Numbered from the stretch's first letter, positions 1 through 64,000 are shown. The stretch is DNA of 64,000 bases from Piromyces finnis finn (GCA_002104945.1 MCFH01000049.1:310001-374000); one strand, 5' to 3'. Program-made: numbers and translations. Notes: generated from the sequence alone by a model not told the origin.

Positions 1-1797
1 TGGGGCACCAGCAGGAGACGATGATTTCCTAATGAAACCTTTATTTAAATTTTCATCTATATACTTTTTAAGTTCCTCTCTTTCAACTTCAGTTAATGGA
101 TACAATGGTCCATAAAATAAAGTTGAATCATCCTTAAGCTTGATTTCGCAATCATAAGGTCTATGAGGAGGTAACACTTCACAATTTTTTTCATTAAACA
201 CTTCACTAAATTCTAAATATTGGGTTGGTACGGAGACCAATTTATCTTTATTAATATCCTTTTCATTATTATTATTATTATTACTACATGATTCATTATT
301 ATTATTACATGTTTCATTAATTTTCGTTACAATACATTTAACCTTTTTATTAAAACTAATATATTCCTCATCGCTATCATCTTCATCATTAATGGTTCTA
401 ACAAGGCGGCCTTTAATATACTCCTTTTCTTCAGGGTTTTTTAAAGGGGCTGTAGAGACAGATTTTACTGTTTTAGTTAAACTTCGGTCAAGAACATCAT
501 GATCTAGCTGGCTTTTTTGAGACTTCTTTCTTTGCTTCCTTCTTCTTTTACCTTGGTTACAGTGTCTAGCACAATAACCGGAACTAAAAGCAATTTTCTT
601 AGGATCATAAAAAGCTTCAGGATTATGCTTTTTGATCCAAGGTAACCCAAGAATAACATCAACTCCAGGAACCTTTAAGCTATACAGCTGAATAACTTCA
701 TAATGGTTCCTATATCTTAGCATACATTTCTCCGACTTTTCCCAGACTCTGGAAATTCCATCATTGACTCCGGAAACACGGAATGGGTCAATATTCTCAA
801 ATTTAATGCCAAGATCCTCAGCAATATCCGGGTTAATAAAATTTAACTCGGAACCAGAATCAATCAACACCTTGATTTTTGCTTCGGGGACCTCGTTAGT
901 ACTTAAATAAAAGTCAATAAAATTCAAATCATCTTTTTTGTCCATTACTCCTACTTTATAAATTTTCGGTTCAACAATCTTAGGAGTTTTTTCTTTAATT
1001 ATTCTAAAAACCTTCTTGGGTTTTACTCTATTTGGACAATTAAATTTAAAATGTCCAGGTTTTTTACACAAAAAACAAACCCCCTTTCTCCTTTCTTCTT
1101 CAAACGTTCTTGGGCTCTCATCATAATTATTACTAGTTCCTTGAATATTTACATAACGTTTACGCTTCTTATCAGCACTAATTCTAAAAACGTCAACATC
1201 CATAGGATCATTAGCCCTTCTATTATTAAAATAAAACTCACTCAAAGAATTCCTTTTCATCATATCTTCAACTAATATTGTTGAGGATATTAAATGTTCC
1301 ATAGATGACGGGTTTGTTTCGACAAACGCCAATTTCTCTCTAAGTAATGGATTTAAACCTTTCAGAAACATATAGATCTTAGCACTTTCGTTAAAGTTGG
1401 AATTTTGGCTAACTCGTTGAAACTCGGTGATATAATCAACTACTTGACCAAGTTTTCTTTGTCTAATGTTATCGAGTTTACCGTTTGCAACAACAGTGTC
1501 ATATCGATCACTACCGAAATTAGCTCTGAGGCGATCTATAAATTCATCATAATGGTTCAATACATTACTATTATTCCTCATAAGCGATGATGCCCATTCC
1601 AGGGGTCTACCAGAGAAGTAGGAAATAACGAAATCAACCCGGACGCGATCTGTATTGTACAGTGCCGGTCGAGTTCGAAATACCAATTCTACTCTAGTTA
1701 AAAACCCATCTAAATCTCTATGTCTACCAGTAAACAACGGAGGAGCATTGATAATGTTCCCTGGATTTACTGTAGAACCACCACCTCTTTCTTCCAT
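1..1797 (-). CDS. Ty3/Gypsy retrotransposon Gag-protease-(RT start) polyprotein, open frame running off the left edge
   Basis: Manual minus-strand translation from ATG 1797 stays in frame to base 1 at the stretches checked. It gives a Gag capsid (FTGRHRDLDGFLTRVELVF...PLEWASSL), a CCHC knuckle (CFLCKKPGHFKFNC), an aspartic protease (VLIDSGSELNF, DVILGLPW) and the RT N-terminus (LPPHRPYDCEIKL...GPLYPL...GFIRKSSSPAGAP). It is missing from the ORF track, presumably because it has no stop in the window. Confidence 0.92.
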   Translation of the reverse strand, partial: MEERGGGSTVNPGNIINAPPLFTGRHRDLDGFLTRVELVFRTRPALYNTDRVRVDFVISYFSGRPLEWASSLMRNNSNVLNHYDEFIDRLRANFGSDRYDTVVANGKLDNIRQRKLGQVVDYITEFQRVSQNSNFNESAKIYMFLKGLNPLLREKLAFVETNPSSMEHLISSTILVEDMMKRNSLSEFYFNNRRANDPMDVDVFRISADKKRKRYVNIQGTSNNYDESPRTFEEERRKGVCFLCKKPGHFKFNCPNRVKPKKVFRIIKEKTPKIVEPKIYKVGVMDKKDDLNFIDFYLSTNEVPEAKIKVLIDSGSELNFINPDIAEDLGIKFENIDPFRVSGVNDGISRVWEKSEKCMLRYRNHYEVIQLYSLKVPGVDVILGLPWIKKHNPEAFYDPKKIAFSSGYCARHCNQGKRRRKQRKKSQKSQLDHDVLDRSLTKTVKSVSTAPLKNPEEKEYIKGRLVRTINDEDDSDEEYISFNKKVKCIVTKINETCNNNNESCSNNNNNNEKDINKDKLVSVPTQYLEFSEVFNEKNCEVLPPHRPYDCEIKLKDDSTLFYGPLYPLTEVEREELKKYIDENLNKGFIRKSSSPAGAP

Positions 1798-1915
1798 TTC
1801 TTCTAAATTTAAATTATCAAAAGTATTAATTAATTCCTCCAACTCTAATACAAAAACACATAAAATTAAAATTAAGTAAAATAACGAGGGTTTCTTACTA
1901 TTATTTCAAGTAAGT

Positions 1916-1956
<41 letters not shown>

Positions 1957-2343
1957 CGTCTTCTAACAATAAGTTAATAAGTTATTACAGACTCTCTCTG
2001 TATAATTACAGTGTCGAACAAGTTATTAACTAATGTTAATTCCAAACTTCAGCCGTAGTAATAGTCCTTTTCAAATACGAATTATTCGGTGAAGCGTTCC
2101 GATTGATTAAAGTATTCTTGTAGTCCGGTAGAATATCCCAAAGTTCTTGATAATCTTCCTTAGGTAGCCTTAGCAAAATATTCAAAAATTTCTTCTATTT
2201 CTTCAAGTAGAGTTTTCCAAAAAGTTCTTATATTTCTTCTAGTAGAATTCTTCTATTTGTCCTAGTAGAATCTTCCCAAAAGTTCTTCTATTTCTTCTTG
2301 ATACCCTAACGTATTCGTAACTATCTGTTTAGGTAATTGTTAT
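1..2343 (-). mobile_element. Ty3/Gypsy LTR retrotransposon, 5' part (leader/putative LTR about 1900-2343 plus gag-pol)
   Basis: Contains the gag-pol frame above. Upstream there are short tandem TTCTTCTATTT-like repeats at about 2140-2300. The LTR termini are not clearly resolvable. Confidence 0.7.
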
Positions 2344-2940
2344 TGTAAAGTCAGACACTAAACCGAATAGATTAGGATATCTAACCTATTACAATAACAC
2401 AAAAATTTGAGAAATAAAATAAAAAATTGTTTTATAAAATATCTTTTATTATAATAGAATTTTAATAATAACAATTACATCGATAAAATGATGAAAAATA
2501 TCTTCTATTTATATTTTTCCTAAATACATTTATATTATATTATAACTATTTATTTCTTATATATTATTATTTAAAATCTACACTAAAATCTTAATTATTA
2601 ATAAATATTTAAACTATAACTATTTTTAGTAAAATACAATTGGCAATTCAAATTAAGTACCATTTAATTTGAATATGTGCCCATGTATTATTGATATATT
2701 AATCATTTATTATTTATCTATTTCTATAAAAAAACAATACTAAAACTAGGGATTTAAATTGAGAATATTAATTTACTTGTTAAACATTAAAAATAAATTA
2801 ATAATTTATTTTGTTTTAAACTTTAATTATTAATAAATAAATTATGTCTCATTTTCTTTTTCTGAATATAATTTGTGTAACTTAAACAATAATACTTGTG
2901 GCTTAAGTTACATTAAAGATATCAAACAGAGGCGTTTGAT
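2344..2940. mobile_element. Solo-LTR-like element, family 1, right end truncated
   Basis: Starts TGTAAAG and is closely similar over about 570 bp to 3183-3799, but lacks the final ATCTTTACA and has no TSD. Confidence 0.7.
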
Positions 2941-3040
2941 GACTCTCTTTTGAACTCTTTTGGACTCTTTTGGACTCTCTTTTGAACTCTCTTGGATTCT
3001 CTTGGATTCTTTTGGATTTTTTTGGATTTTTTTAGATATA
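2941..3040 (+). repeat. Short degenerate tandem repeats (CTCTTTTGGA-like) in the leader of the + strand Gypsy element
   Basis: Visible 10-12 bp units gactctcttttgaactcttttggactc... Confidence 0.6.
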
Positions 3041-3182
3041 TTATACTGATTAAATTAAATTAAAATTAGATATTATAAATAAAATAAAGAAAATGGATGA
3101 AGAATTGATGAATAATGCTACGTTGAAGAATGGTTTCGCTGGAAATCGTCGTTTCTTTAAGGGTTTTCTTGCCAAAATAGAA

Positions 3183-3799
3183 TGTAATGCTGACACAGAA
3201 AGAATAGATTAGGATATCTATTCTATTACAATAACACAAAATCTAAAATAAAATAAAAAATTGTTTTATTAAAAATATCTTTTATTATAATAGAAATTTT
3301 ATTAATAACAATTACATTGATAAAATGATGAAAAATATCTTCTATTTATATTTTTCCTAAATACATTTATATTATATTATAACTATTTATTTAAAATATA
3401 TTATTATTTAAAACCTACACTAAAATCTTAATTATTAATAAAATATTTAAACTATAACTATTTTTAGTAAAATACAATTGGCAATTCAAATTAAGTACCA
3501 TTTAATTTGAATATGTGCCCATGTATTATTTATATATTAATCATTTATTATTTATATACTATTCATCTTTTTCTATCAAAAAACAATACTAAAACTAAGA
3601 AATTAAATTGAGAAATTTAATTTATTTGTAAAACATTAAAAATAAATTAATAATTTATTTTGTTTCAAACTTTAATTATTAATAAATAAATTATGTCTCA
3701 TTTTCTTTTTCTGTAATATAAATTGTGTAACTTAAACAATAATACTTGTGGCTAAAGTTACATTAAAGATATCAAGCTGAGGCGTTTGATATCTTTACA
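3183..3799. mobile_element. Solo-LTR-like element, family 1, with 5-bp TSD TAGAA
   Basis: TGTAA...TTTACA termini, TAGAA at 3178-3182 and 3800-3804, inserted in the gag frame. Confidence 0.9.
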
Positions 3800-3878
3800 T
3801 AGAATTAATCTTTATGGTCTACCCAGAGCGTTACGCGGATGACGAAACAAAAATCGTTTATATCATTTCGAGACTATA

Positions 3879-4610
3879 TGTAAAAGTTTTAAAATTTAAA
3901 ACAGATTATAAAATTTTTTACAATAAAACAAAAACACAATAAAATAAAAAATTAAAAACAAAAACAAAATTTATTTATATTCTTTTTTCTTTTTTATTAG
4001 TTCTTATTTAGTTATTAACTAAATTATAGTCAATAACAATTATATCGTTTAACTATGAAATTTTACATGTATTTATATTTTTTACAAGTTATATTTTAAT
4101 ATACTATTCTATTTAATTATACATATATTCAATATAAAATAAACAAAACTAATTTAATACTAATTTAATTAAATAATAAAATAATAAAACTAAACTAAAA
4201 CTAATTAAATACACTTTTGATTCAATTTGAGTAAACTACAAATTGAATACAGTCCATGTATTACCTATATATTAATTAAATATTAATAATACTATTTATT
4301 ATATATTTACTATTAAAAAATACTAATTTAAAACTACGCTAAAGTTATTAAACTATTTTTAATTAAATAAGAACTTTTTAAGATTTAATTTGAATATTTA
4401 AAATATTTAAATTTAATTATCCATTAATTTAAATATTTATCCAAATTTCATTTCCAACTTTGATATTTTAAAATTAATCTTTATTTAATTATTCCTTAAA
4501 ATTTATGTAATAAATTTTATAAATAATTTTTCATTAAAATATCAAAATTATTATTTAATAATTATTAATTAATTATTAAATAATTTAAAGATATATATTA
4601 TATCTTTACA
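3879..4610. mobile_element. Solo-LTR-like element, family 2, with 5-bp TSD CTATA
   Basis: TGTAAAA...CTTTACA termini, CTATA at 3874-3878 and 4611-4615, inserted in the gag frame. Confidence 0.9.
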
Positions 4611-5355
4611 CTATATGGTGAAGCTTTGAATTGGGCTGCATCATTAATTCACAATCATGATGAATGCCTGTTAAATTATGACTCATTTGTTGCCAAGCTT
4701 AAATCTGTGTTTGGTGACAACGACTCAACGTTTGTGGCTAATCAAAAACTTCGAACTATAAAGCAAAGAAAAATCGGTGAGATTCAAAAATATATTCTTG
4801 AATTTAACCGATACTCCGATGACACCTCTTGGAACGAAAGTGCAAAAATGGACGCCTTCTTAGCTGGACTACAAGATCAAGTCGCCAATAGGATTTTAGA
4901 AATGTTTCCCGGTCCACAAACGCTATTAAATTTACAAGTTATTGCATCAAGAATCGATTCTAGAATCGATACCAACAGAAGATTTTTCAACAACAATCAT
5001 TCTAATAACACTATTCAAAACCGAAGAACTGAAGCAAATAGAAAACCTTTCACTTCAAGAAATAAGAAAACTTATGGACCGCTTTCCTCAGAAGAAAAAG
5101 CTAGAAGAATTAAGGAAAATCTCCGCCTGTATTGTGGTTCTCCAGATCATAAGTTAAGTAACTGCCCAAAAAGAAGTAAAAATGAAAAATTAGCTGGGAC
5201 TCATATTTCTAACACTACGCCTGAAAAGAAGCCTAGAATAAGATTCTCCGATAATCCCAATCTGAAACAACCAGTCTTTGAGTTCCAACTCAATACTTCC
5301 GACGTCTCCGTGAATACTAAACTACTAATTGATTCAGGATCTCAACTTAACCTAC

Positions 5356-6106
5356 TGTAAAATATTAATCTTAAAACAGATTATATATTTAACAATAAAA
5401 CAATTAAACACACGATAAAATAAAAATAGGAGTTTCTTTTTTTTAAAAATTATCTTCTTTATTAATGGTTAGAAATAAAATAACAATTACATCGATTCAA
5501 TTGATAAAATTTACATGTATTTATATTTTTTCATAATTATATTCTAATATATTATTCTATTTAAATAAACATATATTTAATATAAAATAAACAAAACTAA
5601 TCTAATTAAATAATAAAATAATAAAACTAAACTAAAACTAATTCATTATACTTTTAATTTAATTTGAGTAAACTCAAAATTGAATAAAGCTCAGGTATTA
5701 TCTATAAATTAATTTAATATTATCAATATTATTTTTAATATATTTCCTATTGAAATATAAATAAATCTATTTTTAAAACTAAGTTAAAATTATTAAACTA
5801 TTCTAAATTTAAATAAAAAAGTATATTATTATTAAACTATTCTAAAATTAAATAAAAAGTATTTAAAGTTATTATGAATATTTAAAATATTTGAAATATT
5901 TAAATTTAATTAAGATTCTTTTGTTCCTTAAATTTAAATATTTATCTTTATTTAATTTTGACGGAATTATTATAAAATAATTTATTATTAAATTATTCCA
6001 TTGAATATTAAAAATTTCATAGTTAATTTTAATAAATATTAATTTATTATTTAATAATTAATAGTTAATTATTAAATAATCTAAAGATATATATTATATC
6101 TTTACA
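5356..6106. mobile_element. Solo-LTR-like element, family 2, second copy
   Basis: TGTAAAA...ATCTTTACA termini, similar to 3879-4610. It cuts the protease frame. The flanks do not match (CCTAC vs CTAAA) and the rest of pol is absent. Confidence 0.8.
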
Positions 6107-7849
6107 CTAAATAATTAAATTCACCTATATTATAGATTTACTTAACTAATATTAATAATATTAATATCTTTTATTCTACAACCTCACACTTCGCACCAAT
6201 TTGATATATGTTTCTTTTATGTTGTAGTCATTTAATATTACTTTATTTATAATTTATTATATTAGGTGAAAAATATTTTATTATTATTATTATTAACTTC
6301 TCTCTTATTGATAATTTCACTTTTACTATTTTCTTATTAATTATTAAAGCTCTTCTCTAATTATTAACAATTTTTACATGAATATTTTTATATTATAAAA
6401 TTCCTATAATATAATTGAATATCAATTATATAATGTAATGTATTCATAATATATGAATAATAATTAAATAGGATATAAATATAATATATTTTTCATTTTA
6501 AATGAAATATTACTATATTAGGAAAGGTAATTCAATACAAATAAGTATTACAATAAAATTTATACTAATATATAATATTAATATATGAGAATATAATGAA
6601 ATGTGTACATGAATTCTATAGTTAATATATACATAATGTATTATAATGTATATCAATTATTATATTATTATTATGAAATATTATATATAAATTTTAAATA
6701 TGAAAATATATATTTTAAATAATAAAAATTATTTTAAATATGGCTAATATGTAGCTAGACATATTAATTTCATATCAGCTTCACATATTCTAACAAACAA
6801 AATTGTTATAATATCATAACTTAATAAACTTTAATTATTATTGATTAATAATACATTAGTAATAGTTAGTAATTCACATGTTCTAAGAATATTCATGTAC
6901 ATGATTTTTAGTAATAGATTAAGCCACATATTATAGTATAATTTATTGAATTTTGTATTAAATAATTACTTGTAATTACCTATTTATATAATTTATTATA
7001 AATAAACTTTATTAATAAAATCAACCTAAAATTAATAAAAATAATTATTAAATAAATGATAAATAAATGATACATTAAATTTAAGCAAATTAAAAATGTT
7101 TATTATTTTGGAAATAAAAATTATTTTTTTAATCATTTTTCTTTATCTTTATTTAATAGTTCATAAACAAACTTTCTAATAATAATTATTAATTTTATTT
7201 GATTTTAGGAAGTAATCAAACTAATTCATAATTATAAATAGAAGAATTTAAATTTTTTTAAATTTCATTTTTAAATAGTTGACTAAAATGTAACAAATTG
7301 TCTTTTTTTATTATTAAAGGTTTTAAAATCAATTTACTTTAAAACAAATAAAATGATATAAAACGATCATTTACTTTAAATATTTTTCATTTATACTTTT
7401 TTAGAAATTTTCATTTATTTTTAATAATTTTTTATATTAATTAATTATGAAAGAATTAATTTTTTTTTTTTTTTAGAAAAAGAATACTTTTTAATGTTTG
7501 TTTTTTGTTGTTATTTTTGTTGTTGTTGTTGTTGTTGTTGTTGTTTTTATTTAAGATCATATTTTAATACTTATTTTATTTTATTATGTTATTTGTTACT
7601 ATTATTATAAGTGAGAAATTTTAGTTTATTAGTTTTTTGTTTTAATTTTAATTCTCAATAGCATAAACTATAATAATTTATTTCTTTTTATCATTTCATT
7701 ATTGAATATATTTTTATTAATATGCTTTTTATTTTCATTTTAAACTTTAATTTTTTAGTCGTGCCTTTATCAATTCACATTATTACACAATCACTTTTTT
7801 TTTTAATTTCTCCATTATTAAATTTATTTAATAATACGGAATTAGTTTT

Positions 7850-8097
7850 ATATTTATTTTCAATTTCTTCATGTTCTTCAATATGGTTTAAATGAGATAA
7901 ATATTTTGAAATTACATTATAGGTATCTGTATTTAAAAGATCTACTATTTTATATGAAGACTTTTCTTTAGTTCTTTCTAATATTTTAATTGATTTTTCT
8001 ACACTGTCTACATCTAAATCTTCATTTGTTTTTTTATTTTTATAACCTATAATAGTATCATTATCGTTAGTATCTGTTCTTGCTTCTAAATCATCAA
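7850..8097 (-). pseudogene. Fragment paralogous to orphan ORF 9536-10054
   Basis: The minus strand translates as ...DLEARTDTNDNDTIIGYKNKKTNEDLDVDSVEKSIKIL..., matching EVIIGYRNKRTNKALDIEDVEKSIEI in ORF 9536. It is truncated by the LINE fragment at about 8099. Confidence 0.65.
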
Positions 8098-8098
8098 A

Positions 8099-8960
8099 AA
8101 TTTGTTGATCCAGTTTGTCCTAACTACTGTCCATGTTGCAAAAGTGGAGATCAAAGTATTAAATATTGGTTATTAGATTGTCCAACATTTAGAGATATCC
8201 GTATTAAAAAAAACATTACAATTACTTTGTCTAACTATTAAATTTTTTTAATCAACTTAATACTAATAATCCTATCAATAATAATGAATATTTTAATATC
8301 AATAGAAATAGCAATAATAATAATAATAGTAATAGTAATAATAATAGTAATGGTAGCATTAATAATAATAATTTTAATAATAATTTTAATTAATATTATT
8401 GATAATATTGATAATAGTAGTAATAGCAATATAGCAATAGTGAAGATAATAATTCTAATTTAGATAGTAATTTAGTTAATAATAGTAATAGTTCTAATAA
8501 TCGGTAAATATTAATGTGTATGATTATTCTAGTATGTGCAATAAAATATTTAATTCCTTCTTGGAGAAAGAAGTTTTAACAATATCAATTACAATTCAAG
8601 GGAATGGAAAGAATTTTGCAAGTGTCAAATTCAGTCTGGCATTTACAAAAGAACACCATTCTTGACGGTAACAACGTAACTTCTAACCAAAAATCATGCC
8701 TTTTGTTATTGGTCAGCAATGGTCAACAAAAGGTTTGAAACAACCTCCAAGAGCGTCAATGCTGAAGAAATAGTAAAGCAGGCCAGGAGGGCCAGCGCAA
8801 CCAACAGAGATCATAATTTTGTCCCATGATAAAATTTTGATCTTTGGCTCGGTGTCCCATTGGAAGTCAAATACAATTATTATACTTTAGTATAATAGTG
8901 GCTTTCTTACTTTAATTAAAATTATTAGAATACATTATACTCAATTTTTATTCATGATGA
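8099..8960 (+). mobile_element. Degraded 3' fragment of the resident LINE
   Basis: Aligns by eye to the LINE C-terminus (TTTGTTGATCCAGTTTGTCCTAACTACTG...GATCATAATTTTGTCCCATGA) and its 3' UTR, with many indels and no poly(A). Confidence 0.9.
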
Positions 8961-9258
8961 TTTAATATAAATCATAGATTTTTGGCGATTTAGCCAAACT
9001 TTTTAGCCAGAAGAAATTCGACCTCATGCAGAATTTTAACCAGACCTTTTTTTCATTTGTATTTAATTAAACATATTTTTTTTTTATTTTTATTTTTTTA
9101 TTTTTAATTTTGTTTTTTTTATAATATGTATAATAACCATTAAAAAAAATTCACCAAATAATTTAATAGCATTAATTACTATTATTAGTAAATATCATGA
9201 AATCGATAATTTTATGATAAAATCTGGAAAATAAAATAAAGAGAAAAATAAATACAAT

Positions 9259-10108
9259 ATGCATAGAAGCAGAAGCAGAAAACCAGAAATCGAATTAGTA
9301 GATAACTTATATTAAATAGAAATGTGGTTTAAATATAAAAGAGGTAATATTTCTTTTTTTAAACAATCCGTACAACTATCATTAAGATATGAAAAACCTA
9401 TTGAAATTGAAATAGATTTTAGCCTTCCAATTGATAAGTTCATTAATAATCAAAGAATAAATGTAATAAACAAAAAAGAATTTTCTGATACTTTAATAAG
9501 CTTATTCAAATTAGAAATGAAAAAGAAATATTCTGATGATACACAAAGGAAAGATAATAATAAATGAAATTAAATATTTTGGAACTAAATATTACATGTC
9601 TCTTAATGATCCAATGGTTTATGAAAGAGATATCAAAACTACATTTTATAATGATAATCAAGCTATTTCAGCATTAGCAGATTACAAAAATCTTGATGTA
9701 GATGATCAAAATTCTATTATAAATAATTTATTTACACCAATAGATTCTAAATTCCTTTATATTCACACCATCAATACCATATACAAAGATTTAGAAGAAA
9801 TAGTTGATAACCATGAAGTCATTATAGGTTACAGAAATAAAAGAACAAATAAAGCTTTAGATATAGAAGATGTAGAAAAATCAATTGAAATCGCCATGAA
9901 TGCCAGAATCATCATGGAATCAGATGATAATATCAATAAGATTATTGTCAATTCATATTCATATGACGAACCTGTTAAAGTTGTTTTTTCTGATGTCTAT
10001 AATGTTGATATTTTAAAACAATATGATAGTAATATTAAAAAAAAAATTCATTAGATAGTTTATACGATGAAGTTATTCATAAGAAAAGTAATTGTGAAGC
10101 CAATGGCA
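9259..10108 (+). pseudogene. Frameshifted intronless orphan gene (ORFs 9322-9567 and 9536-10054)
   Basis: Two overlapping ORFs with coding-like composition. There are likely further frameshifts at about 9310 and in the A-run at about 10040. No family recognised. Confidence 0.5.
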
Positions 10109-10199
10109 ACTATAAATGAAAAAATAAAAACTGAGAATGAATCAATAATAAATACAATTCAATTCCCAAAATAAATATTGAATATCATTTAATGAATTT

Positions 10200-10545
10200 T
10201 TAGAATTGAACCCGATTATTTTAAAAATGAATAGTAAAAGTAATCCTGTTATTATTAAATATTCTTTCGATTTTTAAGTAATCATAGTGTACTAATCTAC
10301 CACCTCAGAATGCGTATCTTAATTTCATTTATTCATAGTACAGTTCTTTATTATGCATCATTTTTTGGTTCTAATAAAGCCAACACTAAAAAAGCACAAA
10401 TTGCTATCAATCAAAGAATATATTAGAATTTTAGATTTAAAAATAACACTTCAAATACAACTATATATAACATGTCTATGGAATTATTCATACCTCCATT
10501 AGCTAGTTTTTATGCTAATGCTCTTGATATTTTAAACATCATGTC
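10200..10545 (+). mobile_element. Ancient fragment of a related but divergent LINE (post-RT region)
   Basis: Piecewise translation ...VLYYASFFGSNKANTKKAQIAINQ...SMELFIPPLAS resembles VSYFAPLLGSNKARSRIAQKHVNK...SKDLNIPPLSA of the intact LINE ORF. Confidence 0.6.
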
Positions 10546-12634
10546 TGAAAGGAAGGGAAAGAAATCAATTGATTAATACTCTTTTTCAATCTCCTTCTCA
10601 AAAATCTTCTTTCCCTTATTATTATGTTGTGGATTGTGGGGCTTGCAAAATTCTTTACTAATGCTATTCTGATTGTGTTTTTTGATTTTTAATTATTAAT
10701 AAATAAAATTATATATTACCAAAGTCTTAAAAAATAAATATTTTAGAGTTTATGTATTTAAAAAAATAGGCTATTTTGTCTTCAATTAGGACCGGATTCT
10801 TTATATAGGATATAAATTATTTGTGTTCCTTTTTAAAAAAAAAATTTATTTTTTACTTTAATGATAATATAATAGTAATTAGTATAAAAAAGATAGATAG
10901 ATAGATAAAAAGATACTTTTTTACAAATAAACTAAAAAGAACCAAAAAAATGGGAATAATAAATTAATTAAAAAATCAAACAGCATTATAATGAAAAGAA
11001 GGTGAAAAGAAGTTAAAAAAAAAAAAGTGTGTTAAATTATAGTATGATTTTTCCAAAGTTTTTTGTCTTTTCAAGTAACTTGATCCTATTTATTCTAATT
11101 ATTATTCATTAAGGATAGAAATAATAATGGTAATAATTAAGATAAAAATTATCATTTTAAGACTTTAAAAAAAAAAAAATCTTTTTAATACATAATAATT
11201 TTAATAATTTATTAACTATGTAAATATTAATTTTTATACTTATTCTAGTAAATTAATTTCCTACTATTATTGTGTAGGGAGAAAGGAATTTTAATACTAA
11301 TAATAAAAAGAAAAAAAAAATTTATCAGTGATAAACTAAACCAAAAACCTTGTCCCCATATGATTTTTTATCCAAAATAAAAACATATTTTATATTCTTA
11401 ACTAATAGATTTAAGATAATAACTAAGAGTATCAACGTTTAAAAGTAAAATAAATCTGTAGGACCAGATAATTGAGCATAATTTTTCTCTTGACAAAAAA
11501 ACTAGACCTTGCCTTTTTTTTAATCACATTTAGAAAGTTGACTACATTGATTATTCTTTAGTAATAATTAAAATTGACATAATACGTTATACCTTTTTTT
11601 ATTATTATTCATTTTATATTCTATTATATATATATATATCTAATAATTATTTAAATTTACTTTTTTATACAATTATACATTTAAAAGGTTTTATATATAT
11701 ATATATATAAATAATACAGAGGTGTTATGATTATTAATTATTAAAATGAAATTTTTTTAGCCTCTTGTCTTCATTAATATATTAGTGTATATATTTATTA
11801 TTATTTAAATAAATTATATAATTAGAAGTTTAATAAATGAATGAATATACTAAATAAATTTCAATTCTATTTTAGTTTATTCTATAGAAAAATGAAAAGA
11901 AATTTTAAATTAAAAAAATAATTTTATTTAAATATATAAATAAATTTTTTTTTTTTTTACCTTTTAAAGAAAATAAAGAGTTTTTTTTTCTAAAAAAATT
12001 TAAATTTAAAAATTTTATTACCTCAAAGGTAGTTGTTATTAAAAAAAAAAAAAAGCTATTATTTTCAAAGTATAAAAAGAAAAAGAGGTAGATATAATAA
12101 TAATAACAATAACAATAATAAAAAAGGTTTAATTTTTCAAATTTTTGTATCCTTTTCATTTAATTTCTTATACATATATAAAAAAAAAAAAAAAAAAGTA
12201 GAATGGCATTAAAAACATTAAAATAAAATGACTATAAATATAAATATTAATAAAATAAGAGAAATTGAAATGAATATTAAATCTTTTACAATCTTTATCA
12301 TAAAAAAAACATTTTTATATTACAACCAAAATAATAATTATTATTGTATAACACGAAAAAATTAATTAAAAAAAAACAATATAAAATTAACAATAAATTT
12401 AAAATTGAAACATGATTATTAATGATATAAATGACTTTAGAAATGTTTTATTTTCTTTCTTTAAATATACAAGACCTTTTTTTTTTTTTTTTAAATAATA
12501 TATTTTTGCTGATTTAATTATTAATATTATATTATACATTTTAAAAAATATATTCTAACCAGTTTTTTTGTTCAATATTTATAGAAATATTTATTTTTTA
12601 AAAAAAAAAAATATCATAAATTATACTTGATAAA

Positions 12635-13843
12635 ATGGTTGAACAATGGAGAGCTAATGTTGCTTATGCCCCAGCAGGTACTAAAGTTGAATATCAAGGT
12701 ATTATTTATGAACTTATTCAACCCCACACTTCTCAAATAACTTGGGAACCAGGTATGGTTCCAGCACTTTGGAGAGTTTGTCGTAACCAATCTGGTGCTT
12801 CTAATCATCATAGACGTCATTCTAGTTGTTCTTCATGTTCCTCTGATCATGGTCATGGCCATGGCGGTCATAATAACCATCATAATGAACCACACGGAAA
12901 ACCACAACAACCACAGCAACAATTTGGACTCTTTGGGCAAGGTCAACAACAACAACAACAACAATCATCACAACAACAATTTGGACTCTTTGGACAAGGT
13001 CAACAACAACCACCATATGGTCAAGGACCACAAGGTTATGGACAAGGTCAACAACAACAACCACCATATGGTCAAGGACCACAAGGTTATGGACAAGGTC
13101 AACAACAACCACCATATGGTCAATATGGTCAAGGACCACAAGGTTACGGACAAGGTCAACAACAACCACCATACGGTCAATATGGTCAAGGACCACAAGG
13201 TTACGGACAAGGTCAACAACAACCACCATATGGTCAATATGGTCAAGGACCACAAGGTTTCGGACAACAGCCTCCATTTGGTGGTTATGGTCAACCATCA
13301 TATGGTGGTCAATACCCCCCACAACCTTATGGACAAAATTCATATGGTGGTGGACAATATCCACCATTCCCACAAGCATTCGGACAATCTTATCAAAATA
13401 ACTATTCTTTCCCATACCAATGGGTTCGTTGGGCCGGTTACACACCAGAAAATGCCATTGCACTTTCTAATAAGAATGGTAAAACCTTTGTTGTTGCTCG
13501 TGGTCCAATAGAAGGTGGTCTTCACCCAGGTTATGCGGATCCAAATAATAATAAATGTTTTGTAGGTTATGGTGGTAAGGAATACATTTTAGATGATTTT
13601 GAAGTATTAATTTGTGATTCTTCTCGTTATATGTGGTTACCATGTACCGATCCAAAATCTATTGATGGTAAACCAATTATTGGTGGATATGAAAGTGATG
13701 GTTTAGAACTCTATGTATGCAAATGTATGCATAAAGGAATTCCATACTTTGGTAAGACAAGTGCAAGACATAGTTGTGCTAATTTTGCATACAATGAAAA
13801 AGAACGTGAATGTACTGACTTTGACGTTTTAGTCTATAAATAA
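12635..13843 (+). CDS. CBM5/12 chitin-binding module + G/Q/P/Y repeat linker + DM9 (DUF3421) lectin domain, paralog 1 (402 aa)
   Basis: N-terminus WRANVAY...GTKVEYQGIIYELIQPHTSQITWEPGMVPALW is typical of CBM5/12. The C-terminus has two DM9 repeats (W...PENA...VARGPIEGGLHPG...YGGKE...FEVL; W...GGYESDGLELYV...GK...DVL). Single exon, no signal peptide. Confidence 0.88.
   Translation: MVEQWRANVAYAPAGTKVEYQGIIYELIQPHTSQITWEPGMVPALWRVCRNQSGASNHHRRHSSCSSCSSDHGHGHGGHNNHHNEPHGKPQQPQQQFGLFGQGQQQQQQQSSQQQFGLFGQGQQQPPYGQGPQGYGQGQQQQPPYGQGPQGYGQGQQQPPYGQYGQGPQGYGQGQQQPPYGQYGQGPQGYGQGQQQPPYGQYGQGPQGFGQQPPFGGYGQPSYGGQYPPQPYGQNSYGGGQYPPFPQAFGQSYQNNYSFPYQWVRWAGYTPENAIALSNKNGKTFVVARGPIEGGLHPGYADPNNNKCFVGYGGKEYILDDFEVLICDSSRYMWLPCTDPKSIDGKPIIGGYESDGLELYVCKCMHKGIPYFGKTSARHSCANFAYNEKERECTDFDVLVYK
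12992..13261 (+). repeat. Coding tandem repeat, five units of 48-57 bp (GQGQQQPPY[GQY]GQGPQGY)
   Basis: Directly visible in DNA and protein. Confidence 0.9.
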
Positions 13844-14397
13844 GGAAAAAGCGATCATTTAAAATTTTATTAAACGTACATATGAATTTTCAACAAATTA
13901 ATAGTTTATACCACTTTTAAATTTTCCATCTTTAAAAATTAAATAAATATATTCCCTTTTTTTTTTTTTTACCAAAAAAAAAAAAAAAAACAACTCTAAT
14001 ATTTACATAAATATTAATGGCCAAACATATTTATTAAGATAATAATAATAATAAAATAACAAACTCATTATAGTATAAATAAATAAAAAAATTTTATATA
14101 CTATTCACATTTCATATTTAATAATTATCTTTTTTAAAAAAAAAAAAAAAAGAGTATTCAAATAAAAACAATTCAAAGAAAAATTGTTTAATCAAATTTA
14201 TTTAATGTGTTTATCATTAATTTATTATAAAATAATGTAAAGATAAAACTTTATACTATTTTTTATTGTGTATGTAATAATAATAATAATGACATGGTCA
14301 ATAATATAAGATTCAACTTTTTTTTAATTTAAACACTTTTGTTAAAAAATTTAATAATAATAAAAAACAATATTATCATTGTATTTCATAGAATTTG

Positions 14398-14762
<365 letters not shown>

Positions 14763-16362
14763 CTATCATTGTATTTTGTATTATTACTCTATTATCCTAC
14801 TTTCATTTATTTATTTTCTGTATGTTTTCTTTTTGTAATTTCTGGTTGGTTTCTAGCCAAGTCACGCGAAGGTATGGCCAGGTATTTCTAAGAAGTTCTT
14901 TTTTCAAGAATGCATTTAAAATATTTTACACCCTAAAAATTTTTTGATCCAAATTATTATTAAAAAAAAAAGCATTTTTTTATCAATAATTGCCACTTTA
15001 TAAAGTCGGCATTCTTTTCAAAATGGGATTGTTTTTTATATGAGATAAAACATTTTTTATTTCTTTATACCCCCATTTTAACTATTTAATAATAATTAAT
15101 ATAATTTACAATAATAATAAAAAAGTGACTTTTAAAACTTTTTAATTCCATCATGCCATATATATTAAAATTATATATTAGATTATATTGTATTATATAT
15201 ATATTAATTTTTAATTTTAATGTCATTAAATATATCAAATATATTTAATAATATAGTGTAATATATAATATAATAAATTTCTATTCAAATTGAATTGTGG
15301 TAGATTATATTATAATATATTGTATAAATAAATATTAAAATAAATAATTAAAAATATTAAGACTTTCCTTTTTTGTATATAATTTAGTGTTAAATGGATG
15401 CTTCATCCATTCTTAAACTTTGTTATTGTTAATTGAATTTTATATATATTATAATATAATGGAATATATTTAATAAAAAGAAAAGTTTAACTTTTTTTTC
15501 TTATTTTTATATATAAAATTAGCGATGGATATATGAATAAATACGATTTTGACAAGTTTTCCTAAAAAGTTTAACACTTTTGAACAGTAAAACATTATTA
15601 AAAAAGTATAAGTGTATACATTATGTATATATTATGTATTTTGCTTGAAATTTGAAACGTTGTGTAATAATGTAATGTAATGTAATAAAATGTAAGACGT
15701 CACATTTCAAAATGTTTAAAACAAATAATATTAAATATTAATTAATAAAATTGATCCTACTTTAAAAATTTAAATTAAAAATTATATTATTATTAAATAG
15801 TATTATATAATATTATACCATAATTTAAAATAAATTTAGCATTTTTTTTTTAATAAAAAATAAATAATAAAAAAGAAAATAAATAAATAATAAAAAAAAA
15901 GTTTTCATTTAAAAAAGGAAATAGTATATAAATAAAAAGGTAACAGTAAAGAATAGATTAATAAAAATATAGACATTATAACTATACATTTCTTATTTTT
16001 CTAAAAATTCATTGAAAAATATATAAAGAATTAGTATTGAAATTAGTAAAAATTCAATAGTTGATAGTTGATATCCAAAAAGAATAATTATAAACAAAAA
16101 AAACACACACATCTAATATTATATATTCAAACGAGTTAAAATTACTAAAAACTAAAAAAGTTTTTTGGTTTATGACTTTAATTTTTACCAGGATTATTTA
16201 TCAATGAATAAAATTGAATGATTTTATTAATATAACCAAAAATATTAACCCATTTTATTTTAATTTTTAATTTTAATTTTACCCATATTATATATATCAA
16301 TTTATTTAATTATTTATACAATTTTTCATTGCTGGTTTATTAATTATATAAAACTAGTCAAG

Positions 16363-17019
16363 ATGGGCGATTTATGGAAACCAAATACTTTATATGAACC
16401 AAAAGGTTTAAAAATTGAATATGAAGGTGTTATTTACGAACTTATTCAACCACATACTTCTCAATATGGTTGGGAACCAACTCAAACTCCAGCTATTTGG
16501 AAGGTTTCCGAAGACCAAGAGGGTGTCAAATTCAGACGTCAAGATGAAGAAATGAAACAAAAAATGACACTAAAAGAAAGAGATGATGTTCCATATCAAT
16601 GGGTACCATACACAGGTTCTATGCCTGAAAATGCTATTGGTATTGCCAATAAACATAAGACTTTCTATGTTGCTCGTTCCCACATTCATGGTGGTATTCA
16701 TCCAGGTTACGCTGATCAATACAATAGTAGATGTTTCATTGGTTACGGTGGTAAGGAAGAAATTTGTGAAAGATTTGAAGTTTTAGTTTGTGAACCAAAC
16801 AAATATCAATGGGTTTCATGTTCTAATATTAATGATGTTGATGGTAATTTAGTTATTGGTGGTAATGAATCTGATGGAACCCCACTTTACGTCTGTAAAT
16901 GTTATCGTGAAAAGGTTGCTTATATTGGTAAAACTTCAAAAGCAACAGACAATGCTTTTTACAGTTTCAGTGAAAAGGAACATAGAGTTAAAAAGTTTGA
17001 AGTTTTAACTTTTCTTTAA
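16363..17019 (+). CDS. CBM5/12 + DM9 lectin, paralog 2, short charged linker (218 aa)
   Basis: Same two domains (YEGVIYELIQPHTSQYGWEPTQTPAIW; GGNESDGTPLYV). Single exon, no signal peptide. Confidence 0.88.
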   Translation: MGDLWKPNTLYEPKGLKIEYEGVIYELIQPHTSQYGWEPTQTPAIWKVSEDQEGVKFRRQDEEMKQKMTLKERDDVPYQWVPYTGSMPENAIGIANKHKTFYVARSHIHGGIHPGYADQYNSRCFIGYGGKEEICERFEVLVCEPNKYQWVSCSNINDVDGNLVIGGNESDGTPLYVCKCYREKVAYIGKTSKATDNAFYSFSEKEHRVKKFEVLTFL

Positions 17020-19574
17020 ATAATTAATATTCCCATCCTCTTCCGTTCAACTCCAATTCCATTCAAGTTTATTCTAAAAAATGAGTTCCATTCTTATTCT
17101 TGATAATTCTTTTTAAGAAGAAAAAATAAAATCTCTCATTTTTAATCTTTTATTATAAATGAATAAATAACAATAATAATAATAATAATAATATATCCTT
17201 ATGGTTAATTTTCCAAAAAAAAGCCTTTTCAAAAATCATTATTTCTTTATGGTAGTAATGTGTAAATAATTAAAAAAAAAAAAAAAAAAAAAGTTATAAT
17301 AAACAAAAGAAGGCATAGTAATAATAAAAAAAAAAAAAAAAAAAGAATTAAAAAAATTTTTTTTCTTTAATTGTACATATATATAATTAAATAATCAAAT
17401 TTCTTATTATTCCACTATTATTAAATTTTCTTGTAAAAGTAATACATTTTAAAACAATAAAAAAAAAACCATTTCATAATATTAAAAGTAAAAATTGTGT
17501 TTTTTTTTTCATCCTTGTTTATTTAAGTTATTAAAGTGTAAGTAGTCAAAATTTTATGGTAATTTTTTATATTCTTTTTTTTTTTTTTTTTTTTTTGATA
17601 TATGTATTGTTGGTTATTATACACACAAATAAAAAAAAAACAAATAGACTTTATTTTTCCCTTCAAGGATATAACAAATATCATAAATCATAATAAATTG
17701 ATATTATTTTAGTAATGTAAAAAGAAATCATTTTATAAAAACATTATAGGCATAATTCTTTATGTTGTTATAAACTATAAAATGAATGTAATATATTTCC
17801 TTTTTTTTTTATTTCATCCCATCTAATAAGAATTTTTCTATAAACAATAACTATCTTGATTGCTATTACAACTACAATAGTATTATTATTCTCTTTTAAA
17901 TAATAAATAAGAAAAAAAGCTATTAACAAAAAATAATTTATCCATTTTTAAAAGATCCCTTTTTTAAAAAAGAAAACCAACTATTTTGTTTAAGCCAAAG
18001 GCATTTTAATGTTCACTTTTTTTTTTACATATTTATTAACTTTTCTATTAACTTATCTATTGACTTTTATTTATCAAATTTATTTAATTTTTATTAATTT
18101 ATTTATTTAATTATTTATCCCCATTTTTTAAATTAAAAAAGTATTTTTCAAAGTTAAATCATAAGGCAATACAACCCAAAAAGTAAACAAAACATTAATA
18201 AAAATAAATAAAACTAATATTTTTTATTATTATATAGATAAAACTTTTTTTTTTCCATCCTTTAACCACTCTTTCATTAGTTGACAGCAAGAAAACCACC
18301 ACCACCACCATCACCACTTTCAACCTTTAATTATTATTATTCCTAGCCCTATTTGACTTTGGATATAAATGAACAAAATTATATTTATTTTAATAAATAT
18401 TTTATCAATATATAAATGGATAAAAGTATCTATTTAAATAATTCATTTTGTCCCTAAATTAAATTTTTAATTATTTTATTTATCAAAGAAATTAAAAGAA
18501 TTTTTTTATTTAATTATAATTTCCTTAAACGGTAAAATATGACATTATTTATTTTACAATACAAAATGAATTACATTCATAATAAATTATATTCTATTGA
18601 ATAGTATATAATAAAGATCATTCTAACATATAATAATAAATGATTTATTCAACATAAAAAAAGATAAATCACATCACTCTATTATATAACAAATTAATTA
18701 ATGCTAAAAGTAGTAAAGTAGTATATAATATAATAATAATGTAATGGTGTATAATATATTTTAATTGTAATATTTTAATTACAATATATTAGTGATTTAT
18801 TTTATTTTAATAGTGCCATTTTTAATATATTAGTATTGTATTGTAAAACGTATCACGTAATATTATTCATTAAATTTTATTATTTATTAAAATAAATTAT
18901 TCCATATATTATCAATAATAATGTTTCTTCTTTTTTATATTAAATAAGATTTAATATCATTATTAATTTCTTACATTAAATGGATTATTTTTATAAGAAA
19001 AGCCATCACCATCTTCAAACGCTATATATTATCAATAGTATTGCAGAATAATAAAATATATAAAGAAATTAAATTATCAATATAAATAATATTTTATTTA
19101 TTTATTAATTAATAATAAATAATAACAAGAGATATTAAATAGTTATTTATTTATTAATATAATATTCATTTATTCATTTTAATTACTATTATTTATTTAA
19201 TTTCTATTTATTTATACATTTATTAATTATTACCATTTTGAAAATTGATACCACCACAAATATAAATGATCAAATAATAAAGAAAGAATTACCTCTTTTT
19301 TTAATTAATTATTAATTAATTTTTATTAAAAAATTCTAAAACTATAAAATAAACGATTTTTTCCTTTTTTATTTTTAATCTTTACAAGTTTTTTATATTA
19401 TTAAAGGTAAATAAAAAGTAAAAAAAAAAAAATTAATAATTAAAAATTTAATTATACTATAATATAATTAAAAAATATTTATATTTAAATATTTATTTAT
19501 ATATAATATTTGTTCTTTGCATTTGACAGACTTTTGATTTTTAGATTTTTAAAACAAAAAAACATTTAATCAAG

Positions 19575-20375
19575 ATGGGAGAACAATGGAGAGCTAATGT
19601 TTCTTACGGTCCAGCCGGTACCAGAGTTGAATACGAAGGTACTGTCTATGAACTTATTCAACCACACACTTCTCAAATTGGTTGGGAACCAACTATGACT
19701 CCAGCTCTTTGGAGAGTTGCTCGTCACCAAGATGGAGGTCACTCTGAACACCACTCTTCTGGTCATCACTCTGAACACCATTCCTCTGGTCATCACTCTG
19801 AACACCATTCTTCTGGTCATCACTCTGAACATCACGAACAACAACAACAACAACAACAACAACAACCACAATTCCAACAACCACCACAACAACAATTCCA
19901 ACAACAACAACAATTCCAACAACAAAATGTTTCTAACACTCCACCATACCAATGGGTTTCCTTCAACGGTACTTTCCCACAAAATGTTGTCAGTGAAAGT
20001 AACAAGCTCGGTAAGACTTTTGTTGTTGCTCGTGCTGAAGTCAGAGGTGGAAAGCACCCAGGTTACGCTGATATGAGAAACAAGAACTGTTACACTTCTT
20101 ACGGTGGTGAAGAAGTTGAATCCAAGAACTACGAAGTTTTAGTTTGTGAACCAGGTAGATACTCTTGGGTTAACTGCAACAACCCAGCTAATATTAACGG
20201 TAACCCAATTCAAGGTGGTCACGAAAGCGACAATACTCCACTTTACGTTGTCAAGGTTGAACGTGATGGTGTTCCATACTTTGGTAAGACTTCTCCAAAG
20301 TCTAGCGCTGCTTACTACGGTTTCGACCGTAAGGAACGTAAGGAAAACAACTTCCAAGTTTTAGTTTTCCATTAA
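19575..20375 (+). CDS. CBM5/12 + His-rich repeat/polyQ linker + DM9 lectin, paralog 3 (266 aa)
   Basis: Same two domains (YEGTVYELIQPHTSQIGWEPTMTPALW; GGHESDNTPLYV). Strongly biased codons (TAC/AAC/CAC/TTC) suggest high expression. Confidence 0.9.
   Translation: MGEQWRANVSYGPAGTRVEYEGTVYELIQPHTSQIGWEPTMTPALWRVARHQDGGHSEHHSSGHHSEHHSSGHHSEHHSSGHHSEHHEQQQQQQQQQPQFQQPPQQQFQQQQQFQQQNVSNTPPYQWVSFNGTFPQNVVSESNKLGKTFVVARAEVRGGKHPGYADMRNKNCYTSYGGEEVESKNYEVLVCEPGRYSWVNCNNPANINGNPIQGGHESDNTPLYVVKVERDGVPYFGKTSPKSSAAYYGFDRKERKENNFQVLVFH
19740..19835 (+). repeat. 27-bp coding tandem repeat (HSEHHSSGH) x3.5, followed by (CAA)n
   Basis: Units CACTCTGAACACCAYTCYTCTGGTCAT start at 19740, 19767 and 19794, with a partial unit at 19821. 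Confidence 0.92.
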
Positions 20376-20857
20376 ATGAATTTGTTTCGTTGAAGAAAAA
20401 AGAAAAAAAATAATTTCATAAGAAACCAAGCTTTTCGTATAAAAAAAATTATTTTATATTTGGACTATGATTATTGTTTTTTTTTAAATTTTTTTTGAAA
20501 AATATAAAATGGCTCAACATTTTATCACATAAAAAATATTATCGAATTAATTATCAAACAAAATTACGAAAAAAGAAAAAAAAGCTCAATAATAGATTTT
20601 ATTAAAAAATATTAAACAAAAAAAATGTAAATATAAAGTAATAACAACAAATTCACACACAAAAAAAAAAACTAAAAAAAGAAAAAGAAAAGAGAAGGAA
20701 TTTTTGAACCTAAATTTTCTTTAACTTTTTTTTTTATAAAAATATCGTTTTAAACTTCAAAAAAAAATCATTGTATAAAAATTTGCAAATAATTATCGAA
20801 TTTACATTTATTTAATAAAAAAAAATATTTAAAAAATTAACTTTTTTTTTTTTACTG

Positions 20858-21039
20858 AGTCGAATTAAACTTTTTTTAAATATTTTGTGGATTCATTTTT
20901 ATTTTTCATTTATTAAATTATGTGGATTTATTTTTTTGGTTGGTTGATGGTAAGGAAAAATAAAAAAAAAAAAAAAAAGGTATATTAATTTGTTATATTT
21001 TTATTTATTAGAATAAAAGAGTACAATTTATTTACAGTT
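20858..21039 (+). repeat. About 185-bp dispersed direct repeat, copy 1
   Basis: AGTCGAATTAAAC...GGTTGGTTGATGGTAAGG...TTTACAGTT is nearly identical to 33563-33750. Confidence 0.88.
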
Positions 21040-21109
21040 AAGACTTTCATTATTGACAGTCACTGAGTCCGGCATTAGAAGTCAATTAATAATGATTGTA
21101 TAATCGAGT

Positions 21110-22258
21110 AAAGATCTCAAAGGGAATTCAATCAAAGCGCAATATTATGATGATAATAAATTTATTGAAACTAAAGATTTTATTAAATTATGTTATGAGT
21201 ACCCAGAGTTTGCCTATGGCTTCTACTGGCTATTGAAAGCAAGAAGCGGATATAAGTTGGATGCTAGAGTTGCCAAAGCTGCTAAATTTGTTGATCCAGT
21301 TTGTCCTAACTACTGTCCATGTTGCAAGTGTGGAGATCAAAGTATTAAACATTGGTTATTAGATTGTCCAACATTTAGAGATATCCGTATTAAACATTAT
21401 GATTCCATAGTCCAGCTATTAAATTTTTTCAGTCAACGTAATTCCAATAGTCCTATCAATAATAATGAAATTGATAATATCAGTAGAGATAGCAATAACA
21501 GTAATAGTAATAGTAACAATAATAATTATAACAATAGTAATAATAACAATAGTAGTAATAGTAATAATAGAAATAGTAATAATAACAATAGTAGTAATAG
21601 AAATAATAATATTAATAATGATAGCAATAGTGAAGATAATAATTCTAATTTAGATAGTAATTTAGTTAATGATAGTAATAGTTCTAATAATCCGGTGAAT
21701 ATTAATGTGTATGATTATTCTAGTGTGTGCAGTAAAATATTTAAATTCCTTCTTGGGGGAAGAAGTTTTAACAATATTAATTACAATTCAAGGGAATGGA
21801 AAGAACTTTGTAAGCGTCAGATTCAATCTGGTACTAATGAAGGAACACCATTCTTGACGGTAACCGCGGAACTTCTAACCAAAATCATGCCTTTTGCTAT
21901 TGGCCAGCAATGGTCAATGTTCAAAAGGTTTGAAGCAACATCCAAGAGCGTCAATGCTGAAGAAACAGTAAGACAGGCCAGGAGGGCCAGCGCAACCAAT
22001 GGAGATCATAATTTTGTTCCATGACAAAATTTTGATCTTTGGCTCGGTGTCCCATTGGAAGTCAAATACAATTATTATACTTTAGTATGATAGTGGCTTT
22101 CTTACTTTAATTAAAATTACTAGAATACATTATACCCAATTTTTATTCATTTGTGTTTATTAAACATATTTTTTTTTATTTTTATTTATTTTTAATTTTT
22201 TATTACATGTATTATAATTTTAATTAAATTAATAATAAAGTTTAAAATATTTGATGCC

Positions 22259-22297
<39 letters not shown>
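21110..22297 (+). mobile_element. 5'-truncated LINE copy with 36-nt poly(A) and 13-bp TSD
   Basis: TGTATAATCGAGT at 21097-21109 and 22298-22310. ORF 21233-22024 is the C-terminal CCHC/Asn-rich part of the LINE protein. Confidence 0.95.
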
Positions 22298-22299
<2 letters not shown>

Positions 22300-22434
22300 T
22301 ATAATCGAGTTATTTATGATATAGATGAATTTATTAAAAGAATTAAAATCTACCGTAAGCTCATTGATTACATCCACAAAAGATGTAATGAATTTAGGAA
22401 GCAAGAATATCTTCATTGGATTAAAACAGGATGT

Positions 22435-22681
22435 CCCTCTTGGGAACGTGCCTTCATTTATTTAATAAATGTAGTTTCTCAAGGGGGTCTACTCATGCTC
22501 ATGGTACTGAGAGAGTAGAAAGAATTAAATCCAAGTATTGCGCAATGGATGCTTGGTGCCCTCTTAGGAATGTGCCTTCATTTATTTAATAAATGTAATT
22601 TCTCAAGGGGGTCTACTCATGCTCATGGTACTGAGAGAGTAGAAAGAATTAAATCCAAGCATTGCGCAATGGATGCTTGGT
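22435..22681 (+). repeat. Two 124-bp tandem monomers at the LINE 5' end (candidate internal promoter or structured RNA)
   Basis: CCCTCTT...GATGCTTGGT repeated at 22435 and 22559, near-identical. Confidence 0.85.
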
Positions 22682-23324
22682 TAGTCTTCAAGGGAAAATT
22701 ATTAGGACTAAGCTCATGGTACTGAGCGATTAAAAAACATTTTATTCATCAAATTTAAGTATTTGATGAATAAGTGAATGTTTGATTTTTCAGGTAAGTT
22801 TGTATAGTATTTAATTAGAAGAGTAATACATTTTGTTGCTGTATTTTTTCTTTTATTCATGTATTCATGTAGTACTACTCTTCTCTTGTAAGAATCCAAT
22901 GTAGTCAACTTTAGCATTTGCATTGTACTTTTATATTCATGTAGCTATTGTTGTATTGTTTCTTGTAAGAGACTGATTCACTCTACATCATGTAAAAATA
23001 CTATTCACAAGCTTTCTGGTGTCGACATTCTTGATTCAAATTTTTTACCAATTTAAATATTTAATGAAAAGTAAAGTCAAACAAGTTTAGTGTCAAAAAG
23101 CGAATCGAATTTACTAACAACAAACCAAAACTAGAATTTTTAAAGAAAATTTACAACTAGAATTCAAAAAAAGAAACTTTAAACAAAGCATCGTAACAAT
23201 TTTTGTACTATCCAGTACTTTTAAGAAGAGAGAGAGAGACAGATTTTTTTCCATATACGTTATATTTGTAATTTTTATTAGTATTTATTTTATATTCAAT
23301 ATTTTTTAATTAGAATTTATTATC

Positions 23325-26300
23325 ATGTCAGTCCTTTATATTAAAGATAAGAATTATATCAGACGTGGTACCCGGTCTTATGGTATCCCCTTAGATGATA
23401 TTCGCTCCTTCTTTATCCGTGGTATTCGATCATGGTCAGTAAATATGCTATGGGAAAAACTCGAGGTTATTCTAGAAGATAAATTTAATTCAGTTATTAG
23501 TGTTAAATATTTTCAAACTTTCAATGATCACTTTTTCTTAGTCAAGGTTCATGGTTCATCAAAAGATTGTATTAAAATCTTACACATGTTAAAGAAGAAA
23601 CTTTCAGTTACCTCAATTTCCTTTTCAGCTCGTAGTAGAAGGAATCACAAATACACTTTTTCCACTCTCAAACGTAAAATTTTAGTTTCTAATAAACATC
23701 AACATTCTATTCAACAATCATTTCAACAATCAGTTCAACAATCAGTTCAACAATCTCATCAACAATCCGATCTTCAACAAGATCTTCAACAGGATCTTCA
23801 ACAAGTTTCCCATCATGAAAATATTCCAGATCTACAGCAAACACAATTTCAATCTCAACATTCAACAATTAATTCTAATAGTTCTATCAACTCTGATAAC
23901 AGTTCAATAGTTGATAGTTCTTCAGTTTCACAGCCATCTAGTAATAGTTCTACTTATTCCTCTGATGCATCATCCATTAATAACGATGACTTTAATAATA
24001 ATAATAATAGCAACGATTCTTCCTCATCCAACAAGCCTGATAACTTTTCTTTTTGTCTTAGTTGGAACACCAATGGGTGGAATCATGAAAAGAGAGATAG
24101 TATTAGCTATTTCACAGCTATTTTCAAACCATTATTCTTATGTTTCCAAGAAACTGGTAATGGTTCTGGATCGAATACAGATTATCCTTGTCGTGTTACT
24201 TTGCGAAACTATAGACACTTTTTCAAGAAAGCTGACGAATCAGTTCCGGGAATGAGAGGTTTATATTTAGGTTTTCACAATTCATGTCAAGCCTCACTTG
24301 AAAACTTCTCTGGAAAGTATATTATTTCTATTTATACTTTTAGTCTCTGGAATAGATTCAAATGCTCGATTGGAAATGTTTATATGCCTCATAGTCATCA
24401 CAACATCTATGTTGATCATGCAAAGTTAGAAGTTCGCTTGTGGTTACAAACTCATTCATCCCATCCATCGATTCTTGTTGGTGATTTTAATATGTCTAAA
24501 GTAAAATTATCCAACTGGTTATCAACTAATGGATTAGGAGATTGGGAAATTCTTCCGCTTAGAGGGTCTACTATCTCTTGGACTCGAGGTGATCAATCTT
24601 CCGATATTGACCATGCTCTTATCAATTCGAAGATGAAAGATCTTATTCACTCAGGATCATTTATAAATAATTTTTATCCTGTATCAGACCATAAGCCACT
24701 TCTTATTAATGGTAAAATTATTCCTATGGAAGATTTTTCTAATGACTTTAATGTTCCTAAGAAAATTCTGAAATGGAATAGATTAAAATGTATTGAGGAA
24801 AAGGAATCTATTATCAGTCATAATAAATTCCAAATTCTTTCAGCAAAATTCAACGATCCTAATGTTTCTACAGATGAACTTTCCAAAGAGTTTACTTCAA
24901 CTGCTTTTTCAATTGCAGACGAGCTCAGTATTACTTCAGCAAATAATGTTATAAAGTCTTCATTTCATATTTCACAACAAATTTTTAATCTCCAAAAAAT
25001 CAAAATGAAGTTGTATAAGAGATTTAAAAAAGAAAGAATTTATGATATAGATGAATTTATTAAAAGAATTAAAATCTACCGTAAGCTCATTGATTACATC
25101 CACAAAAGATGTAATGAATTTAGGAAACAAGAATATCTTCATTGGATTAAAACAGGATGTGAGTATATGAAGAGTCATAATCCTAAGAAGGCCTGGAAAT
25201 GGATCAAGAAAACTGCAAAAATTGGAAAAGATTCTTTCTTTATTGCTCAACCAATTAAAAACAAAAATGGAGAATTAGTTGTTGCTACGGAAGAACAACT
25301 AGATGTGTGGCATGATCATTTCGAAAAGCTTGCATCAGATCCAAGTGGTGTAAGTCTTGATTTGGAGCATTGGTATGAAGAACCAACGAATAAACGTTTT
25401 TCACTCCCTATGCTTGATGAATGGGATATCAACCAAGATATTAGTATTGATGAAGTCAAGTCAGCTATCCTCTCTACTCCGAATTATAAAGCATCAGGTC
25501 CGGATGGTATTCCAATTGAATTTTACAAAGCATTAATTCCATCAAGTAATGATTCTAATAATGCTACAGGTAATAATTCTTCCGGTAATACCACTTCAGA
25601 TAATGATGCTTATGGTTTAAATTTTATTCTTAAATTATTCAACCGTACTTGGAATGGAGATTTCCCCAACTCATGGAATGAATCCAGTATTGTTTCCATT
25701 CCTAAGAAGGGAGATTTGACAGATTGTGATAACTATCGAGGTATATCACTTATCAATAATGGTATTAAGTTGATTTCCAAAATTGTCACCACTAGAATCT
25801 CAGAATATGGTCTAAAGAATAATTTCATTAGACCTGAACAATTTGGTTTTCGAAAAAAGGAAGAAAGTATCAGTCTTTTCATTTCAATCCAAGAAATATG
25901 CCGTAGACGTCAATTAGATAATAAAGAGACATATTTGGCCTTTTTAGATCTCAGGAAAGCATACGATTCAGTCCCAATCGGTAATATTCTCCATAAATTA
26001 GATTGTTTAGGAATCCGAGGTAAGAGTTTACAATTCATCAAAAATTTATATTTAACATCTAAGGCTAATGTCAAATTAGATGGACAATTCTCGAAATCTT
26101 TTGATGTGAAGAAAGGAGTCCGTCAAGGTTGCCCTCTTTCTCCTATTCTCTTTAATCTCTTTATTAATGATATATTTAAAGAGTGTGAAGATCTCGGAGT
26201 CAGTTTAGGTGACACTCGATGCTGTGGTGGACTTTTTGCAGATGATATAGTTATTTGTGCTCCAACAAGAGGATGCTTAAAAAAGATGCTTAGAAGAGTT

Positions 26301-27851
26301 AATGAATGGGCCTTGTATAATGAAATGGAATTTGGTATCCAGAAGTGTTCAACGATGGTGATTCGTCCTGAATCAATAGAAAATCAGAACAAGAGAGATC
26401 CAACATTTTACTTAGCAGGACAACCCATTCCAACTACTGATTGTTATACTTATCTTGGTGTTCCATTTGATAAGAATCTGTCCCTTAAACCAGTTATTAA
26501 AGCTCTTAATAACAAGGTTTTGAAAGGGCTTTTTTCAGTCAGTAAATTCTTAAGAAATCCTAATATTCCTATTCCCTTCAAAAAGCTAGTACTTAACTCA
26601 CAAGTGATTAGCAGAGTTTCATACTTTGCACCATTACTTGGATCCAACAAAGCCAGGTCTAGAATTGCACAGAAGCATGTTAACAAAGGAATACGATGGG
26701 TTGCCGGAGTTCATAAAGCTGTATCGTTTATATCTTTATACTCTATTTCAAAAGATTTGAATATTCCTCCATTGTCAGCCAAATGTGCATTAGCTCAGGT
26801 TAGATGTTTTAACAAATGGAAAAACTCAAATTGTATTATCTCATACCTTGCCAATTACATTCCTAAATTTAGAAAATACACGTGGTGCAAATCAAGTAGG
26901 ACACTTGATAAAAAACTAAAGAAACATGGAGATGTTAAAGCAGTTAAAAACTTTTATTGGAAAGATCTCAAAGGGAATTCAATCAAAGCGCAATATTATG
27001 ATGATAATAAGTTTATTGATACTAAAGATTTTATTAAATTATGTTATGAGTACCCAGAGTTTGCCTATGGCTTCTACTGGCTATTGAAAGCAAGAAGCGG
27101 ATACAAGTTGGAAGCTAGAGTTGCCAAAGCTGCCAAATTTGTTGATCCAGTTTGTCCTAACTACTGTCCATGTTGCAAGTGTGGAGATCAAAGTATTAAA
27201 CATTGGTTATTAGATTGTCCAACATTTAGAGATATCCGTATTAAACATTATGATTCCATAGTCCAGCTATTAAATTTTTTCAGTCAACGTAATTCCAATA
27301 GTCCTATCAATAATAATGAAATTGATAATATCAGTAGAGATAGTAATAATATTAATAGTAATAGTAACAATTGTAATAATAACAATAGTAATAGTAACAA
27401 TAGTAATAATAACAATAGTAGTAATAGAAATAATAATATTAGTAATGATAGCAATAGTGAAGATAATAATTCTAATTTAGATAGTAATTTAGTTAATGAT
27501 AGTAATAGTTCTAATAATCCGGTGAATATTAATGTGTATGATTATTCTAGTGTGTGCAGTAAAATATTTAAATTCCTTCTTGGGGGAAGAAGTTTTAACA
27601 ATATCAATTACAATTCAAGGGAATGGAAAGAACTTTGTAAGCGTCAGATTCAATCTGGTACTAATGAAGGAACACCATTCTTGACGGTAACCGCGGAACT
27701 TCTAACCAAAATCATGCCTTTTGCTATTGGCCAGCAATGGTCAATGTTCAAAAGGTTTGAAGCAACATCCAAGAGCGTCAATGCTGAAGAAACAGTAAGA
27801 CAGGCCAGGAGGGCCAGCGCAACCAATGGAGATCATAATTTTGTCCCATGA
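23325..27851 (+). CDS. LINE polyprotein: APE endonuclease + reverse transcriptase + C-terminal CCHC zinc finger (1508 aa)
   Basis: APE motifs SWNTNG, CFQET, LVGDFN, SDIDH, SDH. RT motifs GPDGIP, NYRGISL, QFGFR, FLDLRKAYDSV, GVRQGCPLSP, FADD, YLG. C-terminal CPCC...SIKHWLLDC. Confidence 0.97.
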   Translation: MSVLYIKDKNYIRRGTRSYGIPLDDIRSFFIRGIRSWSVNMLWEKLEVILEDKFNSVISVKYFQTFNDHFFLVKVHGSSKDCIKILHMLKKKLSVTSISFSARSRRNHKYTFSTLKRKILVSNKHQHSIQQSFQQSVQQSVQQSHQQSDLQQDLQQDLQQVSHHENIPDLQQTQFQSQHSTINSNSSINSDNSSIVDSSSVSQPSSNSSTYSSDASSINNDDFNNNNNSNDSSSSNKPDNFSFCLSWNTNGWNHEKRDSISYFTAIFKPLFLCFQETGNGSGSNTDYPCRVTLRNYRHFFKKADESVPGMRGLYLGFHNSCQASLENFSGKYIISIYTFSLWNRFKCSIGNVYMPHSHHNIYVDHAKLEVRLWLQTHSSHPSILVGDFNMSKVKLSNWLSTNGLGDWEILPLRGSTISWTRGDQSSDIDHALINSKMKDLIHSGSFINNFYPVSDHKPLLINGKIIPMEDFSNDFNVPKKILKWNRLKCIEEKESIISHNKFQILSAKFNDPNVSTDELSKEFTSTAFSIADELSITSANNVIKSSFHISQQIFNLQKIKMKLYKRFKKERIYDIDEFIKRIKIYRKLIDYIHKRCNEFRKQEYLHWIKTGCEYMKSHNPKKAWKWIKKTAKIGKDSFFIAQPIKNKNGELVVATEEQLDVWHDHFEKLASDPSGVSLDLEHWYEEPTNKRFSLPMLDEWDINQDISIDEVKSAILSTPNYKASGPDGIPIEFYKALIPSSNDSNNATGNNSSGNTTSDNDAYGLNFILKLFNRTWNGDFPNSWNESSIVSIPKKGDLTDCDNYRGISLINNGIKLISKIVTTRISEYGLKNNFIRPEQFGFRKKEESISLFISIQEICRRRQLDNKETYLAFLDLRKAYDSVPIGNILHKLDCLGIRGKSLQFIKNLYLTSKANVKLDGQFSKSFDVKKGVRQGCPLSPILFNLFINDIFKECEDLGVSLGDTRCCGGLFADDIVICAPTRGCLKKMLRRVNEWALYNEMEFGIQKCSTMVIRPESIENQNKRDPTFYLAGQPIPTTDCYTYLGVPFDKNLSLKPVIKALNNKVLKGLFSVSKFLRNPNIPIPFKKLVLNSQVISRVSYFAPLLGSNKARSRIAQKHVNKGIRWVAGVHKAVSFISLYSISKDLNIPPLSAKCALAQVRCFNKWKNSNCIISYLANYIPKFRKYTWCKSSRTLDKKLKKHGDVKAVKNFYWKDLKGNSIKAQYYDDNKFIDTKDFIKLCYEYPEFAYGFYWLLKARSGYKLEARVAKAAKFVDPVCPNYCPCCKCGDQSIKHWLLDCPTFRDIRIKHYDSIVQLLNFFSQRNSNSPINNNEIDNISRDSNNINSNSNNCNNNNSNSNNSNNNNSSNRNNNISNDSNSEDNNSNLDSNLVNDSNSSNNPVNINVYDYSSVCSKIFKFLLGGRSFNNINYNSREWKELCKRQIQSGTNEGTPFLTVTAELLTKIMPFAIGQQWSMFKRFEATSKSVNAEETVRQARRASATNGDHNFVP

Positions 27852-28165
27852 TAAAATTTTGATCTTTGGCTCGGTGTCCCATTGGAAGTCAAATACAATT
27901 ATTATACTTTAGTATGATAGTGGCTTTCTTACTTTAATTAAAATTACTAGAATACATTATACCCAATTTTTATTCATTTGTGTTTATTTAAACATATTTT
28001 TTTTATTTTTATTTTATTTTAATTTTTATATTTCATGTATTATAATTTTAATTAAATTAATAATAAAGTTTAAAATATTTGATGCCGTTAAAAAAAAAAA
28101 AAAAAAAAAAAAAATAAAACAGGATGTGAGTATATGAAGAGTCATAATCCTAAGAAGGCCTGGAA

Positions 28166-30523
28166 ATGGATCAAGAAAACTGCAAAAATTGGAAAAGATT
28201 CTTTCTTATTGCTCAACCAATTAAAAACAAAAATGAGGAATTAGTTGTTGCTACAGAAGAACAACTAGAAGTGTGGCATGATCATTTCGAAAACCTTGCA
28301 TCAGATCCAAGTGGTGTAAGTCTTGATTTGGAGCATTGGTATGAAGAACCAATGAATAAACGTTTTTCACTTCCTATGCTTGATGAGTGGGATATCAACC
28401 AAGATATTAGTATTGATGAAGTCAAATCAGCTATCCTCTCTACTCCAAATTATAAAGCATCAGGTCCGGATGGTATTCCAATTGAATTTTACAAAGCATT
28501 AATTCCATCAAGTAATGATTCTAATAATGCTACAGGTAATAATTCTTCCGGTAATACTACTTCAGATAATGATGCTCATGGTTTAAATTTTATTCTTAAA
28601 TTATTTAACCGTATTTGGGATGGAGATTTCCCCAACTCATGGAATGAATCCAGTATTGTTTCTATTCCTAAGAAGGGAGATTTGACAGATTGTGATAACT
28701 ATCGAGGTATATCACTTATCAATAATGGTATTAAGTTGATCTCCAAAATTGTCACCACTAGAATCTCAGAATATGGTCTAAAGAATAATTTCATTAGACC
28801 TGAACAATTTGGTTTTCGAAAAAAGGAAGAAAGTATCAGTCTTTTCATTTCAATCCAAGAAATATGCCGTAGACGTCAATTAGATAATAAAGAGACATAT
28901 TTGGCCTTTTTAGATCTCAGGAAAGCATATGATTCAGTCCCAATCGGTAATATTCTCCATAAATTAGATTGTTTAGGAATCCGAGGTAAGAGTTTACAAT
29001 TCATCAAAAATTTATATTTAACATCTAAGGCTAATGTCAAACTAGATGGACAATTCTCGAAATCTTTTGATGTGAAGAAAGGAGTCCGTCAAGGTTGCCC
29101 ACTTTCGCCTATTCTTTTTAATCTCTTTATTAATGATATATTTAAAGAGTGTGAAGATCTCGGAGTCAGTTTAGGTGACACTCGATGCTGTGGTGGACTT
29201 TTTGCAGATGATATAGTTATTTGTGCTCCAACAAGAGGATGCTTAAAAAAGATGCTTAGAAGAGTTAATGAATGGGCCTTGTATAATGAAATGGAATTTG
29301 GTATCCAGAAATGTTCAACGATGGTGATTCGTCCTGAATCAATAGAAAATCAGAACAAGAGAGATCCAACATTTTACTTAGCAGGACAACCCATTCCAAC
29401 TACTGACTGCTACACTTATCTTGGTGTTCTATTTGATAAGAATTTGTCCCTTAAACCAGTAATTAAAACTCTCAATAACAAGGTTTTGAAAGGACTTTTC
29501 TCAGTCAGTAAATTCTTAAGAAATCCTAATATTCCTATTCCCTTCAAAAAACTAGTACTTAACTCACAAGTGATTAGCAGAGTTTCATACTTTGCACCAT
29601 TACTTGGATCCAACAAAGCTAGGTCTAGGATTGCTCAGAAGCATGTTAACAAAGGAATACGATGGATTGCCGGAGTTCATAAAGCTGTATCGTTTATATC
29701 TTTATACTCTATCTCAAAAGATTTGAATATTCCTCCATTGTCAGCCAAATGTGCATTAGCTCGGGTTAGATGTTTTAACAAATGGAAAAACTCAAATTGT
29801 ATTATCTCACACCTTGTCAATTACATTCCTAAATTTAGAAAATACACGTGGTGCAAATCAAGTAGGACACTTGATAAAAAACTAAAGAAGCATGGAGATA
29901 TTAAAGCAATTAAAAACTTTTATTGGAAAGATCTCAAAGGGAATTCAATCAAAGCGCAATATTATGATGATAATAAATTTATTGAAACTAAAGATTTTAT
30001 TAAATTATGTTATGAATACCCAGAGTTTGCCTATGGCTTCTACTGGCTATTGAAAGCAAGAAGCGGATACAAGTTGGAAGCTAGAGTTGCCAAAGCTGCC
30101 AAATTTGTTGATCCAGTTTGTCCTAACTACTGTCCATGTTGCAAGAGTGGTGTTCAAAGTATTAAACATTGGTTATTAGATTGTCCAACATTTAGAGATA
30201 TCCGTATTAAACATTATGATTCCATAGTCCAGCTATTAAATTTTTTCAGTCAACGTAATCCCAACAGTCCTATCAATAATAATGAAAATGTTAATATCAG
30301 TAGAAATAGCAATAATATTAATAGTAATAGTAACAATAGTAGTAATAATAGTAATAATAGTAATAGTTCTAACAATCCGGTGAATATTAATGTATATGAT
30401 TATTTTAGTGTATGTAATAAAATATTTAAATACCTTCTTGGAGGAAGAAGTTTTAATAATATCAATTACAATTCAAGGGAATGGAAAGAACTTTGCAAGT
30501 ATCAGATTCAATCTGACACTTGA
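28166..30523 (+). pseudogene. RT/C-terminal remnant of the older LINE copy
   Basis: Near-identical to ORF 23325 but lacks the endonuclease. The N-terminal MDQENCK... comes from a 1-nt deletion, and there is a deletion or frameshift near 30520. Confidence 0.9.
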
Positions 30524-31049
30524 CGGTAACAGCGGAACTTCTAACTAAAATCACGCCTTTTGCTATTGGCCAGCAATGATCAATGTTCAAAAGGTTTGAA
30601 GCAACATCCAAGAGCGTCAATGCTGAAGAAACAGTAAGACAGGCCAGGAGGGCCAGCGCAACCAATAATGGAGATCATAATTTTGTCTCATGACAAAATT
30701 TTGATCTTTGACTCGGTGTCCCATTGGAAGTCAAATACAATTATTATACTTTAGTATAATAGTGGCTTTCTTACTTTAATTAAAATTACTAGAATACATT
30801 ATACTCAATTTTTATTCATTTGTGTTTATTTAAACATATTTTTTTTATTTTTTATTTTTAATTTTTTATATTACATGTATTATAATTTTTATTAAATTAA
30901 TAAAGTTTAAAAATATTTGATATCGTTAAAAAAAAAATCCTTGCGAATAATATTATTATTTATGTATCAATTAAAAAATATTTCAATATTCATTCATTTT
31001 TTGCAGAAATAAGCTAAAGGTTTCACCAAATGGAATAATAATAAAATTA

Positions 31050-31400
31050 AAAATAATACCGATAATCTTAATAATAATAATAGTAATGATATTAAAAGTG
31101 ATAGTTATAGAGTAACGAAGATGATAGTGATAATTCTTTTAATTTGAATTATGTTAGTTTAATTAGTAATGCGACTTATAATTCTAATAATTTTTTGAAT
31201 GAAAAAATTTTTAACAATAGCGATCTAAGAGAATGGAGAGAATTTTACAAATATCAAATCTAAACATCGGATACTTAATACGGATATCCAACTGTCAAAA
31301 AATGACAGTTAAATACAAAATTTTTAACCAAAATGGCATGCTTTATGTTATCAACTAATCGTGGTCAAAATTTAAAAGATTTAAAGCAATAACTGATAAA
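31050..31400 (+). mobile_element. Highly degraded LINE-related 3' coding remnant
   Basis: AGAGAATGGAGAGAATTTTACAAATATCAAATC and TTAACCAAAAT resemble the SREWKELCKRQIQ and LTKIM regions. Confidence 0.45.
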
Positions 31401-32268
31401 AAAAAAACATTAATATTAAAAGAAAAATAGAAAGATGAGTAGAGTTAGTAACTAATTATTAATCCTAATTTTAACAATATTTAACCTTTAATTTTTTTAT
31501 TCCTAATTAAAAACCAAAAATACAACTATTATCATGATTATCCTTTTAACTAACAGATATAATGAATCTTTTGATCTTCTTTCTTAATTGAAAATGAACT
31601 TATCCATTTTTCATGTTATAATTAAATAACTTTAAAAAAAAAATTTTTTTTTTTAATTAAATTTATTAAATTAAAAAAATTTAATTAAAATTTAAATTTT
31701 TAAATGTTTACCACAATTAGAAAAAAAAAATTATTTTTTTGATTGCACTGCCATTTAAAAAAAAAATTATTTACGCCATGAAAAATACCAAACCAAAAAA
31801 AAAAAGAAGCCAAAAAGTTTGAACTTTTTTTTCTATTCTTTTATGTATTTTAAAATAATCGTTTTTTTTTTAATTATCAAGGTAATTTTTATTGTAATAT
31901 TAATAATAAATAAAGTATTTAATCACAAAAACCCTTAAAAATAAAATTGTATTGAACCGAGTTATATCAAATTACTATTTATAATAATGACTCATTTGAT
32001 ACTAATACAATGTATATTCATTTATTGAAACACATAATTATTCTAGCATGTTCTAGGAAAGTATTAAAAAGCAATAGAAACTTAATTGTAGTTATATTAC
32101 ATGAAAGGTCCATAAAAATTTAAATAAAATGAAAACCTTATTAACGTTAATGTTAGTTATAAATTTGCTAGATTATATGGTTGAAAAAAGAATTTTCAAT
32201 TTATCAAAAAATTTTTATATTTAATATATAAGACCAATATCATATTAAATATATCAGATGAACAATGC

Positions 32269-32433
32269 TAAATTGCTGATCCAGTTTGTCCTAACTACTG
32301 TCTATGTTGCAAGAGTGGCGATCAAAGTATTAAGTATTGGTTATTAGATTATCCAACTTTTAGAGATATCTGTATTAAACATTATAATTCCATAAAGTTT
32401 AAAAATATTTGATGTCGTTAAAAAAAAAAAAAA
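32269..32433 (+). mobile_element. Short internally deleted LINE derivative (zinc-finger segment fused to the 3' terminus and poly(A))
   Basis: GATCCAGTTTGTCCTAACTACTG...CATTATAATTCCAT is joined directly to AAAGTTTAAAAATATTTGATGTCGTT(A)n. Confidence 0.85.
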
Positions 32434-33562
32434 AGAAACCAATCCCACACTCTACCAATTGCATAGAGTTCATTGAACTAATAATTTTTATATTTCATAT
32501 TCTATTTTATATTTATATATTTTTATTTATATATAAATTTATATATTGCTATTTCACTACCTATTATAATGTAAATTTTGTAAATTAAAGAAAAAGAAGT
32601 GTATTCTCTTCCTTGTCTAAAAAAAAGCACCATTAAAAAAAAAATTAAATATATCTCCATTATTAAAAAAAAATTGATTTTTGTTTTATGTTTTTTTTTT
32701 ACAACTAAAAAAGTGGAATATAAAATTTTAAATTTATAAATTTAATTTATACTTTTTTTTTAAAATAAGTTTGTTTTATTTTTATTATCACATAATAATA
32801 ACAATAGTTATATTTTATTATGACAAGTTCGTAAAACTTATTATTATTATACCCACACAATATATCTTTTTAAATTATAAAATATTTAAAAATTGATTTT
32901 TAATTAAAAGATTTAAAAAAAATTTAAAAAATTTTATTTGTTTATTTCTCCATAATTAAAAATTTTTTATCTTCAGTAGTAAAAATTTAAAAAACTCTTT
33001 TTTTTTATTATCGAAATGCTTTTTGTTTTTGTTTTTTAATTTAAAAAATAATAATACTTTATAGTATTAATGTTAATAATAATAATAATAATAATGTATA
33101 TTATACTTAGTAGACTTAATAATACTTTGATATATAAATCCATGTATACATATTAAATGGTTATAATGCTGTTGTTTTTTTTTTTTTTAAGAAAAAAATG
33201 AAACACCAATTTATAATTAAAAAATCTTTATAGAAAATATTGATTTATTAATTTATAATTAAAAAAAACTTAAATAAACAAAAAATCAATGGGATTACCA
33301 TGAAAGATTTTATTCTTCATCACTAAATGATTCAAGTAAAAATTATACCTATATAGAATTAGATGAATTCCGTTTTATAGGAAAAGGAAAACAAGATATG
33401 AAAAGACCAATATTTGATAATTTAATGAATTATTCAAGTGAAAAATATAACCTGGTAATTTTATGACTTATTTTGAGATTTCAAAGTTTAAAAAATTTTA
33501 AAATTTTAGATACTTTCAATTATTATTATATTGTAAAAATTAAAATTTCCAGTAATTTTCTT

Positions 33563-33750
33563 AGTCGAATTAAACTTTTTTAAATATTTTGTGGATTCAT
33601 TTTTATTTTTCATTTATTAAATTATGTGGATTTATTTTTTTGGTTGGTTGATGGTAAGGAAAAATAAAAAAAAAAAAAAAAAAAAGTATACTAATTTGTT
33701 ATATTTTTATTTTACTTATTAAAATAAAAGAGTGCAATTTATTTACAGTT
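33563..33750 (+). repeat. About 185-bp dispersed direct repeat, copy 2
   Basis: Matches 20858-21039. Confidence 0.88.
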
Positions 33751-34068
33751 TAAATGGATGATTCATTTCAAATTGATTTAAAATTTTAAATACACACTAT
33801 TTAATTCGTTAAACATTTTAAATTTATTAAAAATTAATTAATAGAATTAATATAAATAATTAAAAAAAAAAAAGTAAATTACACCTATAAAATTTGATTC
33901 TATGTAGTACAAATTCTTGTAATAAATTATAAATTATTTTATGATAAAAAAAAAATAAATGAAAAGTATAAAAAGATTTAGGTATCATGAATTTTTTTTT
34001 TTTTTCATAAAAAAAAATAATATAAAATAAAATATAGCATTCAAGTATAGTAATCTAATATATACAAA

Positions 34069-34923
34069 ATGAAATCTTTTATTACATTACTATTCTTAGC
34101 AATTTTAAGTTGTATTTATAAAAGTGAGAAGGCTTTTGTTGGTGCTACTTCTTATCCTTTTCCACCATTTTTCCAAACCACATATCCATATTCCATTATT
34201 TCAGGATTTTCTATAACTGATACCAGATATAAGCCAATATATACACATGTTCGTAGTTGTAGATTCGATACTGAAGATCTTTCAGTAACATGCAAAATTG
34301 ATAATAGTGATGAAAAACTTATAATCACCGGTATAGAAATTGATAATCCAGATAATTGTTCTCTTGGTCCACTTTCATGGGCTAATTTAGTTTGTGAAGG
34401 TGATAGTCATACTTATATCATGAATGAAAGATCTGATTATTTTGACAGATTTAAATTTTATGACCTTAATGATTGTTCTTATCACGTAAAAATTGGAGAA
34501 AGAAATATTGGTAGTTATGATGAATTATATTTCCCATATGATTCCCAAGTTATGGATACAGATTTCTATTTAGAAGATGATGCTAATATTGCTGATGTTG
34601 ATTATATTCATGTTAATTCCTGTGAATATGATATCAGTGGTAAAGTAATATTATGTACTGTCAATAATGTTGCTGGAAAAAACATTACAGTAAAATTTAC
34701 TTCTATATATTTGCAACAAAATATAAATAAATGTTACGTCAATGATAATTCAATTGTATCTGTTCATTTTTATGATAAAGAAGAAAAAGAAGATTTAACA
34801 ATTGTTGGTAAGACTTCTGGTAGTTCAGATAGTAAAAAAGTATTTTTCGAGTTGAGTGATGGCTGTAACATTGGAGCACTTTACAGTTCTATTATAGTTG
34901 AAGATAATAGTATAGATTATTAA
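34069..34923 (+). CDS. Secreted Cys-containing orphan protein with an internal two-fold repeat (284 aa)
   Basis: N-terminal signal peptide-like MKSFITLLFLAILSC. The two halves align (YTHVRSCRFDTEDLSVTCKIDN / YIHVNSCEYDISGKVILCTVNN). Single exon. Confidence 0.75.
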   Translation: MKSFITLLFLAILSCIYKSEKAFVGATSYPFPPFFQTTYPYSIISGFSITDTRYKPIYTHVRSCRFDTEDLSVTCKIDNSDEKLIITGIEIDNPDNCSLGPLSWANLVCEGDSHTYIMNERSDYFDRFKFYDLNDCSYHVKIGERNIGSYDELYFPYDSQVMDTDFYLEDDANIADVDYIHVNSCEYDISGKVILCTVNNVAGKNITVKFTSIYLQQNINKCYVNDNSIVSVHFYDKEEKEDLTIVGKTSGSSDSKKVFFELSDGCNIGALYSSIIVEDNSIDY

Positions 34924-35454
34924 GAATTATATTATCGTGAAATAAACGAAGACTGTAACTAATAATGAATTTTCTATTATTAATTAATTATCATTTAGTA
35001 AAAAGTCAATTCTAAACCTTCTTTTAAATTTATATAGTATTAAAACTTATTTCCATTTATTATGTATTAAATATTTTTGAATTTTTAATAAACCATTAAA
35101 AATGGTATTTATTATAAAATTATAAAATAAAAAATATTAGAATCATAAAAAATGTAGTTTAAAATGTATTTTAATAAAACAATTTATGCAATAAATAGGT
35201 ATAAAGAATATCATGGTTAAATAAAAAAAATAGTGTTTAACTTTTTTTTTTTTGTATCTTTATCAATTATAAATTTTTTTTTTTTTTTAATTTGTGAGGT
35301 ATGTTTTAAATATGATTAATAGATTACATATACCGAAAAAATGCCTATTTAATCAATATCAAGCTTTAATCTATTATAAATTTTAATTTATGTTCACTGT
35401 TTTTTTTTTTTTTTTTTTTTTTTGTATATATTTTTTATCATAATATGTGATAAA

Positions 35455-35715
35455 AAAATTCAAAGAGAATAGATGTATAATTAATAATAATTTAATTGTC
35501 TCAGTTCATTTTTTATGATGATGAAGAACAAGAAGAGGATTTAACAGTTATTAATAATAAAAATACTGGTAAACAAAATGTAAAATTCTTACATTTCAAA
35601 TAAAGAGACTATTGTATTTTTAAAATAATCTATAACAAAATTTGTATAATATAAATGTTAATGATTTAAAAATTTCATTACTAATATCTATTTAGAAGAT
35701 GATAAAAATATCTGA
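35455..35715 (+). pseudogene. Degraded paralog fragment of ORF 34069
   Basis: FKENRCIINNNLIVSVH(frameshift)YDDEEQEEDLTVI vs NINKCYVNDNSIVSVHFYDKEEKEDLTIV. Confidence 0.6.
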
Positions 35716-36587
35716 AAAAGATTACATTTCTATTTAAAATAACAGATTTTTGTATTTACTAAAATTTTGTATAATTGTTAAGAAAAATATGGTAGTGGAC
35801 TATTGAAAAAAAATGATTTTGTTTTGTATTAATTAAATATATGAATTTTTTTTTAAAAAAATTAAAAATATTAATATAAATTATTATCAATGTTACAATT
35901 AATATATTATAATATTTTAAAAGTTTAGAAGTTTTATATTTAAAAAAAAAAAAAAAGAAAGAAATTTAATTCATTAACAATCAAGATTTCTGAGTAGTTC
36001 TTAATTATAGATATAATAGAAAATAATAAAAAAGATAAGAAAAGGAAAATATAAATATATGAAAATATTTATATTAAAATAATATAATATACGTTGCTTT
36101 TATTATATATATATATATATAAAAAGGTATAGTTTCTTTCTGTAAAATATTTTAAAGATTCAGTATAATAAATTTTAAAATTAATAAAAGAATTACTTGA
36201 AATTTCAGAATTTCATTCCTTTAATATTATCAATATATATTCATTATTACTATCAATGTACGAAAACTTCTCCAAGAAATAAAGTAAAAAAAAAAAAATA
36301 AATAAACTAATTTTGAAATTTCAAATTTCAATTATATTTGATTTTAATATGTTTTTTAGGTATTATAAAATTAATCATACATAATTTTTATATATTATAT
36401 ATCATTAAAATAAAAACATATATAATAGATGTTTTAAGGTTTGTACTTTAAATACATGTACCATTTATTATATTCAATGCTTATAATTAATATTATATAT
36501 ACTCATGTTTATTAATAAATGAACATATATATTTTAAACATGTCTTTTATATATAATAATATCAGAAATTATTAATTAATTAACAAG

Positions 36588-39080
36588 ATGAGTTTATTAT
36601 TCAAATCCCCTTTAACATATTCTCTGAATAAATTGAATATATTAAATAAAATTAATATACCAATTAGAAATTCTTTAAATTCTTTAAATCTTTTACCGAA
36701 AATCCAAAATCCTAATAAAATTCAACTTTCTAACTTTTCCAATTCAAGTTTACTTAAATGTATTTATTAAAATTTACAAAGTCTTAAATCAATATAAGAA
36801 ATAATAAATATATATTATTTTTATATTTATAGCAGTAATAATAATTATATTATTTTTTGATTTCATTAATAATATTAATATTCATTATTAGTAAAACCAG
36901 AATCATTGTAAGTAATTAATAATATATGTTTTAACTTATTGTTATTTATATATATAATTAAAAGTTAAATTAAAAATAATTATATATATCAATTGCTTAT
37001 TATACCAATTACTATAATACTTTAAAAAAAAAAGAATAAATAATACTAAAAATGGTAGTGAAAACACTTCTTTTTATAATGACTTAAAAAAAGAAATAAA
37101 ATCAATTAAAACTTTTGTTACACTTGCAAATAATTCCAATATGTCGACTGGTAAGTAAAATAGTTATACAAACGATAATAATATAATTGTTATTAGTTAT
37201 GAATAAGACCAAAGCTTTAATAATATTTTCATTTAAATTATTCGAGTGGTTATAAAAATCTTTTTGCATTATTCATTATTATAAATATAATTCCCATTGT
37301 TTTTTTTTATAAAAGAATAATATATATATTAATAATAATAAATTTTCATTTGATTTAGGTTTCATACACCAATGAATTTATTTAATTTATTAATTTAACC
37401 CTTTAGTTTTAATTTTTTTTTAATATTATTTAAAGTTAAATTATAATTCAATAATTCATATTACCTTATATTATTTTATAAAAAAGTAAAAAAAAAAAAA
37501 AGTATTGAAATCAATTAAAATATAATTATTGTAAAAACTAATAAATAATTCATTTCATATTTATAAATAATATAGTAAACAACATGGATAAAAGAGAAAT
37601 ATTACCAACTAATGTTAGACCAACTAATTACAAAATTTTCTTATTCCCAGATTTAGAAAAATTTACATTTGAAGGAGAAGTTGACATTAAGTAAATTTAT
37701 ATATTTTATTTTTATTCTTTTTTATCTAAAATTTAATTATTGTTATATATTTTTTTTGAATTATATATATATATATATATTTTTATTTTGAAGCAAATAT
37801 TATAACAATAAATTTATTTAACATATACGAACAAATTAATTATTTCAATTATATTAAAACTTAAAATCAAAAATTTATTTTGTTTAAACACTTTTAATTT
37901 TTAAATTATTATATTAATTATCCATCTATATTTATGTATTTAGCTTAAATGTTAATGAAGATTCTACCGAAATTGTTACAAATGCATATGATATGACTAT
38001 TCATTCAGTCTCTGTTACTGATGTTGAATCCATGGAAAAGTAATTTTAATTTCAATTCATATTCATAAATAAATTATATACAAATTATTAATAATAATTT
38101 AAAAAATATAACAAAATAATGTAGACAAGATGCTACAAAATTTGAATTAGATGATACTGCACAAACTTTAAAGATTACTTTAGCCAATACTCTTAAGAAG
38201 GGATCAAAAGCAAAATTATCTATTAAATTTACTGGTAATTTAAATAATGAAATGGACGGTTTTTACAGAAGTGAATATACTGACAGTAATGGTCAAAAGT
38301 AAGTTACTTATTTAAATTTAATTTTTGTAAAAATAGTATTTGTTATATTTTCTTTTAAATATATATAATGAATTTTTTTTAATAAATTTAAATTTGAATA
38401 TTTGATTTTTGAAATTTTGGAATTAAATTCATGTTTAATTAACAAAAACTTATTAAAGGAAATATATGGCTGTTACACAATTCGAATCTGTTTACGCTCG
38501 TCGTTCTTTCCCATGTTGGGATGAACCAGCTATTAAAGCTACTTTTGATATTAAGTTAAGAGCTGAAGTTGAAAAAACTACTCTTTCAAATATGCCAATT
38601 ATTAAGGAAGAAAAGGTTACAATCAATGGCAAGGAATACAAAGATGTTACTTTCGATACCACACCAATCATGAGTACTTATGTTAGTATTCTATTTTTTT
38701 AAATATATAATATAAACTCAAATATAAATTATAAATGCTTTAAGAAATTAAAATGCAATTATTTATTAAAAAATTATACTTTTTTCATTAATTAAAATAG
38801 CTTGTCGCCTACATTGTTGGTGAATTAGATTATGTTGAAACAATGTCCAACCCAACAGTTCCAGCTGAAGCTAAGCCAATTAAGGTTAGAGTTTACACTT
38901 TAAAGGGTGAATCTGAACAAGGTAAATACTCTGCTGAAGTTACTGCACGTGTTCTTGAATACTTCTCTGAATACTTCAATATTCCATACCCACTTCCAAA
39001 GGTTTGCAAAAAAAAAAAATAATAATAATAATAATTTAAATATAAAATAAAATTATTTTCGAACCAAATATATAATATAA

Positions 39081-39157
<77 letters not shown>

Positions 39158-40999
39158 AATTACCTTTGTTATTTTTAAATTGAAATAAATAAAGATGGAT
39201 TTAGTTGCTATTCCAGATTTCGAAGCAGGTGCTATGGAAAACTGGGGTTTAGTAACCTTCCGTACTGTCGCTTTACTTTTCGATGAAAAGAAAAGCTCTG
39301 TTGCTAGTAAGGAACGTGTTTGTACCACTGTTGCCCACGAACTTGCTCATCAAGTTAGTAGATCTACCTTATTAATAAATATCTCAAAATTGTTAAACTA
39401 TTTTAAAAGTATTAACTAATCATCCCTTTTTAAAAATTGTAATTAACATTATTATTAATAACTATAGTGGTTCGGTAACTTAGTTACTATTGATTGGTGG
39501 AGTGACTTATGGCTTAATGAAGGTTTTGCTACTTTTGTTGGTACTTTAGCTACTGATCATCTTTACCCAGAATGGAAAATTTTCACTTCATTTGTTGTTG
39601 ATGAATTACAAAGTGCTTTGAATTTGGATGGTCTTCGTAGTTCCCACCCAGTTAGAGTTGAAATTAATAAAGCTACCGAAGTTGATCAAATCTTTGACTT
39701 AATTAGGTATATATAGTTTATTTTTAAAATAAATCTAAAAATAAATAAATAAAATATATATATATATCAAATAAGTATTTGAATATACATTAAATAAATA
39801 GTAATTTTTATATTCATTTTCAATAAATATAAAAATATAGTTACGAAAAGGGTGCTACTATTATTAGAATGCTTAATGCTTGTCTTACTGAAGAAAAATT
39901 CATGAATGGTGTTCGTATTTACTTACAACGTCATAAATACGGTAATACTGTTACTAAGGATTTATGGAATGCTTTAAGTGAATCAAGTGGAATTGACGTT
40001 GAAAAGTTAATGGGTTCCTGGATTATGGATGTTGGGTACAGTATTTAATTTATTTTTATATTTTAATAAGTATGCGTATTATTAATTTTTTTTTATTAAC
40101 TCTATATATTTCCATTTATTTTACATATATAATTCAAAATAGTTACCCAGTTGTTACCATAGAAAACAGTACAGAAACTAATAATGAATGTACTCTTGAA
40201 TTAACTCAAAAGCGTTTCCTTTCTTCTGGTAACATGACACCAGAAGAAGAAGCTAAATATGCAACTTGGTGGATTCCATTAGGTATTACTACTCATGCCT
40301 CACCAAATGTTCCATTAGATAATATCTTAACTGAAAAGAAACAAACTATTACTGTTCCATTCCCAGAAGCTAATAACAAATTCATTAAGTTAAATTACAA
40401 TGAAACTGGTATGTACCGTGTCAAATATCCAAAGGAACTCTTAAACACCATTGGTGAAATGATTCAAAAGGGATTAGAAGATAAATCAAAGGAAGTCATT
40501 GGTGTTAGTGACCGTATTAGCATTATTGCTGATATTTTCGCTCTTGCTAAGAATGGTACTGAAAACACTGATAATGCTCTCGATTTATTAAAATACTTTG
40601 AAAAGGAAACCGATTATAAGTAAATATTAAATACTCCTATACTATTATTTTATTTTAAAAATCATTAATTTAAAAATATCAAAACTTTATAAAAAAAAAA
40701 ATAGTGTATTATCCCAAATTCACCTTAAGGTATGTGAATTAAAGTCTGTCTGGTACAACAAGGACAATAAATTCTTAGAAGCTTTAAGTAAACTTGTTCT
40801 TAAGATTTTCTCACCACTTGCTGAAAAGTATGGTTTCGACTACTCTCCAAGCGACTCATTTATTGATGCTAAGATGAGAACATTAGTTCTTAGAGCTGCT
40901 GGTTGCTACGGTGATAAAAAGTAAGTTTAATTAAATCAACTAAACATTTTTTTTTTTTATAAAAATTTTAACGAAATTAAAATAAAAAAATATTATTTG

Positions 41000-41036
<37 letters not shown>

Positions 41037-41654
41037 AGGGTTATTGATGAAGCTATTAGAAGATTAGAATTATTTATCAAGGGTGATAATGACATTCTTG
41101 ATCCAAATATCCGTAAGCTTGCTTACACTATTGCATTAAATAATACTACAGGTGAAAGAGCTGAAAAGTTCTATGATGATATCTTCCACATTTACCAAAC
41201 TTATGAAATTGCTGATCAACGTCTTATGGCATTACAATCTCTTGGTACTGCTAAAGACTCTAAATTAATTCAACGTACTCTTGAACTTGCCTTAAATACT
41301 GAATTAATTCGTTTACAAGATATTATGTACTGTATTGCTGGTTTAGCTGCTGATAATTCAAATATTAGAGAATCTCGTCCAGCTTCTTGGAAATGGTTAG
41401 TTCAAAACTGGCCAACCTTTGAAGAAAGATACAAGACCTCTGCTAGTATCTTAGGTGCTCTTGTTAAATACTGTGCTAATGGATTAAATGATTCTGAATA
41501 TATTAAGGAAATTGAAGCCTGGGTTGAAAAGATGGGATCTAAATTAGATATTATTAGAATGCCAGTTAACCAAGTCATTGAACGTTTAAAGGAACAAAAT
41601 GCTTGGATTGAACGTGACAATGCTCGTGTTCAAGCCTGGGCTCAAAAATATTAA
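36588..41654 (+). CDS. M1 family alanyl/puromycin-sensitive aminopeptidase (Ape2/Aap1-like), multi-exon
   Basis: Exons encode [21 protein letters not shown]...[28 protein letters not shown] and HELAHQ/WFGNLVT...WLNEGFA (HEXXH...E), plus the ERAP1-like C-terminus. Stop at 41652-41654. The core from 37141/37584 is solid, while the 5' exons from 36588 are a manual model. Confidence 0.9.
39081..39153. repeat. (AAT)n microsatellite in an aminopeptidase intron
   Basis: Direct observation. Confidence 0.9.
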
Positions 41655-42330
41655 AGTCAAAAAAAAAAAAAATTTTTTAAAAAAAAATTAAAAATAAGCA
41701 AATAATATTTTGATTGTCAAAAAAAAAAAAAAGATTTCAATATATATTTATGTAATATAAAATAATATAACCAAAGAAAGAAAAAAAAAAAAAAAAAAAA
41801 AAAAAACATAAATAAACAAATAAATTACAAATAATAAATACTAAACCAATAATGTATATTCATTATTTTGGAACAATTGTAATATATTCCTATATACATT
41901 CTGCTATTAAATTAATAACACTGGGAATTATATAATTATGAATGAATTCCACCATCATACAAGAAAACTTTTTTTTTATATATAATTTTTTTTAATTTTA
42001 TTAAATAATCATGTATTTATTTATTTATTTAGTATATAATTTTTTTTAATTGTTTTGGTGCTTTGAAATTTTTAATTTTTTTTTTTTTTATATGTTTATT
42101 GGCCTGTTTGTCTTTATTTTTAGGATAAATAATTCATGTATAACTATTAATTGCCTTTGTCATTTTTACAAAATTATTTACGCTAATTTAAAGTTATCTA
42201 CAAAAATTTTTTTGTTGTTGATTTCTTTTTTTTTTTTTTTTTTTTGTTTTTGTTTTACTTCAAAATAAATCTTCTACTTCTTTTAATTTTAATTTACCTT
42301 TTTTTTTTAAAAAAAAAAAAAAAAAAATTT

Positions 42331-43649
42331 TTAATTCTTTGCATTAACCATTAACATTTCAAATACAGCCATAACAGTGTATTTACGATTTTCAGCTTCT
42401 GGGAAAACAATTGATCTTTCTGAGTTATAGAAAACCTTTATTAAAAAAAAATAATAAAATAAAATAAAATAATAATTATTAAAATTCCATTATTATTTAA
42501 TTATTCTTTTAATAAGCTAATAAAAATCTTTTGAGAGTAAAGATCATATATTATGTTTTTATCTCACTTACTTCATCATCGACTTCATGTGGTTTTCTTG
42601 GAAGACAATGCATAAACTTCCAGTTTGGCTTAGCACCACCTTCTTTTGCTAATTTTTCAGTAACTTGATAACCAGCAAATTCTTTTAAACGTCTTTCTTT
42701 TTCATCTTCTTGACCCATACTAATCCAAGTATCAGTTACAATAACATCAGCATCCTTAACTGCTACCTTTGGATCATGAGTATAAGAAACAGCACCATAG
42801 TTTGGATTAGTAGCCTTACTATTTTCATTAGCAAATTTGGCAACATCATCTAAAATTTGATATTCTGGTGGAGTAGCAACAGCTAAATCAATACCAATTC
42901 TTGGAAGAGTAACTAACATTGAATTAATAATGTTATTAGCATCACCAACCCAAGCAACCTTAAAGTTCTTGAACATTGGAAGTGGAAGATCACCACTTGG
43001 GATTGATTCATAATTTGGCATGAAATGTTCATACATAGTAACAATATCGGCCAAAATTTGAAGTGGGTGGAATTTAGCAGTTAAAGCATTAATAACTGGT
43101 ACTGAAGAGTATTGAGATAAAATCTATTTGTATATATATTTATATGAATTTTTTTAAAAATTAGTATACTTTTTCCATTAATTAACCCTATAATAATAAT
43201 ATATTATATATGAAAATTTATATATAATTCAAAATTCAATTTTAAAAAAAAAAAAAATAAAATAAAATATTTTATTATAAAAAAAAAAAGTATACTTCAA
43301 TTTCTTCATGACCACCGAGACGAGCAAGAATACAATCAACCATTGAACTAACAACAATAGAAGTATCTTTCCATGGTTCACCACCACCAACTTGAATATC
43401 GTCCTTACCTAAAAACATTGGGTGACCACCATAACAAGCCCATCCAGATTCAGAGGAAACTCTAGTTCTAGTAGATCTCTTGGTAAAGAACATACCTAAA
43501 GTTTTACCACTGAAATATTGTGGAAGTTTATTTCCCTTTTTTAATTCACTCTTAATTTCTAAGGAACGTTTAATTAACCATAAAACTTGTTTTGGTGTAA
43601 AGTCAGCTAAAGTTATAAAATGTTTAACATTTTCAAATGAAACTTCCAT
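42331..43649 (-). CDS. ARG3: Ornithine carbamoyltransferase, 3 exons (43649-43296, 43123-42572, 42435-42331), about 336 aa
   Basis: Motifs KRSTRTR, HPLQILAD, DVIVTDTWISMG, FMHCLPR, EAENR. GT-AG introns keep the frame. Confidence 0.95.
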
Positions 43650-45173
43650 GTTGGCTATTATTATTATTTTTTAAATTTAAATTATACTAAGTAAATTTAA
43701 AATGAATAAAATAATATATAAAATAAAGTAATATAGTTAATAAAAATAGTATATATATAGAATTGAATATATATATGTGTGTATGTATATATGTGGGTGT
43801 ATGTATTTATCATTAAATTGATTATACATCAACTTTCTAGTATGAAATAATTTAAGAATTTTATATAAAGTTTATGAATTTCAAATTTGAAAATTATATA
43901 TATATTGCTTAAATAATAATAACAATAATATATTTATTATTGTTTTTGTTTTTTTTTAATAGTATCTATCCTTAAATTATATTAATATCGGCGGCTCTTT
44001 TTTTTTTAATAATTTTGCCATTCTTCCATTTTAAAGTTAATTATAAAATCCAAATTTAACAATGAAATTTCTTATAGTACATTATTTTTATATGAAAAAT
44101 TAAATACTTCTAATATTGTATATATTCATTGATACTGTTTATCAATTAATTATCTTATTATTATTATTATTCTCTTTCATTATTTTTTGATATATAATAT
44201 GCTACTTTTTTTTTCTGAATTATTCAATGCTTTAATTTGTTTCACCTTATCTTTATTTTTTTACTCAAATTTATTAAAAATAAAAAGGTTTTCTTTTTTT
44301 ATTATTATTATTTCAAGAATTCCAAAAAGATATAAATATATATTTGTATATAAACTAAAATATTTAGCTTTGAAATTTACAATTAAATGCTCAATAAACT
44401 TTTTTATAATTTTTATTAAAGAAAAAAATATATATGTGTGTATTTAATACTTTTTAATAATCTAATGAAATACTATTATATTATTATTATTGGATAATAT
44501 AAAAAAATAATATTTAATATATAGAATTAAATAAATAGTTCAATTTTTAATTACTACAAGCAACAATTCAGCTTTTTTTTTTTTAAACATTATTTATATT
44601 GATTATAATCAATTGTAATATATATGATAATATATTAATTAATTAATTAATTTAATAAAAAACATAACCAAATTTGGTGTTTTTTTTTTTTTAATTTTAA
44701 AAAAAATAATTCACATTAAATTTTAATTAAAATAAAAATATATAAAAAATATATATATATATAAATAATATTAGAATTATTAATAATAATAAAAGGGATA
44801 ATAAAAACGATAGAGAAAATAAATATAAAAAACTTTTATAAAAATAAAAGCCTATTTATCTTGTGCAATATTTTATTATAAAAAAAAAAATAAACTCGAT
44901 TTATTTAACAAAAATAAGAATATATGGTTAATGGTAGTATTATTTAATCAAAAATAAAATACAACTTTAAATGTATATATTTTATATATTAATATTCTAA
45001 TGAAGGATTCTGTACAAAAAAAAAAAAAAAGAAAAAGTATTTATTATTTAAATTGATATGTTTATAGTATTATTAATTAAAATATATAATGTATATAATG
45101 TATAGGTATGTATTTTTGTTACAAATAGTTAATATTGTTATAACTTTTTTTTTTTCCTAATTTTTATAGATTT

Positions 45174-48085
45174 TTAATAATATTCATTGTATTCACTATA
45201 TTTACTATATTTATCATCGGGTTCATTTTTTAATAATTTCATTGCATTATTAGAAAGTTCAAATGTTTTTTTATAAATGTAACCTACAATGGCTGAATGA
45301 TATTTGACTATAATAAAAATAATGAAAAAGAGAATAATATTTTCTATAGTACGATAGGCACGGGTCTTCTGAACCGTTTTGAATTTTTTCATAAAAGCAC
45401 TATCTGGTTTTTTATTTTCATTAGGATTTAATGGAATTTTTTCAACCTTTATTTCTTTTTTCTTTTTAGTAATTCTCTTTTTAATATTGGATTTATTAGA
45501 TTCTTCAGATGTATCTTTTTTTATTGAATCCTTATTACCGTTTATTTCTTTTTTTGTATCAATTGTATTATTAGTGTCATCTAATTTAAGACTTGAAGAT
45601 GAGGAAGATGAATTTGATTCCAAAGATTTTTCTTTTGTCTTAGACTTTAATTTTGTTTTTGGAGTTGATGGTTTAACGGATTTAATTTTATGTTTAAGTT
45701 CATATTGAAGCTTTTCACCAGCCATATAACTTTCTAAAAATTCATTATATAAAAATTCTTTATCAAAAGTATAAATTGTTACAACTTGACTCATATTAAC
45801 AATATTATCTTTCTTATTCTTATCATAAATGTTTTTTTGTTGTTCAATATTCATTTTCATAAGTTCTTTAAAAGATTGTAATCCACCAAAAATATTTGTT
45901 GTTTCACAATAAATATCAATGATTAATTTTTCTTCCTTAGAAACAAATGCACCATAAATAGGATTATTTGGAATACCAGAAACATCTCTTTGATTTTCTG
46001 GATATGAAAATGTCAAAACTAAATTCCAATCACTAACATCTGGATAGGCTAATTTAACCAAAGTTAAAAAGTAGGAATATGAAATTAATGAATCTGATTT
46101 TAAAACATAATCATAAACCGTCATTTCTCCATTTTCATTTATACTGTCTTTATATATAGCTTCATAATTATCATCCTTCCAGTATGTTAAGATAAAATAT
46201 TATAAAATATTGAATAATATATATATAATGATTAATATATTTGATCAATAATTAATAATCAATATAATTAATATAATTTCTTATTAATACCTTTGATGAT
46301 AAAAATTTTTTTAAATTGGTATTTATTTTGTAATCTGAATATTTAGTTTGAACTGCACTTTCAACGGATTTCTTAAATTCATATTTTTCGAATTGTTCAA
46401 TAAATTTTTCACTATACTCGCTGTATGGAATAAATGTAATTTGTTTATAGTTTTCAATATACCAAGTTAAAATGTCCTGATATTTAAATATATATAGAGA
46501 GAGAGAGAAAGAGGGAGAGAAAGAAATTTAAATATATTAAATTATTTTAATAAAATATTCTATAGTGTAATATTATGTATATACCCATGAACGACTTTGA
46601 ACTTCCATTAAAATACCCATAACTCTTTTATTAAATCCACCTAACTTTGGACCATTTTGGCATAATTCTGAAGTCTTCATGTATAGTTTTTTCATTTCAA
46701 CATCATCTGGAGCTAATTCAAGACCTTTAATAAAACAATTCATGGAATCTAAATATTCACCTTTTTTTAATAAAATCATACCTATAAAATTTGAAGAAGA
46801 AAAAAATATCCAATTAAATATAGGATATTATAAAATGATTATTTTTTTTTTATATTTATTAATAAAATATTTAATAGTTTTATTTTTACCCTTCTTAAAG
46901 TAACCCTTTGGCCATTCTGGGTTTAATCTTATACATTCATTAGCATAAAATTCTGCTTCATCCATATCATTATTTTTGTAATAAATAGTACAAATATTAC
47001 CACAGATAATTTCACTAGTTGGATCGATTTTAAGTGCTTCCTTATATTTTTCCATAGCTTTTTCAGTATCACCCATTTCAAAGAATTTATTACCTTCCAT
47101 TCTTATATCTTGTGCTTTACTTACATCCATAGCATTTTCTCGTGCTACTTGAGAAGCTGCCTTTTGATATTTATTAAAATTATCTTTATCACCCATTTCT
47201 CTATACGCTTTTTTATATTAATTTCGAATATTTGAAACAATGAAATACATTAATAAATTCAATATTCAATTAATATTTCAAAATATAACATGAATAGGAA
47301 TAATTTACATATAAATATTTATATATACCTCTAGCAATATGGAAATTTGCAGCTGAATGTGAGGTATAACAACCACTACCATTTATTAATTCTTTTAGTA
47401 ATTAATACATTTATTTAAAATATTATTAATAAAAATTTATTTTGATACTATTTAGATTTTCACTTTTTATATTGGTAATTCGACATAAAATAAACAAATA
47501 TTTTTATTTAATGTAATATATTATGAACCTTCAGGATGGGGTTGATCCGGTAATTTTAAAATTTCCTGTGCGTCAGCAATACATTTTTCATACTTTTCAA
47601 AATTAATGGTATTTTGACAATTAATAAATTTTGAAATCAAAATTTTTAAAATTTTAATTCTTACAACAATATATTAAAATTACTTCTTTGAGTTCGTAAT
47701 AACAAGTACAACGAGAAAGTAAAGGTAAAGTTTTTGATATTTGTGGGTATAATTTCATTAACATTGTAAAAGATTGAACTGCTTTATTATACTCTTTTCG
47801 ACTAATAGCCTATCAAAAAAAAAAAAAAAAATAGTAATAATGAATAAATGAATGTATATAAAGTTGGATATTATATTTATCAAAAAAAAAAAAAAAGTTA
47901 ATTTCACATTTTGTAATAAAATTTAAGAATAAACTATTTTTTTTTAATAATAAATAAATTAAATATACTTTTCGTTATATATAATATATATAAATATTTT
48001 ATAAATGTAACTGATAATAAAATAATTAAATAATTACAATTTGTGCTCTTGCTAATATACTCATTGGAGAATTTTGTTCATTCAT
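45174..48085 (-). CDS. Multi-exon TPR-repeat protein with a C-terminal predicted TM helix
   Basis: Manual exon chain from ATG 48085 (MNEQNSPMSILARAQI / AISRKEYNKAVQSF / ... / GNKFFEMGDTEKAMEKYKEALKIDP...PEWPKGYF / GEYLDSMNCFIKGLELAPDD) to the last exon 45174-46124, which has a Lys/Ser-rich region and IENIILFFIIFIIV. Confidence 0.75.
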
Positions 48086-48269
48086 TTTGACTATTTATAT
48101 GTTCAACTACTTTTTATATATTTATATATTTATATATTTTTTACTTTTATATTTTCTATTTCTTTTCTACTTTATTTTTAACAAAAAAAATAAAAAATAA
48201 AAAAATTTTAAATGTCTAAGTTTTACAAAAAAAAAAAAAAAGAAAAAAGTTTTTTTTGATTATTATTGT

Positions 48270-48340
<71 letters not shown>
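48270..48340. repeat. (TTTA)n microsatellite
   Basis: Direct observation. Confidence 0.85.
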
Positions 48341-48342
<2 letters not shown>

Positions 48343-48580
48343 TATTAAATAAAAAAAAAAAAAGACCTATAAATGGTATAATAAAGACAACTAAAATCGA
48401 TATAATAGATATTTATTTCTATATAAATGATTAAAATATTATAATATATATATAAAAAAAAAAACTTTTTTTCTTTATATCATATTTATAATATCTTATT
48501 ACTTTTATTTACATGTATATAATCTGTTGTTTATATGTTACATTTATTTTTAAATATATTATTCATCTATTATTATTATG

Positions 48581-48614
<34 letters not shown>

Positions 48615-48968
48615 TTTATAATTAATAATTTAAAATTTTTATATTTTGCTTTGAGGTTTTTGTTTTTGGTGTTTTTTTTTTATTTCGTTTGCTTGATTGA
48701 TAATTTTGCTTATTTGCTTTATTTGATTTAAAAATTTTTAATAAATTATTATTGATAGTATAATAAGAAAATTTATAATAATTACGTTTTATTATTACTA
48801 TTATTATGTTTATTATCATTATCATGTTTATTACTATTATTACTATTATTATTATGTTTATTTATTCATTTATTTATTATTTGATTTGGTAGATTATTGT
48901 TTTATATTTTTCATTCAGAAAAGTATGAATAATATAATAACGTATGTTTAAGGATTATGTAATTATTC

Positions 48969-51900
48969 TTATACGGAATTAATAGATCGACTTTCAATAA
49001 TTAAGTCAATATTATAGTTATAACTTTGAAGAAGGGCTTCAGCTTGTGCATAGTTATTATGTGTTCTTAGCATTACCCATCTTATTTTTTCTTGATTTAT
49101 CATAGTTTCAAGATATTTGTTACATGGTTCATAACAATGATTTTTAATCTGATAGAAAAATAATAAAATTCAATTAGAATTTCATATTTCTATTATTATT
49201 ATTTATTTCAATTTTTATATTTAAATTTATTTGTAGGATTAAATATAATTTACCTGTTGATATTTATTCAAATTCATCTTTTTAATGGATACTTTAAATG
49301 AACTACTAACTGGTCGATGATCAGATGCAGTACACTCATGTCTTTGATAATTTAATTGCTTAACTGAACCCCGGTATAAAATCTAGTTATAATTATATAT
49401 ATTATATGTAATATGATATAGTTAATATAAAACACCTACAACATAAAATATTTAATATATTATATTATTATTTACTCTATCACACCACGATGGAATTCTT
49501 TGTTTTTCCGATGTATCATAATGATTAAATCCAATATCATATTTAAAGGTTGGTGGGAAATTAATTTTTCCTTCAGTTAAAGGATAGAGTGGAAAACCGG
49601 TATCCGTAGAATGAATATTATGGAATTGGTCCATCTTAATTAATTCATCATATCTTCCTTCATTAGCCATTTTGATAATATCATCTCTAGTTAAATTGTT
49701 AATTGGATCAATTCTATAATTCATATCACCTAATATATAGATAATTCAAATAAAAATCAGTATAACATCATTAAAAAATAAAATATATCTATATATGCAT
49801 TTTATTTATTCTTTATTAAAAATATTTATAAGTTATATAGTATACATACCAAACCAAAAGACATTTTCATAATCCATAATTTGTGAACCATCACCACCAT
49901 TAACATAACAACATGGTTTATCATGGGGCGGGAATTTTGTTTCATTCATTATAGTAACTACATCATTATTTCTGGCAACAACTTGATCTTGATGAGCTGC
50001 CAAGTGAGTATTTATAATACAAAATGATGAATCATCAATTAACATTCTCAAAGCAATTGAACCCTAAATATACGATTATTTTCAAAATATATATATATGA
50101 TATATATTGAAATAAAATAAAATTAATAATCATTCATAAATATTTTTTTTATCATTTATGCATGAAGTAAAATTGACAGTAGATAATTAATTATTTCAAT
50201 AAATTTCTATTTAATACCTTATTTCCATGATAACCCTTAAGACCAGTTTCTACTGTATCAACATGGATGCATGATATATGTTCTGTTAAAGTTGGTTTAA
50301 CAAAAACAGTTAAGAAAAGACCTACCATTTGAGTACAACTGATATTTACGTATCTTTCATTTTGAGAATTTAATAAATTACTAGTAATGGCATCCACCCA
50401 AATTTGTTGTCTATTATCTAATTTTTCCTTTTTGCTCTTCTTTTTTGCCTTCTTAAAGAATGATTCTTAAAAAGAAAAAAAAAAAAAAAAAATTATATAT
50501 ATAATTTTAAACGTTAATATCATTCAAAACTTTAATATTACTAAAAAAATTTATAAATATTAAACTTACTTGCATTAACCGCTTTGCTATTGATCGATAA
50601 AATTTTATATTCAAGTTAATAATCTATAGTATATAACATTATAAATATATATGTGTAATATCTTATTGAAACTTAATTTTTACCTTTCAAGGTCTACGAT
50701 TTCTTGTAAACCGACTATAATAATATCTGGGGAATTAATAACTCTGAACCAATTATTAAAGAATTGTCTATTAAAGTCGTCTGATAGTAATTCTTGTGGT
50801 TTGGTAGAATCACAATTATAAGTGGTAACAAATACTGAAAGATCTGTTCTTTCTGAATAATAAGATTCTTGATCTTTAATTAAATTATCTTATATAAAAT
50901 AAAAGGATACAAATATTATGTAATCATTCAATGATTAATACAATATATTAAAATAATAATAGTATTATTATTTAAAAGTTTAAAAAAAACTTACTAATAT
51001 AATCTTCAGATAAAAAGGCATCCCAAAAATGAACATCGCCATCTTCCGATAAACTAGCAACAACAGAAAGTGATGAGTTTGCAATAGAAGTGTATGGAGG
51101 AACTAATGCATAGGGATAAAATTGGTCACGAGTTAATTGAACAACACCTGAATGGAAATGAGCCTCAAAATCTTTAATTTTCCTCCATGGTTTTACCGAA
51201 GAATCAAAAACACATATTTTACCTGTAGATAATCCAACCCAAACATGCTTATCATTTACTGTAAGAATAGATGTAATTTTATAATATGACACACTAAAGG
51301 ATTCCTTAGCTACAATATTTTCTGTATCCCATATTGTAATTTTTCCATCATCATGACCAGTATAAATTTCTTTACTATTTAATCCTGCTTCCGCAATGCA
51401 AGTTATTTTTCCCATCAATACCTTTAAATTAATAGTTTTTTTATTTGCAAAATGTGGGCATGGACCTAAAGCTGTAATTGATTTTTCGCTACACAACCAT
51501 AATTTATCATCTAAAACATAAGCATGTTCAATTTCAGGTATATCGCTAAGATTATATTCAATAGTTGGTTGATGGCTTAAAGAAAAATCGTTAGTTGTAT
51601 CATGTCTAGTCCAAATGGCAACATTTTTTTCAGTTACAGCCCATATTTTATCATTCCTGTAAAATATACCAATAACTGGATAGGATGATAATATGTGTGT
51701 TTGATTAATTCGCGAAGTATTAACATCAATTTCATAGATAACACCTTTATCACAGCCTACCCAAACAACATTGCCTTCATCAACTAAATAATGACCCGGA
51801 ACAAGTAAAATACTAGTAATTCTAATCTTTTCATCTATTGCCACCATATTACTAGGCATTCCTGTCTTTGTATTATATACTGAAAGATTTGAGCTACCAG

Positions 51901-52144
51901 AAAATAGATATTGACTACAAAATGTAATATATTTTGAATGATGTTTTGACGATAATTCAATTTTACTATAGCCATCAGCATATGGTGTAGCTCTATTAGC
52001 TTTTGATGCGTCAACATTAATAACAGCACGCCTTGAATTTATTTTATCACCTAAACTATTTACTGTTGGGATAGCATTATTAAGATGAATATTATCAATT
52101 TGAATTTGATTATGAAGATTAGGACGTTCGGGAATTGGTGGAGG

Positions 52145-52179
<35 letters not shown>

Positions 52180-53269
52180 GAGTTTGTATAACTGAATATT
52201 TTGTGTTAGAATTTTTTAATCTGGAAGCTGGTGACGGCTCTAATAATGGCATCTGTACATTTTGACGATATGAATTAGATACCCCTGAGACGGTAGATGC
52301 TTTTGGTATTGGAGCAGGCCTTGTTGATTGTAAGGAATAATTATAATTTGGTTGGATACTTTCTGGGGATAAAGTGTATGTTGGTGCAATAGGATTTTCA
52401 TTAATATGATTTGATTCCAATGAATATTCCGATGACTTTTGATAAGTAGTATACATTGTTGAAGCTTTTTCTTTATTCATAATACTAGCTCTAACAGATA
52501 ATCTCTTATTTTCCTGATTATTATTTATTCTATTATTAATTAACGGAGTTGTTCCTGTTCCTAACTCGCCATTTGCATCGGGTGATGGTGTTGTATCGAT
52601 TGGGGAAAATGGATTTACTAATGTTTCATTAGTTTTTGGAACGTTCAAATGGAGCTTCTTAAAATCATTAGATAAGCCTACTGTTTGAGGAACTGTTTCA
52701 TTATACTGTTTATTTGGATTATTTGAGATTGTAGAAGCATTCATTGTTGAAGGATTAGCAACAGATGATGTAATACGAGGTGAAGATCTGAATGCTAATG
52801 GTTTAGTTGGTACCAATGGAGATGGTGGTTTATTTAAAAAAACTTTTTTATCATTAGGATCTAAATATCTATTTGTATTTGGACTTTCTTCTGAGGGAGA
52901 AGGGGTTATTTTATTCGAGTCAGAAAATGGATTATCTAGAGCTGTTTGTTTATTCATTAAATTTTTTGTGTATATCGAAGTAACACTATTTTTATTTGTA
53001 TTATTTAAAAAACTAGTTTTTTTATTTGTTTCATTGTATGGATTAGACTGTTGTTGTTGCTCAAAAAAAGTTTGACTATGTCTTATTTTTGGTGATAATG
53101 GTGTAGTTCTAATTGGCGGCTTTAAAGTAGGTGACTTTAACACATTATTTTGTTTAGCTTGCTGTTCAAAGAAATTTGAACGTTCTTTTATCGAACAATA
53201 GTTGATTGATGTATTAGTAGAATGACAATCTGAAAATGGATTACTTGGCGAATCTGGTTCTTGACTCAT
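48969..53269 (-). CDS. Inositol polyphosphate 5-phosphatase with a low-complexity N-terminus and a WD40-like beta-propeller
   Basis: Large first exon (Pro/Ser/Gln-rich, then WD-like repeats such as YTGHDDGKITIWD). Downstream exons encode IPPc motifs: GLQEIVD, QMVGLFL, HGNKG, INTHLAAH, GDMNYRI, FPPTFKYD, PSWCDRI, SDHRPV. Stop at 48969-48971. Confidence 0.92.
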
Positions 53270-55080
53270 TATAAATGATAATAATTCTTTATAAAAATTA
53301 TTTTAAATTTTATAATTTATTCTTATTAAATTTAATTTCTTTATAATAATAAGTATATGTATATTTATATTATATGTATTTTATATAATTATCAATCATA
53401 CATATAACAAAACTTTTAGTATTGAAAAGAGATATTCGTAATGATTATTACTTCTGTTGTGAATATATATGAATGTATAATATATATGTTAAAAATGGAT
53501 ATATTATTAAAATAAATAAGTAAATAAATAAAATATGTTTATATAATTAAATTAAATATTTCTTTAATTTTCATTTACATTAATTATCTATACTTTGATA
53601 AAATAATAGGGAAATCTTGATATTTTGGTCGACTATAAACAGAATTGGAATATATTGATGAATAACAGTGATATATCTAATTTGTTATTAGAATTCTTTT
53701 ACGAATTTGATTTATATGTTTAATAGTAAAAAATAAATGAAGATAAAAAGACTTTCTTTTCTTAAAATAAATATTTATTTAAAAAATAAAGGTTGTTTTC
53801 TTTTTTATTATTTTTTTTTCTTTTTGTATATCTTTATTAATATCTTTTCCTTATTTTCTTTTTCTTTTTTTAAAAAAAAAAAAAGAAAAAACAGTAGTTT
53901 AGGCTAATTTGAAATTACATATATAAAATAAAAGTTGTTTTTTTTTTATATTATTTTTTTTTCCTTTTTTATATTTAATAATTATTTATTTATATATAAA
54001 AAATTATTTAATAATAATTGATTCAATAAATAATTAATAATAGAAAAAATGCCTGGCTTGTGGCCTGCTTTTCACACACCTAATTTGTTTGTACAAAAAT
54101 AATTTAAATAATCTTTCTTTTAATATTAATTTAATATAATAATTATATATTATAATATATGATTCTTTATGACTTTAGATTTACCGTTCTAATATTTTAA
54201 TATATTAATCATTTAATATTTAAAAAAACTGTCATTTATTTGTAAAGAAAAATATATATTTATTTAAAAAAAAACTTGGCATGGTAAAGAAAAAAGGAAA
54301 TAGTATGAATGAAGGATAATAAAAAAAAAAAAAAGATATTATATATAATACTTGATAATTCTTATTATATAAAAAGGAATCAATATTGAAATCGAAATAT
54401 ATTCAAAAAAAAAAAAAAGGTTTATTTTCTTATTAATAAAATCTTGTGGAAGTGTTATCTTCCATTACCATTTCATTGCTTATAAATAATATGATTTATA
54501 TAAAAAAAAAATAGTTTTTAGAAAAGTAATAATATTATATTCTTTTGAACTTTAAATTCTTTAACTATTTTCAATAATTAATAACTATAAATACATTTAA
54601 TATATAAAAATTAAAAAAAAAAAAACTAGCTAAAGATAAAGAGTTATAATGAGAAGAAGAAAAAGGTTATATTTGATTAATAAAATTTATATTATTATAT
54701 ACAATAGGGTTAGATTATTTAATTCTATTTGAATTGTGAAATATATTTAATAATTTTATTAACAAGGTTAACAAAAAGAGAAAAAGATTGCATTGAAAAT
54801 AAAACAGTTACAGAATGAGATGTGGGTCTATACAAACCATAAGGAATAACAAACTCTAAAACACGTAGAAATTACATTTACAGCACTTTTATCTATTTGT
54901 GTTTTTATTTATAATTTTTACCACGTGTGTTACATATATATATTGAATAAATGAATAAAAATATGTATTCTTATATCAAACTAAGATTAACTATCATCCA
55001 TTAATTTGATTCCAAAAATAAAATTATATTGTTATGATTAATTAAAAAAAAAAAAAGTTAATAAATAAATATATATAATA

Positions 55081-55119
<39 letters not shown>

Positions 55120-55979
55120 TTTTTTTTTTTTTTTTAAATTCAAAAATAATAATAAAGAAATTAATTTCTTTATAAATTTACATTATATTATTATATATAA
55201 TAGCAGAAATTTATTAACAGAAATTCAATAGGTAAAGAATTATAAATATATATACATTAAAAAGATATATTTAAATAATATAAATAGTTTTTAGTGTTGT
55301 TGATGCCTTTTTTTAAATAAGGATTTAAATTGAGAAATTCGGATTTCATTTTTATTGATGAAATTGTAATTTTAAAATAATTTTTTAAAAAGTGTTATAT
55401 AATTATCAAAATATTTTTATTTGTTAACTATATAATATTTTATTATTATTATTATTTCAATGAAGATAATAAAAAATAATTATTAAAAGTAATTTAATCT
55501 AAATATACCTTTAAAAATCAAATTATAATTTCAGTTCAATCAATTGACATTTCAAATTTATATCTTTGTAATTCTTAAAATACGCTTTATTTTATTTATT
55601 TACTTATATATTATTACTTATATATAATGCATGAATAACCTTAAACATTAACCTATCTATATATTTTATTTTATTTCTATTTAAATATTGAAATTGAAAC
55701 ACACCACTACAATAATTACAATAATAACAAAATTAAAAATATAAAAAATAAAATTTCAAACTTTTTATTCTAGAAAAAATAAATAAATAAATAAATTAAC
55801 ATTAATATTAAGAATAACATTCATAAAATTAATAAAGTTAATATAAAAATAATAAAATAAAAACTTAAATTATTTGATGAATGAACAATTATATTGACTT
55901 CTTATTTAGTAATAAAACATATTTTACTTTACTTTCTATTATTATTACTTCCTGCATTGTAAAATTAATAAGAATCAGA

Positions 55980-57534
55980 ATGAGTTTAGAAGCTGCTGGA
56001 GAAGAAAACATTATTGAAGAAAAAAAATATACATCTATTGATGAAGTACCAAAAGAAGATATAGAAAAGGCAGAAAAAGTAAAAGCTGAAGCTAATGTTT
56101 TATTCAAAAATAAAAGCTACGATAAAGCTATAGAAAAATATTCTGAAGCAATTAAATTAAATCCTTTTGCTCCAGTTTATTATTCAAATCGTGCATTTGC
56201 ACACATTAAAGAAGAATCATATGGTTACGCCTTAGCTGATGCTAATAAGGTAAAAAAAAAAAAAAAATTTATATATATATACATATAAACAAAAAGTTTA
56301 AAATAAATTCATAAGTTTTGCTTATAGAATAATTTAAAATAAAATAATAGTATATACTAAATCTTTTTTTTTTTTATTAAAAATTTCATTTTGGTATATT
56401 CAATCAATATATTTTTATTTAATATTAATTAGTGTATTGAATTAGATTCAAAATTTATAAAGGGTTATTATCGTCGTGCCATTGCTCATATGGCATTATT
56501 AAATTTAAAAGATGCTTTAAAAGATTTACGTGCAGTATGTAAAGCAGCTCCAAATGATATAGATGCTAGAAAACAATTAAAGGCTTGTGAAAAAGAATAT
56601 AGATTAAGAGAATTTGAAAAGGCTATTAAGGTAGATACAGATGTTAAAACAATTGAACAAATTTTAGGTAATCCAGATGATATTGTTGTACCAGATTCCT
56701 ATGATGGTCCAAGATATGATAATGAAATTACTGAAGATTACATTAATCAATTACTTGAATATCAAAAAGAACAAAAAACTATTCATAAGAAATATGTATA
56801 CAAAACTGTTATTAATGCTAGAAAACACTTTGAAAAGAAAGAAAGTTTAGTAAATATTACTATACCAGAAAATGGTAGAATTACCGTTTGTGGTGATGTT
56901 CACGGTCAATATTATGATTTATTACATATCTTTGAGGTAATCTATTAAATGCTATATAAAACTATACAGTTGTAGTAATAATTATAGAATTTTTAATATC
57001 CAAAATTTTCAAATATAATATTAAAACTGGAAAATGCATATGTATTATATATCTCTACAGGTTAATGGAAAACCATCACCTACTAATTTATATTTATTCA
57101 ACGGTAAATATTTACACGCACGTATATATATAATGTATATAGAATGTATAGTTAATATTATCATATTTATAATAGGTGATTTTGTTGATCGTGGTTCCTT
57201 CTCTCTTGAAGTTATAATGCTTTTACTTTCATATGTATTATTATATCCAGATTGTTTCTTCCTCAATCGTGGTAATCATGAAACTATCGATATGAATAAG
57301 GTAAATATATCAATTATCGAAAATAATAATAAAATAATAATAATAATAATTAATCATAAAATTATATATATTAAAAGGTTTATGGTTTCGAAGGTGAATG
57401 TACTTCCAAGTTTACTGAAAACTTATTTAAGGGATTTATTGAATTATTCAACTCATTGCCATTAGCTTACACCATTGAAAATAAGATCTTTGTTGTTCAC
57501 GGTGGTCTCTCTGAAGATGGTGTTACCCTAGGTA

Positions 57535-57586
<52 letters not shown>

Positions 57587-58316
57587 CCTATAATATATAT
57601 ATAGCATTTAGGGCTTTGTATTCTTATTCTATATATATACATAATTGTTGTATTGATAAAAAAATTATTTATAATAAAACATTATAATAGATGATATTAG
57701 AAAGATTGATCGTTTCAGACAACCAGGTCAAGGTGGTTTAATGTCTGATTTATTATGGACTGATCCACAACCAGCTAAGGGACGTGGTCCAAGTAAACGT
57801 GGTGTTGGTTTCCAGTAAGTATTTTTTTTTTTTTTTTTTATCATAAAATTTATATAATAAATATTATTTATTTATTTATTTATTCAAAAATAATTTTATT
57901 GTATTATAGATTTGGACCAGATGTTACTGAAAATTTCTTAAAGAGAAATAATTTAGACTTATTAATTCGTTCCCACGAAGTTAAACAAGATGGTTATGAA
58001 ATCGCACATGATGGTAAATGTGTTACTGTATTTAGTGCACCAAATTATTGTGATCAAGTAAGTATAAATAAAAATTTATAAAGTTATTTAAAATATATTT
58101 TTATATATTTCAATATAATGAATGTAATTTGTATATAACATATCCATAAAAATTATAATAATTTTCTTTTTTCTTTTAAAAAAAAAAAAGATGGGTAATC
58201 TTGGTGCTTTTATCAACTTTGATAAATCATTACAACCAAAGTATAATACTTTCAAGGCTTCAGATCATCCAACCATTCCAGCAATGAAATATGCCAAGTC
58301 ATTCTTTGGATTTTAA
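55980..58316 (+). CDS. PPT1: Serine/threonine protein phosphatase 5 (TPR + PPP catalytic domain), multi-exon
   Basis: TPR region ([24 protein letters not shown]...[10 protein letters not shown]...KGYYRRA). Catalytic motifs GDVHGQ, GDFVDRG, RGNHE, VHGG, WTDP, RSHE, FSAPNYC. C-terminal PAMKYA. Stop at 58314-58316. Confidence 0.96.
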
Positions 58317-58702
58317 TAATAAAAATTCAATATAATTTTTATTTTATTTTTTTTTTTTTTTTTTTTTTTTTCTTTACTTTATAAAATATGATAAAGTAAG
58401 GATATAAGAGTAATCGTCGCATTGTTAAATTGAATATAGTTTTATTTAATGAATATTTATTACAAAAAAAAAAAAAAAAAAAAAAAAAGACATAAATACA
58501 TCAACAGAAATTGTTTTATCAACAAATATTTGCAATTAATAAAATAAAATAAAAAAATATTAAATCAGTTTTTTTTTTTTTTTTTAACGGTAGTAAATTA
58601 TTTTGAAAATTATTATTTTAATTTCCAAGAAGAAAATAAAATAAAAAAAAAAAAAGTAAAATAGGTTGAATAATGGTGTAGTTTGAATTTTAATGGGAAT
58701 GC

Positions 58703-58706
<4 letters not shown>

Positions 58707-58745
<39 letters not shown>

Positions 58746-61700
58746 GGCATCAAATATTTTAAACTTTATTATTAATTTAATTAAAATTATAATACATGTA
58801 ATAAAAAATTAAAAAATAAAAATAAAAATAAAAAAAAATATGTTTAAATAAACACAAATGAATAAAAATTGGGTATAATGTATTCTAGTAATTTTAATTA
58901 AAGTAAGAAAGCCACTATCATACTAAAGTATAATAATTGTATTTGACTTCCAATGGGACACCGAGCCAAAGATCAAAATTTTGTCATGGAACAAAATTAT
59001 GATCTCCATTGGTTGCGCTGGCCCTCCTGGCCTGTCTTACTGTTTCTTCAGCATTGACGCTCTTGGATGTTGCTTCAAACCTTTTGAACATTGTCCATTG
59101 CTGGCCAATAGCAAAAGGCATGATTTTGGTTAGAAGTTCCGCGGTTACCGTCAAGAATGGTGTTCCTTCGTTAGTATCAGATTGAATCTGACGCTTACAA
59201 AGTTCTTTCCATTCCCTTGAATTGTAATTAATATTGTTAAAACTTCTTCCCCCAAGAAGGAATTTAAATATTTTACTGTACACACTAGAATAATCATACA
59301 CATTAATATTCACCGGATTATTAGAACTATTACTATCATTAACTAAATTACTATCTAAATTAGAATTATTATCTTCACTATTGCTATCATTACTAATATT
59401 ATTATTTCTATTATTGTTATTATTACTATTGTTACTATTACTATTGTTACTATTACTATTGTTATTACTACTATTGTTACTATTACTATTAATGTTATTA
59501 CTATCTCTACTGATATTAACATTTTCATTATTATTGATAGGACTATTGGAATTACGTTGACTGAAAAAATTTAATAGCTGAACTATGGAATCATAATGTT
59601 TAATACGGATATCTCTAAATGTTGGACAATCTAATAACCAATGTTTAATACTTTGAACACCACACTTGCAACATGGACAGTAGTTAGGACAAACTGGATC
59701 AACAAATTTGGCAGCTTTGGCAACTCTAGCATCCAACTTGTATCCGCTTCTTGCTTTCAATAGCCAGTAGAAGCCATAGGCAAACTCTGGGTATTCATAA
59801 CATAATTTAATAAAATCTTTAGTTTCAATAAATTTATTATCATCATAATATTGCGCTTTGATTGAATTCCCTTTGAGATCTTTCCAATAAAAGTTTTTAA
59901 CTGCTTTAACATCTCCATGTTTCTTTAGTTTTTTATCAAGTGTCCTACTTGATTTGCACCACGTGTATTTTCTAAATTTAGGAATGTAATTGACAAGGTG
60001 TGAGATAATACAATTTGAGTTTTTCCATTTGTTAAAACATCTAACCTGAGCTAACGCACATTTGGCTGACAATGGAGGAATATTCAAATCTTTTGAGATA
60101 GAGTATAAAGATATAAACGATACAGCTTTATGAACTCCGGCAACCCATCGTATTCCTTTGTTAACATGCTTCTGAGCAATTCTAGACCTAGCTTTGTTGG
60201 ATCCAAGTAATGGTGCAAAGTATGAAACTCTGCTGATTACTTGTGAGTTAAGTACTAGTTTTTTGAAAGGAATAGGAATATTAGGATTTCTTAAGAATTT
60301 ACTGACTGAGAAAAGTCCTTTCAAAACCTTGTTATTAAGAGCTTTAATTACTGGTTTAAGGGACAGATTCTTATCAAATGGAACACCAAGATAAGTATAG
60401 CAATCAGTAGTTGGAATGGGTTGTCCTGCTAAGTAAAATGTTGGATCTCTCTTGTTCTGATTTTCTATTGATTCAGGACGAATCACCATCGTTGAACATT
60501 TCTGGATACCAAATTCCATTTCATTATACAGTGCCCATTCATTAACTCTTCTAAGCATCTTTTTTAAGCATCCTCTTGTTGGAGCACAAATAACTATATC
60601 ATCTGCAAAAAGTCCACCACAGCATCGAGTGTCACCTAAACTGACTCCTAGATCTTCGCACTCTCTAAATATATCATTAATAAAGAGATTAAAGAGAATA
60701 GGAGAAAGAGGGCATCCTTGACGGACTCCTTTCTTCACATCAAAAGATTTCGAGAATTGTCCATCTAATTTGACATTAGCCTTAGATGTTAAATATAAAT
60801 TTTTGATAAATTGTAGACTCTTACCTCGGATTCCTAAACAATCTAATTTATGGAGAATATTACCGATTGGGACTGAATCGTATGCTTTCCTGAGATCTAA
60901 AAAGGCCAAATATGTCTCTGTATTATCTAATTGACGTCTACGGCATATTTCTTGGATTGAAATGAAAAGACTAATACTTTCTTCCTTTTTTCGAAAACCA
61001 AATTGTTCAGGTCTAATGAAATTATTCTTTAGACCATATTCTGAGATTCTAGTGGTGACAATTTTGGAAATCAACTTAATACCATTATTGATAAGTGATA
61101 TACCTCGATAGTTATCACAATCTGTCAAATCTCCCTTCTTAGGAATAGAAACAATACTGGATTCATTCCATGAGTTGGGGAAATCTCCATCCCAAATACG
61201 GTTGAATAATTTAAGAATAAAATTTAAACCATGAGCATCATTATCTGAAGTAGTATTACCAGAAGAATTATTATCTGTAGCATTATTAGAATCATTACTT
61301 GATGGAACTAATGCTTTGTAAAATTCAATTGGAATACCATCCGGACCTGATGCTTTATAATTTGGAGTAGTGAGGATAGCTGACTTGACTTCATCAATAC
61401 TAATATCTTGGTTGATATCCCACTCATCAAGCATAGGAAGTGAAAAACGTTTATTCGTTGGTTCTTCATACCAATGCTCCAAATCAAGACTTACACCATT
61501 TGGGTCTGATGCAAGATTTTCGAAATGATCATGCCACACATCTAGTTGTTCTTCTGTAGCAACAACTAATTCTCCATTTTTATTTTTAATTGGTTGAGCA
61601 ATAAAGAAAGAATCTTTTCCAATTTTTGCAGTTTTCTTGATCCATTTCCAGGCCTTCTTAGGATTATGACTCTTCATATACTCACATCCTGTTTTAATCC

Positions 61701-64000
61701 AATGAAGATATTCTTGCTTCCTAAATTCATTACATCTTTTGTGGATGTAATCAATGAGTTTACGGTAGATTTTAATTCTTTTAATAAATTCATCTATATC
61801 ATAAATTCTTTCTTTTTTAAATCTCTTATACAACTTCATTTTGATTTTTTGAAGATTAAAAATTTGTTGTGAAATATGAAATGAAGACTTTATAACATTA
61901 TTTGCTGAGGTAATACTGAGCTCGTCTGCAATTGAAAAAGCAGTTGAAGTAAACTCTTTGGAAAGTTCATCTGTAGAAACATTAGGATCGCTGGATTTTG
62001 CTGAAAGTATTTGGAATTTATTATGACTGAGAATAGATTCCTTTTCCTCAATACATTTTAATCTATTCCATTTCAGAATTTTCTTAGGAACATTAAAGTC
62101 ATTAGAAAAATCTTCCATAGGAATAATTTTACCATTAATAAGAAGTGGCTTATGGTCTGATACAGGATAAAAATTATTTATAAATGATCCTGAGTGAATA
62201 AGATCTTTCATCTTCGAATTGATAAGAGCATGGTCAATGTCGGAAGATTGATCACCTCGAGTCCAAGAGATAGTAGACCCTCTAAGCGGAAGAATTTCCC
62301 AATCTCCTAATCCATTAGTTGATAACCAGTTGGATAATTTTACTTTAGACATATTAAAATCACCAACAAGAATCGATGGATGGGATGAATGAGTTTGTAA
62401 CCACAAGCGAACTTCTAACTTTGCATGATCAACATAGATGTTGTGATGACTATGAGGCATATAAACATTACCAATCGAGCATTTGAATCTATTCCAGAGA
62501 CTAAAAGTATAAATAGAAATAATATACTTTCCAGAGAAGTTTTCAAGTGAGGCTTGACATGAATTGTGAAAACCTAAATATAAACCTCTCATTCCCGGAA
62601 CTGATTCGTCAGCTTTCTTGAAAAAGTGTCTATAGTTTCGCAAAGTAACACGACAAGGATAATCTGTATTCGATCCAGAACCATTACCAGTTTCTTGGAA
62701 ACATAAAAATAATGGTTTGAAAATAGCTGTGAAATAGCTAATACTATCTCTCTTTTCGTGATTCCACCCATTGGTGTTCCAACTAAGACAAAAAGAAAAG
62801 TTATCAGGCTTGTTGGATGAGGAAGAATCGTTGCTATTATTATTATTATTAAAGTCATCGTTATTAATGGATGATGCATCAGAGGAATAAGTAGAACTAT
62901 TACTAGATGGCTGTGAAACTGAAGAACTATCAACTATTGAACTGTTATCAGAGTTGATAGAGCTATTAGAATTAATTGTTGAATGTTGAGATTGAAATTG
63001 TGTTTGCTGTAGATCTGGAATATTTTCATGATTGGAAACTTGTTGAAGATCTTGTTGAAGATCTAGTTGAAGATCGGATTGTTGATGAGATTGTTGAACT
63101 GATTGTTGAAATGATTGTTGAATAGAATGTTGATGTTTATTAGAAACTAAAATTTTACGTTTGAGAGTGGAAAAAGTGTATTTGTGATTCCTTCTACTAC
63201 GAGCTGAAAAGGAAATTGAGGTAACTGAAAGTTTCTTCTTTAACATGTGTAAGATTTTAATACAATCTTTCGATGAACCATGAACCTTGACTAAGAAAAA
63301 GTGATCATTGAAAGTCTGAAAATATTTAACACTAATAACTGAATTAAATTTATCTTCTAGAATAACCTCGAGTTTTTCCCATAGCATATTTACTGACCAT
63401 GATCGAATACCACGGATAAAGAAGGAGCGAATATCATCTAAGGGGATACCATAAGACCGGGTACCACGTCTGATATAATTCTTATCTTTAATATAAAGGA
63501 CTGACATGATAATAAATTCTAATTAAAAAATATTGAATATAAAATAAATACTAATAAAAATTACAAATATAACGTATATGGAAAAAAATCTGTCTCTCTC
63601 TCTCTTCTTAAAAGTACTGGATAGAACAAAAATTGTTACGATGCTTTGTTTAAAGTTTCTTTTTTTGAATTCTAGTTGTAAATTTTCTTTAAAAATTCTA
63701 GTTTTGGTTTGTTGTTAGTAAATTCGATTCGCTTTTTGACACTAAAATTGTTTGACTTTACTTTTCATTAAATATTTAAATTGGTAAAAAATTTGAATCA
63801 AGAATGTCGACACCAGAAAGCTTGTGAATAGTATTTTTACATGATGTAGAGTGAATCAGTCTCTTACAAGAAACAATACAACAATAGCTACATGAATATA
63901 AAAATACAATGCAAATGCTAAAGTTGACTACATTGGATTCTTACAAGAGAAGAGTAGTACTACATGAATACATGAATAAAAGAAAAAATACAGCAACAAA
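58707..64000 (-). mobile_element. Second LINE copy with intact ORF, reverse orientation, 5' end beyond the window
   Basis: 36-nt poly(T) at 58707-58742, 3' UTR, intact ORF, and a 5' UTR matching the + copy up to the window edge. Confidence 0.96.
58984..63507 (-). CDS. LINE APE-RT-CCHC polyprotein (1507 aa)
   Basis: Near-identical to 23325-27851 with all motifs intact. Confidence 0.97.
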   Translation of the reverse strand: MSVLYIKDKNYIRRGTRSYGIPLDDIRSFFIRGIRSWSVNMLWEKLEVILEDKFNSVISVKYFQTFNDHFFLVKVHGSSKDCIKILHMLKKKLSVTSISFSARSRRNHKYTFSTLKRKILVSNKHQHSIQQSFQQSVQQSHQQSDLQLDLQQDLQQVSNHENIPDLQQTQFQSQHSTINSNSSINSDNSSIVDSSSVSQPSSNSSTYSSDASSINNDDFNNNNNSNDSSSSNKPDNFSFCLSWNTNGWNHEKRDSISYFTAIFKPLFLCFQETGNGSGSNTDYPCRVTLRNYRHFFKKADESVPGMRGLYLGFHNSCQASLENFSGKYIISIYTFSLWNRFKCSIGNVYMPHSHHNIYVDHAKLEVRLWLQTHSSHPSILVGDFNMSKVKLSNWLSTNGLGDWEILPLRGSTISWTRGDQSSDIDHALINSKMKDLIHSGSFINNFYPVSDHKPLLINGKIIPMEDFSNDFNVPKKILKWNRLKCIEEKESILSHNKFQILSAKSSDPNVSTDELSKEFTSTAFSIADELSITSANNVIKSSFHISQQIFNLQKIKMKLYKRFKKERIYDIDEFIKRIKIYRKLIDYIHKRCNEFRKQEYLHWIKTGCEYMKSHNPKKAWKWIKKTAKIGKDSFFIAQPIKNKNGELVVATEEQLDVWHDHFENLASDPNGVSLDLEHWYEEPTNKRFSLPMLDEWDINQDISIDEVKSAILTTPNYKASGPDGIPIEFYKALVPSSNDSNNATDNNSSGNTTSDNDAHGLNFILKLFNRIWDGDFPNSWNESSIVSIPKKGDLTDCDNYRGISLINNGIKLISKIVTTRISEYGLKNNFIRPEQFGFRKKEESISLFISIQEICRRRQLDNTETYLAFLDLRKAYDSVPIGNILHKLDCLGIRGKSLQFIKNLYLTSKANVKLDGQFSKSFDVKKGVRQGCPLSPILFNLFINDIFRECEDLGVSLGDTRCCGGLFADDIVICAPTRGCLKKMLRRVNEWALYNEMEFGIQKCSTMVIRPESIENQNKRDPTFYLAGQPIPTTDCYTYLGVPFDKNLSLKPVIKALNNKVLKGLFSVSKFLRNPNIPIPFKKLVLNSQVISRVSYFAPLLGSNKARSRIAQKHVNKGIRWVAGVHKAVSFISLYSISKDLNIPPLSAKCALAQVRCFNKWKNSNCIISHLVNYIPKFRKYTWCKSSRTLDKKLKKHGDVKAVKNFYWKDLKGNSIKAQYYDDNKFIETKDFIKLCYEYPEFAYGFYWLLKARSGYKLDARVAKAAKFVDPVCPNYCPCCKCGVQSIKHWLLDCPTFRDIRIKHYDSIVQLLNFFSQRNSNSPINNNENVNISRDSNNINSNSNNSSNNNSNSNNSNSNNSNNNNNRNNNISNDSNSEDNNSNLDSNLVNDSNSSNNPVNINVYDYSSVYSKIFKFLLGGRSFNNINYNSREWKELCKRQIQSDTNEGTPFLTVTAELLTKIMPFAIGQQWTMFKRFEATSKSVNAEETVRQARRASATNGDHNFVP

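Follow-up and report, generated by a model that had tools for sequence, protein, structure and literature searches.

Three intronless open reading frames, here called g1, g2 and g3, lie in the same orientation on the + strand of the window, that is, the whole stretch of 64,000 nucleotides of Piromyces finnis finn DNA that was analysed (Table 1). Gaps of 2.52 and 2.56 kb separate them, in agreement with the earlier note, which had described a co-oriented, single-exon trio spaced by about 2.5 kb. All three share one order of modules: CBM5/12 at the N-terminus, two DM9 repeats at the C-terminus and, between them, a low-complexity linker that varies from gene to gene. Retroelements surround the locus. 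A dictyostelid source, which the AT-rich, poly-Q/N sequence had suggested, was ruled out by the homologue search. A count of six gene copies in the genome was rejected: contig C50 is the same locus, with 0 mismatches and few indels in a local pairwise comparison, and most likely represents a redundant assembly of it. The gene is not single copy, as the genome holds the three tandem copies and one CBM-less paralogue on contig C68. Four sequencing runs, assigned to RNA or DNA by guess, hold 30-39% of the words sampled from positions 15000-20900.

Table 1. Features of the three-gene locus; positions are counted from the first nucleotide of the window.
Feature	Position	Strand	Basis and remarks
g1: 402-aa CBM5/12, long G/Q/P/Y-repeat linker, DM9 pair	12635..13843	+	ORF; Pfam CBM_5_12 E 3e-12, DM9 E 3e-25
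g1 CBM5/12 module, residues 4-46	12644..12772	+	Pfam; dN/dS 0.16 vs E2 orthologue
g1 low-complexity linker (His/Ser/Cys patch, then G/Q/P/Y repeats)	12785..13411	+	Translation; maximum hydropathy -0.63; dN/dS 0.63
g1 two-repeat DM9, residues 260-402	13412..13840	+	Own HMM, Pfam; repeat 1 Tyr for Lys, repeat 2 E-K-E
g2: 218-aa CBM5/12, short charged linker, DM9 pair	16363..17019	+	ORF; Pfam E 1.5e-10 and 1.9e-29; AlphaFold pLDDT 87.8; Foldseek matches CGL1, 1ed7
g2 CBM5/12 module, residues 5-47	16375..16503	+	Pfam; PDB 1ed7 E 1.2e-8
g2 two-repeat DM9, residues 76-218	16588..17016	+	phmmer alignment to CGL1, column table; Y116 at CGL1 K43 equivalent; predicted retained site E169, K190, E206
g3: 266-aa CBM5/12, HSEHHSSG-repeat and poly-Q linker, DM9 pair	19575..20375	+	ORF; Pfam E 4.5e-13 and 1.4e-23
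g3 CBM5/12 module, residues 4-46	19584..19712	+	Pfam; 1ed7 E 5e-11, core aromatics and Trp687 equivalent aligned
g3 two-repeat DM9, residues 124-266	19944..20372	+	Own HMM; site pattern SNYYYE/EDKYFE

Both families named in the earlier note were significant in each of the three proteins. CBM_5_12 (PF02839) scored 41-49 bits (E 1e-10 to 5e-13) over about residues 4-47, and DM9 (DUF3421) scored 83-102 bits (E 1e-23 to 2e-29), against a Pfam gathering cut-off of 26.2 bits in both cases. The Pfam scan of g1-g3 gave no significant family beyond these two, which confirms the absence of a catalytic domain; no pore-forming or other toxin domain was found by Pfam either, and the proteins stop directly after DM9. 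The last 140 residues match CGL1, an oyster lectin with two repeats, in an end-to-end alignment. The AlphaFold model of g2 (mean pLDDT of 87.8) superposes with a TM score of 0.83 on CGL1 (5id8), and with a TM score of 0.79 and an rmsd of 1.6 over 45 residues on the chitin-binding domain of ChiA1 (1ed7), both by Foldseek. In this sense, profile, alignment and fold all uphold the architecture of CBM5/12, linker and two DM9 repeats that had been read from the DNA.

None of the three proteins has a signal peptide, the folded CBM beginning at residue 3-5. Within the first 40 residues, hydropathy over 8 residues peaks at only 0.4-1.1 (Kyte-Doolittle), and on the same scale no 17-residue stretch above 0.5 was found anywhere in g1-g3. 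The DNA 5' of the genes is AT-rich and contains no usable upstream ORF, and nearly all orthologues have the same start. We also found one orthologue on two transcript-sized contigs from different samples, with a leader of 115-135 nt, an identical 3' end and an in-frame TAA two codons 5' of the ATG. Hydropathy, the position of the CBM, the lack of an upstream ORF and these contigs agree with the lack of a signal peptide proposed before, and the leaderless state is family-wide. The PROSITE-type myristoylation pattern bars Asp or Glu after Gly; N-myristoylation of the "MG" start was considered and is unlikely, g1 beginning with "MV".

Regarding the CBM5/12 module, W5, Y11, Y20, Y25, W46 and W37 of g3 are identical to W656, Y662, Y670, Y675, W696 and W687 of Bacillus circulans chitinase A1 (ChiA1), the first five being core aromatics of ChiA1 and W687 a ligand-binding residue (PMC3701571). 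The core aromatics and the W687 equivalent, which is on the surface, are invariant among g1-g3, and identity with the ChiA1 domain is about 56% over 43 residues by count from the alignment. This conservation makes chitin binding by the trio plausible. In bacteria, however, the module is appended to the C-terminus of a secreted enzyme, whereas in the trio it forms the very N-terminus of leaderless proteins that are not enzymes. A recent bacterial transfer of the CBM is a needless assumption, since the same CBM-DM9 fusion exists in chytrids and basidiomycetes. CBM18, an unrelated chitin-binding module, is likewise fused to DM9 (P0030).

The closest guide to the DM9 part is the mannose-specific oyster protein CGL1 / CgDM9CP-1 (PDB 5id8, 5mh1), whose sugar contacts are listed in PMC4932603. 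The trio shares with it the two-repeat DM9 fold, the absence of a signal peptide and, in repeat 2, K114, E130 and the aromatic platform, and differs from it by the added N-terminal CBM and by the high-affinity site A, where D22 and K43 of the oyster protein are replaced by A/S and Tyr. In CgDM9CP-1, Asp22 and Lys43 are both essential for mannose binding, which K43A by itself abolishes. Tyr stands at the Lys43 position in 21/21 gut-fungal members, the Asp22 position holds S, A, P, T or K, and the repeat-1 loop lacks 2-3 residues relative to CGL1. In site B, K114 and E130 are each present in all 21 members, an aromatic residue occupies the Y123 position in 18/21 and the F126 position in 17/21, with one or the other in every member, and the repeat-2 loop position matching Asp22 is E or D throughout (21/21). 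On residue conservation, one of the two predicted DM9 sugar sites is lost in the gut-fungal branch and a complete acid-Lys-Glu site is kept in repeat 2, which would be the stronger site in these proteins. A protein with Tyr at the K43 position may bind no mannose at all. The dual chitin and mannose lectin suggested by the earlier note thus stands in part: a predicted chitin face and one mannose-type site are plausible, their binding residues being conserved, but the proteins are not canonical two-site mannose lectins, as the change of Lys to Tyr in 21/21 indicates. The DM9 fold was also found (Foldseek) in nematode MFP2, a non-lectin cytosolic motility protein.

The CBM5/12-DM9 fusion occurs in Agaricomycetes and Chytridiomycota (own HMM), and the trio is a derived gut-fungal branch of this fungus-wide family and not an invention unique to Piromyces finnis finn. 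Nagy et al. (2023, PMC10282164) described a conserved, functionally uncharacterised orthogroup of CBM5/12 plus DUF3421/DM9 proteins, which in Agaricomycetes are highly expressed in mycelium and mature stipe; in mushrooms the family is single-copy and developmentally expressed, and the authors tie it to wall chitin. Of the possibility that the fusion was widespread and already characterised, which the earlier note had raised, only the first half holds. The trio has the make-up of the orthogroup (N-terminal CBM5/12, C-terminal DM9, no other domain), and shares module order, leaderless CBM start and absence of a catalytic domain with its Coprinopsis cinerea protein 413423. Mushroom and chytrid proteins, in contrast, have about 300-470 aa, are mostly single copy and not triplicated, carry Lys in both DM9 repeats where the trio has Tyr in repeat 1, and possess a 19-21-residue hydrophobic segment and a long helix before DM9. 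This Gly/Ala/Leu-rich segment, our own observation on 27 long-form clusters, is conserved between the modules in most other fungi and missing from the trio, the maximum linker hydropathy being -0.6 to -1.8 in g1-g3 vs 1.4-2.4 in the long forms. It is probably a membrane span, which in the long form would probably place the two modules on opposite sides of a membrane, one of them normally facing the cytosol. Because this probable span parts the modules in most fungi, the chitin-mannan crosslinker of the earlier note is disfavoured as the ancestral job. A probable membrane span between two sugar-binding modules in most members alters the view of the whole family, and the single paper on the family that we found makes no mention of such a span; our search found no literature specific to DM9, DUF3421 or CBM12 in anaerobic fungi.

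Piromyces sp. E2 carries a syntenic trio in which each of the three genes has its own counterpart, g1 being the orthologue of a 424-aa gene and g3 of a 264-aa gene, each with 100/100 support. Judging from this phylogeny and synteny the triplication is old, before the split of Piromyces sp. E2 and Piromyces finnis finn, and the local expansion claimed earlier does not hold if recent expansion was meant. The copies differ mainly in linker type. Values of dN/dS were 0.14-0.57 for the CBM, 0.20-0.46 for DM9 and 0.33-0.63 for the linkers; purifying selection acts on both folded domains. The lost hydrophobic segment, the missing sugar site and the retroelements around the locus would fit functionless duplicates of a membrane-protein gene that shed its membrane segment; nevertheless, the frames of g1-g3 are intact, all three have E2 orthologues, both domains have dN/dS values under 0.6, and many gut samples contain relatives. 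Decay is largely refuted by this conservation, and we give it hardly any credence.

Mushroom fruiting-body lectins are leaderless too. As small, multi-copy, leaderless proteins with a lectin domain and variable linkers, the trio could be a cytoplasmic store against grazers or competitors, active once rumen protozoa or others have eaten or lysed the fungus. Natterin-type toxins and oyster immune receptors have DM9 as their lectin part, and transcript-sized contigs are numerous in gut samples, which suggests good expression. However, the leaderless state is the only feature shared with cytoplasmic fungal defence lectins, and natterins join to their N-terminal DM9-like lectin module an aerolysin-like pore-forming domain for which Pfam gave no counterpart here. 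In addition, the paralogues are old and in synteny, selection on them is purifying and not diversifying, one sugar site was lost and not diversified, and ciliates, the likely grazers, are not known to expose chitin. Together with the wall-related, developmentally expressed single-copy genes of mushrooms (PMC10282164), this makes a defensive role improbable.

A cytosolic role deserves more weight, although we still consider it unlikely. According to this explanation, fungal DM9 would be a cytosolic ligand- or protein-binding module, and the trio would stay there and act only when chitin or luminal glycans reach the cytosol, either sensing wounds and membrane damage like cytosolic galectins or handling nascent chitin and chitosomes. 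Galectins are known to sense damaged endomembranes. The absence of both leader and hydrophobic segment in g1-g3 fits such a role, as does a DnaJ + DnaJ-X + DM9 fusion, a cytosolic-type co-chaperone from another gut fungus with the g3 site pattern, found on 20 contigs from several samples. In the C68 paralogue, 6 basic residues lie on the DM9 side of the hydrophobic segment vs 2 on the other side, and long forms are richer in Lys/Arg on the DM9 side in 18/28 cases. The asymmetry in long forms is weak (87 basic residues vs 65, with acidic residues on both flanks as well) and says little about their topology. The co-chaperone fusion and the C68 flank point to a cytosolic DM9 and so speak against extracellular adaptors, as does MFP2, cytosolic and not a lectin despite the same fold. 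On the other hand, gut fungi have multi-DM9 proteins (P0024/P0171) with a signal peptide and the same site pattern, so this DM9 subtype is not confined to the cytosol. Moreover, the cytosol does not normally contain crystalline chitin, yet purifying selection acts on the CBM and its binding face is intact. In a more speculative version, to which we give as little weight as to defence, the CBM5/12-hydrophobic segment-DM9 family would be a wall-to-cytoplasm linker or sensor, with the CBM in the wall and DM9 a cytosolic ligand sensor rather than an extracellular lectin; the trio and the DnaJ-DM9 protein would be cytosolic derivatives watching for misplaced chitin or mannose-type glycans.

The reading we favour, tentatively and with somewhat less than even confidence, is that the gut-fungal proteins are soluble, galectin-like chitin-plus-mannoside adaptors that act on fungal wall material after non-classical release. 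The CBM18-DM9 fusion and the high expression of the Agaricomycete orthogroup in mycelium and mature stipe speak for a link with the wall. Gut fungi swapped the inter-module segment for hydrophilic low-complexity linkers, which makes the proteins soluble. The repeat-1 sugar site was remodelled (Lys to Tyr, loss of the acidic loop residue) with the acid-Lys-Glu of repeat 2 kept, and the gene was next triplicated, before Piromyces sp. E2 and Piromyces finnis finn diverged. We infer that the proteins are made in the cytosol and let out as galectins are, non-classically or on lysis or sporangium breakdown; the CBM would then fix them to crystalline chitin of the fungus's own or a neighbour's wall. 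There, the bound protein would offer one mannose-type site and act not as an enzyme or toxin but as an adaptor that links mannosylated glycoconjugates to chitin.

From chytrids to mushrooms, CBM5/12-DM9 proteins are conserved and well expressed, but no function is known for them. In the trio, nature provides a soluble form of the family with one site, which should express easily and gives a simple means of asking which ligand fungal DM9 takes and whether chitin binders without a leader arrive at the wall. Anaerobic gut fungi, of interest for biomass conversion, have chitin-rich walls at the centre of their biology. Several systems offer partial analogies. Chimera-type galectin-3 is leaderless, has a Pro/Gly/Tyr-rich repetitive tail, is made in the cytosol and acts inside and outside cells. 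The G/Q/P/Y-repeat linker of g1 is comparable to that tail; fold and ligand are unrelated, and we claim no homology. Native oyster CGL1 is N-acetylated at Ala2, as for a cytosol-made protein, yet active on cell surfaces. A precedent among fungi is Ustilago maydis Cts1, a chitin-directed, chitin-active protein that lacks a signal peptide and works outside the cell, but it is a GH18 enzyme whose export runs through the cytokinesis fragmentation zone and is aided by Jps1 (PMC12167484).

We found that the three co-oriented genes, here called g1, g2 and g3, each carry a CBM_5_12 module at residues ~4-47 and a C-terminal DM9 module, with Pfam scores far above the curated cut-offs and no other significant Pfam family along g1-g3. 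The architecture and the ~2.5 kb spacing described in the earlier note are borne out by the ORFs, the Pfam matches and the measured gaps (2.52 and 2.56 kb), in a very AT-rich window with a G+C content of 12-33%. Pairwise identity among the three proteins is 48-53% and is concentrated in both modules, while the linkers are unrelated; that of the g1 orthologue in Piromyces sp. E2 differs in sequence and is equally rich in Q/N/P/G/Y. We hold with high confidence that g1-g3 are genuine, selected members of a fungal CBM5/12-DM9 family; their branch is a derived one, being soluble, with one predicted sugar site, and triplicated.

Coordinates of the three genes, their linkers, neighbouring features and related DM9 loci (window positions unless a locus is named)
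Feature	Position	Strand	Description
gag ORF	4626-5360		Ty3-type fragment
g1	12635-13843	+	ORF, 402 residues
g1 linker	12785-13411	+	His/Ser/Cys-rich patch, then ~170 residues of G/Q/P/Y repeats (PPYGQYGQGPQGYGQGQQQ)
g2	16363-17019	+	ORF, 218 residues
g2 linker			25 charged residues
g3	19575-20375	+	ORF, 266 residues
g3 linker			HSEHHSSG repeats and poly-Q
263-aa ORF	21233-22024		unassigned; directly 3' of g3; Cys-rich start, Asn/Ser-rich middle
RVT_1 ORF	23325-27851		LINE-type
RVT_1 ORF	28166-30523		LINE-type
ERAP1-like aminopeptidase piece	40072-40623		separate exon
WD40 protein	50972-53269	-	
RVT_1 ORF	58984-63507	-	LINE-type
Fourth DM9 paralogue	L007:1495-2442	-	315 aa, without CBM; C68:791358-791834 region of this genome (G000)
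DnaJ-DM9 fusion (P0027)	L019:2069-3808		also L020, L021, L022

The proposal that these genes lack a leader also holds, on the indirect evidence of sequence. The folded CBM starts already at residue 3-5, the highest 8-residue hydrophobicity within the first 40 residues is only 0.4-1.1, no 17-residue stretch exceeds 0.5 anywhere along g1-g3, and no ORF was found in the AT-rich DNA upstream of them. Nearly all orthologues start with 'MG[DE]xW', and the N-terminal extensions present in two of them are polar and Gln-rich. Moreover, two contigs, 921 and 901 bases long and each from a different JGI sample, contain a 62%-identical orthologue. Their AT-rich leaders measure 135 and 115 nt, a TAA lies in frame two codons 5' of the ATG, and the 3' end is identical, 105 nt past the stop; both look like full-length mRNAs. 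The contigs of many other relatives barely exceed their coding sequence.

The fusion of both modules is less singular than was proposed earlier; it is widespread in fungi and has already been noticed, although it is still uncharacterised (Nagy et al. 2023, PMC10282164). The passages of that work on an Agaricomycetes orthogroup combining CBM5/12 with DUF3421/DM9 describe it as single-copy, conserved and developmentally expressed, and say nothing of a membrane segment. An exhaustive phmmer search yielded 1740 matches at E <=0.001; among 166 proteins collected, both modules were present in 54, which split into two classes. The long forms, to which most fungal CBM5/12-DM9 proteins belong (~300-470 residues; 27 clusters in our alignment A3, namely P0062, P0016, P0018, P0036, P0092 and 22 more) include proteins of Pleurotus, Sphagnurus and Rhizoctonia (Agaricomycetes) and of Quaeritorhiza and Cladochytrium (Chytridiomycota). 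Between the modules they share a conserved Gly/Ala/Leu-rich segment of 19-21 residues, of the type IGGGLLAGAALLGGGFxAY, flanked by WYDLD..RKKQLE and YKKHK.EEE. The short forms, without this segment, comprise all gut-fungal members plus proteins of Botryobasidium, Tulasnella and Globomyces; those from outside the gut fungi are scattered inside the long-form clade of the DM9 tree, which indicates repeated loss of the segment. In the AlphaFold model of a Pleurotus long form, the CBM is predicted with confidence and a disordered linker follows it. The hydrophobic segment is modelled as a helix of low confidence that packs against neither of the domains, and a confident 28-residue helix, conserved in long forms, then leads into DM9. 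Judging from this model, the segment is probably a single membrane span, and CBM and DM9 would then lie across a membrane from each other. The DM9 side is richer in flanking Lys/Arg in 18 cases, poorer in 8 and tied in 2, charges that favour a cytosolic DM9 only weakly. New here are the gut-fungal loss of both the hydrophobic segment and one sugar site, and the old syntenic triplication.

Regarding the sugar sites, the DM9 module aligns end to end with the two-repeat oyster mannose lectin CGL1/CgDM9CP-1 (model TM 0.83), and a Foldseek search also recovered the nematode cytosolic motility protein MFP2 as a DM9 fold relative. Site A of CGL1 is formed by Asp22, Lys43, Glu59, His52 and Phe126, and the weaker site B by Lys114, Glu130, Tyr123 and Phe55, without a counterpart of Asp22 (PMC4932603); binding by CgDM9CP-1 is abolished by D22A and likewise by K43A (PMC5712788). 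In all 21 gut-fungal members the Lys43 equivalent is Tyr and the repeat-1 loop is shortened and without an acidic residue; CBM-DM9 proteins from other fungi mostly keep the repeat-1 Lys (31 of 35). Repeat 2 of the gut-fungal members has both the Lys and the Glu (21/21 each), and its loop matches the CGL1 repeat-1 loop in length, with Glu/Asp at the Asp22-equivalent position (21/21), which in g2 is E169. We infer that gut fungi retain one complete predicted site, in repeat 2, and that the other was lost or re-specified. [quoted passage not shown] In sequence and model, both modules look functional.

The closest named relatives of g1-g3 are Piromyces sp. E2 entries titled 'carbohydrate-binding module family 12 protein'. 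Contig KZ150878 of that strain holds three co-oriented CBM + DM9 genes of 424, 222 and 264 residues in the same order. In a maximum likelihood tree of the DM9 module, where the gut-fungal clade has support of 100/98, the 424-aa gene is the partner of g1 and the 264-aa gene that of g3 (100/100 each), and g2 adjoins the 222-aa group. This shared order and one-to-one pairing argue for an old and maintained triplication, so the local expansion proposed earlier was not a recent burst. Nei-Gojobori dN/dS against the E2 orthologues, to be read with the extreme base composition in mind, was 0.16, 0.57 and 0.14 for the CBM of g1, g2 and g3, 0.20, 0.32 and 0.46 for DM9, and 0.63, 0.40 and 0.33 for the linkers. 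Decay of the genes is contradicted by this conservation and seems to us extremely improbable. A role as defence lectins is also improbable, if to a lesser degree, as Pfam detects no toxin domain in g1-g3 and there is no sign of diversifying selection.

A whole-genome search found the trio twice, in the window (contig C177) and on contig C50 (C50:12579-20303; loci L001, L003, L005). Because a comparison of both copies shows 0 mismatches and no more than 2-10 indels per 3.4-3.7 kb, C50 most likely represents the same locus assembled redundantly rather than a true duplication. The fourth DM9 paralogue is built of Gly-rich GGPxGGF repeats, an acidic stretch, a hydrophobic segment (NLLIGGAILGGLWIM), KKKKRVKK and DM9, with a strong asymmetry of 6 basic flanking residues on the DM9 side vs 2. 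It has orthologues in many gut samples (P0034 cluster), and P0191 of Anaeromyces robustus is probably another.

The Tyr-type repeat 1 is common to all other gut-fungal DM9 proteins. These include tandem DM9 proteins in Neocallimastix and Piromyces sp. E2, multi-DM9 proteins bearing signal peptides (P0024/P0171), and a 586-aa protein (P0030, on a JGI contig of 1761 bases) that joins a subtilase fragment, Chitin_bind_1 (CBM18) and two DM9 modules, a further case, independent of the CBM5/12 fusions, of DM9 being joined to a chitin-binding module. Another, P0027, fuses DnaJ, DnaJ-X and DM9 in an uninterrupted 579-residue ORF that recurs in several gut samples, on 20 contigs in total; its DM9 shares 59% identity, as well as the site pattern, with that of g3. 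This fusion was not found in the present genome, where a DnaJ-X gene stands alone at C158:372829-374133(-). Signal-peptide proteins and DnaJ fusions together indicate that the Tyr-type DM9 is used in secreted-type and cytosolic-type settings. The DnaJ fusion, like the hints on topology, favours a strictly cytosolic role for g1-g3, which we nevertheless consider unlikely. The reading we favour, tentatively and as something close to an even call, is galectin-like: the proteins would be synthesized in the cytosol, leave the cell by a non-classical route or upon lysis or breakdown of the sporangium, become anchored to wall chitin by the CBM and there offer one mannose-type site. Two proteins set a precedent for extracellular action without a leader: CGL1, natively acetylated at its N-terminus (PMC4932603), and Ustilago Cts1 (PMC12167484).

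The trio sits among retroelements, two of the three LINE-type RVT_1 ORFs being ~1507 aa long. The earlier picture of intron-rich neighbours agrees loosely with the ERAP1-like and WD40 genes, since host genes farther along the window appear as separate exons. In the g1-g2 spacer, mechanical ORFs at 14379-14838 with poly-Ile/Tyr/Leu runs correspond to long AT-rich simple repeats and not to genes.
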